This document shows positions 1-64,000 of a stretch of DNA of 64,000 nucleotides, piece after piece (within the stretch, counting starts at the first letter, position 1; every line of letters starts with the position of its first letter). This stretch comes from Chloroflexota bacterium (GTDB taxonomy: Bacteria > Chloroflexota > UBA11872): assembly GCA_965263175.1 (NCBI GenBank), contig OZ253587.1:234579-298578 (forward strand), in the 5' to 3' direction. A program made the translations under genes and the position numbers. The notes under the pieces are model-generated. The model made no database searches, had not been told where the DNA came from, and worked only from the letters and a program-made list of their open reading frames with translations.

Positions 1-28
1 TTGACACCGCTAAGCTAACTGCTATACT
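1..28 (+). promoter_or_regulatory. sigma70-type promoter of the transposase
   Basis: TTGACA-16 nt-TATACT with TG extended -10, overlapped by inverted repeat GCTAACTG...CAGTTAGC (14-43). Confidence 0.65.
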
Positions 29-47
29 TAGATATCAGTTAGCAGGG

Positions 48-962
48 GTGTTTCGAATGCGCCGCCTCTCCCGCGATGACCGCGCCCAGATTCTCGCCTT
101 GCAGGTTGAAGGCATGTCGATTCGGTCGATGAGCCGCATCACCAGCCGCTCCAAAGACACCGTGATGCGGCTGGTGGTTGAGGCCGGCGAGGCATGCGCC
201 GAAGCGCACGGGAACCTCGTACGCGACTTGCGCTGCGAACAGGTCCAGGTGGACGAGCTCTGGGCCTTCGTGGCGATGAAACAGCGGCGCGTGCCAGCCG
301 AGCGCAAAGACGAGTTCGGCATCGGCGACGTCTGGACCTTCACGAGCATCGATCCCGAAACCAAGTTGATACCGACGTGGCTGATTGGCCGACGTGACGC
401 GGCCAGTGCGCGCCGGTTCCTGATTGACCTTGGCCGCCGGATTCGCGGCCGGTTCCAACTCACGTCCGACGGCGCCAGCTTCTACCGTGAAGCGGCCGAA
501 GCCGCGTTCGGCGGCCAGATTGACTACGCGCAGCTGGTGAAGCTCTACAGCGCCCCTGACGGCCCTGAGCGCTTCTACAGCCCGCCCGTGTGTGTGGCCG
601 CGGTTCCGACGCGGATCATGGGCGACCCGGACGAATCCCACGTCAGCACGTCGCACGTGGAGCGACAGAATCTCACGATGCGAATGTCGATGCGCCGATT
701 CACGCGGTTGACCAACGCCTTCTCCAAGAAGGTCTACAACCTGAGTTGCTCGGTGGCGCTCTACGTCTTCCACTACAACTTCGTGCGCCCGCACACGACG
801 CTCACCAAGGCCGCGCACGGCAAGCCGACAACGCCCGCGATGGCCGCTGGCCTAGCCGACAAGCCGTGGACGATGGCCGATATCGTCAAGCTGATCGAAG
901 ACCGTGAAGAGACGGCCGAAGACGTGGCAAAGCGGCGCAAGGACCGGCGTGATCAACGGTAG
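48..962 (+). CDS. IS1-family DDE transposase
   Basis: N-terminal HTH ([10 protein letters not shown]), [41 protein letters not shown] and TPAMAAG motifs typical of ISMhu11-like IS1 transposases. Confidence 0.93.
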
Positions 963-1021
963 CTTGACTTGATAGGCTTGAATGTGATACTCACCCGCCT
1001 CGTCGCCAGGAAGGACCGCAT

Positions 1022-1297
1022 ATGGCCGAAGTGTTTGCTGTGATTCTCCCCGACAAGAACCCCAAGGTCGGGGAGGCATTGACGAGCGCATACACGGCTG
1101 AGGACGTTCACCAAGTTGCCGGCAACGTGTATTTCGTACAGACCAACGATGAAGCGGGCACCGTTGTAGAAAAGGCCGGGATCGGTCTGGGCCAAGCTGA
1201 CCCGCCGGTGCCTGGCGTAGTGTTTAGCCTCAACGGATCGTACTCGGGTCTCTATTACAACACGCTCTGGAAGTGGATGGGCGTGAAGGATGCATGA
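1022..1297 (+). CDS. small IS passenger protein, 91 aa (possible ferredoxin-like fold)
   Basis: RBS-like AGGAAGGA upstream; lies inside the IS and is conserved in the second copy. Confidence 0.7.
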   Translation: MAEVFAVILPDKNPKVGEALTSAYTAEDVHQVAGNVYFVQTNDEAGTVVEKAGIGLGQADPPVPGVVFSLNGSYSGLYYNTLWKWMGVKDA

Positions 1298-1565
1298 CCC
1301 CCTCGGGGATCTGGGTTCGCATCAGGGGCAAGTTCGAGAACTGCAACGCGTGGCCGACACGGCCGCCTCGAAAGACTCGCTCCATGCGGTCGCCCTCACG
1401 GTCAATGGCCTTGTCGAACGGATTTCTAGCCTGGAGCGCGAGGTCAAGCACCGCCCGACCAAGGCTCAGGTGGCCGTGGTTTGTGGTGGTGTCGCGCTGG
1501 CGCTGCTAACACCGGCGACCATTTTCGTCACGAATGTCATCACAGTGGTCAACAAGGGAACCTAG
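1290..1565 (+). CDS. small coiled-coil protein with C-terminal TM helix, IS passenger
   Basis: 8-nt overlap with the previous gene; LVERISSLEREV coil followed by hydrophobic VAVVCGGVALALLTPATIFV. Confidence 0.65.
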   Translation: MHDPLGDLGSHQGQVRELQRVADTAASKDSLHAVALTVNGLVERISSLEREVKHRPTKAQVAVVCGGVALALLTPATIFVTNVITVVNKGT

Positions 1566-1785
1566 GTTCAGAGCTAGCCACAAGGCCGGCCACTATGGCG
1601 ACGCGCACCAGCGCCATCCAAGCGTTAGCCACCAACTGCAGTTGACACACCGCTCCGCGCTGACGCCAGCGCCGCAATACCCGCGGCCAAGTCAAAGTAG
1701 GACACTACCAACATTCAAGCATGCATGTAGCTACATTGTTTCGAGAGACCAATACCAGGCTCAGTGAAGTTCCCGGCTGGCAGCC

Positions 1786-1812
1786 CTGGATTCCGGCTTT
1801 CGCTGGAATGAC
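1786..1812 (-). repeat. REP-like palindrome
   Basis: Minus strand reads GTCATTCCAGCGAAAGCCGGAATCCAG, a GTCATTCC-type REP hairpin. Confidence 0.6.
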
Positions 1813-1940
1813 GATGCGTGGACGGTGCTCGGGAACTGCCGAGCGGATGGAGCTCGCAAGGCTTGGACCGGGTAGGCGTGGTTCGGGTGGCTGCGTACCA
1901 TGCGGGTGGGCAGCTACGCCGCATATGACCCGAGGACCGC

Positions 1941-2990
1941 ATGCCGACATTTGCCGTTGAGCCGTTGACCGAGGCCACTGCCCGGGTGCTGGGCGCGGCA
2001 GGGACGCCGGAGGACATTGCCGCCAAGCTGGCGCGCTGGCTGATCAACGCGAACCTGTCGGGACATCCCTCGCACGGGGTCATCCGGGTGCCGCAGTACC
2101 TGGCGCAGATCAAGGCGGGCGCCTACCGGCCGGCCGAGCGTCCGCGGGTGCTGACCGAGAGCGATACGTCGGTGCTGATGGAGGGCGGGGGAGCGTTCGG
2201 GCATCTGGCGGCCGAGGAACTGACCATCCGGCTGGTGAAGAAGTCGCGCGTCTCACGGGTGGCGGTGGGCGGCATCGCGCGCTGCAATCACATCGGACGC
2301 CTGGGCGAGTGGTCGGAACTGGCCGTCTCGATGGGCGCGGTCTTTCTAATGATCGCGGGCGGCCCCGGCATGATGCGCACGGCGCCGTTCGGCGGGCGCG
2401 AAGGCCGGATGAGCACCAACCCGATCAGCTTTGGCGCGCCAGCCGGCGACGCCGATCCGATCATCCTGGACTTCGCGACCACGGGCGCGGCCGAGGGCAA
2501 GATTCGCGTGGCGCGCGACAAGGGCGTCGAGATTCCGCCCGGACAGATTCTGGACAACCAGGGACGCCCCTCGACCAATCCACACGACCTCTACGACGAC
2601 GGGGTCATGCTGCCGTTTGGCGGCCACAAGGGCTACGGCCTGATGCTGATGGCCGAGTTGCTGGCGTCCAACCTGGTGGGCGACACCGTGACCGGCGCGC
2701 CGCAGTCGGCGATCGGCACGTTCGCGCTGGCCATCGACCCGGACGCGCTGGGCGCGGGCGCCGGATTCGCGGCAATGACCGACGCCACGATCAACCGGGT
2801 GAAGCGCACGTCGCCCGCCCCGGGGTTCAACGAAGTCCTGGTTCCCGGGGACGTGGAGCGCAGCTCACGGGCGGCCATCAGGGCGTCGGGCGTGGAGCTA
2901 CCGGACGCCACCTGGAACGACGTGCTGGCCGCCGCGGCGGACGTGGGGCTGGACCCGGAGGAATTGACGGCCATCGCGGCCGGCGGTTGA
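1941..2990 (+). CDS. Ldh_2 family (malate/lactate/ureidoglycolate) dehydrogenase
   Basis: GHPSHG, NHIGRLG, STNPISFG, LDFATT and PFGGHKGYGL motifs. Confidence 0.92.
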   Translation: MPTFAVEPLTEATARVLGAAGTPEDIAAKLARWLINANLSGHPSHGVIRVPQYLAQIKAGAYRPAERPRVLTESDTSVLMEGGGAFGHLAAEELTIRLVKKSRVSRVAVGGIARCNHIGRLGEWSELAVSMGAVFLMIAGGPGMMRTAPFGGREGRMSTNPISFGAPAGDADPIILDFATTGAAEGKIRVARDKGVEIPPGQILDNQGRPSTNPHDLYDDGVMLPFGGHKGYGLMLMAELLASNLVGDTVTGAPQSAIGTFALAIDPDALGAGAGFAAMTDATINRVKRTSPAPGFNEVLVPGDVERSSRAAIRASGVELPDATWNDVLAAAADVGLDPEELTAIAAGG

Positions 2991-3011
2991 GCGCCGGCGT
3001 CGGCCCGGCGG

Positions 3012-4187
3012 TTAGGCCAGGAACTCCTCCATGCGGCGGAGTGCTTCTTCCAGGTTTTCCATGCTGGTGGCAAAGCTGAGCCGCACGCAGTTGTCGTCGC
3101 CGAAGTCGCTGCCCGGCACCACGCCAACGTGCGCGTCTTGCAGCAGCCGACCGGCCCACTCGGTGGACCCTGACACGCCGACCTGCTCGTAGGTGTCGGC
3201 CACGTCGGGGAAGACGTAGAAGGCGCCGCCCGGCTCTGGGCAGACCACGCCTTCCAGCCGGTTGAGCGCGTCGCTGACGAACTGCCCGCGCTTTTCGAAC
3301 TCGCCGCGCATCATCTCCACGCAGGCCTGGTCGCCGTCCAGGGCCGCGGCCAGGGCGTGCATGGTGAAGGTTGCGGCGCCGCTGGTGGTCTGCGACTGCA
3401 GCTTGGCCATGCCCTTGATCAACTCCACCGGCCCGGCCGCGTAGCCCACGCGCCAGCCGGTCATTGAGTAGGTCTTGGAGCCGGCGTTGAAGGTGATGGT
3501 GTGCTGGTAGGCGTGGTCGGAGACGGCGCCGAAGCTCTTGAACGTGCGCCCGCCGTAGAGCAGGCGGTCGTACATCTCGTCGCTGAAGGTGATGACGTCG
3601 CTGTCCGCCAGCACGTCCACCAGCGCATCGGTCTCCTCGGGCGAGTAGGCGGCGCCGGTGGGGTTGCTGGGCGAGTTGAAGACGAACACGCGCGTGCGCG
3701 GCGTGAGCGCATCGCGCAGCTGTTCGGGCGTGATCTTGAAGTCCTGGTCCGCGCCGGCGTTGACGATGACTGGGACGCCGCCGCAGAGCTTGACCTGCTC
3801 GGGATAGGACACCCAGTAAGGCGCGGGGATGATGACCTCGTCGCCGGGGTCCAGCAGGGTGGCAAAGGCCAGGTAGAGCCCTTCCTTGCCGCCCACGGTG
3901 GCAATGACCTGGTCAGGCGTGTAGGTCAGGCCGTTCTCGCGCGCCAGCTTGTTACAGACGGCCTGCTTGAGTTCAGGAACGCCCGAGGCCGGCTTGGCGT
4001 ACTTGGTTTCGCCGTGGTCAAGCGCGGTGGCGGCGGCCTGCTTGATGTGGGCCGGCGTGTCGAAGTCGGGCTCGCCGGCGCCGAGGCTGATGACGTCCAC
4101 GCCTTGAGCGCGCAGGGCCGCGACTTTGTTGCTGACGGCGATCGTTCCCGATTCCGCCAAATCTTGAACACGCTGCGAGATCCTCAC
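3012..4187 (-). CDS. class I/II PLP aminotransferase (aspartate aminotransferase-like)
   Basis: GEPDFDTP, NSPSNPTG, DEMY and SKTYSMTGWRVG (PLP lysine). Confidence 0.95.
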   Translation of the reverse strand: MRISQRVQDLAESGTIAVSNKVAALRAQGVDVISLGAGEPDFDTPAHIKQAAATALDHGETKYAKPASGVPELKQAVCNKLARENGLTYTPDQVIATVGGKEGLYLAFATLLDPGDEVIIPAPYWVSYPEQVKLCGGVPVIVNAGADQDFKITPEQLRDALTPRTRVFVFNSPSNPTGAAYSPEETDALVDVLADSDVITFSDEMYDRLLYGGRTFKSFGAVSDHAYQHTITFNAGSKTYSMTGWRVGYAAGPVELIKGMAKLQSQTTSGAATFTMHALAAALDGDQACVEMMRGEFEKRGQFVSDALNRLEGVVCPEPGGAFYVFPDVADTYEQVGVSGSTEWAGRLLQDAHVGVVPGSDFGDDNCVRLSFATSMENLEEALRRMEEFLA

Positions 4188-4251
4188 GGGCTGGCCTTCT
4201 GGTGCAAGTCAGGGGGCGTCCATTGTGCCCGACGCCGGCTGCTCGTGGGCG

Positions 4252-5496
4252 CTATTGCGCGGCTGCGTTGCGTACGAACACGCCTTCGCGCAGGAGATAG
4301 GCGCTGACCTCGCGGTCCAGGCGCTCCGGGTATTCCAGGTCCAGCCGCGCGCAGGCGCGCTTGAGGTAGTGGCTGTAGGCCGCGGCAACTCGTGTCGCCA
4401 TGCGACGAATGCCCAGCACGCCGCCCTCCCGCAGCGGACGCAGGGCGGACGTGATGACCGATGCGTCCTCAGGTCGCAGACGGTCGGGCGCGTCGGCCGG
4501 CACTGGCGCATCGCCTCGGGAGGCCACGAAGGCGAATTCGGCGGCGCAGCGGGCCGCGCCGGCGTAGCCCCAGAGCAGACCGGTGTACATGCCGCGGTTG
4601 AAATAGGTCGCGCCCACCATGGCGTGGACCAGCAGGAAGCATCCGGCTTCGACGACCTGCGCGGCCGGACGCGCGTCGGGATCCGGGCCTGGCGGCGCGG
4701 GCTGCAATGGGACGGCAGTGCCGTAGCGGGCTTCCGCCTCAGCGGCCAGCGGCCGCACCACAGCGAGCGTGGGTTCGACTGAGTCGACTTCAGGGTCCGG
4801 CCAGGCGTCGCTCCAGGCGGCGAGCGGGGCGAGTAGCGGTGAAATGTCCTGCGCCGTCAGCGCGTCCGCCGCGTGCTTCGGTCCGAGGAGACCAGCCGCT
4901 CGCGGGTCGCGCAACAGCAGCAGGAGCCGCTGGGCCGATTCCAGCAGGTTGGCCTGCGCCTGCATGGCGGCAACGATGAAGGACTGCTCGATGGCAGGGT
5001 GGAGGCGCCCCGCCTCCGCTGGAACCTGCGCGGCTTGGCGTTCGAGCAGTTCACGGGGCGTTCGACGCCCCGGCTCGTACGGGAACTGCTTAAGGCGAGC
5101 TACGAGGCCATGGGGATCCAATATCGGCGCGACAGGTTCGTAGCGGTGTCGGTCGAGGCTGGCCGGCGCGGTGACAATGAAATCCACCCGGAGCGGGCCT
5201 TCGAAGGTGACGACCACCAGATCGTCGCCGCGCATCGACCGCATGCGCCAGCCCAGCACTGAACAGATGGCTTGCAGGGTGTCCGCAATGCCGGCCATGA
5301 AGCCCGTCCGGGCGCCGTCGGCGACCGCCAGCCGCAGGTCCACGTCGGACCAGCGGTCCGCGGTGCCGTCGGCCAGACTGCCGCCGACCCAGACCGCCTT
5401 GACGCGTGGGTCGCGAGCCAGGACTTTGTGCGCTGATTCGACGAAATGCAGGTGCAGACCGTCGGGCGCCAGGCCTGGGTTGGCGGGCAGGTTCAC
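4252..5496 (-). CDS. nucleotidyltransferase-domain protein
   Basis: GGSLADGTADRWSDVDL, the pol-beta-type GS...DxD motif. Confidence 0.75.
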   Translation of the reverse strand: MNLPANPGLAPDGLHLHFVESAHKVLARDPRVKAVWVGGSLADGTADRWSDVDLRLAVADGARTGFMAGIADTLQAICSVLGWRMRSMRGDDLVVVTFEGPLRVDFIVTAPASLDRHRYEPVAPILDPHGLVARLKQFPYEPGRRTPRELLERQAAQVPAEAGRLHPAIEQSFIVAAMQAQANLLESAQRLLLLLRDPRAAGLLGPKHAADALTAQDISPLLAPLAAWSDAWPDPEVDSVEPTLAVVRPLAAEAEARYGTAVPLQPAPPGPDPDARPAAQVVEAGCFLLVHAMVGATYFNRGMYTGLLWGYAGAARCAAEFAFVASRGDAPVPADAPDRLRPEDASVITSALRPLREGGVLGIRRMATRVAAAYSHYLKRACARLDLEYPERLDREVSAYLLREGVFVRNAAAQ

Positions 5497-6356
5497 GCGG
5501 GTCGTTCGATGACGCTGAGCAGTTCGTCGTGAAAGGCGTCGGTGTCGATCGAAGCGGCAAGCCGCAGGCCGGACGTCTCGTCGGCTGGAACAAAGCGAAC
5601 CTGGTCATCGACCACGTCCGCGCCCATCGGGGTTGGATCGAGCGAAAGGAATGTCTCGTCCAGCGCCAGGGTCAATGCGGCCGGGTCGTACATGGAGGTC
5701 CCATCGCGTTCGCGTCGGTCGACGTACGTCTCCAACATGGTTGCCAGTGAGGCGCCGACGCCCGGCGCTCGTCGCACACGAGCCAAGTCGTCACGCCGCA
5801 GCTGGGCCTGGCACGTGACCACGTAGTCGCCCACGAGGACGGTGCCGCCGCTGTTGCAGACGGCAGCCGCGGCCGTGGGATTGGCGCCGAAGTTGTGCTC
5901 GCGCGGGTTAGCTGCCTCGTGCCGGCCGCCCATCATCACGATGCCCGCCAGGCCCTCCATGGCCTCGGGACGCTCGGCCAGCAGCCCCGCCGTGTTAGTG
6001 GCCGGGCCGATGGTCGCCAGCCAGACGGGTGGCGGCGCCGTGGCAATGATGTCGGCCATCAACTCCGTTACCGAGCGTGCGTCGCAACGCGGATCGTCGC
6101 TCCCCCGCGGCACGACCACGTCGCCCGACAACGTGACGGTGTTGACTTCCCCGCCCGGCGCGCCGGGCGCCACCGGAACGTCATGAACGCCCAGTTCGTC
6201 CAGTAGCCGCAGCGCCAGCGCCGCCCGCCAGCGCGTGTCGCCCAGCACCGTGGTGACGGCGCACAGGTTGATGCGCGGATGGCGGACCGCGTAGGCGAGC
6301 GCAAACACGTCATCCACGTCGTCGCCGAGATCGGTGTCGAGGATGAGCGAAATCAC
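5493..6356 (-). CDS. nucleoside hydrolase (IUNH family)
   Basis: N-terminal LILDTDLGDDVDD, IGPATN, EHNF and YDP motifs; GTG start chosen at 6356. Confidence 0.9.
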   Translation of the reverse strand: MISLILDTDLGDDVDDVFALAYAVRHPRINLCAVTTVLGDTRWRAALALRLLDELGVHDVPVAPGAPGGEVNTVTLSGDVVVPRGSDDPRCDARSVTELMADIIATAPPPVWLATIGPATNTAGLLAERPEAMEGLAGIVMMGGRHEAANPREHNFGANPTAAAAVCNSGGTVLVGDYVVTCQAQLRRDDLARVRRAPGVGASLATMLETYVDRRERDGTSMYDPAALTLALDETFLSLDPTPMGADVVDDQVRFVPADETSGLRLAASIDTDAFHDELLSVIERPA

Positions 6357-6731
6357 GCCGCGCGCCTCCCGTGGTCGTCCAGCCGGGCCTTGGCCAACAT
6401 GACCTTGGTGAATTGTGCCCAGTGACGCTGTACGAGGGCCTGGTCGGCCTCTGAAACTTGCGGGTAGTGGCTTAGTTTGACTTGACGAGCGGGCGACCAC
6501 TCCGACCGCGGCGCGTCAACAGCATTATTGTTACGCTCCCGGCACCAGGTGGATTCAATTACGAGTAGGCGGCCTCGGCCGGGGTCGCTGGGAGCAATCC
6601 GCGTGGTAACGGGTCGTCGCCCCAGTGGTTCGTCCGGAGCCGCCTTTCTTCGCGGTGCCCTCGGGAGTTCCCACGTGCCGCGCACCTTGCCACCTCTGTT
6701 GTCAGCAGATTGCTGACGGCGGAGGCGGGGC

Positions 6732-7856
6732 ATGAACCGAGACTCGAAGCGCCCCAGGGGTTGCCGCGGCTGCCTCGGCCTCCTCGTGGTGATCGTGGCG
6801 ACCAGCTTGGTCGCCGCCTGGTTCCTCGTCGGTGAGCCGGCCGCTCCTGCCGACGAGGCGCCACCGGCACCCACGGAAACGGCGACACCGGCTGGACTGA
6901 CTCCAGTTGGTGCGACCTGGACCATCACGTCCGATGCCGTGCGCGACATCACGAACTATCGGTTTGTCGATGTCGTACTTAGCCAGCGGGTATCCGAACC
7001 GGACCTAACGGCCATTGCGCAACGCATCCGGCAGCAGAGTCCAGACCATCCCGTGGTCCACATCCTGTACTGGATCGAGGGCATGGACTCGGACAGGGGC
7101 GCGTGGGCGACTACCCGATTTGAGCACGGCCAACCGGTCAATGTCAGGATTAACGATCACCTTCTCACGCCGACCGCAACGCCGCAGTCCACGCCGACTC
7201 CGCAACCCACCGCCGCACCTCGCCTGACGCCCACGCCAACCGTACAGGTCACGTACTCCACCTGTGACGATGTGCCCACCTACTTGCTCCGCCTTGATAC
7301 GCAGGGGCGCATCGCCGTTGAGGGCCGGTTCGTCCCAAGCCAGCCAGATGGCGATGGCGATGGCTTCGCCTGCGGGGATCAGCTCGAGCACAAGCGGGGG
7401 CTGGTTCGGTCTACCCCGGCGCCGACGGCCACGACGACTCGAGCACCGCAAGCCTGCGACGCGTTCGAGCGAACGTACCTCCGAGTGCTTGAGCAGAACA
7501 TTCAAGCTATCGGTGCCGGCGCTCTGCTCCTCGTGGACCTATTCCAGCGGCTTGAACAGAATCCGAGCCTGCTCCAAGACCTCGATTTCAGGACTGAGTT
7601 CGCGATCATTGGTGGCCGGATGAATGGCGTCGGGAAGGAAATCCTCGATAGACCGCGCCCTCTGTCCCCTCGCTTTGCCTTGATTCACGACCGAGCCCGC
7701 ACGATGGCCCGTTCACTCAAGGCTGGGCTCGACGGAATGATGGACGTAATCAGTCGCGTTGACAGTGCCGCGATCATTACCGGCAGCGATCAGGTCGAGG
7801 CGGCCGGGAGAGAAATCCGAGCTATCAGGCATATGGCGGAGGGTGTTTGCGCGTAG
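6732..7856 (+). CDS. membrane-anchored Pro/Thr-rich surface protein with excalibur-like Ca-binding motif
   Basis: N-terminal TM helix, PTATP linkers, and YSTC...DGDGDGFACG. Confidence 0.75.
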   Translation: MNRDSKRPRGCRGCLGLLVVIVATSLVAAWFLVGEPAAPADEAPPAPTETATPAGLTPVGATWTITSDAVRDITNYRFVDVVLSQRVSEPDLTAIAQRIRQQSPDHPVVHILYWIEGMDSDRGAWATTRFEHGQPVNVRINDHLLTPTATPQSTPTPQPTAAPRLTPTPTVQVTYSTCDDVPTYLLRLDTQGRIAVEGRFVPSQPDGDGDGFACGDQLEHKRGLVRSTPAPTATTTRAPQACDAFERTYLRVLEQNIQAIGAGALLLVDLFQRLEQNPSLLQDLDFRTEFAIIGGRMNGVGKEILDRPRPLSPRFALIHDRARTMARSLKAGLDGMMDVISRVDSAAIITGSDQVEAAGREIRAIRHMAEGVCA

Positions 7857-7866
7857 GCGCTAAAGC

Positions 7867-7900
7867 CAGCAGGGGTCGCCTGTATAGGCGACCCCTGCTG
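7867..7900 (+). terminator. hairpin terminator
   Basis: 15-bp perfect stem CAGCAGGGGTCGCCT-gtat-AGGCGACCCCTGCTG just after the stop codon. Confidence 0.7.
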
Positions 7901-8196
7901 TGCGCGCAGCGGTAAAATGGCGTGCTAGCGTAGGTCCAGCGAATAGCTTACGGTTCGCGACATAGCGACAACAGGTATCGCGAACCTTCCGGCAGCGCCC
8001 GCCGTGAATGGTGGGCGGCTGCTGCGTCTCAGAAAGGCCGCACCGTGAGAATACTCAAGTTTCTCGCCTGGCTGTTCGGCCCTGAGGCGCGCAAATTGTG
8101 TGCGCGCATGATCCGGCAAGTGCTCGCTGGTCTGGCGCATCTCGCGCGTTGCTTCGCGCCGCCGCGTTACGTGCAGCTCGCACTCCCGCTTTAGCT

Positions 8197-8403
8197 ATGG
8201 ACGCACAGAAGCAGCGGGTCGCCGAACTCGAAGCGGAACTTGCCGCGTTGAAACGCTATCTGCATGCATGGCACATTCCGTTCCCCAACGACGGCATTGA
8301 TCGGCGCTTTGGCGTGCCGCGCAGTGTACGCACGCCGCTCTATGACGGGCCACTGACGACTATCCAGGTGCTCGCAGATCCAAATCGAACGATGCATGGG
8401 TGA
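8197..8403 (+). CDS. small hypothetical coiled-coil protein
   Basis: MDAQKQRVAELEAELAALKR; its stop overlaps the next ORF start (GTGA). Confidence 0.4.
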   Translation: MDAQKQRVAELEAELAALKRYLHAWHIPFPNDGIDRRFGVPRSVRTPLYDGPLTTIQVLADPNRTMHG

Positions 8404-8849
8404 TAGCTGTGGTTCCTCCTGACCTCGCCCATGCTGTGGCTTACGTCCAGCTCGTGCAGCACGGCCTATTCGCCCTCATCGCGTGGGTTTCGGTCGGTGT
8501 CTATGGGTCGTTTTACGTGCTACGAAGCCTCGCAACCCCACCGCGACCTCGGCTACGCGAAAATGCCCTTGAGCGTCTTGGCGGACCTGCTTCGATGCTG
8601 CTGGTGGCGCATCTGACGCTGGACAGTATCGATTTCGATGAGGAGTCGCCTCCGCACACGCTTGAAGCGATTGAGCTTCCTGCGTCTCCGCTGGAACTGC
8701 CGCTGTTGTCCCTGGTGGTCTGCGGGGTGTTCGGCGTCTTGTCGGTGGTCGTGCTGGTATTCGTCGCGTTCATCGGCAGCCGTAGCTTTCGGGTACGGCG
8801 CCTCGTAGCGCTCTCACTACTTCGCACTCGCCCGCACTGGACCCAATAG
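8400..8849 (+). CDS. hypothetical membrane protein
   Basis: Two to three hydrophobic segments; coupled to the upstream ORF. Confidence 0.45.
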   Translation: MIAVVPPDLAHAVAYVQLVQHGLFALIAWVSVGVYGSFYVLRSLATPPRPRLRENALERLGGPASMLLVAHLTLDSIDFDEESPPHTLEAIELPASPLELPLLSLVVCGVFGVLSVVVLVFVAFIGSRSFRVRRLVALSLLRTRPHWTQ

Positions 8850-9428
8850 CTGCTTGGCGGGTGGCCTGGGCCAACGGGACCATGCCACCGCCGTCCAATT
8901 CCTGACCGACCTGGGGCACCGCAACCCTGGCCAGTTCCAACTCTCAACGGACGCCGCGTCCTTCTACTTCGACGCCGCTTGGTAGGCCTTGGGCGGCCAC
9001 GGGGACTACGGGCAAATCTGGAAGCACACCGTGCCGCGCAAAAAGGCAGCGTCCGTCCCGAAGGTCGAGCGGACGCCCATCGTGGTGCACGGTCGACCCG
9101 ACCCCGATCACATCAACGCGTCGTAAATCGAACGGCACAGCCCGACGATGCGGATGTCAATGTGGCGCTACACGCGCCGGACGAACGCGTTCAGCAAGAA
9201 GGTCCAGAATCACGCCTTGCGGTCGCGACGTACATGTTCCACTGCAACTTCTGCCGACCGCACGGGACGCTGACAAAGGATGCCCACGGCAAGCCGACGA
9301 CGCCCGCGATGGCGGCTGGGCTGGCAGGTGGTCGTTGGACGATGGCGGACCTGGTTGATCTACTTGAGGGGCGAGAGGACGATGCGGTCGCCGTCGCGCG
9401 GCGGCGGAAGGATCGCCGATCAAACTAA
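8833..9428 (+). pseudogene. truncated, frameshifted IS1-family transposase
   Basis: Fragments GQRDHATAVQFLTDLG, GQFQLSTDAASFY (then a stop) and [25 protein letters not shown] align to 48-962. The HTH and DELW region is missing. Confidence 0.88.
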
Positions 9429-9502
9429 GCCACTACCAACTTGCGGGCGGGGCTGCGCGGGCGCATCCTGATGGGGACGACACGTAAGGTCCCAGCACCG
9501 CT

Positions 9503-9775
9503 ATGGCTACGAGAAACGGCTCGCTTTCTCACTTCCCGCCGCACCTGAAGGTCCAACGGCTCAGCGACGTCACCCGCACGCTGCGGCGCCGGATCGAGCG
9601 GTTCGAGTTGCGCTACGAGATGTCCACCGCGGAGATGCTGGAACGGACCGCCACGGGCGAGATGCGGGAAACGGCGGAGATTTCACGATGGCAATACGAC
9701 GCGGACGTGCTCGCCGACCTGACCGGCCCCGCGGCGAAAAGCACGGCTGGCTCTGGTTCGACCGTTACGAACTGA
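9503..9775 (+). CDS. putative antitoxin (TumA-like)
   Basis: IERFELRYEMSTAEML...GEMRE...W pattern; overlaps the downstream toxin-like gene. Confidence 0.6.
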   Translation: MATRNGSLSHFPPHLKVQRLSDVTRTLRRRIERFELRYEMSTAEMLERTATGEMRETAEISRWQYDADVLADLTGPAAKSTAGSGSTVTN

Positions 9776-10179
9776 TCCATCGGGAAGTCCTGGCCGCCCA
9801 CCCGTTTGTGATTGCGGACCGCACGCAGTTCGTTCCGGTTGCGAACAGGCTTGGCCGTATGCGCTGTATGGGCCTCATTGCCTGCCGGGGCGGTATTGAG
9901 ATCGAGGTTGACAAGCACCTCGCCGTTCGCAGCGTCGACAATCGCACCCAGGTCCGGGGCTTCAAGTACCGGTACCACGCGCGAATCCGGGAGCGAGGGT
10001 CTGCACGGAACGCCCTCCGCTACGACAGCGGCCACGCCCACACGCCCGACGTGTATCACCGTCACGAATACGACCCGGAAACCGGCCACGACCGCCTGAC
10101 CACAATGACTCGCGAGGAGTTCCCGGTTCTGCGCGAAATGGTGGACGAACTGGCGGAGATGTTCCACCACGCCACGTAA
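9688..10179 (+). CDS. putative toxin (TumE/DUF6516-like)
   Basis: YRYH...LRYDSGHAH...YHRH motif; true start uncertain. Confidence 0.6.
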   Translation: MAIRRGRARRPDRPRGEKHGWLWFDRYELIHREVLAAHPFVIADRTQFVPVANRLGRMRCMGLIACRGGIEIEVDKHLAVRSVDNRTQVRGFKYRYHARIRERGSARNALRYDSGHAHTPDVYHRHEYDPETGHDRLTTMTREEFPVLREMVDELAEMFHHAT

Positions 10180-10412
10180 GGCCGGGTTCGACAGGCAACG
10201 GCGTCTCGTTGTCAGGGCTTCATGGCGCGTTGAGCACACGTCGGCCTGTCGGCTTCAGGAAACGGGTCTCATCGTTGGCTCACTCCGGCGTGGCCACGGC
10301 TTCATGGCGGGCACACAGCGAATCAGGCGGCGCCGGGGCTATATCCGAGCGCACCGATAACGCTCAACTGGAGTGCTCGGCCAGATACAAGCGGGGACTG
10401 CGGGTAACCCGG

Positions 10413-12134
10413 TCAGGCGACCGTGAGCGCGCCTTCGGCGTGGAGTTCCTGCAGGGTTTCGGTTACCAGCGTGCGGACGGCGGCGGCGGACTTGCCTACA
10501 GCGGAGCCCCAGGCTTCGGTGGCGTCGTCCACGATCTGCTGGCCGGTTCGGGATCCATCCAGCAGCCGCAGCAGTGACGTGGCGGCGATGGAAAGGAAGT
10601 GGGCCTTGGTGCTGTCGCCGTCCGGAATCTCGACCAGCGTGGCCGGACGCAGCACGTCTTCCTGGTCGTTGAGCATGTAGGGCTGCCACTGCACCCCTTC
10701 GATCCACCTTGGCACGCCGCCAAGCATTTGCTCGACCGTGACCGGCTGGTAGTCCCGCGCCTGCCGCTCCTGCTCCAGGTAGTCCTCCAGTTGCTCTTGC
10801 TGCCCGTCGCTGAGTTCAAGCTCGAAGTTCTGGTAAATGATCTTGAGCTGTTCGGGACTGAAGCCGCCGGCGTGCTTGAGCTTCAGGTGGCTGGTGGCGC
10901 CGGGGCTACGAGAGACCCCGGCGGCGATGAGCGAGAACGCCTGTTGCAGCGAGAAGCTCTGCGACGGGTCGACGATCCGCCGGGCCTGCCAGAACCAATC
11001 GTCGCGGTTGCGTTCGCCGTGATACCAGTGTAGGGCCAGTTCCAGGAAGTCCTGCGCCGTCTTGCGGTATTCGCTGTCGTACCAGTGCATCCCCAGCGGT
11101 TCCAGTTCGGGCTGGCGCAGCACGGCGGTTAGGGTCAGCGCGGCGCGAATGGCCCCGTTCATCGCCAGCGCGATGCCGGTGGAGAGCACCGGGTCCACAA
11201 AACAAGCGGCATCGCCGCAGAGCATGTAGCCGGGACCGTGAAACGACTTGCAGAAGAAGGACCAGTCGCTGTCCATCTCCACGCGGTCTGAGATCCACTC
11301 CGCCGGCCCCAGCAGGCGCAGCAATTCCGGCGTAATGGCCACGTTCTCAAGGAAGAACTCGACCCGCTGGTCCGGATTCATTCCGCGCACGTGGCTGGGG
11401 TCGGTCACGAAGCCAACGCTACTGATTTCGTCGGCCAGCGGGATATGCCAGAACCAGCCGGCCGCGCTGGACACGATGTGCAGGTTGCCGTCGTCGTTGA
11501 GCGTCAGATCGGGATAGATTTCGGAAAGTTTGCGGGCGCCGCGGTAGTAGCCGGAGAGGGAGACGTGACGCATCTCCTCGTTGAACTCCCGCAGGTTGAA
11601 ACGTTTGCCCAAAAGCGACGACTGGCCCGAGCAGTCCAGGATGTAGCGGGACAGCAGCTTGCCTTCGGTCCCGTTGGGACCGCGCCAGCGCAGCCCGGAT
11701 ACGCGTCCGCCCAACTGGGTGACGTCCGTGACCTGGGTTTCCTCCCAGACGGCGGCGCCGCAGGCCTCGCTGTGGTCCAGCAGGATTTTGTCGAAATCGG
11801 CCCGGCGTACCTGGAAGGCAAAGAAGGCGTCGTCGATCATTTCCGAGAACCGCAGGGTCCAGGGTTCGCGCGAACGGCCCCAGATGTAGGTGGCGCCGTA
11901 CTTGCGGACGAAGCCAGCCTGCAAGACCTTGTCGGTGATTCCCATTTGATCGAGCGCCAGGAAGGCGATGGGTAGCAGCGATTCGCCGATGTGCTCGCGA
12001 GGGAAGCGTTCGCGCTCGAGCACGGCGACCCGGAACCCGGCGCGTGACAGCAGGGTGGCGGCGGTGGATCCGGCCGGTCCGCCGCCAATGACGGCCACGT
12101 CCACCTTCAGCCCGTCGACCGGGTGGGTACTCAT
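10413..12134 (-). CDS. flavin-dependent halogenase (CmlS/PltA-type) with C-terminal winged-helix (PqqD/RRE-like) domain
   Basis: GGGPAG, FPREHIGES, GFVRKYGA (catalytic Lys), GWFWHIP (WxWxIP), DWS, GDAACFVDP; C-terminal LLDGSRTGQQIV...LQELHAEGAL. Confidence 0.88.
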   Translation of the reverse strand: MSTHPVDGLKVDVAVIGGGPAGSTAATLLSRAGFRVAVLERERFPREHIGESLLPIAFLALDQMGITDKVLQAGFVRKYGATYIWGRSREPWTLRFSEMIDDAFFAFQVRRADFDKILLDHSEACGAAVWEETQVTDVTQLGGRVSGLRWRGPNGTEGKLLSRYILDCSGQSSLLGKRFNLREFNEEMRHVSLSGYYRGARKLSEIYPDLTLNDDGNLHIVSSAAGWFWHIPLADEISSVGFVTDPSHVRGMNPDQRVEFFLENVAITPELLRLLGPAEWISDRVEMDSDWSFFCKSFHGPGYMLCGDAACFVDPVLSTGIALAMNGAIRAALTLTAVLRQPELEPLGMHWYDSEYRKTAQDFLELALHWYHGERNRDDWFWQARRIVDPSQSFSLQQAFSLIAAGVSRSPGATSHLKLKHAGGFSPEQLKIIYQNFELELSDGQQEQLEDYLEQERQARDYQPVTVEQMLGGVPRWIEGVQWQPYMLNDQEDVLRPATLVEIPDGDSTKAHFLSIAATSLLRLLDGSRTGQQIVDDATEAWGSAVGKSAAAVRTLVTETLQELHAEGALTVA

Positions 12135-13969
12135 GCGAGGGCTTTCAGCCTGGCATGCGCCTGCGCGAGGTTGCCGCTGATCATCGCATGCTGCTGCGGG
12201 TAGGAGGCCGCGTTGAAGACGGCCGCGGCGGCCTCAAAACCGCGGACGGCCTCCGCCAGGGCCTGGGCGTCGCTGCCGCGCTGCATGAGGGCGACCGCCA
12301 GGTTGAAATGCACGCTGGCGGACTCCATCGGGTGGGACTCGACGTCGTAGGTCTCGGCTGACGCTCGGTAGGCCTTGATCGCGGTGGCCAGCAGATGCGG
12401 CTCGCCACGCGCGGCCTGGGAGGCGAGCGCCATGCCCAGCAGCATTTGCGTCTCGGCATGGGCCACCGGATCGGCGCTGGGGGTCCGGTCCTTCAGCGCC
12501 TGTTGCAAGTGGGCCGCGGCCTGCGTCAGCGCCTGGGACGAGGCGGCGCCGGATTCCAGGCCGAGGCGTCCCAGCAAGTGGTGCGCGCGCCCGACCAGCG
12601 CCCGATCCTCGTCAGAGGCCGTGATGGCGCGGTCCGCGGCCGCGGCCGCGCGCCGCAGGTTGTCGGCGCGGTCGCCGTCGGGGCGGGCGGCCAGGGCTTC
12701 GGCCAGCGCGACCTGCAGCGACGCGTAGGCCACGGGTTCGGCGTCGCGGTTGATGGTGTCCAGCCCGGCTTCGAACGCCTCCACGGCCGCGCGGACGTTC
12801 GAGGTTCGGTCACCGACGGTGGAGGCCAGCAGCGCCGAGCCCAGCGTGAGGTTTACGCGGGCGTATTCGGTTGGAAATTGGGCGCGCGGGAACGCCGACA
12901 GCGCGTGCCGGCTGAGCTCGATCGCGCGATCGAGGCGCGGCTGGGTGGGCGCCGGAGCTTCAAGCATTACCTGCGGCGCCTCGATCAGCGCCGGCGCAAC
13001 CAGCGCGGTGGATCTCACCCGCGGCGCCAGTTCGATCGCGGCCTCGAAGTGGCGCAGCGCGGCCACGCAGGCAGCTTCGCCGCCGCCGGCCACCTGCTCG
13101 GCCCACAGCCGACCAAACCCGAGTCGCAGTTCCGCGTGACGGTCGGGCTGCTGCTCGGCCGGGGCCTCGGCCAGGGCGCGGTCAAAGTCCTGGGTGGCCT
13201 GGTCGAAACGCGACGGATCCTGCGCCGTCAGTTCAACCTGCGTGAGCGCCGCTTCGGCGAGGGCGGCGGAGCGAAGATCGTCGCGGTCACCGTCGGTCGC
13301 CACGTCCGCCGCGCGCGTGAACGCGTCCACCGCCGCGTCCAGGTGGCTGTGGCGACTTCCTTCCAGCTGCACGCGAAGGGCCTGCCCGAGCGCCAGCAGG
13401 AACTCGGCGTGCTCGGCCGGATGGGTTTCGGGGGGAACTGTCTGCAAGAGGCCACGGTATGCCGTCACGGCCTGTGCTCGTGACCGGGCATCAGGCGTGG
13501 CTGCCAGGACCGCGGCCACGTTGGCGCGCGCCCGTGCGTGATCGACGGGCGAGACGTCGGGCGAAAGCGCCTCCAGCACGCTCTCGAAGCAAAAGCGGGC
13601 GGACTCCAGTTGCCCCCCCGCCCAATTGGCCAGACCCAGACCGTGGTACGCGCGCGCGTAGGCTTCCGGAAACTCGTCGCGGTTGAAGACGACAATCGCC
13701 TTCTGATAGCAGTCGATGGCCTCGGCTAGTAGGTCGGGGTCGCCAAGACGTGCCCGCAGGCTCAGCGTGTCGGCCAGGTCCAGGTGCAGCGCGCCGAACT
13801 CCACCGGAAGGACGGCCAGCTCGAACGTGGCCGCGGCCTCGACCAGAAGGTCGGTGGCCGCGCGCAACTGCATGATGTCGCTGGTGTTGCGGAGTTCGCG
13901 CGCCCGCAAGATTTTTTGACGCGCCGCAGCCAGACCGGCCGGGTCGGGTACGCGCGACTCGAGCTCCAT
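12131..13969 (-). CDS. TPR-repeat protein (~40-aa repeats)
   Basis: Recurring AI..Y..A..V....P..YA....LG pattern; ATGA overlap with the halogenase. Confidence 0.82.
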   Translation of the reverse strand: MELESRVPDPAGLAAARQKILRARELRNTSDIMQLRAATDLLVEAAATFELAVLPVEFGALHLDLADTLSLRARLGDPDLLAEAIDCYQKAIVVFNRDEFPEAYARAYHGLGLANWAGGQLESARFCFESVLEALSPDVSPVDHARARANVAAVLAATPDARSRAQAVTAYRGLLQTVPPETHPAEHAEFLLALGQALRVQLEGSRHSHLDAAVDAFTRAADVATDGDRDDLRSAALAEAALTQVELTAQDPSRFDQATQDFDRALAEAPAEQQPDRHAELRLGFGRLWAEQVAGGGEAACVAALRHFEAAIELAPRVRSTALVAPALIEAPQVMLEAPAPTQPRLDRAIELSRHALSAFPRAQFPTEYARVNLTLGSALLASTVGDRTSNVRAAVEAFEAGLDTINRDAEPVAYASLQVALAEALAARPDGDRADNLRRAAAAADRAITASDEDRALVGRAHHLLGRLGLESGAASSQALTQAAAHLQQALKDRTPSADPVAHAETQMLLGMALASQAARGEPHLLATAIKAYRASAETYDVESHPMESASVHFNLAVALMQRGSDAQALAEAVRGFEAAAAVFNAASYPQQHAMISGNLAQAHARLKALA

Positions 13970-14000
13970 GAGTGGCGCGCCCCTCGGAGGAGCCTTGGCT

Positions 14001-14468
14001 CTATTCGCCGCCCGAGGCGCTGGACATCAGCTTGTCCAGGTTGGCCAGCGCCTCGTCGAACTCGCGCTTGATTCGGCTTCGACTGGTGAGCGAGCGGATC
14101 ATGCCGAGCGGGCCGCCGCCCGACCAGGTGCCCGTGAGGGTGATCTCCGTATTGGCGGCGCTGGGCCGGAGGTCAATGACTGTCCGCACGTTGTGGAGCG
14201 AGCCAACGTCGCGACCGCCTTGCACCTCCCGAACGATTCGCCAGGCGATTCGCCGCGAGTTGTCCCAGGCCACGATGCGTTGATGGACTTCCACGCCGCC
14301 TTCCATTTGAACCACGTGCTCTCTACCGAAAGCCTTGGGAGGCCCACTGGTGTGCTCAATCGATATCACACCAGGCAGCCAGTCGGGCATCCGGTCGAAA
14401 TCAGACAGCAGATGCCAGACGAGTTCCTGTGAACCGGATACCACCTGGCGGGCAACGACTTTGGCCAT
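14001..14468 (-). CDS. SRPBCC (START-like) family protein
   Basis: VWHLLSDFDRMPDWLPGV and a C-terminal helix ALANLDKL. Confidence 0.82.
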   Translation of the reverse strand: MAKVVARQVVSGSQELVWHLLSDFDRMPDWLPGVISIEHTSGPPKAFGREHVVQMEGGVEVHQRIVAWDNSRRIAWRIVREVQGGRDVGSLHNVRTVIDLRPSAANTEITLTGTWSGGGPLGMIRSLTSRSRIKREFDEALANLDKLMSSASGGE

Positions 14469-14613
14469 CGGCGGACGTCCTCTCGGCCGCGAGGTCGCGT
14501 GGGGCGCGTCCGCGGAAGTTGGGGCTGGACAGCCAGTGTGCGGCCTAAGGCGCGCCCGCCGCAAGGCGGGCCCTCGGTGCTAGGCTTAAGCCTTACCCGC
14601 GCCTCCGCGCCCG

Positions 14614-14689
14614 GCCCCCGTCGTCTAGAGGCCTAGGACACCACCCTTTCAAGGTGGAGACAGGGATTCGATTTCCCTCGGGGGTACCA
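14614..14689 (+). tRNA. tRNA-Glu (UUC)
   Basis: Cloverleaf: GCCCCCG/CGGGGGT acceptor stem, anticodon arm CCACC-CTTTCAA-GGTGG, T-loop TTCGA, encoded CCA. Confidence 0.96.
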
Positions 14690-14705
14690 GAACGCCCCGC
14701 GTCGT

Positions 14706-15077
14706 CTAGCAGTCCCCGCTGTTGGGGATGACACAAATGAACTTTAGGCGGCCCTGGCCCGTGTTGCGGAACTGGTGCATGGCGTCGGGCGGCACGTACA
14801 CGGCCTGACCCTCCGCGAATGGCTCCGACCCATTGGCCGTCTTCAGCTCGCCCGCGCCTTCCACAATGTAGACCTCGTGCTCCCAGGGGTGCTGGTGGTA
14901 CGGCGTGGCGCCGGCGGGGGCGACGTCGAACAGCCGCATGGCGAAGTTGGGCGGCGACACCTGGCTCGCGACCAGATCGTGCTTGATAACGGTTCCGACG
15001 CCGTTCGGCGAGACATCCAGGGTGGGAGCGTCCGTGGGCGCCACCACAAACGGCTTCTCAGCAGTGCGAGTCGCCAT
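14706..15077 (-). CDS. cupin domain protein
   Basis: TPYHQHPWEHEVYIVEG and VYVPPDAMHQF. Confidence 0.9.
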   Translation of the reverse strand: MATRTAEKPFVVAPTDAPTLDVSPNGVGTVIKHDLVASQVSPPNFAMRLFDVAPAGATPYHQHPWEHEVYIVEGAGELKTANGSEPFAEGQAVYVPPDAMHQFRNTGQGRLKFICVIPNSGDC

Positions 15078-15269
15078 GGGGCTTCTCCGAGAACCTGAGC
15101 TCATTCAGCATACGACGGCGCCCTGGCTGGAGGACTGACCATGCGGCGTCTGGGCTCGAAGCAGGCTAGTGGGCCGACAATTTGAGCCTGGACTTGGAAG
15201 CGTGCGGCTGGCGGCGGGCACGAGGAGCCTTCACAATTGGCTAGCGTAGCGGCCGCGGGAGTAGAGCAG

Positions 15270-15869
15270 ATGGCATCGGCGCAGCTGAGGTTGGCGTTGG
15301 AGCGAATCGACGAGATCAACAGTGCCGACCCGCACCAGATTCAGATCCGCGGCGAAGCCCGGCCCAAGGAGCTGACCCACGCCACCATGGTCTCTGCCTG
15401 GATCGAACGGTTGCGTCCGGACGCGGACGACGTCCTGCGCCTGGCGGCGCGGGGACACCACGTGCGGCGCTGGGCTATCCCGCGAAGCAAGTATCCGCAG
15501 GGCCGTCGGGGCTACTTGCGCTGGCGACAGGCGCTGCAGGAGCTGCACGCCGCCACCCTGGGCGAGGTGATGACGGAGGCTGGCTACGACGCCCCTGCCA
15601 TTGAGCATGCGCAAGACTTGGTTCGCAAGAAAAACCTCCGGCGCGACCCGGATGCCCAAACGCTGGAAGACGCGCTGTGCCTGGTCTTTCTTGAGACGCA
15701 ACTGGGCGAATTTCGCGCCCGGCAGTCGGACGACCGCATGGAGCACATCCTGCGAAAGACCTGGTGCAAGATGTCCGACAAGGCACGGGCGCTGGCCGCC
15801 GAACTGGACTTGCCGCCTGACGACCGCCGGTTTTTGCTGCGCGCCCTTCGGGCAGGCGACGAGTCTTGA
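15270..15869 (+). CDS. DUF4202 domain protein
   Basis: LAARGHHVRRWAIPRSKYP.GR.GYLRWR, QTLEDALCLVFLE and KTWCKMS. Confidence 0.85.
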   Translation: MASAQLRLALERIDEINSADPHQIQIRGEARPKELTHATMVSAWIERLRPDADDVLRLAARGHHVRRWAIPRSKYPQGRRGYLRWRQALQELHAATLGEVMTEAGYDAPAIEHAQDLVRKKNLRRDPDAQTLEDALCLVFLETQLGEFRARQSDDRMEHILRKTWCKMSDKARALAAELDLPPDDRRFLLRALRAGDES

Positions 15870-15963
15870 CCGAGCTGCGGCCGCCGTTCGCACCACGGCA
15901 ATAGCAGAATCCCCGATCGCTCCGTTATGGTGAATAGGCAGTCGGTCGGGGGATTGATGCGCG

Positions 15964-16263
15964 GTGGCAGGCAGTCTTGACGAGGTGCAGCGTCTGATCT
16001 TTGCCGTCGTCCATCGGGACGATGCCGACGGGGTGACCCAGGCCCTTGTGGAATCCGGTTACCGCGCGACCCGCATCGACGCTCAAGGCGGTTTCCTGCG
16101 CCGGGGCAACGCGGTGTTCATGGTGGGCGTAGCCGCCGAGCAGGTGGATGACGTGATCGAACGGGTTCGCGGCGCGGCGCGGCGCGCCTCGGGACAATCC
16201 AAGGGCGGATCGGCCTACGGCGTCGTGTTCGTGGTGCGTGTGGACGCCTTCGCCCGCCTGTGA
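15964..16263 (+). CDS. cyclic-di-AMP receptor-like PII protein (DUF970), short form
   Basis: TRIDAQGGFLRRGNAVFMVGV; lacks the long loop of DarA. Confidence 0.78.
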   Translation: MAGSLDEVQRLIFAVVHRDDADGVTQALVESGYRATRIDAQGGFLRRGNAVFMVGVAAEQVDDVIERVRGAARRASGQSKGGSAYGVVFVVRVDAFARL

Positions 16264-16287
16264 GCGCCCAGGCGATGGGAGCGCACG

Positions 16288-16626
16288 ATGCCTGATCCCG
16301 TGGCCTATGACCGCATGGTGCTGTGCGTGGTGCAGGACGATGACGCTGGCGAATACTCCAACGCGCTACGCGAGGCTGGGATATCCCATACGCGCGTGGC
16401 CAGCGCCGGAGGCTTTCTTCAGGCCACCAATGCCGTGTTCATCGTGGCGCTGGAGGCTGCGCGCCTGGAGGAACTCAAAGAGGTCACCGCTCGTACCTGC
16501 GTTACGCGCACCGAGCTGGTAACGCTGCCCTGGACCGGCGAAATCGACCTTTCGCTGCCGGTCGAGGTCGAAGTGGGTGGCGCGGCGATGTTCGTGCTGG
16601 CGCTGGAGCACGCCGAGCGGCTCTAA
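16288..16626 (+). CDS. darA: cyclic-di-AMP receptor DarA/PstA-like protein
   Basis: TRVASAGGFLQATN and PVEVEVGGAAMFVL. Confidence 0.82.
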   Translation: MPDPVAYDRMVLCVVQDDDAGEYSNALREAGISHTRVASAGGFLQATNAVFIVALEAARLEELKEVTARTCVTRTELVTLPWTGEIDLSLPVEVEVGGAAMFVLALEHAERL

Positions 16627-16635
16627 TCGTCGGCG

Positions 16636-17472
16636 TCAAGCCGGCTCGCGCCCGGCACCCGACCACCAGCGCTGTAGGTCGTCCATGGTTGCCGGTCCGT
16701 CATATGCGGCAACTCGCGCTCCGAAGGTCCAGGACGCGCCGCGCGCAACGGTTAGGGGTTCGTACATCGTGGGGTTGAGCAGGCTGGTTCCGTAGAAGCG
16801 GGCAAACGTGGGAACCGGCGCCGACGCCGGATGCGCCATCAGCGCGGCACCGCAAGGATGCCCGCCGATGTCGCCGTTGACGTCGACCCAGCGGACGGCC
16901 CGGCCGTTGATGGCGTCGGCGCCCTGCCGCCCTTCCGAGTCGCGCATGCGGCCGCCGTCGTCCTGGTCCAGGGCGTCGATCAGGCGGCAGCCCACCCAGG
17001 CGTGGTTGTCCACGGCGAGTGCCAGCGCGCCGTGCGAGGCGTGCAGGGTGGCGACCAGGTCCAGCACGTGCGCTGGCCCCACACGCTGCACCGCAAGCGT
17101 GCGGGTCTCGGTTGCGACTACCGTGCCCCGCCGGTCGCGCCACTCCAAGTCGAGGTCAATGCGCGCGCTTGCGGCGTCGGCGTCCGAGGAAACCCGCACT
17201 GGCACGATCCAGCCGGCATCGGCGAGGTCGTGAAAGAAGTTGACGCCGTTGACCTGCGCGTGGCCGATCCAGACACCCTTGTGATGGGGAAAGTTGTGGG
17301 CGCCCATCTCCGTGACGGGCAAGCCCGCAGGCGTGTACAGCGGGTGCACGCAGGGACGCATCAGGAACAGGTCCTTTGCCGCTCCGCCCAAGTTGAGCGC
17401 CATGACGGTTCGCTCGCCGTCCAGCACTTTCAGACGGTTGAAGAAGCGGGGTTCCTGAGTCTGAATCTGCAT
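16636..17472 (-). CDS. DUF6807 (PmoA-like) family protein
   Basis: RPCVHPLYTPAG...HNFPHHKGVWIG...NGVNFF. Confidence 0.75.
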   Translation of the reverse strand: MQIQTQEPRFFNRLKVLDGERTVMALNLGGAAKDLFLMRPCVHPLYTPAGLPVTEMGAHNFPHHKGVWIGHAQVNGVNFFHDLADAGWIVPVRVSSDADAASARIDLDLEWRDRRGTVVATETRTLAVQRVGPAHVLDLVATLHASHGALALAVDNHAWVGCRLIDALDQDDGGRMRDSEGRQGADAINGRAVRWVDVNGDIGGHPCGAALMAHPASAPVPTFARFYGTSLLNPTMYEPLTVARGASWTFGARVAAYDGPATMDDLQRWWSGAGREPA

Positions 17473-17666
17473 AGGCGATCCTGACCAGCATAGGTTGGGC
17501 CGGATTCGTGCGGGGTGACCCGGAGTTCTTGACCTACTTCTGTCCGCTCGTTTAGCCTGACTCACTTTATCGCTCTTGAAGTGACGAGCCTTGCGCCCTG
17601 TATCTGTACGATGCAGGCGGCGGATTCGTCGGACAGGGGCTACCTGGGAGGGAGCGGACGCACGGA

Positions 17667-19313
17667 ATGGTTACGCGTAGACAAATGCTTCGCATGGGCG
17701 GCAGCGCCGCCTTGGGGATTTCCGGTGCGGTAGCGCTGGCGGCTTGCGGCGAGACGCAAGTGGTGACCAGGGAAGTCCCGGTCGACAGGATCGTGGTCAA
17801 AGAGGTTGAGGTCGAGAAGATCGTGACCCAGGAAGTCGAACGGGTCGTACGGCAGGAAGTTCCGGTTGAGAAGATCGTTGAGGTTGAGAAGGTCGTGGAA
17901 GTGCCGGTCGAGGTCGAAAAGATCGTGATCAAGGAAGTCGAAAAAATGGTCGAGGTTGAGAAGATCGTTGAGGTCGAGTCAGTGCCGGTGCGTCCGTCCG
18001 CCGTGCTGCGGCTGGCCAACGACCACTCGTCCGGTGCGCGCGGCGCGGCGATGAGTTGGGCGCTGGACAAGTTCGCCGCGGCATTCCCGCACATTGCCAT
18101 CAAGTTCGAGCCGCAGGACCACTTGTACATTGATTCGTTCTCGATCCACATCGCCGCCGGCACGCAAGCCGAGTTGGCGCTGCTGGACGGTGGGTTCTTC
18201 AACACCTGGGTGCACCGCGGCGGCTTCGCCCGCATCGACGGCGCGCTCGCCAAGCATCCCGACTGGGATCCCAGCAAGTGGTACTCACCGCCGGACGAAA
18301 TGACGGTCGGTCAGTTCGACGACGACCGCGCCGCGCGCCCGGCGCCGCACACCACGGGCTACGAGGGCGCCCAGTTTGGGATGCCCTACCAGGGCAACAT
18401 CAACGGGAAGATCTTCAACTTCACGATGCTCGAAGAACTGGGCATTCCCATGCCGGTCGAGGGCTCGTTCCACCTGGAGCGCGAGGCGTGGGATCTGTTT
18501 ATGCAGGCCACCGACGAGGAGACGGGCACGTACGGCCTGCGAATGGCCTCGAACGCCTGGATCGTCTGGGGCAGTTGGGCACGGGCCTTGCAGAGCAGCG
18601 GGAATCACATGTACCGCGCGCCCGACCAGTTGCACTGGGACATCTTCAACGACGGCGGTGACCGCGGCTTCGCATACGCGGTCAACAGTGTGACGGAAGG
18701 CGTGGCTCCGCAGTTCGACCAGCTTCAGCAGATCGCCGGCGAGTTCGGCGACCCGTTCTCGGCTGGAAAGATGGCCTCCTACTGGACCGGTGGTGGCGTT
18801 GGCGGGACCATTCCGCGCATCAAGGATCGCTTCTCCTGGGGTCTTGGACCCATTGAAGAAGGCGACCGCGGCGGCGCCCCGCACCACTTCACGAACCAGG
18901 GCCAGTACTGCACCGCCACGGCCGAGAAGAACGGCCTGGTGGAGGAATGCACCGAGACCCTGCTGTTCTTCGCGGGTCCGGAGGTCCAGGGCCGCATTGC
19001 TATTGACCGTGGATCGCTGCCGATGGTTAAGTCGGTGGTGGATTCCGACGAGTTCAAGGCCGGGCCGCCCGATAACCACGGGTACTACAAGACCTGGATG
19101 GACAAGACGGACCACCACCATTGGCAAAACGGCCACCCGAACTGGTGGGAGTGGTACGAGTCCTTCCGTGCGGCCGACCCGCCTTTCATCGGCGACATGT
19201 CGATCGAAGAGGGGATGCAGCACATCATCGACACCTCCGACCGTGTCCTCGAAAACACCAAGGAGGAGTACGACTCCTGGAAGGTCTGGATCGAGGCGCT
19301 GCCTCCGGCCTAG
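17667..19313 (+). CDS. Tat-exported lipoprotein, ABC-type extracellular solute-binding protein with VEK repeats
   Basis: TRRQML twin-Arg, LAAC lipobox, VEKIVEVEK repeats, then a sugar-binding-like body (GMPY, FSAGKMA). Confidence 0.87.
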   Translation: MVTRRQMLRMGGSAALGISGAVALAACGETQVVTREVPVDRIVVKEVEVEKIVTQEVERVVRQEVPVEKIVEVEKVVEVPVEVEKIVIKEVEKMVEVEKIVEVESVPVRPSAVLRLANDHSSGARGAAMSWALDKFAAAFPHIAIKFEPQDHLYIDSFSIHIAAGTQAELALLDGGFFNTWVHRGGFARIDGALAKHPDWDPSKWYSPPDEMTVGQFDDDRAARPAPHTTGYEGAQFGMPYQGNINGKIFNFTMLEELGIPMPVEGSFHLEREAWDLFMQATDEETGTYGLRMASNAWIVWGSWARALQSSGNHMYRAPDQLHWDIFNDGGDRGFAYAVNSVTEGVAPQFDQLQQIAGEFGDPFSAGKMASYWTGGGVGGTIPRIKDRFSWGLGPIEEGDRGGAPHHFTNQGQYCTATAEKNGLVEECTETLLFFAGPEVQGRIAIDRGSLPMVKSVVDSDEFKAGPPDNHGYYKTWMDKTDHHHWQNGHPNWWEWYESFRAADPPFIGDMSIEEGMQHIIDTSDRVLENTKEEYDSWKVWIEALPPA

Positions 19314-19347
19314 TCGCCAGACGCTCGTCCATCACCGGACAGAGGAT

Positions 19348-19384
19348 CAGTCGGCCCGGCATTCGCCGGGCCGACTGTTCGTTT
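19348..19384 (+). terminator. intrinsic terminator
   Basis: 13-bp stem CAGTCGGCCCGGC-attc-GCCGGGCCGACTG followed by TTCGTTT. Confidence 0.75.
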
Positions 19385-19657
19385 AAGGACGTGTTATTGG
19401 CACGGCGGCACCGGAGGCCGGGGCAAGGCTGCGATAGGCTCCGGTTCTCTGGCGCCGCCAGGCGCTTGGGTGCTGCTAGGCTGGAACTGGCGCTTGGTGC
19501 GGGGGAGACAGGAGTTGCGAGCTAAGGGCGACGCTATGCGAAGAATCAGGACGGCGCAGCTTCGCGCACTACGGCGGCCAGCCGTCCGGGGCGACCGTGT
19601 CGGCCGTGCGCTCGGGTCGGCCGAGCAACGGACCGCTTGGCGTGGGACGGCCCGCAC

Positions 19658-20089
19658 GTGACGCCGGAACTGATCGGGATCCTGAGTGTCGGTGGCGCGC
19701 TCCTCGTCGGGCTGGGGAGCCTGCAACTAACGCTGTATCGCGGCCTACGAGCGGATCTGGCGGCGGCCCGTGCCGAAACCCGAGCGGATCTGGCGGCGGT
19801 CCAAACCGAAGTCCGTGCCGACCTGGCGGCGGCCCGCGCCGAGACCCGAGCGGACCTGGCGGCGGTGCAAACCGAAGTCCGTGCTGACCTGGCGGCGGCC
19901 CGCGCCGAGACCCGAGCGGACCTGGTGGCGGTCCAAGCCGAAGTCCGTGCCGACTTGAAGGCGCTGGACGCGCGTGTGGGGTCGCTTGAACAGCAAGTCG
20001 CCCGGCTGACCGGCGCGGTTGAAGTGCTGGCCGGGTTGGGCAATGGCCGCCAGCCGCCTCGCCCGCGCGAGCCTGAACACGCCGGGTGA
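19658..20089 (+). CDS. TM-anchored hendecad coiled-coil protein (DUF1640/CCDC90-like)
   Basis: N-terminal TM helix, then RADLAAARAET/RADLAAVQTEV 11-aa repeats. Confidence 0.75.
   Translation: MTPELIGILSVGGALLVGLGSLQLTLYRGLRADLAAARAETRADLAAVQTEVRADLAAARAETRADLAAVQTEVRADLAAARAETRADLVAVQAEVRADLKALDARVGSLEQQVARLTGAVEVLAGLGNGRQPPRPREPEHAG
19748..19954 (+). repeat. coding tandem repeat, 3 x 66 bp (6 x 33 bp)
   Basis: Units beginning CGAGCGGA(T/C)CTGG or CGTGC(C/T)GACCTGG are read directly in the sequence. Confidence 0.9.
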
Positions 20090-20247
20090 CGCTCCCTGCA
20101 ACGATCGAGCGGATAGCTGACTGCGTCGTGGTTGGACCGGGTGCCTGGGCGTGGCTGCGATAGGCGCCGATTGCTGACGCTGCCGCAGATTGCGCGCGCT
20201 GGCCGTCCGGCACCGCATCTGGGGTGGCCCTTAGGGAGCAAACTGGC

Positions 20248-21345
20248 ATGAGCTTTAAAGTCGGGATCATCGGACATACGGGGCGAGGCAATTACGGGCA
20301 CTACCTCGACATGGCTTTCGTTGGGGTGGAGGGCGCGGAGATCGCGGCGCTGGCTGACCCGGACGATGAGGGGCGGGCCGAGGCGGCCGAGCGAACTGGC
20401 GCACGCACGGACTATGCGGACTACCGCGAGATGCTGGACCGGGAAAAGCCGGACATCGCCGTGGTGGCGTCGCGGGAAGTGGGCGATCACCGGGACTTGG
20501 TCATCGACGCGGCCCAGGCGGGTGCGAACGTCTTTATGGAAAAGCCGGTGGCCACCGCGCCCGAGGACGTGGACGCCATGCAGGCGGCCTGCGAGCGGGC
20601 CTCGGTGCTGTGCGTGGTCGCCCATCCCTGGCGTGGACATCCACCGATTCAGCGCGTGGCGATTCCCCTCATCAAGTCGGGACGAATCGGCGAGCCGCGC
20701 CTGGTCCGAGTCTTCGGCAAGGACGGTCAGCACGGCGGGGACGAGATGTTCCTGGACCTGTACCCCCACTTCTTCGACTTTCTTTGGCAGGTCTTTGGCG
20801 TCCCGCAGTGGTGCCACGCCCACCTGACGCAGGACGGCCGGACCTGCGAGCGGTCCGATCTCCGGCCCGGCTGGGAAGGCATGGGCCTGGTGGCCGGCAA
20901 CGGCCTCAAGGCCTACTACTGCTTTGAGGGCGGCGTCGCGGCCGACTTCGAGTCCTACAGGGGCGACGGCGCCTCGGATCCGTACCGCGTCGACATCTAC
21001 GGCACCGAGGGCACGATCTCGTTGCCAGGGCCGATGGGACGCGGTCCTGACATCCACTGGCACCCCAGGGCCAACCCCGATCTCATAGACGACGACGGGT
21101 GGGAAGTCGTTCCCGCCGAGCCGCCGCCGGACCGCCACAAGTGGCTGCGGGCGCACCGGCGCATGGCCCGATCGATGATGGACATGCTGGAGGGCAAGGC
21201 GCCGGAGTGGGACCTGGTGCAGCTGCCTAACGCGAAGCTGTACCTGGAAATGGCCCTGCTGGCCCACGCCTCGCACATGCAGGGTGCACGCGTTTCACTG
21301 CCGCTGGTGGACGGCAAGAACCCGTTCGACCACTGGACGGCATAG
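20248..21345 (+). CDS. Gfo/Idh/MocA oxidoreductase
   Basis: KVGIIGHTGRGNYGH, YADYREML and MEKP. Confidence 0.92.
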   Translation: MSFKVGIIGHTGRGNYGHYLDMAFVGVEGAEIAALADPDDEGRAEAAERTGARTDYADYREMLDREKPDIAVVASREVGDHRDLVIDAAQAGANVFMEKPVATAPEDVDAMQAACERASVLCVVAHPWRGHPPIQRVAIPLIKSGRIGEPRLVRVFGKDGQHGGDEMFLDLYPHFFDFLWQVFGVPQWCHAHLTQDGRTCERSDLRPGWEGMGLVAGNGLKAYYCFEGGVAADFESYRGDGASDPYRVDIYGTEGTISLPGPMGRGPDIHWHPRANPDLIDDDGWEVVPAEPPPDRHKWLRAHRRMARSMMDMLEGKAPEWDLVQLPNAKLYLEMALLAHASHMQGARVSLPLVDGKNPFDHWTA

Positions 21346-21516
21346 GCGCTGCACCCCGGTAGCTATCGGGAATCCGCGAGTTCAGGCACGCTGGTGCCGG
21401 AGTCTGGTCATCGTCGCAGGATCGCCGAGCGTTCTGCGATGATGCCGCTTGATCCGGTCGGCGGCCCGCGCGGCAACTGCCTGGCGCGCTGATCTCTGGT
21501 GGAGGGTGGTGGACGG

Positions 21517-22653
21517 ATGACACCGAACGAACTCCCGGCCTTTCGCATTGGGGTGGTTGGCTGCGGCGGCATCAGTTCCCGCCACGGGCGCGCCGGCCTG
21601 GAATCCGGGAAGATCCAGCTCGTCGCCTGCTGCGACATTCGCGAGTCCGTGGCCCGGGAATGGGCCGAGACCTACGACTGCGAGGCCTGGTACACCGACT
21701 ACGAAGCGATGATCCGGGATCAAGACCTGGACGGCGTGGTCCTGGCGACCTGGCCCAATCAGCACCGGGAACAGGTGGAGCGCTGCCTCAACGCCGGCGC
21801 CCGCAACATTCTGAGCGAGAAGTCGCTGACCGGAAACGGACAGGAAGCGCTGGAGCTTGCGCAACTCGTCGAGTCCGCGGGCGCGTTCCTGATGGAAGGC
21901 TTCATGTACCGCCACCATCCGTTTGTAGCCGAGCTTGAGCGCCAGGTGGCCGCCGGAACCATCGGCGAGATCGACTCGGTCAGCGCCACCTTCAGCGCCT
22001 TCGATCCTGAACACGAAAGCCCCACCGATCCGAATCGGAACTGGCGGCGCGATCCCGAGCGCTTGGGCGGCTCGCCCTGGGACATCACCTGCTACGCAAT
22101 CAACGCGGTCAACCATTTCGCGTCCATGGGGGCCGGAGGACGTGGCACCGGCCTTGGGTTCGAGGCGGCCAGCGGCCAGGGGTCCGGCGCGAGCAGCCTG
22201 ATCGCCGCCCGGCCTCGCAGGGTCTGGTCTGTCGGAAGCATGAGTGAGACCTACGGCACCCTGAACCGTCAGTTCGGCTTGATCGAGTACGACAGCGGCT
22301 GCGTGGGCCACGTGGAGGCCAGCCGCAGGGCGCATCTGAGCGAGGCGCTGCAGATTTCGGGTGCCGAAGGCCGGTTGGGCATCCGACGAGCCTGGCGGCC
22401 GCACGTCGAACCGGTTATCGAGCACCAGTTCGGCACCGGGCAGTTCAGGGAGATCCCGGTGCCGGGCGCCGAGATGTACCGGCTGCAGATGGAGAACTTC
22501 GCGGACGTGGCCCAAGGCGTGGCCCAGCCGGTCATGCCGCTCACGCAGACCGTGGTGAACATGTACACCATCGAAGCGACAGTCACCAGCCAGTTGGAAG
22601 ACCGGCTGGTTGAGATCGAACTCCCGGCCAGCCTCTTCAACGATGCGTCATAG
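21517..22653 (+). CDS. Gfo/Idh/MocA oxidoreductase
   Basis: IGVVGCGGI, SEKSL, MEGFMYRHHP and GGSPWDITCY. Confidence 0.92.
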   Translation: MTPNELPAFRIGVVGCGGISSRHGRAGLESGKIQLVACCDIRESVAREWAETYDCEAWYTDYEAMIRDQDLDGVVLATWPNQHREQVERCLNAGARNILSEKSLTGNGQEALELAQLVESAGAFLMEGFMYRHHPFVAELERQVAAGTIGEIDSVSATFSAFDPEHESPTDPNRNWRRDPERLGGSPWDITCYAINAVNHFASMGAGGRGTGLGFEAASGQGSGASSLIAARPRRVWSVGSMSETYGTLNRQFGLIEYDSGCVGHVEASRRAHLSEALQISGAEGRLGIRRAWRPHVEPVIEHQFGTGQFREIPVPGAEMYRLQMENFADVAQGVAQPVMPLTQTVVNMYTIEATVTSQLEDRLVEIELPASLFNDAS

Positions 22654-22661
22654 CCGACGGG

Positions 22662-22684
22662 CCGGTAGGCGCAAGGCCTACCGG
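22662..22684 (+). terminator. hairpin after oxidoreductase gene
   Basis: CCGGTAGGC-gcaag-GCCTACCGG. Confidence 0.5.
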
Positions 22685-22705
22685 TGGAGTGAAGAGCCTA
22701 TCCGC

Positions 22706-22782
22706 CGGACGACGCGGGGGTGACGCAGGCGGTGCGGGACGACACGCCCGGCGGGCGACCCGGAGCACACGCAGCCGCTGGC
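22706..22782 (+). pseudogene. short relic of a paralog of the 28885-33036 gene
   Basis: Closely matches 29813-29888 (TDD.GVTQAVRDDTP.GDPEHT) with one indel. Confidence 0.7.
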
Positions 22783-22971
22783 GACGCTGCGCCGCCGGGA
22801 CGCGGTGGCGGGGAGGCGACGGGTTCGTTTTGCCACCATGATTGTTCAGCCCTGTGTGATTGGCAGCAGGCCGCCGATGGTTCAGTCGAGGGGCGGGACG
22901 CGGGGCGGGCGAGGTTCGCTCACGCGGGTTGGGCGGCTGGCGCGGGGGCGGCGTGATCCGGCCGGGGCCGG

Positions 22972-25900
22972 GTGGTCATCGCGGGGCTGGCCGCCGGGTT
23001 GGTGCTGGCGGCGGCGCTGATCGGTGGGCAGACGTCGCTGCGAGCGCAGGCGGCGGCCGAGGGGCCGGGCCCTGCGGTGGGCATCAGCCTGCGCGACCTG
23101 AGCGAACAGCCCACGCATACGACCGTCGACCGCTTCATGGTGGACGTGGCCAATCTCAGCGCGGCGGAGGCGTACCAGGTCAGCGTGTCGGGCAGCGCCG
23201 CCACCCTCGGGATCGGCGGGTGCGGGACGGCCTCGCAGACGCGGACGGTGACGGGCGTGGAGGCCGAGACCCTCACGTTCCTGCTGTATGCCTGCGCGGT
23301 GGGGGGGCGGGACGGTGACGGCGGAGGTGCGCCGGGCCGGGTCGAGCAGCAGCGAGGCGTCAGTCAGCCAGGGCCTGCGCGTGGAAGCGATTCCGGCGTC
23401 CGTGCCCGAGGCCGAGCGGGGGGCGCAGGGAGCGGCGGCGCAGGTGGGGACGCCCGGGATTGTGCCGAGTATCAGCTTCGATCGGATTACGACCACCTCA
23501 GTCCGGGCCAACTGGCGCGCGCCGAGCGACGGCGGGCGGGCGCTCACGGGTTTCGGGCTGCTGTTCTGGCGGGCCGCCGATCCGCAGCCACCCTATAGCC
23601 GCGCATTCGTGGCCGGCGCCGGGTCGCGCAACCATATCTCTGCCGGGTTGCAGCCGGACACGAGATATAAGTTCCGCATCCACGCGTGCAACGGTCCCGG
23701 CAGTTGCGGCTGGTGGTCGGACGCCAAGGCCGTGACCACGCGGGCGCCGAGCCGACACCGACGCCGACGCCGACCTCGCCGCCCACGGTGGGGCGGCCGG
23801 GCCGCGTAGACGGGCTGCGCTATAGCAACCGGACGGGGACCTCGTTCACGGTGCACTGGCGCGCGCCGCACGACGGCGGGCGGGCGCTGACGGGGTTCGG
23901 CATCCTGCGGCGGGAGGATCCGGGCGCCTGGCCGCCGCATAGCCAGGCGGCGGTGGTGGGGCCGGGGCGGCGCAGCTATACGTTCACGGGGCTGGCGTAC
24001 GGGCGGGGGCAGGCGGTGCAGATTCGGGCCTGCAACGGGCGCGACCGGTGCGGGGCGTGGTCCAGCGAGTTGCGCGTGCCGCCGCTGGCGGGGCCGCAGC
24101 CGTCGCTGCGGCTGCCGAAGGAGACGATCGCGATTGGGGAGCGGATCAAGGTGGGGGCGTACGACGTGCCGGTGGGGGAAGTGGCCTACATCCAGCTGGA
24201 GGGGCCGATCCAGCCGGCCGGGCGCTGCTCGGCGCGGGCGGCGGGAGCGGACGCGGTGGCGCGGGCGCCGCGGCCGTCGACGGGGCCGGGGTACTACGAC
24301 TCCATGTGGATCGACGGCTGCGCGCCGGGCGGGACTGCGACGATCCGGCTGGAGCGGCAGGACAGGTCGCGGGTGTTCGCCAGGGCGACGCTGACGGTGG
24401 CGCCGGCGGCGACGGAACGGCCCGGGCGGGTGGCGCGGCCGCAGGTCACGGCCTACAACGCGGCGCTGGAGGTGACGTGGCGCCCGCCGAGCGACGGCGG
24501 GGCGCCGGCCCATTACGACGTGCGGCATCGGCCGGGGACGTCGGGCGGCTGGCGCGAGCGGCAGTCCCTGGACGACGGGTCCATGATCCTCGACCAACTC
24601 ACCAACGGCGTGACCTACCAGGTGCAAGTGCGGGCTTGCAACACGCACGGCTGCAGCGACTCCTGGTCGAAGACCGCCACCGGCACGCCGAGCGGCGCCG
24701 CGCCGGACCTCCCCGATCCGCCTGGGCCGGACCCGACGCCGGTGGTGGACCTTCCAGACTGCGGCGGCGTGGCGACTCGCGACCACACGGCGCCGACCGG
24801 GCTCAACGTGATTCCGCTGTCAGGGCATCAGGTTCGCCTGACGTGGACTGGTTCGACGGGCACGACCGCAGGCTACACCGTCGAGTTCAATCCACACGGA
24901 GCCAATTGGCCCGAGAAAGTCCCTGATAGCAATAAGAAATCGGTGGTCCAGAAAGTCACGTCGACTGGCCCAATAAAAACTTGCTTGGACTTTAGCCTCG
25001 ACTCAATGATTAGCAGAGCCCCTCAAGACGGAGATGGCCTCGCAGACAACGCCGCCTACGACATTCGAGTGAGGGCGAGTAAGACTGTTCTAGATCAGAC
25101 AGTGGAGTATGTGAGCGAGGCGATCACGATTATTGACACCCCGATCACGAAGGCCGACGGTTACGTGCCGGCATCGCAAACGCTTCCCATCGTCGGCCAG
25201 GCGGATTTCACATGGACGGCGGTAACCGATGTCCTTGGCGATCAATACGCCGACGGCACGTACATCCTGCGGCCTCGACGCCTCGCCGACCATCCTGCAA
25301 GTGCGAGTTGGCGACCGAATGCGTATGCCGCCGCTAATCCTGACGATACTGCGCCGACCGCGGCAACGGAGCAGACAATCGCTGGGCTGGCACCCGATGA
25401 AATCTACGCTGTTCAGCTGATCTACCTGCCAGATGACAGTGCGAACACCAATGACGCAATGGTCTTTTCCGGTCGAGACGTCTACGTGTGGCCGGCGACC
25501 ACGCAACTCCTTGTGCCTGGATCGGGGACCAGCAAACTCTTCGCGAGATTTCCGGTTAAGAGTAGGATGCCGAACACGACGTATGACTATTTCATCTGTA
25601 CCGACACATTTACCGAAAACGCTGACACGCAGGCGGCCAGGGATAGGCGACAGGCCTGGGTCCGATTCATCGTCCATGCGCTGGAACAATGGGAGTTGGC
25701 AACGAATGACACGGTCGCCATGACCTATCTCGGCGAGTCATGCACGGACTTTCAGCCACTTGTCGACATGGCCGCGAAACGAATTGCGCATCTTTTGCCG
25801 ACCGAAAAAAGCAGCATTGAAAGGCATCTGACCAAATTCGTTCAACACGAATGGCACTCGCAGATTCTGCCGGCAAATACGTCTGATCGTGACAAGAACG

Positions 25901-26523
25901 AGATTATGATGTTCGACGACTACGGCGACTACCCTGAAGGGAGCACGTTGTACTTCGCCTTTACGGAGGCAATGTCGAATGAACCAGTGATAGAAACGGA
26001 TTATCCTGAGGGTCTAGAACGAATAGGCAAGTTTGGCAACCGTTTAGGATTCGTTGCGAGCACGACTTGCTGGGGAGAGACGTCCACGGTTGAGGCCGTA
26101 GCGTGTGCGCATTTCAGCAAGCGGGGATCATCGCCAGGTTACACCACAGACATCGTTCTACGGCGCACGCGAGTGGATCATGATCCACTCGCGATTCCCG
26201 GCGGCACCGCGGACCTTGACAGAGATGGATTCCCTGATGTTGATCTCGGCGATGTGGTGTTCAATGCGTGTCCAAGTATGGGTCGTTATACGGAATGGAT
26301 TCCGTATGATGCCCAAAAGAACCGTGACAGCAGCATATACGGCACATTAGTCCATGAGGCAGGGCACGCGCTCGGCATTGCCCATCCACTTGGAATTGAC
26401 GATAGGACGGTGGCGGTAACAGTGTCTTTTAAGGATACGGTTATGACTGGTGGTAAGACATACAGTTGCTTCCCTCATCCGTTAGACGTGTTGCTAGTGT
26501 ATGCGCTGCACCGCGGTAGGTGA
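22972..26523 (+). pseudogene. secreted FN3-repeat protein with C-terminal zinc-metalloprotease motif, split by two frameshifts
   Basis: Signal-like N-terminus; FN3 repeats (W.AP.DGG...Y...IRACN..C..WS) across three ORFs; HEAGHALGIAH. Frameshifts at the G7 tract 23301-23307 and near 23748. May be an intact CDS if these are read errors. Confidence 0.75.
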
Positions 26524-26530
26524 GGGCCAC

Positions 26531-28888
26531 GTGACTCCACGACGCTCAGTGCGATCGCGAGACATAGGGGCTCGGCTGGGGGTGTCGCTCGCGATGCTGC
26601 TGGTGGCCATGCTATGCGGCGTGGGATGTACGCAGCCAGCGGCCTCCCACGGAGCTGACAGGCCATCGCCCGGGCCTGAACTAACCGCGATGATGGGTGC
26701 AACGTCGCCGGCCGTCGGGTCGGTCGAAAATCCGGGCGCAGCGAGTGGATCGGCGCCACCGGGGGGAAGCGGCGTGGCGCCGCAGGCGCACGGGTCGTGG
26801 CCGCCCTTCTGTCTCAAACCGAACTATCACCTGTATGGATTCCCGGGAGATCGGCTGCTCTACAGCTCTTCTGGCAAGCCGCGCGGCGTGCAGACCGCAT
26901 TGCGGTGGAGTCGCGACGGGTCGGAGGTGCTGTTTGCAAGCGGTGCCCAAGTCTACGCCGCGACGGCTGACGGATCGCGCTTGGATCGACTGATCGATGC
27001 GCCCGCAAAGGCCTATCTGGACCAGTCGCGCTACGCGACGCAACCGATTACCGCAGTGTCCACGAGCCCCGACGGCGAACGCATCGCCTATGCCAGTTGT
27101 TACTCGTATGCGCCGAACTGGACCAATCCGAGGGATCCTGACGTGGCGCGCTGCCGACGTGGGTTGCACTTTGGCGCCGTAAATACGGACGATGAACGCT
27201 CCTGCCACGAACTCCCCTTGATAGTCCGCGACTATGCGGCGGGGCCGGTGCGGCTGACGCCTGGCGATGCGTTCGACGAAGTCCTGCTGTGGGATCGACC
27301 AAGCAAGACGACGCTGCGGCTGGCCGGTGGGTACGCGCCGGCCTGGTCGCCCGACGGCACGCGCCTGGCGTTCCTGTCCCGGTATAGCGACGCGTACGAC
27401 CCGGACCGGAAGGTCGGCGTTCGCCGGCGGGTGCCAGGGCTGTACGTCATGTCGGCGGCCACCTGGGAGCTGCAGTCGCGCGTGTCTGCCAACGTCACCC
27501 GGCCGCCGCGCTGGTCGCCGGATGGGCGGCTCCTGGCCATCGTCGAGGAGACGGGCGCCGAGGCCACGCTCTCCGTGGTGTCGGCCGATGGCAAGGGCCG
27601 GCGGCGGCTGTCGGAAGCGCGCAGCGATCCCGCGTGGTCGCCGGACGGGTCGCGGATCGCCTTCGTGCGAGCCGAGCGCGGCGAGTTTGTGCTCTACACC
27701 ATCGCGCCGGACGGGACGGACGAGCGGCGGATCACGGCCTACCGGAACTCGCGTGACTGGTGGGATCAGTCCGTGGCGTGGTCGCCGGACGGCACGATGC
27801 TGCTGTACGGGTGTGGGGGGATCTGCGTGGTCACGCGGGACGGGCTGCGCGTGGGGTGGCGAACGCTCGCGTCACGGGAGGGCTACAGCGCGGCCTGGTC
27901 GCCCGACGGCGCCCGGATCGCGATCCTGACCGTGGACGGAACGTGGGGCGACGATCGGGTACTGGTTACCACGGCGGCCGACGGCGCCGAGCCCCAGGTC
28001 CTGGTGATCCACGACGACGAGCACGGCCTGCTGGGCGTTGGAGTTCAGGGAGACAGCGCGCCGGTGGACGTGGCCGGGTGTTTGGCCGGGAAGGCGGTTG
28101 CATCGCCGGCGGCCAATCCCGGGCTGGTAAGCGACTGCGAAGTGCTGCTGCGGGCCCGGCCGGTTTTCGCGGGGAGTGTGCCGGCGGCCCTGAACTGGAG
28201 TCCCGAACGGCCGATCGCGGAGTGGGACGGTGTGGTGGTGGACGGGACTCCGCCACGGGTGGTCGAGTTGACGTTACCTGCATCCCGCGCCAACGGCCGG
28301 ATTCCCCCGGAGTTACATGGGCTGACGCAGCTGCGCGAGTTGGATTTGCGCGGTCTGTATCTGGGCGGCGAACTTCCGCCGGAACTGGGCGAGCTGAAGA
28401 ACCTCCGAGCCCTGCGCCTGTCAGTCTCCTACATCCACGGTCCCATCCCGCCGGAATTGGGTCAGCTGGCGCAACTGGAGGAATTGTCGCTGTGGTACAC
28501 GTACCTCAGCGGGCCGATCCCAGCCGAACTGGGCGGGATGCGGCAGTTGAAATCCTTGGGGCTTCGCCGTTCGTTCGTCTCCGGGCCCATCCCGCCCGAA
28601 TTGGGCCGGCTGGCGAACCTGGAGGGCCTGGGCCTGCAAGACAATAGGCTCACGGGGCCGATTCCTGCCGAGTTGGGGCAGCTAGCGAATCTGCGCAGGC
28701 TCGTTCTGAAGAGCAACCAGTTGACGGGGCCGATCCCGTCCGAACTTGACGCGCTGACGAGGTTGGAGCGCCTGGAACTCGGCGGAAACCTGTTGACGGG
28801 CTGCGTCCCGCCAGGGCTGGCCGGCTTGAGTCCCGCGCAAACAGATCTGGATGACCTGAGGCTGCCGAGTTGTGAGGCGACGGCGTGA
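26531..28888 (+). CDS. secreted TolB/PD40 beta-propeller plus plant-type LRR protein
   Basis: Multiple PAWSPDG repeats and 24-aa LRRs of the form LxGPIPxELGxLxxL. Confidence 0.9.
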   Translation: MTPRRSVRSRDIGARLGVSLAMLLVAMLCGVGCTQPAASHGADRPSPGPELTAMMGATSPAVGSVENPGAASGSAPPGGSGVAPQAHGSWPPFCLKPNYHLYGFPGDRLLYSSSGKPRGVQTALRWSRDGSEVLFASGAQVYAATADGSRLDRLIDAPAKAYLDQSRYATQPITAVSTSPDGERIAYASCYSYAPNWTNPRDPDVARCRRGLHFGAVNTDDERSCHELPLIVRDYAAGPVRLTPGDAFDEVLLWDRPSKTTLRLAGGYAPAWSPDGTRLAFLSRYSDAYDPDRKVGVRRRVPGLYVMSAATWELQSRVSANVTRPPRWSPDGRLLAIVEETGAEATLSVVSADGKGRRRLSEARSDPAWSPDGSRIAFVRAERGEFVLYTIAPDGTDERRITAYRNSRDWWDQSVAWSPDGTMLLYGCGGICVVTRDGLRVGWRTLASREGYSAAWSPDGARIAILTVDGTWGDDRVLVTTAADGAEPQVLVIHDDEHGLLGVGVQGDSAPVDVAGCLAGKAVASPAANPGLVSDCEVLLRARPVFAGSVPAALNWSPERPIAEWDGVVVDGTPPRVVELTLPASRANGRIPPELHGLTQLRELDLRGLYLGGELPPELGELKNLRALRLSVSYIHGPIPPELGQLAQLEELSLWYTYLSGPIPAELGGMRQLKSLGLRRSFVSGPIPPELGRLANLEGLGLQDNRLTGPIPAELGQLANLRRLVLKSNQLTGPIPSELDALTRLERLELGGNLLTGCVPPGLAGLSPAQTDLDDLRLPSCEATA

Positions 28889-31800
28889 GGCAGGCGTTGC
28901 GGACAATGCGAGGACGGCTCAGTGGCGGCCCAGGACGCCTCGGGGCGCTGGCTGTGCTTGGCCTGCTCGTGGTTGCGGCCGGCATGGGTTGCGTCGGTTA
29001 CGCGACGTCTGATCATCCAGCGGCGATGGAACCGGGAGTTGCTGGGGCCAGTTCGCCGCCCGCCCGCGAGGTCGTCAGCACTGGCAGTTACAGGGCGCAG
29101 GGCCTCGGCGCGGCCGACGCGATCGGTGGTCGAGTCGGCGCGGCGGCCGCGTCGACGGGCCGCGAACCGACGGTGGAAGAACTGTTGGAGGAGGGGTTGG
29201 GTCGAGCCGACGCCTCGCCGGTGCACCTGGCGATCCGGGGGACGCCGGCGGCGGACGCGGTGCGGTGCGCGTGGCGCGGGGTGGCGCGGACGGCGAAGCA
29301 ACGGGAGGCGGCGATCCGGTTCTTGCTGGGGTTGGATTCGGACGATCCGGTGCCGAGCGTGGCGTATCTGGAGACGTTCTTTGCCGTCGCACTGGACACC
29401 TGGAATCCCGAGTATCGGGAAACCTCGAAGGCCCATTTTCTCGGGATCGCACAGGGCGGGGTGTCGACGGAGTACCTGTTCCTGACCTGCTTCGCCGACT
29501 ACACAGTTACCAACTTTCTGCTGGGCAGTGGCACGACGCCGGCGACGGTGACGGTGGCCTACGACCGGCGAGCGCAAGCGCGCTCGTACGACCTGTACGT
29601 GCGGGAGCACGACAGCGGCACCTTCGGCGACGCAGCATTGCCGACGCGGGGCGCGTACGAGGCGTCGCTGCAAGAGCTTGTCGTGGCGGCGGAGGAGGCC
29701 CTGGCGGCCGAGATCGGGGGGCGGGAGGCGGTGGTCTTCCTGGCCCCCATGGGCGCCCACAACGCGATCGGGTTCGAGGCCTGGCAGGCGGTGGCGTCGT
29801 GGGCGGTGACGACGGACGACCAGGGAGTGACGCAGGCGGTGCGCGACGACACGCCGGCGGGCGACCCGGAGCACACCCAGACCCTAGCCAACCTGAGCAG
29901 CCGGATCACGGCGGCGGCCGGGAGCGACGCCTTCGCGGGGCAACGCATCGCCAACGTGAGCGGCTTGCAGCAGAAGTACCGCGATATGGGGGCCTACGGG
30001 GACATCACGCCGGGGGACGGGCAGACGACGACGTTCACGCCGGCCCAGCCGCCGGCGGCGCCGACCTGCGCCAACGGCGTGGCGGTTCCGAACCCCGCCG
30101 CCAACCGGGCGCTGGTGCAGGACTGCGAGGCGCTGCTGGCGGGGCAGGGGACGCTGGCGAGCAAGGCCACGCTGAACTGGAGCCCCGACACGGCGCTGAG
30201 CGGCTGGACCGGCGTCACCACCGGCGGCGCGCCCAGCCGCGTCACCGGCCTCAACCTGGCCGGCCAGCGCCTGACCGGGACGATCCCGCCGGCGCTGGGC
30301 CGGCTGTTCCAGGTGACGACGCTCAACCTCAGTTCCAACCAGTTGACGGGGGATATCCCGGCGGCGCTGGGCTGGCTGGACCACCTGACCGAGCTGCGGC
30401 TGTCCGGGAATACGCTGACCGGCTGTATCCCGCTGGCGCTGCGGTCGGTGGCGACTAACGACCTGGGGGCGCTCAGCCTGCCGTACTGCGAGCCGCCGGC
30501 GTTCGAGGCGGCGAGCTACGCCTTCAGCGTCCCCGAAAACGCGGTGGCGGGCGAGCTGGTGGGGACGGTCAGGGCCACGGACCGCAGCGGCGAGCCGGTG
30601 ACCTACGCGCTCGCCGAGGGCGAGGGGGCCGCGACGTTCGCGATCGACGCGGCGAGCGGGACGATCACGGTGGCGGGGGCGCTGGACCGGGCGGCGACGC
30701 CGAGCTACGCCCTGACGGTGACGGCCACGGACGGCCGCGGAGACGCGGCGACGGCGCCGCTGACGATCACGGTGACGGACCCCGTCCCCCGGCTGCCCGC
30801 GGCGCCCGAGCACCTGGCGGCCACGCCCGAGCCGACGGGGATGGTCCTGCAGTGGGCGGCGGCGCCGGGGGCGCGCGTCTATGGGGTGGACTACCGGGCC
30901 CGGGGGGGCGACCCGCGGTGGATCACGGCGGACGACGCGATCGCCGCCTCGCCCTACACCGTGCAGGGGTTGGGCTGTAGCACGGTCTACGAGTTCCGGG
31001 TGCGCGCGTATGGGGACGGCGTGACCACGACCGCGGGCTGGGGCGCGGCGTCGGCGCCGGTGACGGCCCGGACCGGCGGCTGTCCGCCGCGGTTCAGCGC
31101 CCCGGCCTACGCCTTTGCCGTGGCCGACGACGCGGTCGTGGGAGCGCTGGTGGGGACGGTGGCGGCCACGGCAATCCCGGCCGGGGGCGCGCTGACGTAC
31201 AGGCTCACGGCCGGCAACGCCCTGGGGCATTTCGCCCTGGGGGCGGACAGCGGGCAGATCACGGTGGCGGGCGCGTTGGACGCCGCGGCGACGTCGGCCT
31301 ACGCGCTGACGGTGCGGGCGGACGATGGGCGGGGCGGCGTGGCCACGGCGCCGGTGACGATCGCGGTGAGCGCGGCCGGCGTGCCGCTGCCCGAAGTGAC
31401 GGTGGCCTTTGGGCAGGCGGCGTACACGGTGAGTGAGGCCGCGGCGGAGGGCGTGACCGTGACGCTGACGCTGAGCGCCGTGCCGCTGCGGGAGGTGACG
31501 ATCCCGCTGACCGTCAGCCTCCAGGGCGGGGCGGCGGCGGCGGACACCACGGGCGTGCCAGCCAGCGTGACGTTTGCCGCCGACGCGACGATGGCGAGTT
31601 TTCAGGTGATGGCCGTGGACGACACGCTGGACGATGACGGGGAGAGTCTCCAGCTCGGGTTCGGGGCGCTGCCGTATGCGGTGACGCCGGGCGCGGTGGC
31701 CGTGACCACGGTGACGATCCAGGACGACGACGAGCTGGCGTTCGCGGGGGCGCCGTATGCCTTCACGGTGGCCGAGGACGCGGGCGTGGGCACGGTCGTG

Positions 31801-33036
31801 GGGACCGTGACGGCCACGGGGGCGGCGGAGGGGGCCACCGTCAGCTATGGCCTCACCGCCGGCACCGCCGAGGGCACGTTCGCCCTGGAGGCGGGAACCG
31901 GGCGCCTGACGCTGGCGTGGGCCGTGGATTACGCCACGGCGGCGTCGTACACGCTGACGGTGACGGCGAGCGACGGGACCGGCGGGACGGCGACGGCGGA
32001 CGTGACGATCACGGTGACCGAGGTCGTGCCGCCCGAAGTCACCGTGGCCTTCGGGCAGGCGGCGTACACGGTCAGCGAGAGCGCGACCGACGGCGTGACC
32101 GTGACGCTGACGCTGAGCGCGGCGCCGGAGCGCGCGGTGACGATTCCACTGACCGTCAGCCTGCAGGGCGGGGCGGAGGCGGCGGACTCCACGGGCATCC
32201 CGGCCAGCGTGACGTTTGGGCCGGCGGCGACGGAAGTGAGTTTCCAGGTCATCCCGGTGGACGACACGCTGGACGATGACGGGGAGAGCCTGCAGCTCGG
32301 CTTTGGCGATTTGCCGGCGGGCGTGACCGTAGGCGCGGTGGCCATGACCACGGTGACGATCCAGGATGACGACGAGCCCCCGGTGGTCCCCGGCGTCCGG
32401 TTGTCGACGGAGCGGCTGACGCTGGTGGAGGGCGCCAGCGCGCAGGTGACGGTGCGCTTGACCACGCGCCCGATCTCGCGAGTCCAGGTGCAGTTCCGCA
32501 CCCAGGCCGGCGCCGACGTGCGGATGGATCCGGTGGACCTCTACTTCATCTGGTCGACCTGGGACCAGCCGCAGGCGGTGACGATCACGGCGCTGGCGGA
32601 CGAGGAAGCCGAAGCGGCCGAGACCTACAAGATCAACGCCTGGGTCGTGGACGCCATCGACCCGAACTACATCGGGCTGGGCAAGACCACCGTCTGGACC
32701 ACGGTGACCGACGCCGGGACGCCGACCGCGCTCGCGCGGCCGCCGCCGCCGTATATCCAGAGCGCGTCGGTGGCGGCCACGACCGTCACCCTGACCTTGT
32801 CGGCGCCGCCGGCGGAGGTGGCGCAGTGGCGGATCGAGTATCGCGTGGGCGCGGCCGCGGCCTGGACGCTGGCGGCCGACGTGAGCGCCGCGGGCAGCGC
32901 CGACTATGCGTTCACCGGCGCCGCCGGGACAACCTACGAGTTTCGCGTCCGAGCGTCCGGGGACGGCACGACCTACGCCGCCGAGTGGAGCGACCCCTCA
33001 AACACCGTCACGGCGACAACGGCACCCGAATCGTAG
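28885..33036 (+). CDS. large surface protein with LRR, cadherin, FN3 and Calx-beta-like domains
   Basis: LRRs (LTGDIPAALG), cadherin (YAFSVPENA..G..VGTV.ATD), FN3 (YEFRVRA) and two Calx-beta-like repeats ending TVTIQDDDE. Confidence 0.9.
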   Translation: MRQALRTMRGRLSGGPGRLGALAVLGLLVVAAGMGCVGYATSDHPAAMEPGVAGASSPPAREVVSTGSYRAQGLGAADAIGGRVGAAAASTGREPTVEELLEEGLGRADASPVHLAIRGTPAADAVRCAWRGVARTAKQREAAIRFLLGLDSDDPVPSVAYLETFFAVALDTWNPEYRETSKAHFLGIAQGGVSTEYLFLTCFADYTVTNFLLGSGTTPATVTVAYDRRAQARSYDLYVREHDSGTFGDAALPTRGAYEASLQELVVAAEEALAAEIGGREAVVFLAPMGAHNAIGFEAWQAVASWAVTTDDQGVTQAVRDDTPAGDPEHTQTLANLSSRITAAAGSDAFAGQRIANVSGLQQKYRDMGAYGDITPGDGQTTTFTPAQPPAAPTCANGVAVPNPAANRALVQDCEALLAGQGTLASKATLNWSPDTALSGWTGVTTGGAPSRVTGLNLAGQRLTGTIPPALGRLFQVTTLNLSSNQLTGDIPAALGWLDHLTELRLSGNTLTGCIPLALRSVATNDLGALSLPYCEPPAFEAASYAFSVPENAVAGELVGTVRATDRSGEPVTYALAEGEGAATFAIDAASGTITVAGALDRAATPSYALTVTATDGRGDAATAPLTITVTDPVPRLPAAPEHLAATPEPTGMVLQWAAAPGARVYGVDYRARGGDPRWITADDAIAASPYTVQGLGCSTVYEFRVRAYGDGVTTTAGWGAASAPVTARTGGCPPRFSAPAYAFAVADDAVVGALVGTVAATAIPAGGALTYRLTAGNALGHFALGADSGQITVAGALDAAATSAYALTVRADDGRGGVATAPVTIAVSAAGVPLPEVTVAFGQAAYTVSEAAAEGVTVTLTLSAVPLREVTIPLTVSLQGGAAAADTTGVPASVTFAADATMASFQVMAVDDTLDDDGESLQLGFGALPYAVTPGAVAVTTVTIQDDDELAFAGAPYAFTVAEDAGVGTVVGTVTATGAAEGATVSYGLTAGTAEGTFALEAGTGRLTLAWAVDYATAASYTLTVTASDGTGGTATADVTITVTEVVPPEVTVAFGQAAYTVSESATDGVTVTLTLSAAPERAVTIPLTVSLQGGAEAADSTGIPASVTFGPAATEVSFQVIPVDDTLDDDGESLQLGFGDLPAGVTVGAVAMTTVTIQDDDEPPVVPGVRLSTERLTLVEGASAQVTVRLTTRPISRVQVQFRTQAGADVRMDPVDLYFIWSTWDQPQAVTITALADEEAEAAETYKINAWVVDAIDPNYIGLGKTTVWTTVTDAGTPTALARPPPPYIQSASVAATTVTLTLSAPPAEVAQWRIEYRVGAAAAWTLAADVSAAGSADYAFTGAAGTTYEFRVRASGDGTTYAAEWSDPSNTVTATTAPES
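31390..32376 (+). repeat. internal ~345-bp direct repeat (31390-31734 and 32032-32376)
   Basis: Both copies encode PEVTVAFGQAAYTVSE...VDDTLDDDGESLQLGFG...TVTIQDDDE. Confidence 0.85.
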
Positions 33037-33062
33037 GGGCGCGGCCGGCGGGTGCGGCTGCT

Positions 33063-33314
33063 GGTAGTGGGTCATTTTGATCGTATCCCTCTCCACGAAG
33101 CGAGCTGTCATCTTTTCCCTTCTCCTGGGAGACCTTTACGTAATCCGGGGGACTGTTGCCCGGAAGACCCTCACCCCAACCCTCTCCCACAGGGAGAGGG
33201 AGCAAGAGCGGCCCGCACCTTCGCGGACGAAGGGCGTTGTGCAAAGGTCTCTCCTGGGGGAGAGGGTGAGGGTGAGGGGTCTTCGCGGCTCGCAACTCAA
33301 AGTGACCCACTACC
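33063..33314. mobile_element. IS1-type MITE with a nested second MITE
   Basis: TIR GGTAGTGGGTCA(T/C)TTTGA and 8-bp TSD CGGCTGCT (33055-33062 and 33315-33322). Confidence 0.88.
33129..33251. mobile_element. 123-bp MITE with GAGACCTTT ends (IS5-like)
   Basis: GAGACCTTT...AAAGGTCTC flanked by TCCTGG direct repeats; a related copy is at 53152-53274. Confidence 0.75.
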
Positions 33315-33615
33315 CGGCTGCTGGCGCTGGCGGTCACCGTCGCGCGTGGTGGTTGGCTGTCGTGACTATGACCCGGGCGGCTGCGTTGATCCGCACATCG
33401 ACGATCGCCCTAGCTCCTGGTCCAGTTCCAGCAGCGCGGCCACCACGCCGGGCCCGTAATTCCGCGAGCGCCATGGGGCGCTCACCCTGGACCCGCGCGA
33501 CGCTTGGCGGCCAGTCAGTGGGAGGACCGGCTGGTGGACGTCGAACTGCTAGCCAGCCTCACCGAGGCGTGGTGATTGGCCGCGGTGCGCGTCTGGGTGC
33601 CAAGATGACGGCCCG

Positions 33616-34782
33616 ATGAGTGCTCCCGTCACAACCGAACGCGAGGCCGCCGAGCTATTGAGCCGGCTGGTCGCGACGCCCAGCGTGACGCCGGGCGTCG
33701 AGGACGGCACCGGCGAGGGGGCCATGGGCGATCTGGTCGAGGACTTCGCCCGTTCGATAGGCGCTCGGGTGATTCGACAAGAGGTCTATCCCGGGCGAGA
33801 CAACGTGATCTGCACCATCGCGCCCGACGCGCCCGGTCCGCACCTGCTGCTGGAAGCGCACATGGACACCGTGGCGCTTGGCCCCATGACCGACGGGCAC
33901 CGGCCGCGCATGGACGCCGAGGGCCGGCTGCACGGCCGGGGCGCCTGCGACACCAAGGGGTCGCTGGCGGCCATGCTGCTGGCGCTCCAGTGGGCCGCCG
34001 GTGTCTCCGATCCGGCCGGGCCGCTCACCGTAGCCGCGGCCGTGGATGAGGAAACCGGCAGCGCCGGCGCCAAGGCGCTGCCCGCGTCCGGGCTGCGCGT
34101 GGATGGCGCCATCGTGGGCGAGCCGACCAGTTTGGAGGTGGTTCGTTCACACCGGGGCGGCCGCTATTGGCAGCTCATCACCCACGGCACGGCGGCCCAC
34201 AGCTCAACGCCCGAACTCGGCGACAACGCCATCCTCCGCATGGCCGACGTTTTGCACGTCCTCCGTGAAGAATTCGGCCGGCGCCTGGCCGGGCGCACGC
34301 ACCCGCTGGTCGGTGGCTCGTCCTTTTCAGTTGGCATCATCAAGGCCGGGACCTCGTTCAACATGGTTCCCGACCGCTGCGAAGCCATCATCGAGCGGCG
34401 GCAGATCCCCGGTGAATCAGTGGCTGACGTGGAATCGGAACTCGACGAGGTCCTGGAGATCGCGCGCCGCCGTCATCCGGACTTGCGCGTTGAAGTGCTG
34501 TCACCGGTGGTGTTTGGCGATGTGCTCGACACGCCGGCCGACGCGCCGATCGTGCAGGTGCTTCGCGACGCCGTGATGGACGTGTGCGGTGAGGCAAACG
34601 TGATCGGCGTGTCCTACGGGTCGGACGCCGCCACGCTGGCGGCCGCCGGAATCCCCAGCGTGCTGTGCGGGCCGGGGGACATCGCCTACGCGCACAGCGC
34701 CGACGAGTTCGTTCCCATTGCGGAAGTCGTGCAGGCGGCGGCCATCTACGCGCGCGCCTGGGAACGCTTCACCGCCGCCTGA
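33616..34782 (+). CDS. M20 metallopeptidase (ArgE/DapE-like)
   Basis: AHMDTV, GRGACDTKG, DEE, GEPT, AHSS and AHSADE. Confidence 0.93.
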   Translation: MSAPVTTEREAAELLSRLVATPSVTPGVEDGTGEGAMGDLVEDFARSIGARVIRQEVYPGRDNVICTIAPDAPGPHLLLEAHMDTVALGPMTDGHRPRMDAEGRLHGRGACDTKGSLAAMLLALQWAAGVSDPAGPLTVAAAVDEETGSAGAKALPASGLRVDGAIVGEPTSLEVVRSHRGGRYWQLITHGTAAHSSTPELGDNAILRMADVLHVLREEFGRRLAGRTHPLVGGSSFSVGIIKAGTSFNMVPDRCEAIIERRQIPGESVADVESELDEVLEIARRRHPDLRVEVLSPVVFGDVLDTPADAPIVQVLRDAVMDVCGEANVIGVSYGSDAATLAAAGIPSVLCGPGDIAYAHSADEFVPIAEVVQAAAIYARAWERFTAA

Positions 34783-36227
34783 TGCCGCGGCCGGCCGCCA
34801 CACGGCGTCCGAACATTGTCCTGGTCATCACCGACCAGCAGCGCTACGACACGATTGCCGCGCTCGGGCACCCCCATGTGGACACGCCGAACCTGGACCG
34901 GCTGGTGCGCGAAGGCGTGAGCTTCGACCAGTGTCACGTCACGGCCGCGTCCTGCGTGCCGGCCCGCGCAAGCCTCTTCAACGGCTTGTATCCCCACACG
35001 ACCGGGGTACTGCGCAACGGCTGCGAGTGGCGGCGGTCCTGGGTCGAGCAGCTGGCCGCTTCGGGATACCACTGCGTGAACGTCGGCAAGATGCACACCA
35101 TCCCGTTCGAGACGCCGCTGGGGTTTCACGAGCGCTACGTCGTCGAGAACAAAGACGGGTTTCTGGAGGGCCGCTACTACTTCGACGAGTGGGACAAAGC
35201 CCTGGCGGCGCGGGGCCTGGTCAAGCAGCAGCGCGAGCTCTATCGGCAGCGGCCGGACTACCGCGAGGCCATGGGCGCCTTCACCTGGGAGCTGCCCGCT
35301 GACATGCACAGCGACAACTTTGTCGGCGGTATGGCGTGCTGGTGGCTGGATACCTATCCCGCCACGCAGCCGTTGTTTCTTGAAGTGGGATTTCCAGGGC
35401 CGCATCCGCCCTACGACCCCACGCCCGAAGCGCTGGCGCCGTACCTGGAGCGCAATCTGCCAATACGTCCGGTCTCGCAGTCGGACCTGGACGGCCAGCC
35501 TGAGGCGCTGCGGGTCATGCGTGAGCACGACACCGAGGTCGACCACGACTCGGTAGTGCACATCGTTGATCCACCGCTCGAGCTGAGGCGGAGGCAGCGG
35601 GCGCACTATCTGGCCAACGTGACAATGATCGACGAACAGGTCGGCGCGCTGATGGACGCCCTGGAGCGCAACGGCTACGCCGAGGACTGCGTGGTGATCT
35701 TCACCTCCGACCACGGGGACTGCCTGGGCGACCACGGCCACATCCAGAAATGGACCATGTACGACGCGATCACCCGGGTGCCGTGCATTGCCTGGTCGCC
35801 AAGTCGGTTTGCCGGCGGGCGGCGGATCGATGACCTGGTCCAGTGGTTCGACCTGGGGCCGACCATCCTGGAACTCGCCGGCTGCGAGCCGGCCCCCAAC
35901 ATGGAGGCCCGCTCGCTCCTGCCCGCGCTGGAAGGCGGCTGCCCGCCGGAACGCGAGTACGTCTTCACCGAGCAGGGTCGGGACGACGGTAGCGGCCTGC
36001 ACGTGGACCTGGTAACCGCGATCCGCAGCCGAACCTGGAAGCTCGTGCATTTCCTGGGCGTGGACGAGGGGCAGCTCTTTGACCTAGAGGCCGACCCGCA
36101 CGAAGAACGCAATTTGTGGAACGACCCCAACGCCGCGCCGATTCGCCGCGAACTCCTGGATGCCCTCTGCGACTGGCGGCTGGCCAGTGGGGTCGCCAGC
36201 GCCAACTGGGCCGCGGACGCGCGGTAG
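34782..36227 (+). CDS. sulfatase (FGly-type)
   Basis: RPNIVLVITDQQR, CVPAR (CxPxR), GKMH and FTSDHG. Confidence 0.95.
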   Translation: MPRPAATRRPNIVLVITDQQRYDTIAALGHPHVDTPNLDRLVREGVSFDQCHVTAASCVPARASLFNGLYPHTTGVLRNGCEWRRSWVEQLAASGYHCVNVGKMHTIPFETPLGFHERYVVENKDGFLEGRYYFDEWDKALAARGLVKQQRELYRQRPDYREAMGAFTWELPADMHSDNFVGGMACWWLDTYPATQPLFLEVGFPGPHPPYDPTPEALAPYLERNLPIRPVSQSDLDGQPEALRVMREHDTEVDHDSVVHIVDPPLELRRRQRAHYLANVTMIDEQVGALMDALERNGYAEDCVVIFTSDHGDCLGDHGHIQKWTMYDAITRVPCIAWSPSRFAGGRRIDDLVQWFDLGPTILELAGCEPAPNMEARSLLPALEGGCPPEREYVFTEQGRDDGSGLHVDLVTAIRSRTWKLVHFLGVDEGQLFDLEADPHEERNLWNDPNAAPIRRELLDALCDWRLASGVASANWAADAR

Positions 36228-36264
36228 TCTGACCACAAAGGCCCCGGCCACTAGACTGCGGGCT

Positions 36265-36762
36265 ATGAAACCGTCCGAATTGCCAATCACCATCCGCGGC
36301 TACGAGTCGCGCGACCAGGCCCGCATCCGCGAGTTGACCCTGGAAGGCTTCGACGGCGTGAGCATCGACCAGAACGCCGACCGCCTGCTGGGTTTGGACA
36401 CGCCGCCCCTGTGGCGGACGCGCAAGTGGGTGGGCGTGCAGGCGGAGTTGGAGGCCTCCCCGTGTGACCACTTCGTGGCCGTGCTGGACGGCGAAGTCAT
36501 CGGCTACATCACCACCCGTCCCCAACCGGACGCGGGTATTGGCCTCATTCCCAACATGGCCGTGGACGCCCGCTATCGGCGGCGCGGCGTGGCCTCACGC
36601 CTCATCGAGCGAGCGCTCGACCATCTGCGAGCCTGTGGCATGCGCGTTGCCAAGATCGAGACGCTGGTGCAGAACGCCCAGGGGCAAACGCTCTATCCAC
36701 GCTTCGGCTTCCAGGAAGTGGCCCACCAGATCCACTACGTGCGGCGGCTGGACGACGACTAA
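36265..36762 (+). CDS. GNAT N-acetyltransferase
   Basis: AVDARYRRRGVA and LYPRFGF. Confidence 0.9.
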   Translation: MKPSELPITIRGYESRDQARIRELTLEGFDGVSIDQNADRLLGLDTPPLWRTRKWVGVQAELEASPCDHFVAVLDGEVIGYITTRPQPDAGIGLIPNMAVDARYRRRGVASRLIERALDHLRACGMRVAKIETLVQNAQGQTLYPRFGFQEVAHQIHYVRRLDDD

Positions 36763-36777
36763 GCGGGAGCTAGTCCA

Positions 36778-37785
36778 CTAGCGCCAGTCGAACAGGCAGC
36801 CCACCAGGGACGGCTCGAAGTCGAACAGCAGGTCGTAGACCGTCTTGAACTCGCTGCCCTTGACCCGGTGCGTGATCAGCGGGTCCAAGGTGATCCGTCC
36901 CGCCGCAGCCATCCGCATCGCGACCGCCACGTCGCGTCGCGCGGACCAGAGCACCGGCAGTGCGTTGAGCAGCGGGTTGTCGCCGGCGTCAGGCTGACGG
37001 ATCGAGTCGTGCGCGCCGATGATCGTGAGCCCCTTCTTATGCACGTCGCGGTAGAAATTCACGCTCTCAGTTGACCCGCGGGTGCTGCCGAGCAGCATGA
37101 CCCGCGCCAGGTGGCCGGCCAGGATAAACGCATCGTTGATCGGCGCGGGGAAACCGGTGGACTCGATCACCACCTGCGGCCCTCCGGTGTGACCGACAGC
37201 CAGGGCGGCGCGCTCCTCGTCGGAGGTTGGATCCATGGATTCGAGCCACGGCACGGCTTCCGCCATGGCCCGCCGCGAGGGATCCAGATCGGCCACCAGC
37301 ACGCGACCCGCACCCGCCACGTAGGCCCACTGCGCGGCCATCTGCCCGATCAAGCCGCCGCCGATCACCAGTACGGTCTCGCCAAGCTCGACCCGCGCCT
37401 TGCGCACGGCCTGCATGGTGATCCGCAGCAGGGTGTGGAAGGCTGCCTCCTGGTCGACCACGTCATCGTCAACCGAAAACACGTCGTGTACCGGGGCCAG
37501 GTCGGCCGTGCCGTGCCGACCCTTGGTCAGCACGCGCGTGCCAGGGGCCAAATCCACGCCGGGGCCCGCCGCGACAACCTCGCCCACCGCGCTGTAGCCC
37601 ATGTTGCGCGGCCAGACGCTGGCGGGCGTGTTCGGCAACGCCAGCAGCGAGGCCCGCTCGGTGCCAGGCGACATGGCCGTGACGTGGTGGCGCACCAGGA
37701 CCTCGCCGGGGCCCGGGTCGCCAAGCTCAATCGTCTCCATTTGAATCGTCTCGACCGAGTGACTGACTAGGACTTGCGCTTGCAT
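36778..37785 (-). CDS. MDR/zinc-binding-type alcohol dehydrogenase
   Basis: SPGTE, GYSAVGEV and GGGLIG. Confidence 0.88.
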   Translation of the reverse strand: MQAQVLVSHSVETIQMETIELGDPGPGEVLVRHHVTAMSPGTERASLLALPNTPASVWPRNMGYSAVGEVVAAGPGVDLAPGTRVLTKGRHGTADLAPVHDVFSVDDDVVDQEAAFHTLLRITMQAVRKARVELGETVLVIGGGLIGQMAAQWAYVAGAGRVLVADLDPSRRAMAEAVPWLESMDPTSDEERAALAVGHTGGPQVVIESTGFPAPINDAFILAGHLARVMLLGSTRGSTESVNFYRDVHKKGLTIIGAHDSIRQPDAGDNPLLNALPVLWSARRDVAVAMRMAAAGRITLDPLITHRVKGSEFKTVYDLLFDFEPSLVGCLFDWR

Positions 37786-37884
37786 GCGACCGGCCGCCTT
37801 CAGCTGCCATCCGAGCATTGGCAGCCTGCCACAGCCGCTCGCGGCGCGTACGATGCAGGCTCCCGGCGCTTACGTGGAGCATTC

Positions 37885-39027
37885 ATGCAGATCACCAAAG
37901 TCGAACCGATGCTCTTGGATCAATACCTGCTGGTGCAGGTGCATACGGACAACGGGCTGGTGGGCCTGGGCGAATCCGGATCCTGGGGATTCCTGGAAGC
38001 CTCCGCCGCCGCCATCGAGAAAATGGGCCGCTACCTGGTGGGCGAGGACCCGCTGCGGATCGAGCACCACTGGCAGTACATGTACCGCTGGAGTCACTTC
38101 CGCGGCGCGGCGGTGATGGGTGCGCTCAGTGCCATTGACATCGCGCTCTGGGACATCGCCGGGAAGCACTTCGAGGTCCCCGTGTACCAACTGCTGGGCG
38201 GTCGCGTGCGCGACCGCTGCCGCGTCTACTACCACGTCCTTGGCGACACCCGGGAAGCTCTGGTGCAAGGTGTGGCCGACGCGCGCGCTCAGGGCTACAC
38301 GGCCGTCGGCCACCTCACGCCCTTCCTGGACGAGGAACGGGACGTGACCTACTTCAAGACGCACGTGGACAAGATTGAGGACGCGACCGAAGCCGTGCGG
38401 CTCTACCGCGAAGCCGCCGGCAACGAGGTGGACCTGTGCGTCGAAATCCACCGCCGCATGACGCCCACCGAGGCCGTCCAGCTGGGGCGAGCGATCGAGA
38501 AGTTCACCCCCTACTTCTTCGAGGATCCGGTCACGCCCGACAACCTGGACGAGATGGCCTACGTTGCCTCCAAGATCAACATTCCCATCGCCACCGGCGA
38601 GCGTTACAGCTCCCTCTGGGAGTTCGACATGGCCCTGCGGCGCGATGCGGTGCAATACGTGCGGCCCGACGTGTGCATGGTCGGCGGCATCACAGGTAGC
38701 AAGAAAGTCGCCGCGCTGGCGGAGGCGCGTCACGTGGGCGTGGTGCCGCACAACCCGCTCAGCCCGGTCAGCACGGCGGCCTGCCTGCAGGTGGCAGCCG
38801 CGGTGCCCAACTTCGCGCTCCAGGAGTTGCCGCTCGGCGAGACGGTGCCGCCCAAGAGCGCCATGGTCGAGGGCATCCACCCGCACGACGGCGAGGGCTA
38901 CATCCGCCTCACCGACCGCCCCGGCATCGGCGTCACCCTCAAACCCGACGCCGCCCAGAACGCTCCCTATAAGCCCCGGGAAATCCACACCCGCCTGGGC
39001 GCCGACGGGGCGGTGGTGGATCAGTAG
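37885..39027 (+). CDS. mandelate racemase/galactonate dehydratase-like enolase
   Basis: SAIDIALWDIAGK, FEDP, ATGER, VPHNPLSP and DGAVVDQ. Confidence 0.92.
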   Translation: MQITKVEPMLLDQYLLVQVHTDNGLVGLGESGSWGFLEASAAAIEKMGRYLVGEDPLRIEHHWQYMYRWSHFRGAAVMGALSAIDIALWDIAGKHFEVPVYQLLGGRVRDRCRVYYHVLGDTREALVQGVADARAQGYTAVGHLTPFLDEERDVTYFKTHVDKIEDATEAVRLYREAAGNEVDLCVEIHRRMTPTEAVQLGRAIEKFTPYFFEDPVTPDNLDEMAYVASKINIPIATGERYSSLWEFDMALRRDAVQYVRPDVCMVGGITGSKKVAALAEARHVGVVPHNPLSPVSTAACLQVAAAVPNFALQELPLGETVPPKSAMVEGIHPHDGEGYIRLTDRPGIGVTLKPDAAQNAPYKPREIHTRLGADGAVVDQ

Positions 39028-39107
39028 GGGGCGGCGTCATAAGGAGTTGATCCCCTTGGGTGCTGCGCCGCTGTCGAAATTGATTCGGCAGGCGTAAGAT
39101 CAGGGCA

Positions 39108-40304
39108 ATGCGCGAGATGCAGGCCGAACCCATCGTGTGGACAATCGGCGACGCCCCCTCGTACAGCTTGAGCGCTCGCGATCTTCGCTTAAGCCCTTGG
39201 ACGTGCGCCGAGTTCTTTGCTGGAACTGGGCTTGTTCGCGCAGCTCTGGCACCGGTTGGCTTTTCCGTCGTCTGGGCGAACGACAACAGCCCAGCAAAGC
39301 GGAACCTCTACCACGACAACTTCGGGGACTCGGAGTTTCGGTTCGACGACGTGAGAAACGTTCGCGGCGACCAGTTGCCTAGGGTCGACCTAGCGAGTGC
39401 GTCATTTCCTTGCGTCGATCTCTCACTTGCCGGGTCGCGCCGTGGGATTCACACCGGCGAATCAAGCATGTTCTGGGAATTTGTCCGGGTCATGGAAGAG
39501 ATGGGTGACCGACAGCCTTCGGCCCTCTTGGTCGAAAATGTGCTGGGATTCGCATCGTCCGCCAATGGCAGAGACCTCGAGGCGGCTATTGCTGGACTAA
39601 ACGGTCTTGGCTATTCCTGCGACGCGTTTGTGGTTGATGCGCGTCATTTCGTTCCGCAAAGTCGGAAGCGCCTGTTTCTCGTCGCGTGGAAAGGCGTCCC
39701 TGACCTTACGGATATGTGGGTTCCTTCAGAATTGCGTCCGAAGTGGCTATGCGACTTCATGCACTCGCATCGACATCTGGGAGTTCATCCGTTGCCAATG
39801 GCCGCCGCGCCGCCAGGCCCCCGGTCGCTGGACGGCATCGTCGAACGTTTGGCACCAGATGACGAGCGGTGGTGGGGCAAGGAGAGACAGCGCCGATTTA
39901 TCGACTCGCTATCGGAGGTGCAGACAGCGCGGCTGAATTCGCTGGTCGCGTCGCACCGGGTCAACTGGCGCACTTCGTACCGGCGGACCAGGGCCGGAGT
40001 TGCCAGATGGGAAATACGGCGTGACGCGATCGCGGGTTGTCTGCGCACGACGCGCGGAGGGTCTAGTAAGCAAGCGCTGGTGGAAGCGGGTCAAGGCAAT
40101 GTCCGCGTTCGTTGGCTGACGAGCCGTGAGTACGGCCGGCTCCAGGGCGTTACTGACGACTACAAAATCGACGGTGTGACAAACAATGAGGCCATGTTTG
40201 CTTTCGGAGACGCAGTTTGCGTGCCAGTCGTACGTTGGATAGCTCAAAACTATCTGACGCCATTGTTGAGTAGGGGGCTGCTCCGAGTTGCCGCAGCGTC
40301 GTAA
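39108..40304 (+). CDS. DNA (cytosine-5)-methyltransferase
   Basis: FFAGTG, SFPC, ENV, PQSRKR, RLQG and FGDAV motifs. Confidence 0.95.
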   Translation: MREMQAEPIVWTIGDAPSYSLSARDLRLSPWTCAEFFAGTGLVRAALAPVGFSVVWANDNSPAKRNLYHDNFGDSEFRFDDVRNVRGDQLPRVDLASASFPCVDLSLAGSRRGIHTGESSMFWEFVRVMEEMGDRQPSALLVENVLGFASSANGRDLEAAIAGLNGLGYSCDAFVVDARHFVPQSRKRLFLVAWKGVPDLTDMWVPSELRPKWLCDFMHSHRHLGVHPLPMAAAPPGPRSLDGIVERLAPDDERWWGKERQRRFIDSLSEVQTARLNSLVASHRVNWRTSYRRTRAGVARWEIRRDAIAGCLRTTRGGSSKQALVEAGQGNVRVRWLTSREYGRLQGVTDDYKIDGVTNNEAMFAFGDAVCVPVVRWIAQNYLTPLLSRGLLRVAAAS

Positions 40305-40989
40305 AACAAAGACTCCACCTGATGTTGAGGATATGCTTAATGGTCTCAAGGAACTGTTAAACACTCCTGATAGCACTGGAAGTAAGATCGGCGCTTCAAA
40401 GTATGGAGTTTACGTACTATATGATTACGATGGCGAGCCCATTTATGTTGGTCAAACATCGGAGAGAATCCGAGTTAGGATTCGTCGCCACTTGTCAAAC
40501 CAACGGACGGACGCCGTAGCGATGTCGGTGCTTGATCCGATGGAAGTTGCTGAAGTTGAAGTCTGGCCGTTGCGGGTTCTAGAGAGTGAGACCAGCAAGG
40601 AAAAGATAAAGCACCTCTTGAACCAGTCTGAACAGGCAGTCCTGCAGCGAGCCATCCGTCAATCCTCTTTTGGTGCTGTCTTGAATGAGGGTGAAATCGC
40701 CTCCGCTGAACCGGCTCCGCTTGGCGAGTCGGTGCGCAGGCGCATCATTTCAAGCGAAGCGTTTGAACGCAATCTCCATCCTGACTTGCGAATTGCGCGA
40801 CGAGCCGCGACTATCGCAAGTCTTGCGAAGGTGGTAAGTCAACGAGATGTATCGATTGGGCTGCGTCGCGCCCTTGTAACCCAGGCACGACGGATGGAAG
40901 CGCTTGCTCGTAGCCGTCTGGCCGAGGCTGGCGTTGACTATGATGAGTGGCTTCGTGAGCTAAAGGACGACGGTTCCTCGAATGCCTGA
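40288..40989 (+). CDS. GIY-YIG nuclease (candidate restriction endonuclease)
   Basis: GVYVLYD...IYVGQT...RIRRH; overlaps both the MTase and vsr. Confidence 0.85.
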   Translation: MPQRRKTKTPPDVEDMLNGLKELLNTPDSTGSKIGASKYGVYVLYDYDGEPIYVGQTSERIRVRIRRHLSNQRTDAVAMSVLDPMEVAEVEVWPLRVLESETSKEKIKHLLNQSEQAVLQRAIRQSSFGAVLNEGEIASAEPAPLGESVRRRIISSEAFERNLHPDLRIARRAATIASLAKVVSQRDVSIGLRRALVTQARRMEALARSRLAEAGVDYDEWLRELKDDGSSNA

Positions 40990-41416
40990 TACGTATGGCC
41001 CGGAAGTGCGGCGTCGGGTGATGCGCAGCGTAAAGTCCTCAAACACGAAGCCAGAGCTACTCCTTCGTCGGAAGCTCTGGTCGATCGGACTGCGCGGATG
41101 GCGGGTAAACAGGTCTAATCTCCCAGGGAAGCCCGATATCGTGTTTGGTCCTGCGCGCGTCGCGGTATTTGTTGATGGCGCCTTCTGGCACGGGCATCCG
41201 ACAAAATACTGGCCAGGCCGGTGCGGGCTGTATTGGGACAAGAAAATTCAGCGAAATATGAGCCGTGATCGCGAGGTCAATCAGAAGCTGATTACCGACG
41301 GGTGGAGCGTCGTTAGGGCGTGGGACTTCGAGATCGAGAAAGATCTCGCATCTGTTGCGCAGCGCGTGCAACAGCTTGTAGCCGAGAGAACCCTCAGCTT
41401 TCGAGCGAGCGCTTAA
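40982..41416 (+). CDS. vsr: very short patch repair endonuclease
   Basis: MRSVKSSNTKPE, LPGKPDIVF, FVDGAFWHG and WDKKIQRN. Confidence 0.95.
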   Translation: MPDTYGPEVRRRVMRSVKSSNTKPELLLRRKLWSIGLRGWRVNRSNLPGKPDIVFGPARVAVFVDGAFWHGHPTKYWPGRCGLYWDKKIQRNMSRDREVNQKLITDGWSVVRAWDFEIEKDLASVAQRVQQLVAERTLSFRASA

Positions 41417-42345
41417 CCCGCCTGCTCCTGCAGCTCGGCCACGCGCTCCAGGGCTTCGGCCCAGACGTCGGGTGGGATGGCTGAGGTGGCCTCGCGGACG
41501 TTGGTTTCCATCTCGTAGGCCGAGGCCGCGCCGGTGAGGACCACGTCGATGTCCTCGTTGGCCAGCACGAAGCGCATGTTCAGGTGGCGCAGGTCCACCT
41601 GGCGTTCGCGGCACCAGGCGTACCAGTCGCGGGCGCATTGGATGTCTTCCTGCGGGTACAGCTCGGTGAGGCTGGGCCGGACTTTGAGGGCGATCATTGG
41701 GTCGCCGTGCGCCAGCAGGCCCTGCATCTGCGGCGAGCCCAGGATCACGCCCACGCCGTTGGCCTTGGCGTGGCGGATCAGCGGCGCGGCTGATTGGCGC
41801 ACCAGGCTGTAGTCGGCGTAGGTCAGGATTGCGTCTACCCGGCCGGCGTCGATGGCCTGGCGGTGGTAGTCGTGATCGCGCACGCCCAGCCCGATGGCTT
41901 CCAGGCGGCCTTCGTCGCGCAGGGCCTCCAGCGTGTCAAAGCCGTCGCCGGCGGCCATCACCGGCTCCATGGTGGGCGGGTCGTGAATTAGCACCAGGTC
42001 AAGACGCTCGCGTCCCAGCAGCCGTGAACTGTCATCCAGCGACCAGCGCAGATCCTCGGCCTTGTAGCTCCATTGCCGGCTGGGATGCGATCCGACCTTG
42101 GTGGAGATGAGCAGCTCCGGAAGTTCCATGCCCTGCATGGCCTTCCCCAGATTCTCCTGGCTGTTGCCGTAGAGCGGCGACGTATCCAGGTAGCGCACGC
42201 CCAGGTCGTACAGGCGCTGCAGCGTGGCGCGCACCTCGTCCACGGTGATGGCGTGAACCATGCCGCCCATGTGCGCGGCGCCCAGGGCCAGACGGGTTGG
42301 GAAAAGGTTGGTCCGGCCCAGGCGGCGTCGTTCCAGCGCGCTCAT
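41413..42345 (-). CDS. aldo/keto reductase
   Basis: RRRLGRT, YLDTSPLYG, ISTKVG and LIHD. Confidence 0.92.
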   Translation of the reverse strand: MSALERRRLGRTNLFPTRLALGAAHMGGMVHAITVDEVRATLQRLYDLGVRYLDTSPLYGNSQENLGKAMQGMELPELLISTKVGSHPSRQWSYKAEDLRWSLDDSSRLLGRERLDLVLIHDPPTMEPVMAAGDGFDTLEALRDEGRLEAIGLGVRDHDYHRQAIDAGRVDAILTYADYSLVRQSAAPLIRHAKANGVGVILGSPQMQGLLAHGDPMIALKVRPSLTELYPQEDIQCARDWYAWCRERQVDLRHLNMRFVLANEDIDVVLTGAASAYEMETNVREATSAIPPDVWAEALERVAELQEQAG

Positions 42346-42349
42346 CGGA

Positions 42350-43399
42350 CTACACCCAGCCGTGCTGAATCTGTACGGGCTCGCCGGCGGCTTGCGCGGA
42401 CCAACTCTCGCCGGACTCCAGCATGACCTCGCTGCGGGTCATCTCTGACGTCTCCGCAGCCAGCAGAATCTCCATGATGTGGCGGCCGTACTCGCCCGGT
42501 ACAGGGCTTTCGATGCCCTGGTCGATGGCCTCGGCGAAGCGTCCCCACTCCAGCCGCATGTTTTGCGGCCAGTACTCGTAGTCCACTTCTTCCCACGTGT
42601 TGCCCAGGCCAATCCAGAGACCGCGGCCCGACGCGCTATGAGCAAACTTCAGGCTGCCGTAGGCGCAAATGATATGCGTGTCGTGGATCGGGCCGCCGTC
42701 GGCGTAGCCAACGGAAACCGCTACCCCGGCCAGACCGTTCTTGTACCGGATGAAGGCCGTGGCCGAATCGTCGCCGGCCTGGTAGTGCGCACGCGTTCCA
42801 ATTGAAGCCGACACCGACATGGCCTGGGATCCCATGAACCACGTGACCCGGTCCACCACGTGCACGCCATTGCTGAGCCACATGCCCCCGCCGTGATAGC
42901 GGCTGCGGTATTGCGGCCGCCGGCCGGCGTGGTTCCAGTTCTTGGACATGTAGCTCACGATGGTGATCAGCGGTCCCAGCTGCCCTGAATCCAGAATTTC
43001 CTTGGCCTTGATGTTCACGGGCAGGAAGTGGTTGGTCAGGCCGACCATGAGCTTTACGCTGTTGGCGCGGGCGGCTTCGATCATCTCGTCGCACTGCTCC
43101 AGCGTGAGCGCCATGGGCTTCTCCACCAGCACGTGCTTGCCGGCGTTCAGCGCATCCACGCTCAGGCGATGATGCAGCTGGTGACCCAGCACCACGCCCA
43201 CGGCGTCGATCTCGGGATCCTGCAAAAGCTCGGTGTGCGACGCGTAGCCCTTGGGGACGTCGTAGGTGTCCATGAACTGGGCGCGCGTGGCTTCGATCAG
43301 GTCGGCGCAGGCCACAAGCTCTACGTCTTCCAACTGCGCGATGCCGTCGGCGTGGGAGCGGGCGATGCCGCCTAAACCAATGAGTCCAACTCGTAGCAT
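42350..43399 (-). CDS. Gfo/Idh/MocA oxidoreductase
   Basis: VGLIGLGGIA, GKHVLVEKPM and GGGMWLSNGVH. Confidence 0.93.
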   Translation of the reverse strand: MLRVGLIGLGGIARSHADGIAQLEDVELVACADLIEATRAQFMDTYDVPKGYASHTELLQDPEIDAVGVVLGHQLHHRLSVDALNAGKHVLVEKPMALTLEQCDEMIEAARANSVKLMVGLTNHFLPVNIKAKEILDSGQLGPLITIVSYMSKNWNHAGRRPQYRSRYHGGGMWLSNGVHVVDRVTWFMGSQAMSVSASIGTRAHYQAGDDSATAFIRYKNGLAGVAVSVGYADGGPIHDTHIICAYGSLKFAHSASGRGLWIGLGNTWEEVDYEYWPQNMRLEWGRFAEAIDQGIESPVPGEYGRHIMEILLAAETSEMTRSEVMLESGESWSAQAAGEPVQIQHGWV

Positions 43400-43767
43400 C
43401 TCGGTGGTTACCCATGCGAATGGCTGTCTGGACGGTGCCAGCCGCACTCGTACGCGTCAATTGCACACAGGTGATCCGCGCAGGGTAGGGCAGGTCTGGA
43501 CACGCCCGGACTGCGTCGGAGCATGGGCACGTCATCCAAGTCGACGTCGAGTGAATGATCGGCTTGATGCTCAACTCGGTGAGCGCCGCCGTTACGATTG
43601 CCGTGGCCGTCGATCGGTAGTGGACCTGACCGACCAAGTCAGAGGGTTTCGGTCCGGTCGATTACCCTCGATTGCGGCATTGGCCAAAGCTATCCAGAAC
43701 TCCAGCCCTCCGACTGATTCCCGCGGGAATCCGGGTACCATTGGCAACCAGCTGCAGGAGTCATTCC

Positions 43768-43992
43768 GTGATATCCAGGCGTCGAGCCATTCGTGGTGCG
43801 CCGGTTGTGCTGGCGGCCTTGGGCATGGGCGCGGTTGCTGCGTGCAGCGGCTCCGACAGCGACGCTCCCGGGCAATTCAACTTTCCCAGGGTTCGCGATG
43901 GGCATCAGTACTACCTTTCCGAAGAGGAACGCGCGAAACTGCAGAAGCAGGCCGCCGGTGGCTACACTCCGACCGCCGCGGCCGGTAGCTAG
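43768..43992 (+). CDS. tiny Tat-lipoprotein, paralog 1
   Basis: AGGAG RBS plus GTG start; SRRR and VAAC lipobox; shares PG..FP.R and SEEER.KL with its neighbours. Confidence 0.72.
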   Translation: MISRRRAIRGAPVVLAALGMGAVAACSGSDSDAPGQFNFPRVRDGHQYYLSEEERAKLQKQAAGGYTPTAAAGS

Positions 43993-44010
43993 CAAGCTCG
44001 GCTGGGACGA

Positions 44011-44226
44011 GTGTTGTCACGGGGGGCTTTGCTCAGGTTCGCCCCGATCGCGGCGGCTGGGCTTGTGGTGCCGGGCGCCTGCGGTAACCGGACCGATGAG
44101 CCGGGCGGCTACGCGTTTCCCAGGCAGCGGCCCAGCAGCACCGACAACATGAGTGAAGAAGACCGCGAGAAGTTGCGCCAGCAGTCGTCGGATCGGTCTC
44201 AGCCATCGGCCACAGCCGGAAGTTAG
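44011..44226 (+). CDS. tiny lipoprotein, paralog 2
   Basis: SRGALL...GACG, then TDEPGGYAFPRQRPSS and MSEEDREKLRQ. Confidence 0.72.
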   Translation: MLSRGALLRFAPIAAAGLVVPGACGNRTDEPGGYAFPRQRPSSTDNMSEEDREKLRQQSSDRSQPSATAGS

Positions 44227-44247
44227 ATGCCCGCGAAGGTCCGGCTG

Positions 44248-44493
44248 ATGTGTTCGCGGCGGGCGCTGCTGCGCCTGGCGCCGGCTGCTGTGGCTGGCTT
44301 GGCGGTCCTGGGCGCCTGCGGCAGCAGTACCGATGAGCCGGGCGGCTACGCGTTTCCCAAGCAGCGGCCCAGCAGCGACGACTACATGAGCGAGGAAGAG
44401 CGCGAGAAGCTGCGCCAGAAATCCGCCGCTGACGCCGCCGAACGCGAGCGCCAGAAGGCCCAGCAGTCAACTCCCGCCAGCGGAGGCGGCTAG
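44248..44493 (+). CDS. tiny Tat-lipoprotein, paralog 3
   Basis: SRRALL...LGACG, then TDEPGGYAFPKQRPSS and MSEEEREKLRQ. Confidence 0.75.
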   Translation: MCSRRALLRLAPAAVAGLAVLGACGSSTDEPGGYAFPKQRPSSDDYMSEEEREKLRQKSAADAAERERQKAQQSTPASGGG

Positions 44494-44551
44494 CCGCGTA
44501 AGCTTGCCGAGTGCGCTCGCGACGGCGGCGTCTTCGCTCCGAGGTTTGCGT

Positions 44552-45322
44552 ATGGGTGTCCTGGATCGATTCAGCCTGGCCGGTAGGACCGCGTTGGTTA
44601 CGGGCGGCGGGACTGGCATTGGCAAGGCGCTGGCGATTGGGTTTGCCGAGGCTGGCGCGTCGGTGGCGGTGTGCGGCCGAACGCAGGCGACGCTGGACGA
44701 CACGGCCGCCGCGATTGAGGCCGCCGGTCAGTCCGCGCTGGCCTTGACCGCCGATGTGACGCAGCCCGACCAGGTGCAGGCGCTGATCGACTCGATCCTC
44801 GGTGCCTGGGGCCGGCTGGACGTTGCCTGCAACAACGCCGGGGTGAATAACTGGGTGGATGCGGCGGAGATGTCGGAAGAGGACTGGGACTGGATTTACG
44901 ACACCAACGTCAAGGGCGCGTTTCTCTGCTCGCAGGCGGAAGGCCGCGCGATGATTGCCGCCGGCCGCGGCTCGATCATCAACCTGGCCTCGATATCCGC
45001 CCGGATCACCAATCGCCCGCAGCCTCAGTCCCACTACAACTCGTCCAAGGCCGCGCTGGTGCAGCTCACCAAGTCGCTGGCTGCTGAGTGGGCGGAACAC
45101 GGCGTGCGGGTCAACTCGCTGAGCCCCGGCTACACCCGCACCGAAATGGCCGACGCCCCCCGCACCCGCGAGGCCCAGCCGATCTGGAAGCGCGACACGC
45201 CGCTGGGTCGCATGGCCGAGGTGGAGGAACTGCAGGGCGCCGTGGTGTTCCTGGCCTCCGACGCCTCCTCCTACGTCACCGGCCACGACCTGATCGTGGA
45301 TGGCGGCTTCACCGTCTGGTAG
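44552..45322 (+). CDS. short-chain dehydrogenase/reductase
   Basis: TGGGTGIG, NNAG, YNSSK and VDGG. Confidence 0.95.
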   Translation: MGVLDRFSLAGRTALVTGGGTGIGKALAIGFAEAGASVAVCGRTQATLDDTAAAIEAAGQSALALTADVTQPDQVQALIDSILGAWGRLDVACNNAGVNNWVDAAEMSEEDWDWIYDTNVKGAFLCSQAEGRAMIAAGRGSIINLASISARITNRPQPQSHYNSSKAALVQLTKSLAAEWAEHGVRVNSLSPGYTRTEMADAPRTREAQPIWKRDTPLGRMAEVEELQGAVVFLASDASSYVTGHDLIVDGGFTVW

Positions 45323-45587
45323 AGCTGCCGGCCTTGGCGCCACGCGCGCCTGCCGGTCGGACCTGATCGTGGGGGGATATAGGCGAGCGACGGTTTTTCG
45401 CGGATTCGCGGATTTGCGGGGCCGGGAGCGGGGCGTGCGGAGAAGGGTATGGATGCCCGCGTAGGCGAGCATGACGGACAGGAGCCGGCGGCCAGTGGTC
45501 CGTGGGGAGTCGGCGGGAGCAGCGGGTAGGAGTTCGTGAAGCGGCGATGGAGGCGGGCGTGCCGGGCGAGGGTGGGCCCCCGGGACG

Positions 45588-45650
45588 GGACGCCAAACGG
45601 ACGAGGCAAGCCGCCAAGCGGACGAGGAAGGACGCCAAGCGGAGAAAGGG
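45588..45650. repeat. 3 x 21-bp imperfect tandem repeat (intergenic)
   Basis: GGACGCCAAACGGACGAGGCA / AGCCGCCAAGCGGACGAGGAA / GGACGCCAAGCGGAGAAAGGG. Confidence 0.7.
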
Positions 45651-46103
45651 CGCAAGCACAGGGTCTCCGGGCGGTGGTTTCGTTAGCGGCAGGCCTAGTG
45701 TACACTGAGTGATTACAGAGGTCAAGCCTACCCGCGGCCGAGGAGCGGATCACTTCGATCAGGGTCTGGCGGGTTCCCTCTCCTTCAAATCCCTCGCTTT
45801 GCTTGCTCCTCCCGTCCGGGGTGTCCAGGCGAGGGCCGCGGTGAACAGGTGTTCAGCAGGTCCCGGCAAAGTGTTCGGAAAGTCCCCGAATGTGTTCACC
45901 ATGTCTCTGACCAGGTGCTCGCGACGTTCCCGGTCCGCACACCGGGGGAGGGCAGGGGGCAGGCGGATTGCAGGGGCCGAACTCCACCTGGAATAACGCG
46001 ACCCGCTGCCCGCTGGTGAGGCGAGTGGCCCACGCCGGCCAGGGTTTTTGTCGTAAACGCCCCAATGGGAGCGGCGAAACCGGCTACGACTACCGACCAC
46101 TGG

Positions 46104-46544
46104 TTACTGCCGGCCGCCCAGGGGCACGTCGCGGTCTTCGTCGAGGTCCAGGCGGTCGAACTGACGGCTCAGGTCGGTGCGGTGGGACTGGCCGATGTCG
46201 GCCATGAACTGCCAGTAGCGCTCGCGCGCCACGTCGTCGTCCGGCGTCCTCGTCATCATTTGATGGTTGAACGCCATGATCTCGGTGGCGGACCGCGGCG
46301 TCATCCGGGCCTTGACCCAGGCCCAGACCTCGTCGTCGCTTGATCGGGCCGCTACGGCGTCCACGAAGTCCCGCGGTTCGATTCCCAGGAACTCCAGAAG
46401 CATGCCGGAAAACCCGGTGCGCGAGAGATAGTCTCCCAGCGTTCCGGAGATCTCGGCGCGTACCTTGTCGATGGCCCGCGGCAGGAACACGATCCCGTGC
46501 ATGGACTCATACGGACTGCGTGGTATCCCGTTTACCAGATCCAT
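46104..46544 (-). CDS. DUF5069 domain protein
   Basis: PRSPY...LPRAIDKVRA...FLGI...FDRLDLDE. Confidence 0.8.
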   Translation of the reverse strand: MDLVNGIPRSPYESMHGIVFLPRAIDKVRAEISGTLGDYLSRTGFSGMLLEFLGIEPRDFVDAVAARSSDDEVWAWVKARMTPRSATEIMAFNHQMMTRTPDDDVARERYWQFMADIGQSHRTDLSRQFDRLDLDEDRDVPLGGRQ

Positions 46545-46721
46545 TGTGTACCTCTCTCCGACGGAGACCTTTGAATAATGCGCCCCGAGCAGCGCCGAGG
46601 GACGGCCGCCGCCCCTCGATAGGGTAGCGAGGGGTGAGGTCGCTCGGGTGGGCGCCCAGCGAGCCCGGCACCGGCCGAACCGAGGTAGAGGTCACAGAGG
46701 CGACGAACGCCCGCCCCTTGA

Positions 46722-46868
46722 CTGATCGTCATGCGCAGCTGGGGCGACTGGATCAACGGCGGCCCCGAACCCGAAACCAGCGGCCCCCAAAACCTCCAAA
46801 TCATCGGCGCCCTCGACGCCCTCCTCCAATCCACCCTCTCCGGCAAAACCGAACCCGTCCACCTATAG
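46722..46868 (+). pseudogene. C-terminal fragment of a Gfo/Idh/MocA oxidoreductase
   Basis: LIVMRSWGDWINGGPEPETSGPQNLQIIGALDALLQSTLSGKTEPVHL*, preceded by an in-frame stop. Confidence 0.55.
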
Positions 46869-47125
46869 GGAGCGTCCCTTTGTCGGTGCTTGCAGGCGGC
46901 CATTGCTGCGATCCTCTACCCACCCAGTTCTTTAGGCGACAGCCCTGGAATCAGCACGAAGCCATACCTCAGGCTACGCAGCCCGAATCGCCCAACGCCT
47001 TAACGGCGTCTAGCAGCTAGAATGCGGGCAGGGGCTATTTCTGAAACAGTGAGGGATCCCATGCGTGTCCGCCGTTCCTCCAGGTGGCTTGGATGGCTCT
47101 GAAGTCAACGGCCCAGGATATCCTG

Positions 47126-48577
47126 ATGGGTCTAGCTACTGGTGACTTGAGCGCTATAACAGAGTTGAAGGTTTCTGGGTTTGCATCCTGTAGTGCTCCT
47201 CAATCCGTAGATATACGGCCTCTTACAGTTCTGGCCGGTGCCAATAGCACCGGAAAATCCAGCGCGATCAAGCCCCTTTTGATGCTGAAGCAAACACTTG
47301 ATGACAACACGGACTCGGGACCGCTCTCGATCTCTGGAGACAACGTACAATTTGCAAGCTTTGATGAAATCTTTACACACGTATCAGAAGATATCCACAA
47401 GGATACTTTCTCTGTGACATTGGAAATGGCACGCGGAAAACTAGAACTGGATTTCTCCCGTAAAACAGACTCAGACTTAGTTATTAGCAAGGCAATATAC
47501 GAGCTATCACACAATGACTTCGAGAACAGACTCATGCTAACCCCAAGCATGTCTTCCAATGATATTGAGTCACAGATTTCCGATAATATCAAGGACGAAG
47601 CCTCAAGAAATGCATATCCTTTCCAAGTTTCAGCCAACTATGATTATAATATCTCAGAACTGATAAAGACGATAGATGATAAACTGGATGTGAGTGCTGA
47701 GACCATAGCGGGTCTTAGGAGTCGGGCTGGTAGTGATCTTCGCGGTGCGCATTGGGAAGTTAAGCGACAGCGCTGCTTTCTCGTCGCCTCTTTTACTTCC
47801 TTTGGGAGGGATCACTATGTAATAAATCCGTCGAGCCTTCCTACCTGCAACTTTGCCTCAGCCATCAAAAATACACTCCACATTCCAGCCTTCCGCAGAA
47901 GAAACATCCGCAATCATCGGAGATCAGACGTAAGAGGAAGGTTCGCCGTCACTAGCTTTCCGGGGACGTTTGAGGACTATACAGCGTCCGTTGTTTCAGC
48001 TTGGGAAGCGGATGGGGACGAGCGGCTGGCTAGATTGATTGAATCATTGAAAGATTTGGGTCTCACATCGAAAGTATCCACCAATCGGATTAGCGACATT
48101 GAGATAGAACTCCGTATCGCCCGGCCTGGGCGGAGAGATTCAACCGACAGACCAGAGATGATCAGTCTGGCCGATGTGGGCATCGGAGTCTCCTACGTCC
48201 TACCAGTGCTAGTAGCACTGGAGGCGGCGGCTCCCGGTCAGATCGTCTACGTGGAACAGCCAGAAAGTCATCTGCACCCGCGGGCGGAATACGGCTTGGC
48301 AAAAGCGCTGGCAAGGGCCGCAAGCAGGGGAGTCCGCGTGATCGCTGAAACCCACAGTTCCTTGCTTCTGCTCCATATCCAGACGTTAGTCGCTCGCGGC
48401 GAATTGGAGCCGAGTAAGGTCGGACTGCATTGGTTTTCGCTGGACGAGGATGGGTTTACGAAGATCGAATTCGTGCAGCCCGACGAACACGGCAGAACCG
48501 GCGATTGGCCTGAGGATTTTGCGGATACCGAGATGCACGCCAGTTCTCAATTCATACGCGCCGCGCGCGGGCGTTAG
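47126..48577 (+). CDS. ABC-type AAA ATPase (AAA_15/AAA_21, DUF3696-like C-terminus)
   Basis: LTVLAGANSTGKSS, DVGIGVS, EQPESHLHP and ETHS; lower GC than the flanks. Confidence 0.88.
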   Translation: MGLATGDLSAITELKVSGFASCSAPQSVDIRPLTVLAGANSTGKSSAIKPLLMLKQTLDDNTDSGPLSISGDNVQFASFDEIFTHVSEDIHKDTFSVTLEMARGKLELDFSRKTDSDLVISKAIYELSHNDFENRLMLTPSMSSNDIESQISDNIKDEASRNAYPFQVSANYDYNISELIKTIDDKLDVSAETIAGLRSRAGSDLRGAHWEVKRQRCFLVASFTSFGRDHYVINPSSLPTCNFASAIKNTLHIPAFRRRNIRNHRRSDVRGRFAVTSFPGTFEDYTASVVSAWEADGDERLARLIESLKDLGLTSKVSTNRISDIEIELRIARPGRRDSTDRPEMISLADVGIGVSYVLPVLVALEAAAPGQIVYVEQPESHLHPRAEYGLAKALARAASRGVRVIAETHSSLLLLHIQTLVARGELEPSKVGLHWFSLDEDGFTKIEFVQPDEHGRTGDWPEDFADTEMHASSQFIRAARGR

Positions 48578-48600
48578 CGCTATAACTTACTAGTTATCAG

Positions 48601-49167
48601 TTGAGCAACGAAATCGATAAGAGAGTGTTCGTTGTTGATACCGATGTTCTCGTAACTGCTTCCGGAGCGCAAAGTCTCGACCCGCGATCAGTTGAATGTC
48701 TGGAGTTCCTTGATTCAATCCTCAAGATTTGTCATTCGGTCGCATTGAGTGAAGAGCTTGAACAGGAATGGGATGCTCATCCTTCCCGATCGTCTGACAG
48801 ATGGCGCGCCGAGATGGAAGACAGCAGGAAGATTTCGCGTCCCGAAGTCAGTGAAGAAGAACCACTCAGACGTGCGATCAAGGTGATGGCCGGGACTACC
48901 GGAGTCACGACTAGGCTGGAAAAGGATGCGCACCTGGTAGAGGCCTGTCGCCTGGCAGACATGCTAGTCGCCTCGAATGACAACCGGGCGCGCAGAGGCT
49001 TTGCTCGCTGTGCATCTGACGTTGACTGGCTCGGGGACGTCGTGTGGGTCAATCCCGCCACGGACTCGGACTTGGTGGACTGGTTGGAGCGCGGAGCACC
49101 TCACGAAGAATCTGGACTGGTTGGAGCGCGGAGCACCTCACGAAGAATCAAGGCGGCTGTCTACTGA
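48601..49167 (+). CDS. PIN-like domain protein
   Basis: VVDTDVL...EQEW...KDAHLVEA...VASND acidic pattern. Confidence 0.65.
   Translation: MSNEIDKRVFVVDTDVLVTASGAQSLDPRSVECLEFLDSILKICHSVALSEELEQEWDAHPSRSSDRWRAEMEDSRKISRPEVSEEEPLRRAIKVMAGTTGVTTRLEKDAHLVEACRLADMLVASNDNRARRGFARCASDVDWLGDVVWVNPATDSDLVDWLERGAPHEESGLVGARSTSRRIKAAVY
49076..49149 (+). repeat. perfect 37-bp tandem duplication
   Basis: TGGACTGGTTGGAGCGCGGAGCACCTCACGAAGAATC x2. Confidence 0.95.
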
Positions 49168-49260
49168 AAGCCTCTCTCAACCCTGACGAGCTAAGGCCAA
49201 GAAGGACGGACTCGACTTGCGTGCGACTGCTAGTTCTCTAGACGTATCCAGAATCCGCAG

Positions 49261-52164
49261 CTATATGACGAGTTCTGCGCCCGGCGGCCGCTGTTTCCCG
49301 CCATGAACCGAAGGCTCGGCGCACCACTTGGCCGACAGCCGTCGCACTGACTGATACACAGCCTCGTCAAACCCAAGCAGGTCGCAGAGCACGTAGCGGT
49401 CCAGCAGGGCACGAATGGGGTCGGCGTCAGCCAGGTAGGCGGGTCGCAGGTCCTTGTCGCGGAACTCCTCGAAGATCGTTTTGGCAGTACTGAGTTGCCC
49501 GTCATTCAACTCGCGGAAGTCCAGCACCGGCAATGATTCGGCGGAACGAATCGTCATGGTGGCCTTGCTGGATTGCTGGCGGGTGGCGTGCCACCAGCAG
49601 CCCAGGAGTCCCAGCGTGCAGTTGCCCCATACGGTAAAGGCGTAGTCCAGCCGCTCGTCGTTGAAGTTCACGTTCGGCCAGACTCGGCCGCCAATCGACT
49701 CCCGTTCGGTAAACGCGACCGCCAGCGCCTGCGACCCAAACGTAAAGTCGCGGTTCAGATGTACCCGGCCGGCGGTAGCCCAGACAGTCGCGGCTTTGGT
49801 TTCCATACCTGGCCGAACCAGCAACTGCGAGTCCGGCTCGCAGATCAGCCGGGTTTCCTTGCGGGCGTGGTGGTTCCACAGCGTGGGGTACGTAGCCGTC
49901 CGATTCGATGCGGCTTTGTCGAATGGTCCGCGGGGACGCGGGCCGGTAATGTCACGATCAACGAGTCCAAGCTGACCTACAACGCGCAACGGTGCCGCGT
50001 TCAGATGGAGCGGCGCGGGTTGCCCTGGCAGCCATAGCCGCGAATGCGACAGCGCATAGGCCGTCTGCGCGAGTGAATAGTCAGACAGCCGCACCCCGCC
50101 CCACGCCAAACCGTTGTCCGTTACCGGAGCGGTGAGCGCCCCTCCAGCCTGTTCGTCACCAATCGTCAGGTGCGTTCCACCGTACGGCCCGTCCTCGAGC
50201 CTCCGCACATCCGCGCCGTTGACGACGGCACCGGCCAACGCGGCGGCCTGGGCGAATCCCTGCGGGCGGCGTGCCAGCGACGTGAAGTGCACGCGAGTTG
50301 TCGGCGGCTCGCCATCCCGGCGTTTACGCGCAATCACCAGGCACTCCGCCATGCCGGTGTCCGACGAGAACGACATGTCACGGTTGTTGGCCGCAATGCT
50401 CAGAACCGACACGTTAGCGTAATCGCGTACCAGCATGTGCCGGAAGTTTTGCCACGACAGCCCAGCCGCTGCGGACAACGGCAGCACTAGCGCCAGCACG
50501 CCGCCAGGCTTCAGCTTGCCATCCCCCAGCGCCGCAAACGCCGACGCGATCCCCGCGTTGCCGTGATACGCGGTACCCCGCCCCCTGGTGTTGAGCCGCT
50601 TACCCATCGCGCTCATGTCGTCCTTGGAGGCATCGAAAGCGGCAAACGCAGGATTTGCCACGCTGGCGCGCGCACCCTCGTGATTGGTGGCGCGTGTAAA
50701 CGGCGGATTCATGATCACCAGATCAAAGCCTTGGTCAGGTACGTCTACGACGATCTGGGTAGCGGTCTCCTCGCCAACGCTTCCGGTTCGCTTGGCGGGG
50801 TCGCTGGTGTTGAACAGGGTCAGAGTCTGAGAGGCCCGTAATAGCTCCAGCGAGCCGATTGCCACGCTTCCGTCGTCCTGTCGACCGTAGGCCAGCGTGT
50901 AGAGACGCGAGTTCTCGAACTTGCCGCCGGGCTGCATGCCGGCCAGGGTGGACCCGGTGATGTGAATGGCCGAGGGCATCACGTCGCATCCGTAGAGCAC
51001 CTCTTCCATCATCGCGGAATGCAAGGCTGCGGCGTCGCCGCCGGCCCGCTCGTGGCGGGCCGCGACCTGCTCGTAGACGGCCGACAGCAGCGCCCCGGTG
51101 CCGCAGGCGAAGTCGCCGACCCGCAGCTTTCCGACGGCCTCGGCGTCGGACCAGTCAACGCCCTCCATCTTGGCCACCGCCAGCCGCGCCAGCAGCGCCG
51201 CCGAGGCGGGAAGCGTATAGAACGTGGCCAGGTACTTCCGGTCCGCGATCAGCCGCTGAAACACCCGCCCGGTCAGATCGTGTGCGTTGTTCACGCCGGT
51301 AGCGTTGACGCCCTCGGCTGTTGCTCGCAGCGTCCGCAGGATCCGAACTGCGTCCCAGGTCTGTAGCTTTCGAACGATGTCCCGCGCAATCGCAAAGATC
51401 GGCCAATAGTTGATGGCCAGAACCTCGTTCCAAGCCGTTAGAACTTCACGCTTCGGATTGAGTGTTTCCTCACCGCACACCTCGTCCAACGACTTGACGG
51501 TCTCGTGCACGCCGGTCAGCCGTTCCTGAAATATCAGAGCGTTCGCGACTATCGCGCCTGCCATGCGCCAGGTCTGCCGCACGTTGGTCATCCCGAGCAT
51601 TCCGGCGATCTCACGTGCGACAAACGGCCGTTGATCCGCCATCTCCTCGATGATCTTCTCGGCCCTGTCGATGCCCTGTTCCAGAACTTGCGCCGCTCGA
51701 TCCACCGCGTGCTGCGGCACCGACACCAGCCGAACCAGGTCCGCCAAATCCTCAACCGGCCCGTCCAGCCAACCCGACGTCGGAAAGCGACTCGGACCGT
51801 CACCGTCCTGCGTGAACACGCCGTAGGAAAGGCGTGCGTCCGCGATCTCGCATTCGAGGTCCGCTGCGTCGGCCACGGCCGACGGATAACGCAGGGCAAC
51901 GGCCCCTTCGATCACACGGCCGTCAGCGGTGGTTCGCAGACCCAGTCGTTCGCGGGCCTCGACTTCCACGTTGGCACCGGGCGCAAATTCGGCCTCGATC
52001 ACCACCGGCGCACGGCCAGTCGCGGTTATCAGAATGTCCGGCCGCAATCCGGGGCGACCGGCAATGGCCTGCGTGTTCTCCGTCCGCACCTGACACGTCG
52101 GCAGCATGCGTTGCAGCAGCCGTCCCAGCGCGTTGTTGGCGCTCGGCTCGGTCTGGCGAGGCAT
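49261..52164 (-). CDS. type IIG-like restriction-modification fusion (nuclease plus N6-adenine MTase)
   Basis: N-terminal RPDILI...IEAE, TFYT, DFACGTGALL and MNPPF (gamma-class motif order). Confidence 0.82.
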   Translation of the reverse strand: MPRQTEPSANNALGRLLQRMLPTCQVRTENTQAIAGRPGLRPDILITATGRAPVVIEAEFAPGANVEVEARERLGLRTTADGRVIEGAVALRYPSAVADAADLECEIADARLSYGVFTQDGDGPSRFPTSGWLDGPVEDLADLVRLVSVPQHAVDRAAQVLEQGIDRAEKIIEEMADQRPFVAREIAGMLGMTNVRQTWRMAGAIVANALIFQERLTGVHETVKSLDEVCGEETLNPKREVLTAWNEVLAINYWPIFAIARDIVRKLQTWDAVRILRTLRATAEGVNATGVNNAHDLTGRVFQRLIADRKYLATFYTLPASAALLARLAVAKMEGVDWSDAEAVGKLRVGDFACGTGALLSAVYEQVAARHERAGGDAAALHSAMMEEVLYGCDVMPSAIHITGSTLAGMQPGGKFENSRLYTLAYGRQDDGSVAIGSLELLRASQTLTLFNTSDPAKRTGSVGEETATQIVVDVPDQGFDLVIMNPPFTRATNHEGARASVANPAFAAFDASKDDMSAMGKRLNTRGRGTAYHGNAGIASAFAALGDGKLKPGGVLALVLPLSAAAGLSWQNFRHMLVRDYANVSVLSIAANNRDMSFSSDTGMAECLVIARKRRDGEPPTTRVHFTSLARRPQGFAQAAALAGAVVNGADVRRLEDGPYGGTHLTIGDEQAGGALTAPVTDNGLAWGGVRLSDYSLAQTAYALSHSRLWLPGQPAPLHLNAAPLRVVGQLGLVDRDITGPRPRGPFDKAASNRTATYPTLWNHHARKETRLICEPDSQLLVRPGMETKAATVWATAGRVHLNRDFTFGSQALAVAFTERESIGGRVWPNVNFNDERLDYAFTVWGNCTLGLLGCWWHATRQQSSKATMTIRSAESLPVLDFRELNDGQLSTAKTIFEEFRDKDLRPAYLADADPIRALLDRYVLCDLLGFDEAVYQSVRRLSAKWCAEPSVHGGKQRPPGAELVI

Positions 52165-52269
52165 CAAGCGGTCATGCCGTAGGCACGAGGATTAAGCAAC
52201 GTGTGCGGTTTTCGTTCGGTTTCCGCCGCATCATAGCCCACAGGCAGGATCTGTAGCCGCCCACATGGC

Positions 52270-52397
52270 CGTCGAACCCGCACCAGCCGCACCACCGGCC
52301 GCCCACGTTTCGTAGTCACAATCTCCCGCCCCGTCTGCGCCACCTCATCCACTACCCCCAAACACTTCGCCCTGAACTCTGTCGCCGTGAGCGTCCG
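52270..52397 (-). pseudogene. Phd/YefM antitoxin remnant
   Basis: TLTATEFRAKCLGVVDEVAQTGREIVTTKRGRPVVRLV, with no clear start and no toxin partner. Confidence 0.65.
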
Positions 52398-52416
52398 GGC
52401 CGACCTGGCGAACACC

Positions 52417-52451
52417 TTGACATCACGGGTCAATGATGCTTTGATGCCTGC
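52417..52451 (+). promoter_or_regulatory. probable leaderless promoter/operator of vapBC
   Basis: TTGACA-17 nt-TTTGAT ending 6 nt before the ATG, with CATCA/TGATG repeats. Confidence 0.5.
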
Positions 52452-52730
52452 ATGCGAACCACCCTCACCCTGGACGACGATCTCGCCGACGTCCTCAAGC
52501 AGCGGGCGAAGTTGCTCGACGTTCCATTCAAGCAAGTCGTCAACGAAACCCTGCGCCGCGGCCTGGCGCCAGAAGGCGCCGAGGATCGGCCAGTGTTTCG
52601 CGTCCGACCGTTCCGCAGCGGATTCCGGCCGGGGATCGACCCCATGAAGCTGAATCAGCTCAACGACCAGCTCGAGGTCGAGGACTTCCTCGAAGAGCAG
52701 CGGGAGTTCCTCGAAGAGCACCGGGAGTGA
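52452..52730 (+). CDS. vapB: RHH antitoxin
   Basis: MRTTLTLDDD...FKQVVNETLRRGL; GTGA overlap with the PIN toxin. Confidence 0.88.
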   Translation: MRTTLTLDDDLADVLKQRAKLLDVPFKQVVNETLRRGLAPEGAEDRPVFRVRPFRSGFRPGIDPMKLNQLNDQLEVEDFLEEQREFLEEHRE

Positions 52731-53152
52731 TCGTTCCGGACGTCAATCTGCTGCTTTACGCCCATGACGAAGCGGCGCCCTTGCATCCCTCGGCCCGACA
52801 CTGGTGGGAGAGCTTGGCCAACGGAACGGAACGCGTCGGCGTTCCCTGGGTCGTTGCCATGGGCTTTGTGCGCCTGGCCACGCACGCGTCCGTGCTCGCG
52901 CATCCGCGGTCTCCGGCAGAGGCCGTTGACTACGTGGACGAGTGGTTCCGCTTACCCCATGTCGCGCCCTTGAACCCCGGCCGGCAGCACCTGACCCTCG
53001 TGCGCCACGCCCTTGAGGCCGCCGGCGTGGGAGGCAACCTGGTCACCGACGCCCACATCGCCGCCCTGGCCATGGAATACCAGGCCGAAGTCCACTCCAA
53101 CGACAGCGACTTCAGCCGCTTCCCCGGGCTGCGCTGGCGCAACCCTCTCTAG
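52727..53152 (+). CDS. vapC: VapC PIN ribonuclease toxin
   Basis: PDVNLLLYA, GNLVTDAHIAALA and SNDSDFSRFPGL. Confidence 0.93.
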   Translation: MIVPDVNLLLYAHDEAAPLHPSARHWWESLANGTERVGVPWVVAMGFVRLATHASVLAHPRSPAEAVDYVDEWFRLPHVAPLNPGRQHLTLVRHALEAAGVGGNLVTDAHIAALAMEYQAEVHSNDSDFSRFPGLRWRNPL

Positions 53153-53336
53153 AGATCTTTGCGTAACCGGAGGGACGGTTGCCCGGAAGACCCTCACCCC
53201 CAACCCTCTCCCACAGGGAGAGGGGGCAAGAGCCGCCGCAACTTCGAGGACTCCGGGCATTGTGCAAGGGTCTCAGGAGAGGGAAAGATGACAGCTCGCT
53301 TCGTGGAGAAGGCCGCGATCAAAATGACCCACTGCC
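53152..53336. mobile_element. rearranged copy of the nested MITE
   Basis: 123-bp GAGATCTTTG...CAAGGGTCTC module followed by the reverse complement of the 33063-33126 arm (...TCAAAATGACCCACTGCC). Confidence 0.8.
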
Positions 53337-53403
53337 GGCGGTCATTCCGGGTTGTCGGCTGGCACCATGAGGGGTGTTGTCTGCCCGCGCGTCAGGCGCC
53401 GCT

Positions 53404-54555
53404 ATGAAGATCGCCGACATTCAGTTCTACTCCTTCAATCCGGGCAGGCGAAACTTGCAGGTGGTGCGGGTCGAATCCGACAACGGCTACTACGGGTGGG
53501 GCGAGGCCGGGCTGTGCACGCGCGATTTGGCGGTGGGCGGGGCGGTGTCTCACTTTCGCGACTTTCTGATCGGGCAGGATCCGCGCCGCATCGGGCGCAT
53601 CTGGCAGGAGACCTACCGCAGCCAGTACTTCGAGGGCGGGCGCGTGCTGACCACCGCGATGGCGGCCATCGACATCGCGCTGCACGACCTGGTGGCCAAG
53701 AGCCTCAATGTGCCCGTCTACCAGCTGCTGGGCGGCAAGCAGCGCGACTTCGTGCCTTGCTTCGTCACCACCCGCTCGCAAAATCTGGACGACCTGATCG
53801 AGGAAGTGAAGGGTTACGTCGCCGACGGCTGGGAGTGCATCCGAACCCTGGTCTGGGGCCTTTGGATGAACGGCCACCGAGTCTTCGAGCCGCGCGAGTC
53901 CGTGGCCATCACCGCCGAGTGGCACACGGCCCTGCGCGCGGCCGTGGGGCCGGGCCCCGTGATTGGGCCGGACTACCACCACCGGCTGAGCGTGGCTGAA
54001 GCGGCGTCCTACTGTCAGCGGATGCCGCCCGGCACCATCGACTTCCTGGAAGAGCCGATCCGCGACGAGACGCCCGCCGCGTACGCCAGCCTGCGCTCCA
54101 TGACCGACGTGCCCTTCGCCATCGGCGAGGAGTTCTCCAGCAAGTGGCAGTTCGCGCCGTATATCGAGCAGGGCCTCACCAACTTTGCCCGCGTCGACAT
54201 CTGCAATGTCGGCGGCTTCACCGAGGCCATGAAAGTGGCCGGCTGGTGCGAGACACACTACATCGACCTGATGCCGCACAACCCGCTGGGCCCGGTCTGC
54301 ACCGCCGCCAGCGTGCACCTGGGCGCCGCCGTACCCAACTGGGCCTGGCTGGAAGACCGATCGTCAGACCTGGGGCAGCTCTACGCCGACGAAATCTTCC
54401 CGATCCAACCAAAGCTGGACGGCGCCTGGTACCCCGTGCTCGATACCCCTGGCCTGGGCGTGGAGATCGACCTGGAGGTCGGCAAGGAGATCCCCGTCAG
54501 CCACTGGGAGAATCCCCACCCCATGCGCCCCGACGGGTCGGTGACAAACTATTGA
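53404..54555 (+). CDS. mandelate racemase/muconate lactonizing enolase-family enzyme, copy A
   Basis: YFEGG, AIDIALHDL, EEP, IGEE and MPHNPLGP. Confidence 0.93.
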   Translation: MKIADIQFYSFNPGRRNLQVVRVESDNGYYGWGEAGLCTRDLAVGGAVSHFRDFLIGQDPRRIGRIWQETYRSQYFEGGRVLTTAMAAIDIALHDLVAKSLNVPVYQLLGGKQRDFVPCFVTTRSQNLDDLIEEVKGYVADGWECIRTLVWGLWMNGHRVFEPRESVAITAEWHTALRAAVGPGPVIGPDYHHRLSVAEAASYCQRMPPGTIDFLEEPIRDETPAAYASLRSMTDVPFAIGEEFSSKWQFAPYIEQGLTNFARVDICNVGGFTEAMKVAGWCETHYIDLMPHNPLGPVCTAASVHLGAAVPNWAWLEDRSSDLGQLYADEIFPIQPKLDGAWYPVLDTPGLGVEIDLEVGKEIPVSHWENPHPMRPDGSVTNY

Positions 54556-54641
54556 GCGTTATCGTTGAGGACGGAATCGCGGAGCGGGTCGTCGTTACAG
54601 TGTACAAGACATCCCGTATCCACAAGTACCTCGGGGACTAA
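54556..54641 (+). pseudogene. 3' remnant of a DUF4258-like toxin
   Basis: VIVEDGIAERVVVTVYKTSRIHKYLGD*, upstream of a DUF2283 gene once the IS is removed. Confidence 0.6.
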
Positions 54642-54787
54642 CGGGTAGTGTCCTACTTTGACTTGGCCGCGGGTATTGCGGCGCTGGCGTCAGCGCGGAG
54701 CGGTGTGTCAACTGCAGTTGGTGGCTAACGCTTGGATGGCGCTGGTGCGCGTCGCCATAGTGGCCGGCCTTGTGGCTAGCTCTGAAC

Positions 54788-55063
54788 CTAGGTTCCCTTG
54801 TTGACCACTGTGATGACATTCGTGACGAAAATGGTCGCCGGTGTTAGCAGCGCCAGCGCGACACCACCACAAACCACGGCCACCTGAGCCTTGGTCGGGC
54901 GGTGCTTGACCTCGCGCTCCAGGCTAGAAATCCGTTCGACAAGGCCATTGACCGTGAGGGCGACCGCATGGAGCGAGTCTTTCGAGGCGGCCGTGTCGGC
55001 CACGCGTTGCAGTTCTCGAACTTGCCCCTGATGCGAACCCAGATCCCCGAGGGGGTCATGCAT
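54788..55063 (-). CDS. small coiled-coil/TM passenger protein
   Basis: Identical translation to 1290-1565. Confidence 0.65.
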   Translation of the reverse strand: MHDPLGDLGSHQGQVRELQRVADTAASKDSLHAVALTVNGLVERISSLEREVKHRPTKAQVAVVCGGVALALLTPATIFVTNVITVVNKGT

Positions 55064-55331
55064 CCTTCACGCCCATCCACTTCCAGAGCGTGTTGTAATA
55101 GAGACCCGAGTACGATCCGTTGAGGCTAAACACTACGCCAGGCACCGGCGGGTCAGCTTGGCCCAGACCGATCCCGGCCTTTTCTACAACGGTGCCCGCT
55201 TCATCGTTGGTCTGTACGAAATACACGTTGCCGGCAACTTGGTGAACGTCCTCAGCCGTGTATGCGCTCGTCAATGCCTCCCCGACCTTGGGGTTCTTGT
55301 CGGGGAGAATCACAGCAAACACTTCGGCCAT
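55056..55331 (-). CDS. small passenger protein, 91 aa
   Basis: Identical translation to 1022-1297. Confidence 0.7.
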   Translation of the reverse strand: MAEVFAVILPDKNPKVGEALTSAYTAEDVHQVAGNVYFVQTNDEAGTVVEKAGIGLGQADPPVPGVVFSLNGSYSGLYYNTLWKWMGVKDA

Positions 55332-55390
55332 ATGCGGTCCTTCCTGGCGACGAGGCGGGTGAGTATCACATTCAAGCCTATCAAGTCAAG

Positions 55391-56305
55391 CTACCGTTGA
55401 TCACGCCGGTCCTTGCGCCGCTTTGCCACGTCTTCGGCCGTCTCTTCACGGTCTTCGATCAGCTTGACGATATCGGCCATCGTCCACGGCTTGTCGGCTA
55501 GGCCAGCGGCCATCGCGGGCGTTGTCGGCTTGCCGTGCGCGGCCTTGGTGAGCGTCGTGTGCGGGCGCACGAAGTTGTAGTGGAAGACGTAGAGCGCCAC
55601 CGAGCAACTCAGGTTGTAGACCTTCTTGGAGAAGGCGTTGGTCAACCGCGTGAATCGGCGCATCGACATTCGCATCGTGAGATTCTGTCGCTCCACGTGC
55701 GACGTGCTGACGTGGGATTCGTCCGGGTCGCCCATGATCCGCGTCGGAACCGCGGCCACACACACGGGCGGGCTGTAGAAGCGCTCAGGGCCGTCAGGGG
55801 CGCTGTAGAGCTTCACCAGCTGCGCGTAGTCAATCTGGCCGCCGAACGCGGCTTCGGCCGCTTCACGGTAGAAGCTGGCGCCGTCGGACGTGAGTTGGAA
55901 CCGGCCGCGAATCCGGCGGCCAAGGTCAATCAGGAACCGGCGCGCACTGGCCGCGTCACGTCGGCCAATCAGCCACGTCGGTATCAACTTGGTTTCGGGA
56001 TCGATGCTCGTGAAGGTCCAGACGTCGCCGATGCCGAACTCGTCTTTGCGCTCGGCTGGCACGCGCCGCTGTTTCATCGCCACGAAGGCCCAGAGCTCGT
56101 CCACCTGGACCTGTTCGCAGCGCAAGTCGCGTACGAGGTTCCCGTGCGCTTCGGCGCATGCCTCGCCGGCCTCAACCACCAGCCGCATCACGGTGTCTTT
56201 GGAGCGGCTGGTGATGCGGCTCATCGACCGAATCGACATGCCTTCAACCTGCAAGGCGAGAATCTGGGCGCGGTCATCGCGGGAGAGGCGGCGCATTCGA
56301 AACAC
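55391..56305 (-). CDS. IS1-family DDE transposase
   Basis: Identical translation to 48-962. Confidence 0.93.
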
Positions 56306-56348
56306 CCCTGCTAACTGATATCTAAGTATAGCAGTTAGCTTAGCGGTG

Positions 56349-57845
56349 TCAAGCGGCAATGGGCAGTTTCGGCACCCGTCCCTCGAAGTAATCGTCCACG
56401 GTGTAAATCTGAACGCGGGGTACATCCATGAACCGGCCCGTGCTCGCTGCGGCATCCCGCATACGCGGCGTCACACGGTCCTCAAAGCACGTGAAGATGC
56501 CAAGGTCGGCGTCGGCTTGTTGCCGTGCCCCGTTGAACGCCTGCACGTCTCCCGGTCCAGTGCCGCCGCCCTTGACTTGTGAAACCAGGTCGATAAATCG
56601 GCCCTTGCGAATCGCGAGCCGCCCCCAGCCGTCAATCCCGCCGTCACCACGCTGCCGCTCGTTGTATCCGACGCCGCGAACCAGCGACGCGGCCCAACGC
56701 TCGAACCGGAACGCGTCCAGGTTGGCGAGCACGCGAGCATCGTCGCGCGTCTTGGGAATACCAATGAACTCAATCTCCGACCACAGACTGTCGAAGTGAC
56801 TGCGCAGCCGATCCTCGATCACGCGGCATGCCTCAACGCAGATATCGACGCCGATCCATGACCGGCCGAGATTCTGGGCGGCGTGAATCGTCGTGCCACA
56901 ACCACAGAACGGGTCGAGGACGACATCCCCAGGATTGCTGGACGCCCTGAGAATACGCTCAAGGAGCGCGACTGGCTTCTGGGTTGGATACCCCAGCCGC
57001 TCCCGCGCCTGCGGCGCCAGGGAGGAAATGTCAGTCACGACATCGACGGGGGGCAGCCCCTTCTGTTCATGCAAATAGCGCTTGAGTCTCGGCTTCCCAT
57101 TGCGGCTCCAGGCGATTCGATCGTCACGAGCCAGTGCCTCCAACTTCTCCCGCTTCACCCGCCATCCCCAAATCGGCGTGTACCCGTTGAATTCGTAGGC
57201 CAGGTTCGGGCGCGGCCCCATCGATTTGCTGCGCTCTAGAACGTCCGACATCCACTGCCCACGCGAATCGTGATGGCGGTAGAACTTGTCAATGTATTCC
57301 TGCGAGTACGCCATGCGCACGTCGTTCCAAGTGAATCGGTCACTCTTCGAGTAGAACAGGATTACGTCGTGAACAGCCCCCCAACGCTTCGCATCATTAC
57401 GGCTGGCCGTGCGCTTCCAGATGACTTCATTACGAATCCCTCCCCTCCGAAAGATTGCGTCGAGAACGAGCTTGAGCGAGTGGCTGAAGGTGGGGTCGCA
57501 GTGGAGATACAGCGATCCCGTCGGTTTCAGTGTCCGGCAGCACTCGCGCAGCCGGTTTGCCATGTATGACAGATAGGCGAGGTTCGGCCCCTCGCCGTGG
57601 ATCAGCCGCATGGCCTCCATCGTGTGCGCCAGCGGCCCCGGCGAACTGGCTACATCGTGGAAGTCGTCTACGGCCTCGTGCCATTGCCACGTGTCCCTGA
57701 ACGCGTCTTGCTGTGACCCGCCAATGAACATGTTGTAGATGCGCTTCGAGTTGAAAGGCGGATCGGCATACACCAGGTGAACGGATTCGTCAGCGAGTTC
57801 CTCGCGCATCACGTCAAGGCAGTCGCCGAAGTACAATCTCCGCAC
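56349..57845 (-). CDS. beta-class N6/N4 DNA methyltransferase fused to an Mrr-like endonuclease
   Basis: DPPF precedes YPTQKP and LDPFCGCGT; C-terminal FERWA...DGGIDG...QVKGG (D-QxK). Confidence 0.9.
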
Positions 57846-57852
57846 GGCGGGC

Positions 57853-58074
57853 CTAGCCTGTAGCGGCGTCCGCCCATCGCGCCTTGCCGCCCTTGGCAGC
57901 GATGGCGGCGCGTTCGGCGGCGTTCAGCGACTTGGCGCGGGCCTCGCCCCCCTGACGGCCAGCGACGGCCTGGGGGGATTCGTCGGGTTCCTCAATGGGA
58001 ACCGCACCACTCATGCGCTGGAACAGCCCGTGGGCCAGTTCGTTAAAGTCGGGCGGTCCTGGATGCTTCGTCAT
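57853..58074 (-). CDS. small basic protein (GGxARAxxL...KGGKARW motif)
   Basis: GAGGGAAGG RBS; first gene inside the TIR. Confidence 0.75.
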   Translation of the reverse strand: MTKHPGPPDFNELAHGLFQRMSGAVPIEEPDESPQAVAGRQGGEARAKSLNAAERAAIAAKGGKARWADAATG

Positions 58075-58162
58075 CGACCTTCCCTCATGCGCGAGTTGCC
58101 AAACTGTGGCCCGCGCCTTGCAAACCTGTCAAGTCAAAGTAGGACACTACCGACTAACGGAC

Positions 58163-58360
58163 GTGAAGGTGACCTACGACACCCAGACGGACACGGTGGT
58201 GATCAGCCTGCGCGAGTCGGACATCGAGGAGAGCGACGAGGTCCGACCGGGCGTGATCGCCGACTTTGATTCGGCCGGTGACGTCGTGCGGTTTGAGGTG
58301 CTTAGTGCGTCACGCGTCGTGCAAAACACGCGCGAGATGCACTTTGCCGTCGTCGAATAG
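58163..58360 (+). CDS. DUF2283 domain protein
   Basis: KVTYDTQTD...EESDEVRPGVIADFD..G.VVRFEVLSAS. Confidence 0.85.
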   Translation: MKVTYDTQTDTVVISLRESDIEESDEVRPGVIADFDSAGDVVRFEVLSASRVVQNTREMHFAVVE

Positions 58361-58434
58361 CAACTAACAGCGCCCAGTCGCTCCATCGGCTGGCACCATG
58401 AGGTTTGTTGTCCGCCGCCGTGTCAGGCGCTGCC

Positions 58435-59589
58435 ATGAAGATCGCCGACATCCAGTTCCATGCCTTCAACCCGGGCTTCCGCAACGTGCAGGTCGTACGG
58501 GTCGAGTCCGACAACGGGTACTACGGCTGGGGCGAGGCCGGCCTAAGCTCCCGCGATCTGGCGGTGGGCGGCGCCGTGGCGCACTTTCGCGACTTCCTGA
58601 TCGGCCAGGACCCGCGCCGCATCGGGCGCATCTGGCAGGAGGTCTATCGCAGCCAGTACTTCGAGGGCGGGCGCGTGCTCACCGCCGCGATGTCGGCCAT
58701 CGACATCGCCCTGCACGACCTGGTGGCCAAGAGCCTCAACGTGCCCGTCTACCAGCTGCTGGGCGGCAAACAGCGCGACTTCGTGCCCTGCTTTGTCTCA
58801 ACCAGGTCCCAAGATCCGGACGACCTGATCGAGGAAGTGAAGGGCTACATGGCCGAGGGCTGGGAATGTATCCGTACCTCCATCCACAGCCCCGGGATCA
58901 ACGACGGCGGCAATCGCTTTGAGCCGCGTGCGTCCATCGCGGTCACCGCGGAGTGGCACACGGCCCTGCGCGAGGCCGTGGGGCCGGGACCCGTGCTGGG
59001 CCCCGACTACCACCACCGGCTGAGCGTGGCCGAAGCGGCGTCCTTCTGCCAGCGCATGCCGCCGGGAACCATCGACTTCCTGGAAGAGCCGATCCGCGAC
59101 GAGAGCCCCAGTGCGTACGCCAGCCTGCGCAGCATGACCGACGTGCCCTTTGCCATCGGCGAGGAGTTCTCCAGCAAATGGCAGTTCGCGCCCTACATCG
59201 AGGAAGGCCTGACCAATTTTGCCCGCGTCGACATCTGCAACGTCGGCGGCTTCACCGAGGCCATGAAGGTGGCCGGCTGGTGCGAGACCCACTACATCGA
59301 CCTGATGCCGCATAACCCGCTGGGTCCGGTCTGCACCGCCGCCAGCGTGCAGCTGGGCGCCGCCGTACCCAACTGGGCCTGGCTGGAAGACCGCGGCGCC
59401 GACCTGGGACGGCTCTACTCCGACGAAATCTTTCCCGTGCAGCCCAAGCTGGACGGCGCCTGGTACCCCGTGCTCGACACGCCCGGTCTGGGCGTGGAGA
59501 TCGATGTGGACGTGATCAAGGCCCTCCCCGTCAGCCACTGGGAGTCCCCCCACCTCACGCGACCCGACGGCTCCGTCACGAACTGGTAG
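58435..59589 (+). CDS. mandelate racemase/muconate lactonizing enolase-family enzyme, copy B
   Basis: Close paralog of 53404-54555. Confidence 0.93.
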   Translation: MKIADIQFHAFNPGFRNVQVVRVESDNGYYGWGEAGLSSRDLAVGGAVAHFRDFLIGQDPRRIGRIWQEVYRSQYFEGGRVLTAAMSAIDIALHDLVAKSLNVPVYQLLGGKQRDFVPCFVSTRSQDPDDLIEEVKGYMAEGWECIRTSIHSPGINDGGNRFEPRASIAVTAEWHTALREAVGPGPVLGPDYHHRLSVAEAASFCQRMPPGTIDFLEEPIRDESPSAYASLRSMTDVPFAIGEEFSSKWQFAPYIEEGLTNFARVDICNVGGFTEAMKVAGWCETHYIDLMPHNPLGPVCTAASVQLGAAVPNWAWLEDRGADLGRLYSDEIFPVQPKLDGAWYPVLDTPGLGVEIDVDVIKALPVSHWESPHLTRPDGSVTNW

Positions 59590-59609
59590 GGGGATCCCGG
59601 TTCGCGGCC

Positions 59610-60647
59610 TCAGATCGGTCGCGGCGCTGGCGTCGCCATGAGGTGGGGCCCATTCGTGGCGGATGACTGGCGGGCCAGGTCGTAGACGCCGTCCTGGAGT
59701 TCCAGCACACGGACTGCCTGCCGGAGCGGAATGGGCGGCGGGTCGCCGTCCAGCAGGGCCTTCAGGGAGCGACTCATGATGCTCGCCATCATGTCGGCCC
59801 TCGGCGTTTCGTCGTAGACCTGCACTCCCTGGTCGGTGTGGACCTGCACCTGGCCCACAAGGTCAGCGGTGTACTGACCGACCACGATCGCCCGGGTGCC
59901 CACGGCACGGACGACGTACTCGCCCGAGTGATCGCCCAGCGGATAGGCGTAGCTGCATTCCACCAGCCCGGTGCTGCCGTCCGCCGCCCGAAACAGGCCG
60001 GCGGCGTAGTCCTCGAAGGGGCGCTGGAACATGGCGTTGGAGATCACGCCCGCCACGGTCTCCACCGGCTGACCGCCCATCCCATCCAGCATGATGTCGA
60101 TGCCGTGCTGGCATTCCACGGCCCAGCAGCCGCCGCCGGAGATGGACGGATCGTTGTGCCAGGCGGAGGGCATGCCGTCATAGCGCGTTGGCGTTGAGGT
60201 GCTCAGTCGGCTGTGGAAGTGCACCAGGTCCCCGAGCGTGCCGTCCGCTATCGACTGACCAATCACGTCGATGACTTTGAGCTCACGCGTAGGCAGGGTG
60301 AGTGCTCCCCAAACGCCCGCGGCCTCGGCGGCCTCCACCGCAGGTCGCAGGCGGTCGGCGCAATCAGCCCAGGGCTTGTCGAAAAGACAGGGCACTCCGG
60401 CGTCCACACAGGCCTGCAGGTAGTCGGGGGCCAGGGTGTGGCGGCCCGACACCAGCGCCACGTCAGGCTGCACGACCTCCAAACACTCGGCGGCCGAGTC
60501 GAAGACGGGGCAGCCCCAGGTGTCCGCCATCACCGCGCGCTCGGACTCAAGCGGGTCGAACGCGCCGACAAGCTCGTGCCCCAACGCGACCGCCGTGCGG
60601 CCCATCCCAAACCCGTGATGACTGTAGGAGAGAACTACGGCGCGCAT
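59610..60647 (-). CDS. Gfo/Idh/MocA oxidoreductase
   Basis: FDKP, SGGGCWAVECQHGID and EDYA. Confidence 0.85.
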   Translation of the reverse strand: MRAVVLSYSHHGFGMGRTAVALGHELVGAFDPLESERAVMADTWGCPVFDSAAECLEVVQPDVALVSGRHTLAPDYLQACVDAGVPCLFDKPWADCADRLRPAVEAAEAAGVWGALTLPTRELKVIDVIGQSIADGTLGDLVHFHSRLSTSTPTRYDGMPSAWHNDPSISGGGCWAVECQHGIDIMLDGMGGQPVETVAGVISNAMFQRPFEDYAAGLFRAADGSTGLVECSYAYPLGDHSGEYVVRAVGTRAIVVGQYTADLVGQVQVHTDQGVQVYDETPRADMMASIMSRSLKALLDGDPPPIPLRQAVRVLELQDGVYDLARQSSATNGPHLMATPAPRPI

Positions 60648-60785
60648 ACGGCTGGCTCCGGCTGGCAGAGTGGCGCGTGAGTGTACGGGGCGCCGTGAAG
60701 GTATTCAGGGGCCCGGCTGGAATGGTTGACCGGCGTAACGTTTCTGACGGCCGCCCCTTCGGCACTCCGGACGCGTTAACCCAGG

Positions 60786-61775
60786 TTAGCCCGGCTTCGG
60801 GAAGTGCTCTGTAAGGAAGCACTCGATCTGCTTGAGTCGTTCGTCGAGCTTCTCGCCGGCTAGGTGCCCGCCGTCTTCGTACCTACCAAGCGCGGTGGCA
60901 GCCTCGTCTTCACCTATGTCAGTAAACCACTCAGCAAACCGCCCTGGACCCACCCAGATACCCAACTCGCCGCCGTTCGCACCGGCCCGCGGCGCCGCGT
61001 ACATCAGGAACCGGGTGCGGTTTGCCGGTGGCGCGATCCTCACAGATGCCCGTTGCGGCTGTACAGCCAGACCCGCCTGCTCTGACATCTCGACAAAGTG
61101 ATCGAATTGCTCGCGCACGCCCACCTCGCTAGCCAGGCCACGAATCGTCTCAACGGTGTAGCGGCGTTTTTGAGGAGCTGGCTTGGTCGGTTCGTCGACC
61201 ACCTCACGAATCAACAACCTCGGGCCGCCCTCCAGCTCGAACACCTCGAAGCTGACGACGCTGATCGGAACGCCGAAACGTGCCAGGAACTCGTTCATGC
61301 GCTCCAGTCCGGCGTGGGTTCCGGCGCCGACGAGCAGCACGGCGATCTCCCGCTCCTCCGCCTCGCCAGCCAATTGCTGTTTCACTCTCTCCGACAGCGT
61401 CTTCGCTTCACCAAACGCGCCGAGCCCGTCTTCGAGCTTCTCGTAGAGTTCATCCGCGTCGAGTCGGGCAAGCGACGCGGCATAGTAGAGCGCCTGTTCC
61501 AGCGCGCCGGAATCGAACCTCCCGGGCTTTATCTCGATCACGACCCAGCGGTCCTGCGAGTCGATAGCCAAGAGATCTAGCCGTCCGTCATCGATCGAAA
61601 CCTGGCGGCCGACCAGGGCGTATCCCTCCCCGATCAGCGTCACGTCGTTCACGATCCAGTCTTCGAGATGTTGCTCAAGTCCGATTTGGGAAAGCCCGAG
61701 TCTCTGCGGTTCCGACGGCTGTGCGTCACCCTCGCGGTGCTGCGCGTCTATGCTCCAGGCTGCCAGTTTCGCCAT
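60786..61775 (-). CDS. NucS/DUF91-like PD-(D/E)xK endonuclease domain protein
   Basis: LEQHLEDWI...VGRQ...GRLDLLAID...VIEIK...QALYY. Confidence 0.82.
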   Translation of the reverse strand: MAKLAAWSIDAQHREGDAQPSEPQRLGLSQIGLEQHLEDWIVNDVTLIGEGYALVGRQVSIDDGRLDLLAIDSQDRWVVIEIKPGRFDSGALEQALYYAASLARLDADELYEKLEDGLGAFGEAKTLSERVKQQLAGEAEEREIAVLLVGAGTHAGLERMNEFLARFGVPISVVSFEVFELEGGPRLLIREVVDEPTKPAPQKRRYTVETIRGLASEVGVREQFDHFVEMSEQAGLAVQPQRASVRIAPPANRTRFLMYAAPRAGANGGELGIWVGPGRFAEWFTDIGEDEAATALGRYEDGGHLAGEKLDERLKQIECFLTEHFPKPG

Positions 61776-61877
61776 TGTTCGCTCCCGGACTGTCAGTTCC
61801 CTATGGGTCTCGTTGAAGTTGTAGGTCCGTTCCACAAACCGCCGGAGTGGGACTGGACTTAAGTCGCGACTCCTGGG

Positions 61878-63155
61878 TCAGGCTGACTCTTCGGCCTGTT
61901 GGGTTTGGGTCTCGCCGAGGCCGGGCTGGGTGACCAGGATGGGCGCGCTGTCTGAATCCACGGTGTCACGCGTGACGACCACTTTCTTGACGCCTTTTTT
62001 GGAAGGCAGCGTGAACATGGTTTCCAGCAGCAGGTCTTCCAGCGTGGTGCGCAGGCCGCGCGCGCCGGTGTGCGTTTCCAGCGCCCGGTGCGCGATCGCC
62101 TCCAGACCGTCGTCGGTGATCTCCAGTTCAACGCGGTCCATCTCGAACAGTTTCTGGAACTGACGCAGCAGCGCGTTTTTGGGTTCGCAGAGAATCTGCA
62201 CCAGCGCGTCGGCATCCAGTTCGTCCAGCGCGGCCACCACCGGCAGGCGGCCCACAAATTCGGGGATCAGCCCGTACTTCAGCAGGTCGTCGGCCGTGAC
62301 ATGGTGCAGCACGCTCTCGGCCTTCTCGCCAAGGGCGCGCTTGCCAAAGCCCACGCCTCCCGCCTGGCCGACGCGCCGGGAGACGATGCGGTCCAGCCCT
62401 TCGAACGCGCCGCCGCAGACGAACAGGATGTCGCGCGTGTCCATCTGAATGAAGTCCTGGTGCGGGTGTTTGCGCCCACCCTGGGGCGGCACGTTGACCT
62501 GGGCGCCCTCAATGATCTTCAGCAGCGCCTGCTGCACGCCTTCGCCCGATACGTCGCGCGTGATCGACGGGTTGTCGGCTTTGCGGGAGACCTTGTCGAT
62601 TTCGTCAATGAAGATGATGCCGGTTTGGGCCCGGGCGACGTTGAAGTCGGCCGCCTGAAGCAGGCGCAGCAGAATGTTCTCCACGTCCTCGCCCACGTAG
62701 CCCGCCTCGGTAAGCGCCGTGGCGTCGGCGATACAGAACGGCACGTTGAGAATCCGGGCCAGTGTGCGCGCAATCTCGCTCTTGCCCACACCGGTGGGAC
62801 CCAGCAGCAGGATGTTGCTCTTGTGCAATTCAAAGTCGTCGTCGGAAGCACCCGCCGCGACCCGCTTGTAGTGGTTGTAGACCGCAACCGAGACGACCTT
62901 CTTGGCGCGGTCCTGACCGATCACGTAGTCGCTCAGCAGATGGAAAAGGCGTTCGGGCGTGGGGATGCGGCCCGCCAACGCGCGCGGACTCGGGGTCTGC
63001 GACTGTTCTTCGTCGATGATGTCGCGGCAAAGATTCACGCACTCGTTGCAGATGTAGACCCCGGCTGATCCGGAGATCAGGCGGCGGACCTGGTCCTGAG
63101 TTTTGCCGCAGAACGAGCAGCGGTAGCTCGCGCGGCTTGGCCGACTACGCGCCAT
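61878..63155 (-). CDS. clpX: ATP-dependent Clp protease ATP-binding subunit
   Basis: CSFCGK zinc finger, [24 protein letters not shown] and [14 protein letters not shown]. Confidence 0.98.
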
Positions 63156-63209
63156 AACGAATCCGAGGGGCGAAAGTCTGGGCAGGGTACCGAGGTCGGA
63201 GCATGCCGC

Positions 63210-63833
63210 CTAGTCCGCGCCGTCGCCGTCCTGGTTCACGTTCGCCGAGCGCGGCGTCACGATCTGGTCGATCAGCCCGTAATCGCGGGCCTCCTCGGCC
63301 GTGAGATAGAAGTCGCGGTCCGAGTCCGCGTGGATACGATCCTGCGGCTGATCCGTCGCGTCCACAAATATCTTCTCGATCCGGTCGCGGACCTTGCCGA
63401 TCTCGCGCGCGCGAATCTGCAGGTCGGCGGCCTGCACGAAGCCCTCGAAGCCTTGCGACGGCTGGTGCAGCAAGACCGTGCTGTGCGGCAGCGCCGCGCG
63501 TTTGCCGCGAGCGCCGCCGGCCAGAATCACGCTACCCATGCTGGCGGCCAGGCCCACGCAGGTGGTGGCCACGTCATTCGGCACGTACTGCATCGTGTCG
63601 AAAACCGCCAGGCCGGCGCTCACGCTGCCGCCGGGCGAGTTGATGTACATGTAGATGTCGGCTTCGGCGTCCTCGCTGGTCAGCAGCAGCAACTGGGCGA
63701 TTACGGTGTTTGCCACCGCGTCATCGATCGGGGTGCCCAGAAAGATGATCCGGTCGCGCAGCAGGCGCGAATAGATGTCCATCCCGCGTTCGCCGCGGTC
63801 GGTCTGCTCGATTACATATGGGACCAAAACCAT
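63210..63833 (-). CDS. clpP: Clp protease proteolytic subunit
   Basis: DIYSRLL, YINSPGG, GLAASMG and HQP. Confidence 0.98.
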   Translation of the reverse strand: MVLVPYVIEQTDRGERGMDIYSRLLRDRIIFLGTPIDDAVANTVIAQLLLLTSEDAEADIYMYINSPGGSVSAGLAVFDTMQYVPNDVATTCVGLAASMGSVILAGGARGKRAALPHSTVLLHQPSQGFEGFVQAADLQIRAREIGKVRDRIEKIFVDATDQPQDRIHADSDRDFYLTAEEARDYGLIDQIVTPRSANVNQDGDGAD

Positions 63834-63860
63834 GTGATTGTCCTTTCCCTGCCGGCGGCG

Positions 63861-64000
63861 CTAGGCCTCGTCGGTTTCGGGGCCATCCTCTGGCTCGGCG
63901 GCGGCGGCCAGTTCGGGCGGGGGCTCGTGATGGTGATGGTCGTGGTCGTGTATTGGGGCCGCGCCATCGGTCACCGCGGCGACCAGCGCCCGTAAGGCCT
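63861..64000 (-). CDS. 3' end of a gene, probably trigger factor (partial)
   Basis: ALRALVAAVTDGAAPIHDHDHHHHEPPPELAAAAEPEDGPETDEA*; position upstream of clpP-clpX fits the usual tig-clpP-clpX order. Confidence 0.5.
   Translation of the reverse strand, partial: ALRALVAAVTDGAAPIHDHDHHHHEPPPELAAAAEPEDGPETDEA

Follow-up and report, generated by a model that had tools for sequence, protein, structure and literature searches.

This locus raises the question of what is modified by a flavin-dependent halogenase-type enzyme whose gene lies apart from the usual biosynthetic partners. In agreement with the first-pass annotation, no carrier protein, NRPS, flavin reductase or precursor was found near the halogenase gene (10413..12134, minus strand) in the window, i.e., the whole stretch of 64,000 nucleotides that was analysed. 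The gene is one of three such halogenases in the genome, this one being paralogue 1. The motifs by which the gene had been recognised were all read in the 573-aa translation, with the FAD-binding GxGxxG at residues 17-22 (12069..12086, minus strand), the presumed catalytic Lys78 (11901..11903, minus strand) aligned with the lysine of FasV, CndH and CmlS, and WxWxIP, as WFWHIP, at residues 227-232 (11439..11456, minus strand) in both translation and alignment. GxGxxG and WxWxIP are flavin-dependent halogenase motifs as defined in the available portion of PMC6644159. Lys78 and WxWxIP were invariant in an alignment (A1) of 31 sequences, one row of which is without the N-terminus yet spans the Lys78 column. 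The match to Pfam PF04820 was 132 bits (cut-off 21), and the halogenase core was under purifying selection (dN/dS 0.06, 17 orthologues). By its sequence, the gene product is a flavin-dependent halogenase-type enzyme of the FasV/CndH/CmlS branch, with predicted halogenation activity.

Within this branch the gene was nearest to FasV and CndH rather than to CmlS, and the closest solved relative was FasV (PDB 8ZOP, the fasamycin halogenase; 35% identity over residues 6-411, E 3.6e-78, Z 55.1). Orthology with CmlS was rejected, the score against the NCBIfam equivalog NF033113 being 252.8 bits, as opposed to a cut-off of 900, with the match limited to residues 12-401. The DWS motif was present at residues 290-292 (11259..11267, minus strand), is shared with CmlS and includes D290, the presumed counterpart of the flavin-linked Asp of that enzyme. 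It is no marker of covalent flavin, however, because FasV also has Asp-Trp-Ser.

The C-terminal winged helix of the first-pass annotation was borne out as an RRE/PqqD-like domain, although with its onset near residue 475 rather than 500 (residues about 475-572; 10419..10712, minus strand). The domain model (pLDDT 91.6) has three strands followed by three helices, as in PqqD, and a wing strand. Its best structural match was the Rv2067c protein methyltransferase (Z 11.7), followed by PqqD (Z 9.9, rmsd 2.2, 94 residues aligned), lasso B1 (Z 9.7), TbiB1 (Z 9.5) and the PbtF RRE (Z 9.1), and the leading matches were mostly peptide- or protein-binding domains. The winged-helix-type tail of CmlS aligned only weakly (Z 4.9), so that the domain does not match that tail alone and lies much nearer to PqqD and the lasso RREs (Z 9-10). 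Small-molecule carbamoyltransferases, NovN and GdmN, also matched (Z 8.7-9.6, GdmN 9.6), while QhpG (7CTQ) was absent among the matches listed, a shared fold still being possible. At the level of sequence, the tail scored 15.1 bits against Pfam PF05402 (PqqD), below the gathering threshold of 23.4, and the family profile matched PqqD structures with E values of 0.047 and 0.071. Genome-wide, PqqD-profile matches were confined to the tails of the three halogenases, all under the cut-off. In a search of the ESM Atlas with the tail of a homologue, P0004, one lead at 0.82 was below the chance threshold. The domain was under purifying selection (dN/dS 0.15 over 17 orthologues). An RRE-like fold of the tail is supported by the model, and peptide docking is predicted from it; the tail may instead be a structural lid, since CmlS aligns over the full length of the halogenase (453 residues, rmsd 7.6) and the fold also occurs in NovN and GdmN.

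The stop codon of the adjoining gene (12131..13969, minus strand) overlaps the halogenase start. Its product, a TPR-type protein of 612 aa predicted to be all-helical, matched TPR_12 at E 5.7e-6 (26.9 bits against a cut-off of 30.1), had TPR and TPR-CHAT proteins as distant matches and gave a dN/dS of 0.21 (17 orthologues). The overlap, noted in the first pass as ATGA, was kept in all 19 of the orthologous loci listed (of 20), as GTGA in 2 of the 19. This TPR family has exactly three members in the genome, each tied to one of the three halogenases, and both families were found throughout the genus. TPR was upstream of the halogenase at 20/20 paralogue-1 loci and likewise at 18/18 further paralogue-3 loci. 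TPR2 was present in 21/24 genus genomes, was also missing from three of the four genomes without halogenase 2 and was kept with an open frame even at a distance of 92-347 kb; pairs inside one genus are, however, not independent of each other. The TPR linkage was evident for all three paralogues in the genus, but the TPR protein is not needed family-wide. No match to the TPR family was found in the genomes searched from two other genera (0/5 for g5, 0/2 for g153), and other lineages carry the halogenase without it, which indicates that the TPR protein is a genus-specific accessory. Within the genus, the overlapping protein is likely a dedicated adaptor of the halogenase.

The remaining neighbours were less constant. 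The SRPBCC gene reported upstream is present (polyketide cyclase 2, 155 aa; 14001..14468, minus strand) as a syntenic neighbour of paralogue 1 only and was rejected as part of the module, being absent from the paralogue 2 and 3 loci; it probably lies outside the halogenase-TPR module. Also outside is a variable insertion between the halogenase and a nucleoside hydrolase gene (6501..10412, no strand assigned), with a TumA/TumE-like pair and an IS fragment. Across the halogenase loci, neighbours included solute-binding proteins, PhyH dioxygenases, sulfatases and nucleoside hydrolase. Solute-binding proteins adjoin several halogenase paralogues; 32 genes of this type occur in the genome (PhyH, 12-17 matches), and approximately 6% of the genes in the genome have one within 3 kb; the case for these proteins as halogenase substrates is weak. 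RNA runs, available as contigs only and at low depth, do not reveal transcription or co-transcription.

The genome-wide precursor search proposed in the first pass gave no NHLP or Nif11 precursor in the 95%-complete genome. Profiles for NHLP, the Os1348 clan and Nif11 were negative, which leaves room for other leader types, and the precursor profiles A5, NF038399, TIGR03793 and PF07862 gave only chance-level matches inside long frames. Near the window locus and the two paralogue loci, no precursor peptide was found, the sole exception being a lipobox peptide of 41 aa at a distance of 2 kb from paralogue 2. Tiny lipobox peptides were not supported as the substrate of the family, as strong matches occurred only in genus g1 and those in g5, which has the halogenase, were weak (E above 1e-7). 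YcaO and NRPS condensation domains were absent from the genome. The single LanC-like gene (C1:720158-721372) was rejected as a RiPP cluster on the basis of its oxidoreductase surroundings, with neither a precursor nor a dehydratase adjoining. The only PP-binding match was an ACP in the fatty-acid locus, at least 0.9 Mb from all three halogenases, and both of the flavin reductases in the genome were far from the halogenase.

Relatives in other lineages offered more varied contexts. The halogenase subfamily including its sister clade had tree support of 99/97, and two soil lineages of that clade adjoin NHLP-type precursor peptides, one with Trp-rich core ends, while another of its members belongs to an NRPS-type cluster. 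A 65-aa peptide of the NHLP clan, with Trp-containing cores at its end, lies 0.5, 0.5 and 4.4 kb from L081, L082 and L154, respectively, in three different gene arrangements; these homologues count as one lineage because they are 91-95% identical. Three NHLP-like peptides were noted near L083. Also in the sister clade, the L085 halogenase is fused to a PP-binding domain and g153 members end in SEC-C. L178 is located in a cluster of three halogenases that also has a PP-binding/thioesterase gene. One clade further out (88/82 support, not starred), L151 and L182 are part of a class IV lanthipeptide cluster whose precursor contains Trp. The position of sister-clade members beside RiPP precursors or carrier proteins is in support of the first-pass proposal. 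The peptide of L081, L082 and L154 occurred in 61/112 genomes of family f23, as opposed to 1/169 genomes of the class for the subfamily halogenase, there within an NRPS-type cluster.

Taken together, these results give about an even chance that the enzyme is a polypeptide-directed halogenase acting on a substrate in trans with the TPR protein as adaptor. The first-pass proposal of peptide or protein halogenation with a TPR scaffold is partly supported: the motifs, the predicted RRE-like fold, the three dedicated halogenase-TPR pairs, purifying selection and the precursors and carriers beside relatives favour it, while it is weakened by the lack of NHLP, Nif11, YcaO or condensation-domain matches in the genome, by the action of FasV, the nearest solved enzyme, on a free polyketide, by the fold of NovN and GdmN, by the luciferase-like monooxygenases found beside 10/19 RRE-positive metagenome halogenases, by the TPR protein being dispensable family-wide (not found in g5 or g153) and by the disparate frequencies of the f23 peptide and the subfamily halogenase. 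On this reading, the halogenase would chlorinate or brominate an aromatic residue, namely Trp or Tyr, in a peptide or protein whose gene lies at another place in the genome. A separate flavin reductase would supply FADH2, halide would be oxidised and Lys78 would then relay the halogen to the substrate, all of which is established halogenase chemistry. RRE domains hold a leader peptide in the strand-3/helix-3 cleft, and the one here would grip a leader-like strand of the substrate. Each paralogue of the genus would have acquired a TPR protein, either to recruit or hold the substrate or as the substrate itself. In other lineages its place would be taken by a SEC-C tail, a carrier protein fused to the enzyme or an NHLP precursor encoded nearby.

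An unlikely but possible alternative is that a free small molecule is halogenated or oxidised as by FasV, the top match in sequence and structure, with the tail as a CmlS-type lid and the TPR protein as a chaperone or regulator. The finding of no precursor in the genome fits this view, as do the equivalent tail of CmlS and the fold of GdmN and NovN, but the tail is far nearer to RREs than to that of CmlS. The uptake and catabolism genes nearby point the same way, yet their families are abundant genome-wide and vary between paralogues, whereas TPR is constant; and the distant RRE-bearing clade whose genes come after those of a hydrolase and a luciferase-like monooxygenase is a separate branch. 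Still less probable is a carrier-tethered substrate, likeliest an acyl chain on the lone fatty-acid ACP, docked by the RRE-like domain or the TPR protein. CndH and PltA act on carrier-protein-tethered substrates, and CndH, PltA, Mpy16, Bmp2 and ChlB4 were the next best matches; L085 and L178 likewise have PP-binding partners. The single ACP, however, lies in a distant housekeeping locus of a genome without condensation domains, and three paralogues with three TPR proteins fit one carrier poorly. A flavoprotein of the QhpG/LodB type, by which a residue of a target protein would be hydroxylated or oxidised, is very improbable, since NCBIfam scores were under cut-off (159.7 against 240 and 129.8 against 400), neither the lysine of halogenases nor WxWxIP varies and true halogenases rank far above QhpG (E 5.5e-7).

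A wider form of the polypeptide reading is put forward only tentatively, namely that RRE-fused halogenases of the phenol/carrier-protein branch form a widespread clade acting on peptides and proteins of ribosomal origin, with swappable targeting by NHLP leader, fused carrier, SEC-C tail or dedicated TPR adaptor, and that the three TPR pairs here modify proteins or tiny lipopeptides in trans, outside clusters and genome-wide. The genus has relatives in a sponge library, and the bacterium is likely sponge-associated. If the reading is true, the three pairs would constitute a genome-wide post-translational halogenation system in such a bacterium. A halogenase guided by an RRE and drawn from another branch than the known peptide-Trp halogenases would offer a programmable means of halogenating peptides or proteins at specific sites. 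Since the soil homologue L082 (1660-3366) is encoded beside a candidate substrate, its 65-aa neighbour (3831-4028), the question is open to a direct test. The conservation of three copies in the genus also bears on the question, open according to the available portion of PMC6644159, of which symbionts are the producers of halogenated compounds in sponges.

No description of an RRE-tailed halogenase with a TPR partner was found in the literature searched; the available text of two RRE surveys names no halogenase fusion ("halogenase" 0 times in PMC7470986 and once, in the references, in PMC12710340), although the full RRE-Finder data sets may list it. FasV shares the lysine, WxWxIP and DWS with the window halogenase but consists of 412 aa without the C-terminal domain, has no known TPR protein and, in the portion of PMC11420778 available, chlorinates a free aromatic polyketide. 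CmlS (3I3L) and CndH (3E1T) belong to the same branch, but the sequence match ends near residue 400-412. QhpG, a peptidyl-Trp dihydroxylase with a C-terminal winged-helix domain (PMC7876137, as available), and LodB/GoxB are halogenase-like flavoproteins whose target is a residue within a polypeptide; the atom added is oxygen instead of halogen, their genes lie beside that of the target and their family cut-offs are above the scores of the window halogenase. SrpI, MibH, ChlH and MppI, the only peptide-Trp halogenases given in the available part of PMC12424672, halogenate Trp in ribosomal peptides. In contrast with these enzymes, the window halogenase is of the FasV/CndH branch, and no precursor adjoins it. 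The four enzymes form part of the tryptophan-halogenase branch. The SrpI precursor, of NHLP type with a C-terminal Trp, resembles the peptides beside L081, L082 and L154; SrpI itself is leader-dependent but without an embedded RRE (PMC10858898, as available), from which an RRE-guided halogenase would differ. It is with RRE-fused RiPP enzymes (PqqD, lasso B1, PbtF, LanB and YcaO) that the predicted tail shares its fold of three strands and three helices.

The three open reading frames of the first-pass annotation were confirmed: the halogenase (paralogue 1, window 10413–12134, minus strand, 573 aa), a TPR protein (12131–13969, minus strand, 612 aa) and an SRPBCC gene (14001–14468, minus strand). 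The 573-aa protein gave a Trp_halogenase Pfam match of 132 bits and carried the motifs GxGxxG (residues 17–22), Lys78, WFWHIP (227–232) and DWS (290–292). Its nearest solved structures were FasV (8ZOP, E 3.6e-78), CndH and CmlS, with matches covering residues 10–413 only. The CmlS-like label failed as orthology (252.8 bits, cut-off 900), and the likeness of DWS to CmlS was upheld in part: its Asp aligned with that of CmlS, which we take to be the flavin-linked D277, but the motif also occurs in FasV and so is not CmlS-specific.

The RRE-like C-terminus was borne out as a predicted fold. A sub-threshold PqqD Pfam match was seen at residues 514–569, and genome-wide there were three PqqD-profile matches, all below cut-off and all tails of the three paralogous halogenases. 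In the full-length model (pLDDT 82.5, linker 408–441 poorly predicted), the tail formed strands at 482–491, 494–505 and 508–515, helices at 518–523, 531–546 and 550–566, and a final strand; residues 459–573 modelled alone gave a pLDDT of 91.6. Compared with 48,161 representative chains, the tail model best matched Rv2067c, a protein lysine methyltransferase (Z 11.7). Z-scores for RRE-type structures were 9.9 (PqqD), 9.7 (lasso B1), 9.5 (TbiB1) and 9.1 (PbtF RRE), and other high values were noted for GdmN (9.6), PKMT2 (9.0), MINA53 (8.9) and NovN (8.7), whereas the tail of CmlS itself, which aligned over the whole halogenase model (453 residues, rmsd 7.6), scored 4.9. Thus, the modelled tail is RRE-like and stands closer to RREs than to its counterpart in CmlS, although, given the scores of GdmN and NovN, which are small-molecule carbamoyltransferases, the fold by itself is no proof of peptide binding.

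A TPR gene lay directly upstream of the halogenase in all 20 genome loci (titled Chloroflexota MAGs), which is little informative by itself because the entire neighbourhood is syntenic there. An overlapping 290–340-aa helical protein lay upstream of paralogue 3 in 18 of 18 further loci, and a 616-aa TPR gene overlapped paralogue 2 in genome G071. In the window genome, the TPR gene paired with halogenase 2 (TPR2) was intact (569 aa) and 8.5 kb from it, with a restriction-modification-like island between them (G000:C1:1746200–1754600), and this junction was broken or expanded in most genomes of the genus (g1). A profile built from all three TPR types matched exactly three genes in the window genome, those linked to the three halogenases, and was matched in 24/24 genus genomes and 0/33 others of the order. 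TPR2, present in 21 of 24 genus genomes, adjoined halogenase 2 in six, lay 2–9 kb off in five and 92–347 kb off on the same contig in three, and was on a separate contig in six; the three genomes without TPR2 were all among the four without halogenase 2, the fourth (G526) being 85% complete. The proposed halogenase–TPR linkage stood for all three paralogues within g1 but not beyond. In genus g5, the halogenase (4/5 genomes) was nested among g1 paralogues in the tree, and the TPR profile matched 0/5 genomes; TPR was also absent from two g153 genomes searched, whose halogenases ended in SEC-C instead. These data count against a universal TPR role in the subfamily. Closest outside relatives of the TPR partner were TPR and TPR-CHAT proteins. 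Genus g153 had three paralogues of the same halogenase (L062, L064, L067–L069, P0020), those examined ending in SEC-C, which adjoined sugar ABC transporter genes without TPR.

The SRPBCC gene, recorded at first pass as lying upstream, accompanied paralogue 1 only. A nucleoside hydrolase gene was downstream in 20/20 loci, seven of them with a gap of no more than about 150 bases, and a variable insertion downstream of the halogenase (window 6501–10412) contained a TumA/TumE-like toxin–antitoxin pair (9503–10179) that was found, whole or partial, in 8/20 related loci. Elsewhere in the window were two tandem PII-like genes (15964–16626) kept in the genus, the first matching a cyclic-di-AMP receptor family, and an IS-like transposase with two 91-aa ORFs behind it (48–1565), these ORFs having several near-identical copies across the genome.

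The subfamily was present in 24/24 g1 and 4/5 g5 genomes and was not found in the 28 other genomes of the order; full-length matches among 401 phylum genomes were confined to g1, g5 and g153. In a 40-row tree built with LG+G4 on the first 430 residues, from which 36 rows of a quick 76-row tree were omitted, it formed a single group (99/97) of two sister clades, g1 with g5 (100/99) and soil with g153 members (99/99). Pooled dN/dS over 17 orthologues, from non-independent pairs that all included the window sequence, was lowest in the core (0.06) and higher in the tail (0.15) and the TPR gene (0.21), values that indicate purifying selection. Six contigs from a metatranscriptome run labelled sponge metagenome mapped to the window, three at 95–99% identity, which suggests the habitat of close relatives and is no demonstration of transcription. 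Three large secreted-looking repeat proteins (window 23686–33036) were judged by eye to be fibronectin-, LRR- and cadherin-like, kinds often reported from sponge symbionts.

Metagenomic relatives (best 80 of 539 retained) differed in context. In the sister clade, loci L081, L082 and L154 held a 65-aa peptide 0.5, 0.5 and 4.4 kb away in three different gene orders, but represent one lineage because they are 91–95% identical. This peptide, which contains Trp in its C-terminus, gave weak, sub-cut-off matches to NHLP-clan or Nif11 profiles (E 1e-4 to 1e-2). The peptide, with its Trp-rich C-terminal cores and a polyprenyl-synthase-like gene after it (L082:3831–5126; L154:3434–4742; L185–L199), occurred in 61/112 genomes of family f23, unpublished G484 among them, and the subfamily halogenase in 1/169 genomes of the class. 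The halogenase is either an optional add-on or a chance insertion near a common operon. By analogy, the peptide/synthase pair resembles a ComX/ComQ-type system, in which a peptide is prenylated on Trp, and is possibly an undescribed RiPP family. On a separate branch of the sister clade, three NHLP-like peptides were found near L083, along with two CPBP proteases, and L151 and L182, from the next clade outward, lay within a class IV lanthipeptide cluster. A 63-aa peptide of repeated Val-Trp-Gly units directly 5' of an RRE-bearing halogenase (L140:2140–2331) looks like a multi-core precursor. Related RRE-bearing halogenases (L076, L077, L180, L181, L183) belonged to a conserved operon, which also encodes an ABC transporter, a divergent GroEL-like protein and a propeller-repeat protein.

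In a more distant clade whose tails matched less strongly, the halogenase followed genes for a hydrolase and a luciferase-like monooxygenase in 10/19 RRE-positive metagenome matches, a context that points to small-molecule chemistry there. This order, often with a MOSC gene after the RRE-tailed halogenase, was conserved in many contigs (L090, L093, L094, L102, L103, L106, L116, L121, L130, L137, L143, L075). For the window halogenase itself, a free small molecule as substrate is improbable.

The window genome (a single contig of 3.78 Mb, 95% complete) gave no real match to NHLP, Os1348-clan, Nif11, YcaO or condensation profiles, so that the precursor search proposed at first pass came back empty for the first three families. 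A carrier-bound substrate, for which sister-clade relatives fused to a PP-binding domain (L085) or within a three-halogenase NRPS-type cluster (L178) speak, is less probable still, the genome's sole ACP being in the fatty-acid locus. A stand-alone LanC-like gene (G000:C1:720158–721372) was rejected as a RiPP cluster, lying among oxidoreductases and an aminotransferase without precursor or dehydratase. About 20 tiny lipobox peptides (own gene calls; 21 small ORFs fit the pattern, a few clearly false) are candidate substrates, nothing firmer. These peptides, of 41–95 aa and often in tandem, have a signal peptide, Cys-Gly-Gly and a 15–55-aa mature part carrying a conserved aromatic motif (for example, G000:C1 1814072–1815127, 2264937–2268392, 1742247–1742372 and 278385–279071, the last being window 43807–44493). 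One family had 7–14 copies in most g1 genomes with only weak matches elsewhere in the order, and one peptide lay 2 kb from paralogue 2.

We give an even chance to the reading in which the tail would dock a polypeptide, the TPR protein would act as a paralogue-specific adaptor and the substrate would be encoded in trans. By established chemistry, a separate flavin reductase, of which the genome has two, would supply FADH2, and the oxidised halide would be relayed to the substrate via lysine, as described for SrpI (PMC10858898). A QhpG-like oxygenase, itself a peptide-modifying enzyme, is very unlikely for a protein with these halogenase motifs.

Polypeptide halogenation of this kind was compared with peptide-modifying enzymes (QhpG, PMC7876137; SrpI, PMC10858898 and PMC12537861; ChlH, bioRxiv 10.1101/2025.01.12.632611; PMC12424672), RRE surveys (PMC7470986; PMC12710340) and other work (FasV, PMC11420778; PMC6644159, PMC6306507, PMC9426513, PMC2938197). 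In the literature searched, with subscription journals outside its scope, no halogenase–TPR pair was described, nor, full RRE data sets also being outside, an RRE-fused halogenase. The analysis tested the sister clade with its precursor links, took a census of the three halogenase–TPR pairs and searched the genome with a negative result, and the halogenase with an RRE-like tail and TPR partner is a real feature. Among known systems, the ammosamide paper lists four peptide-Trp halogenases, and the ammosamide cluster also holds a TPR protein of unknown role (PMC12424672).
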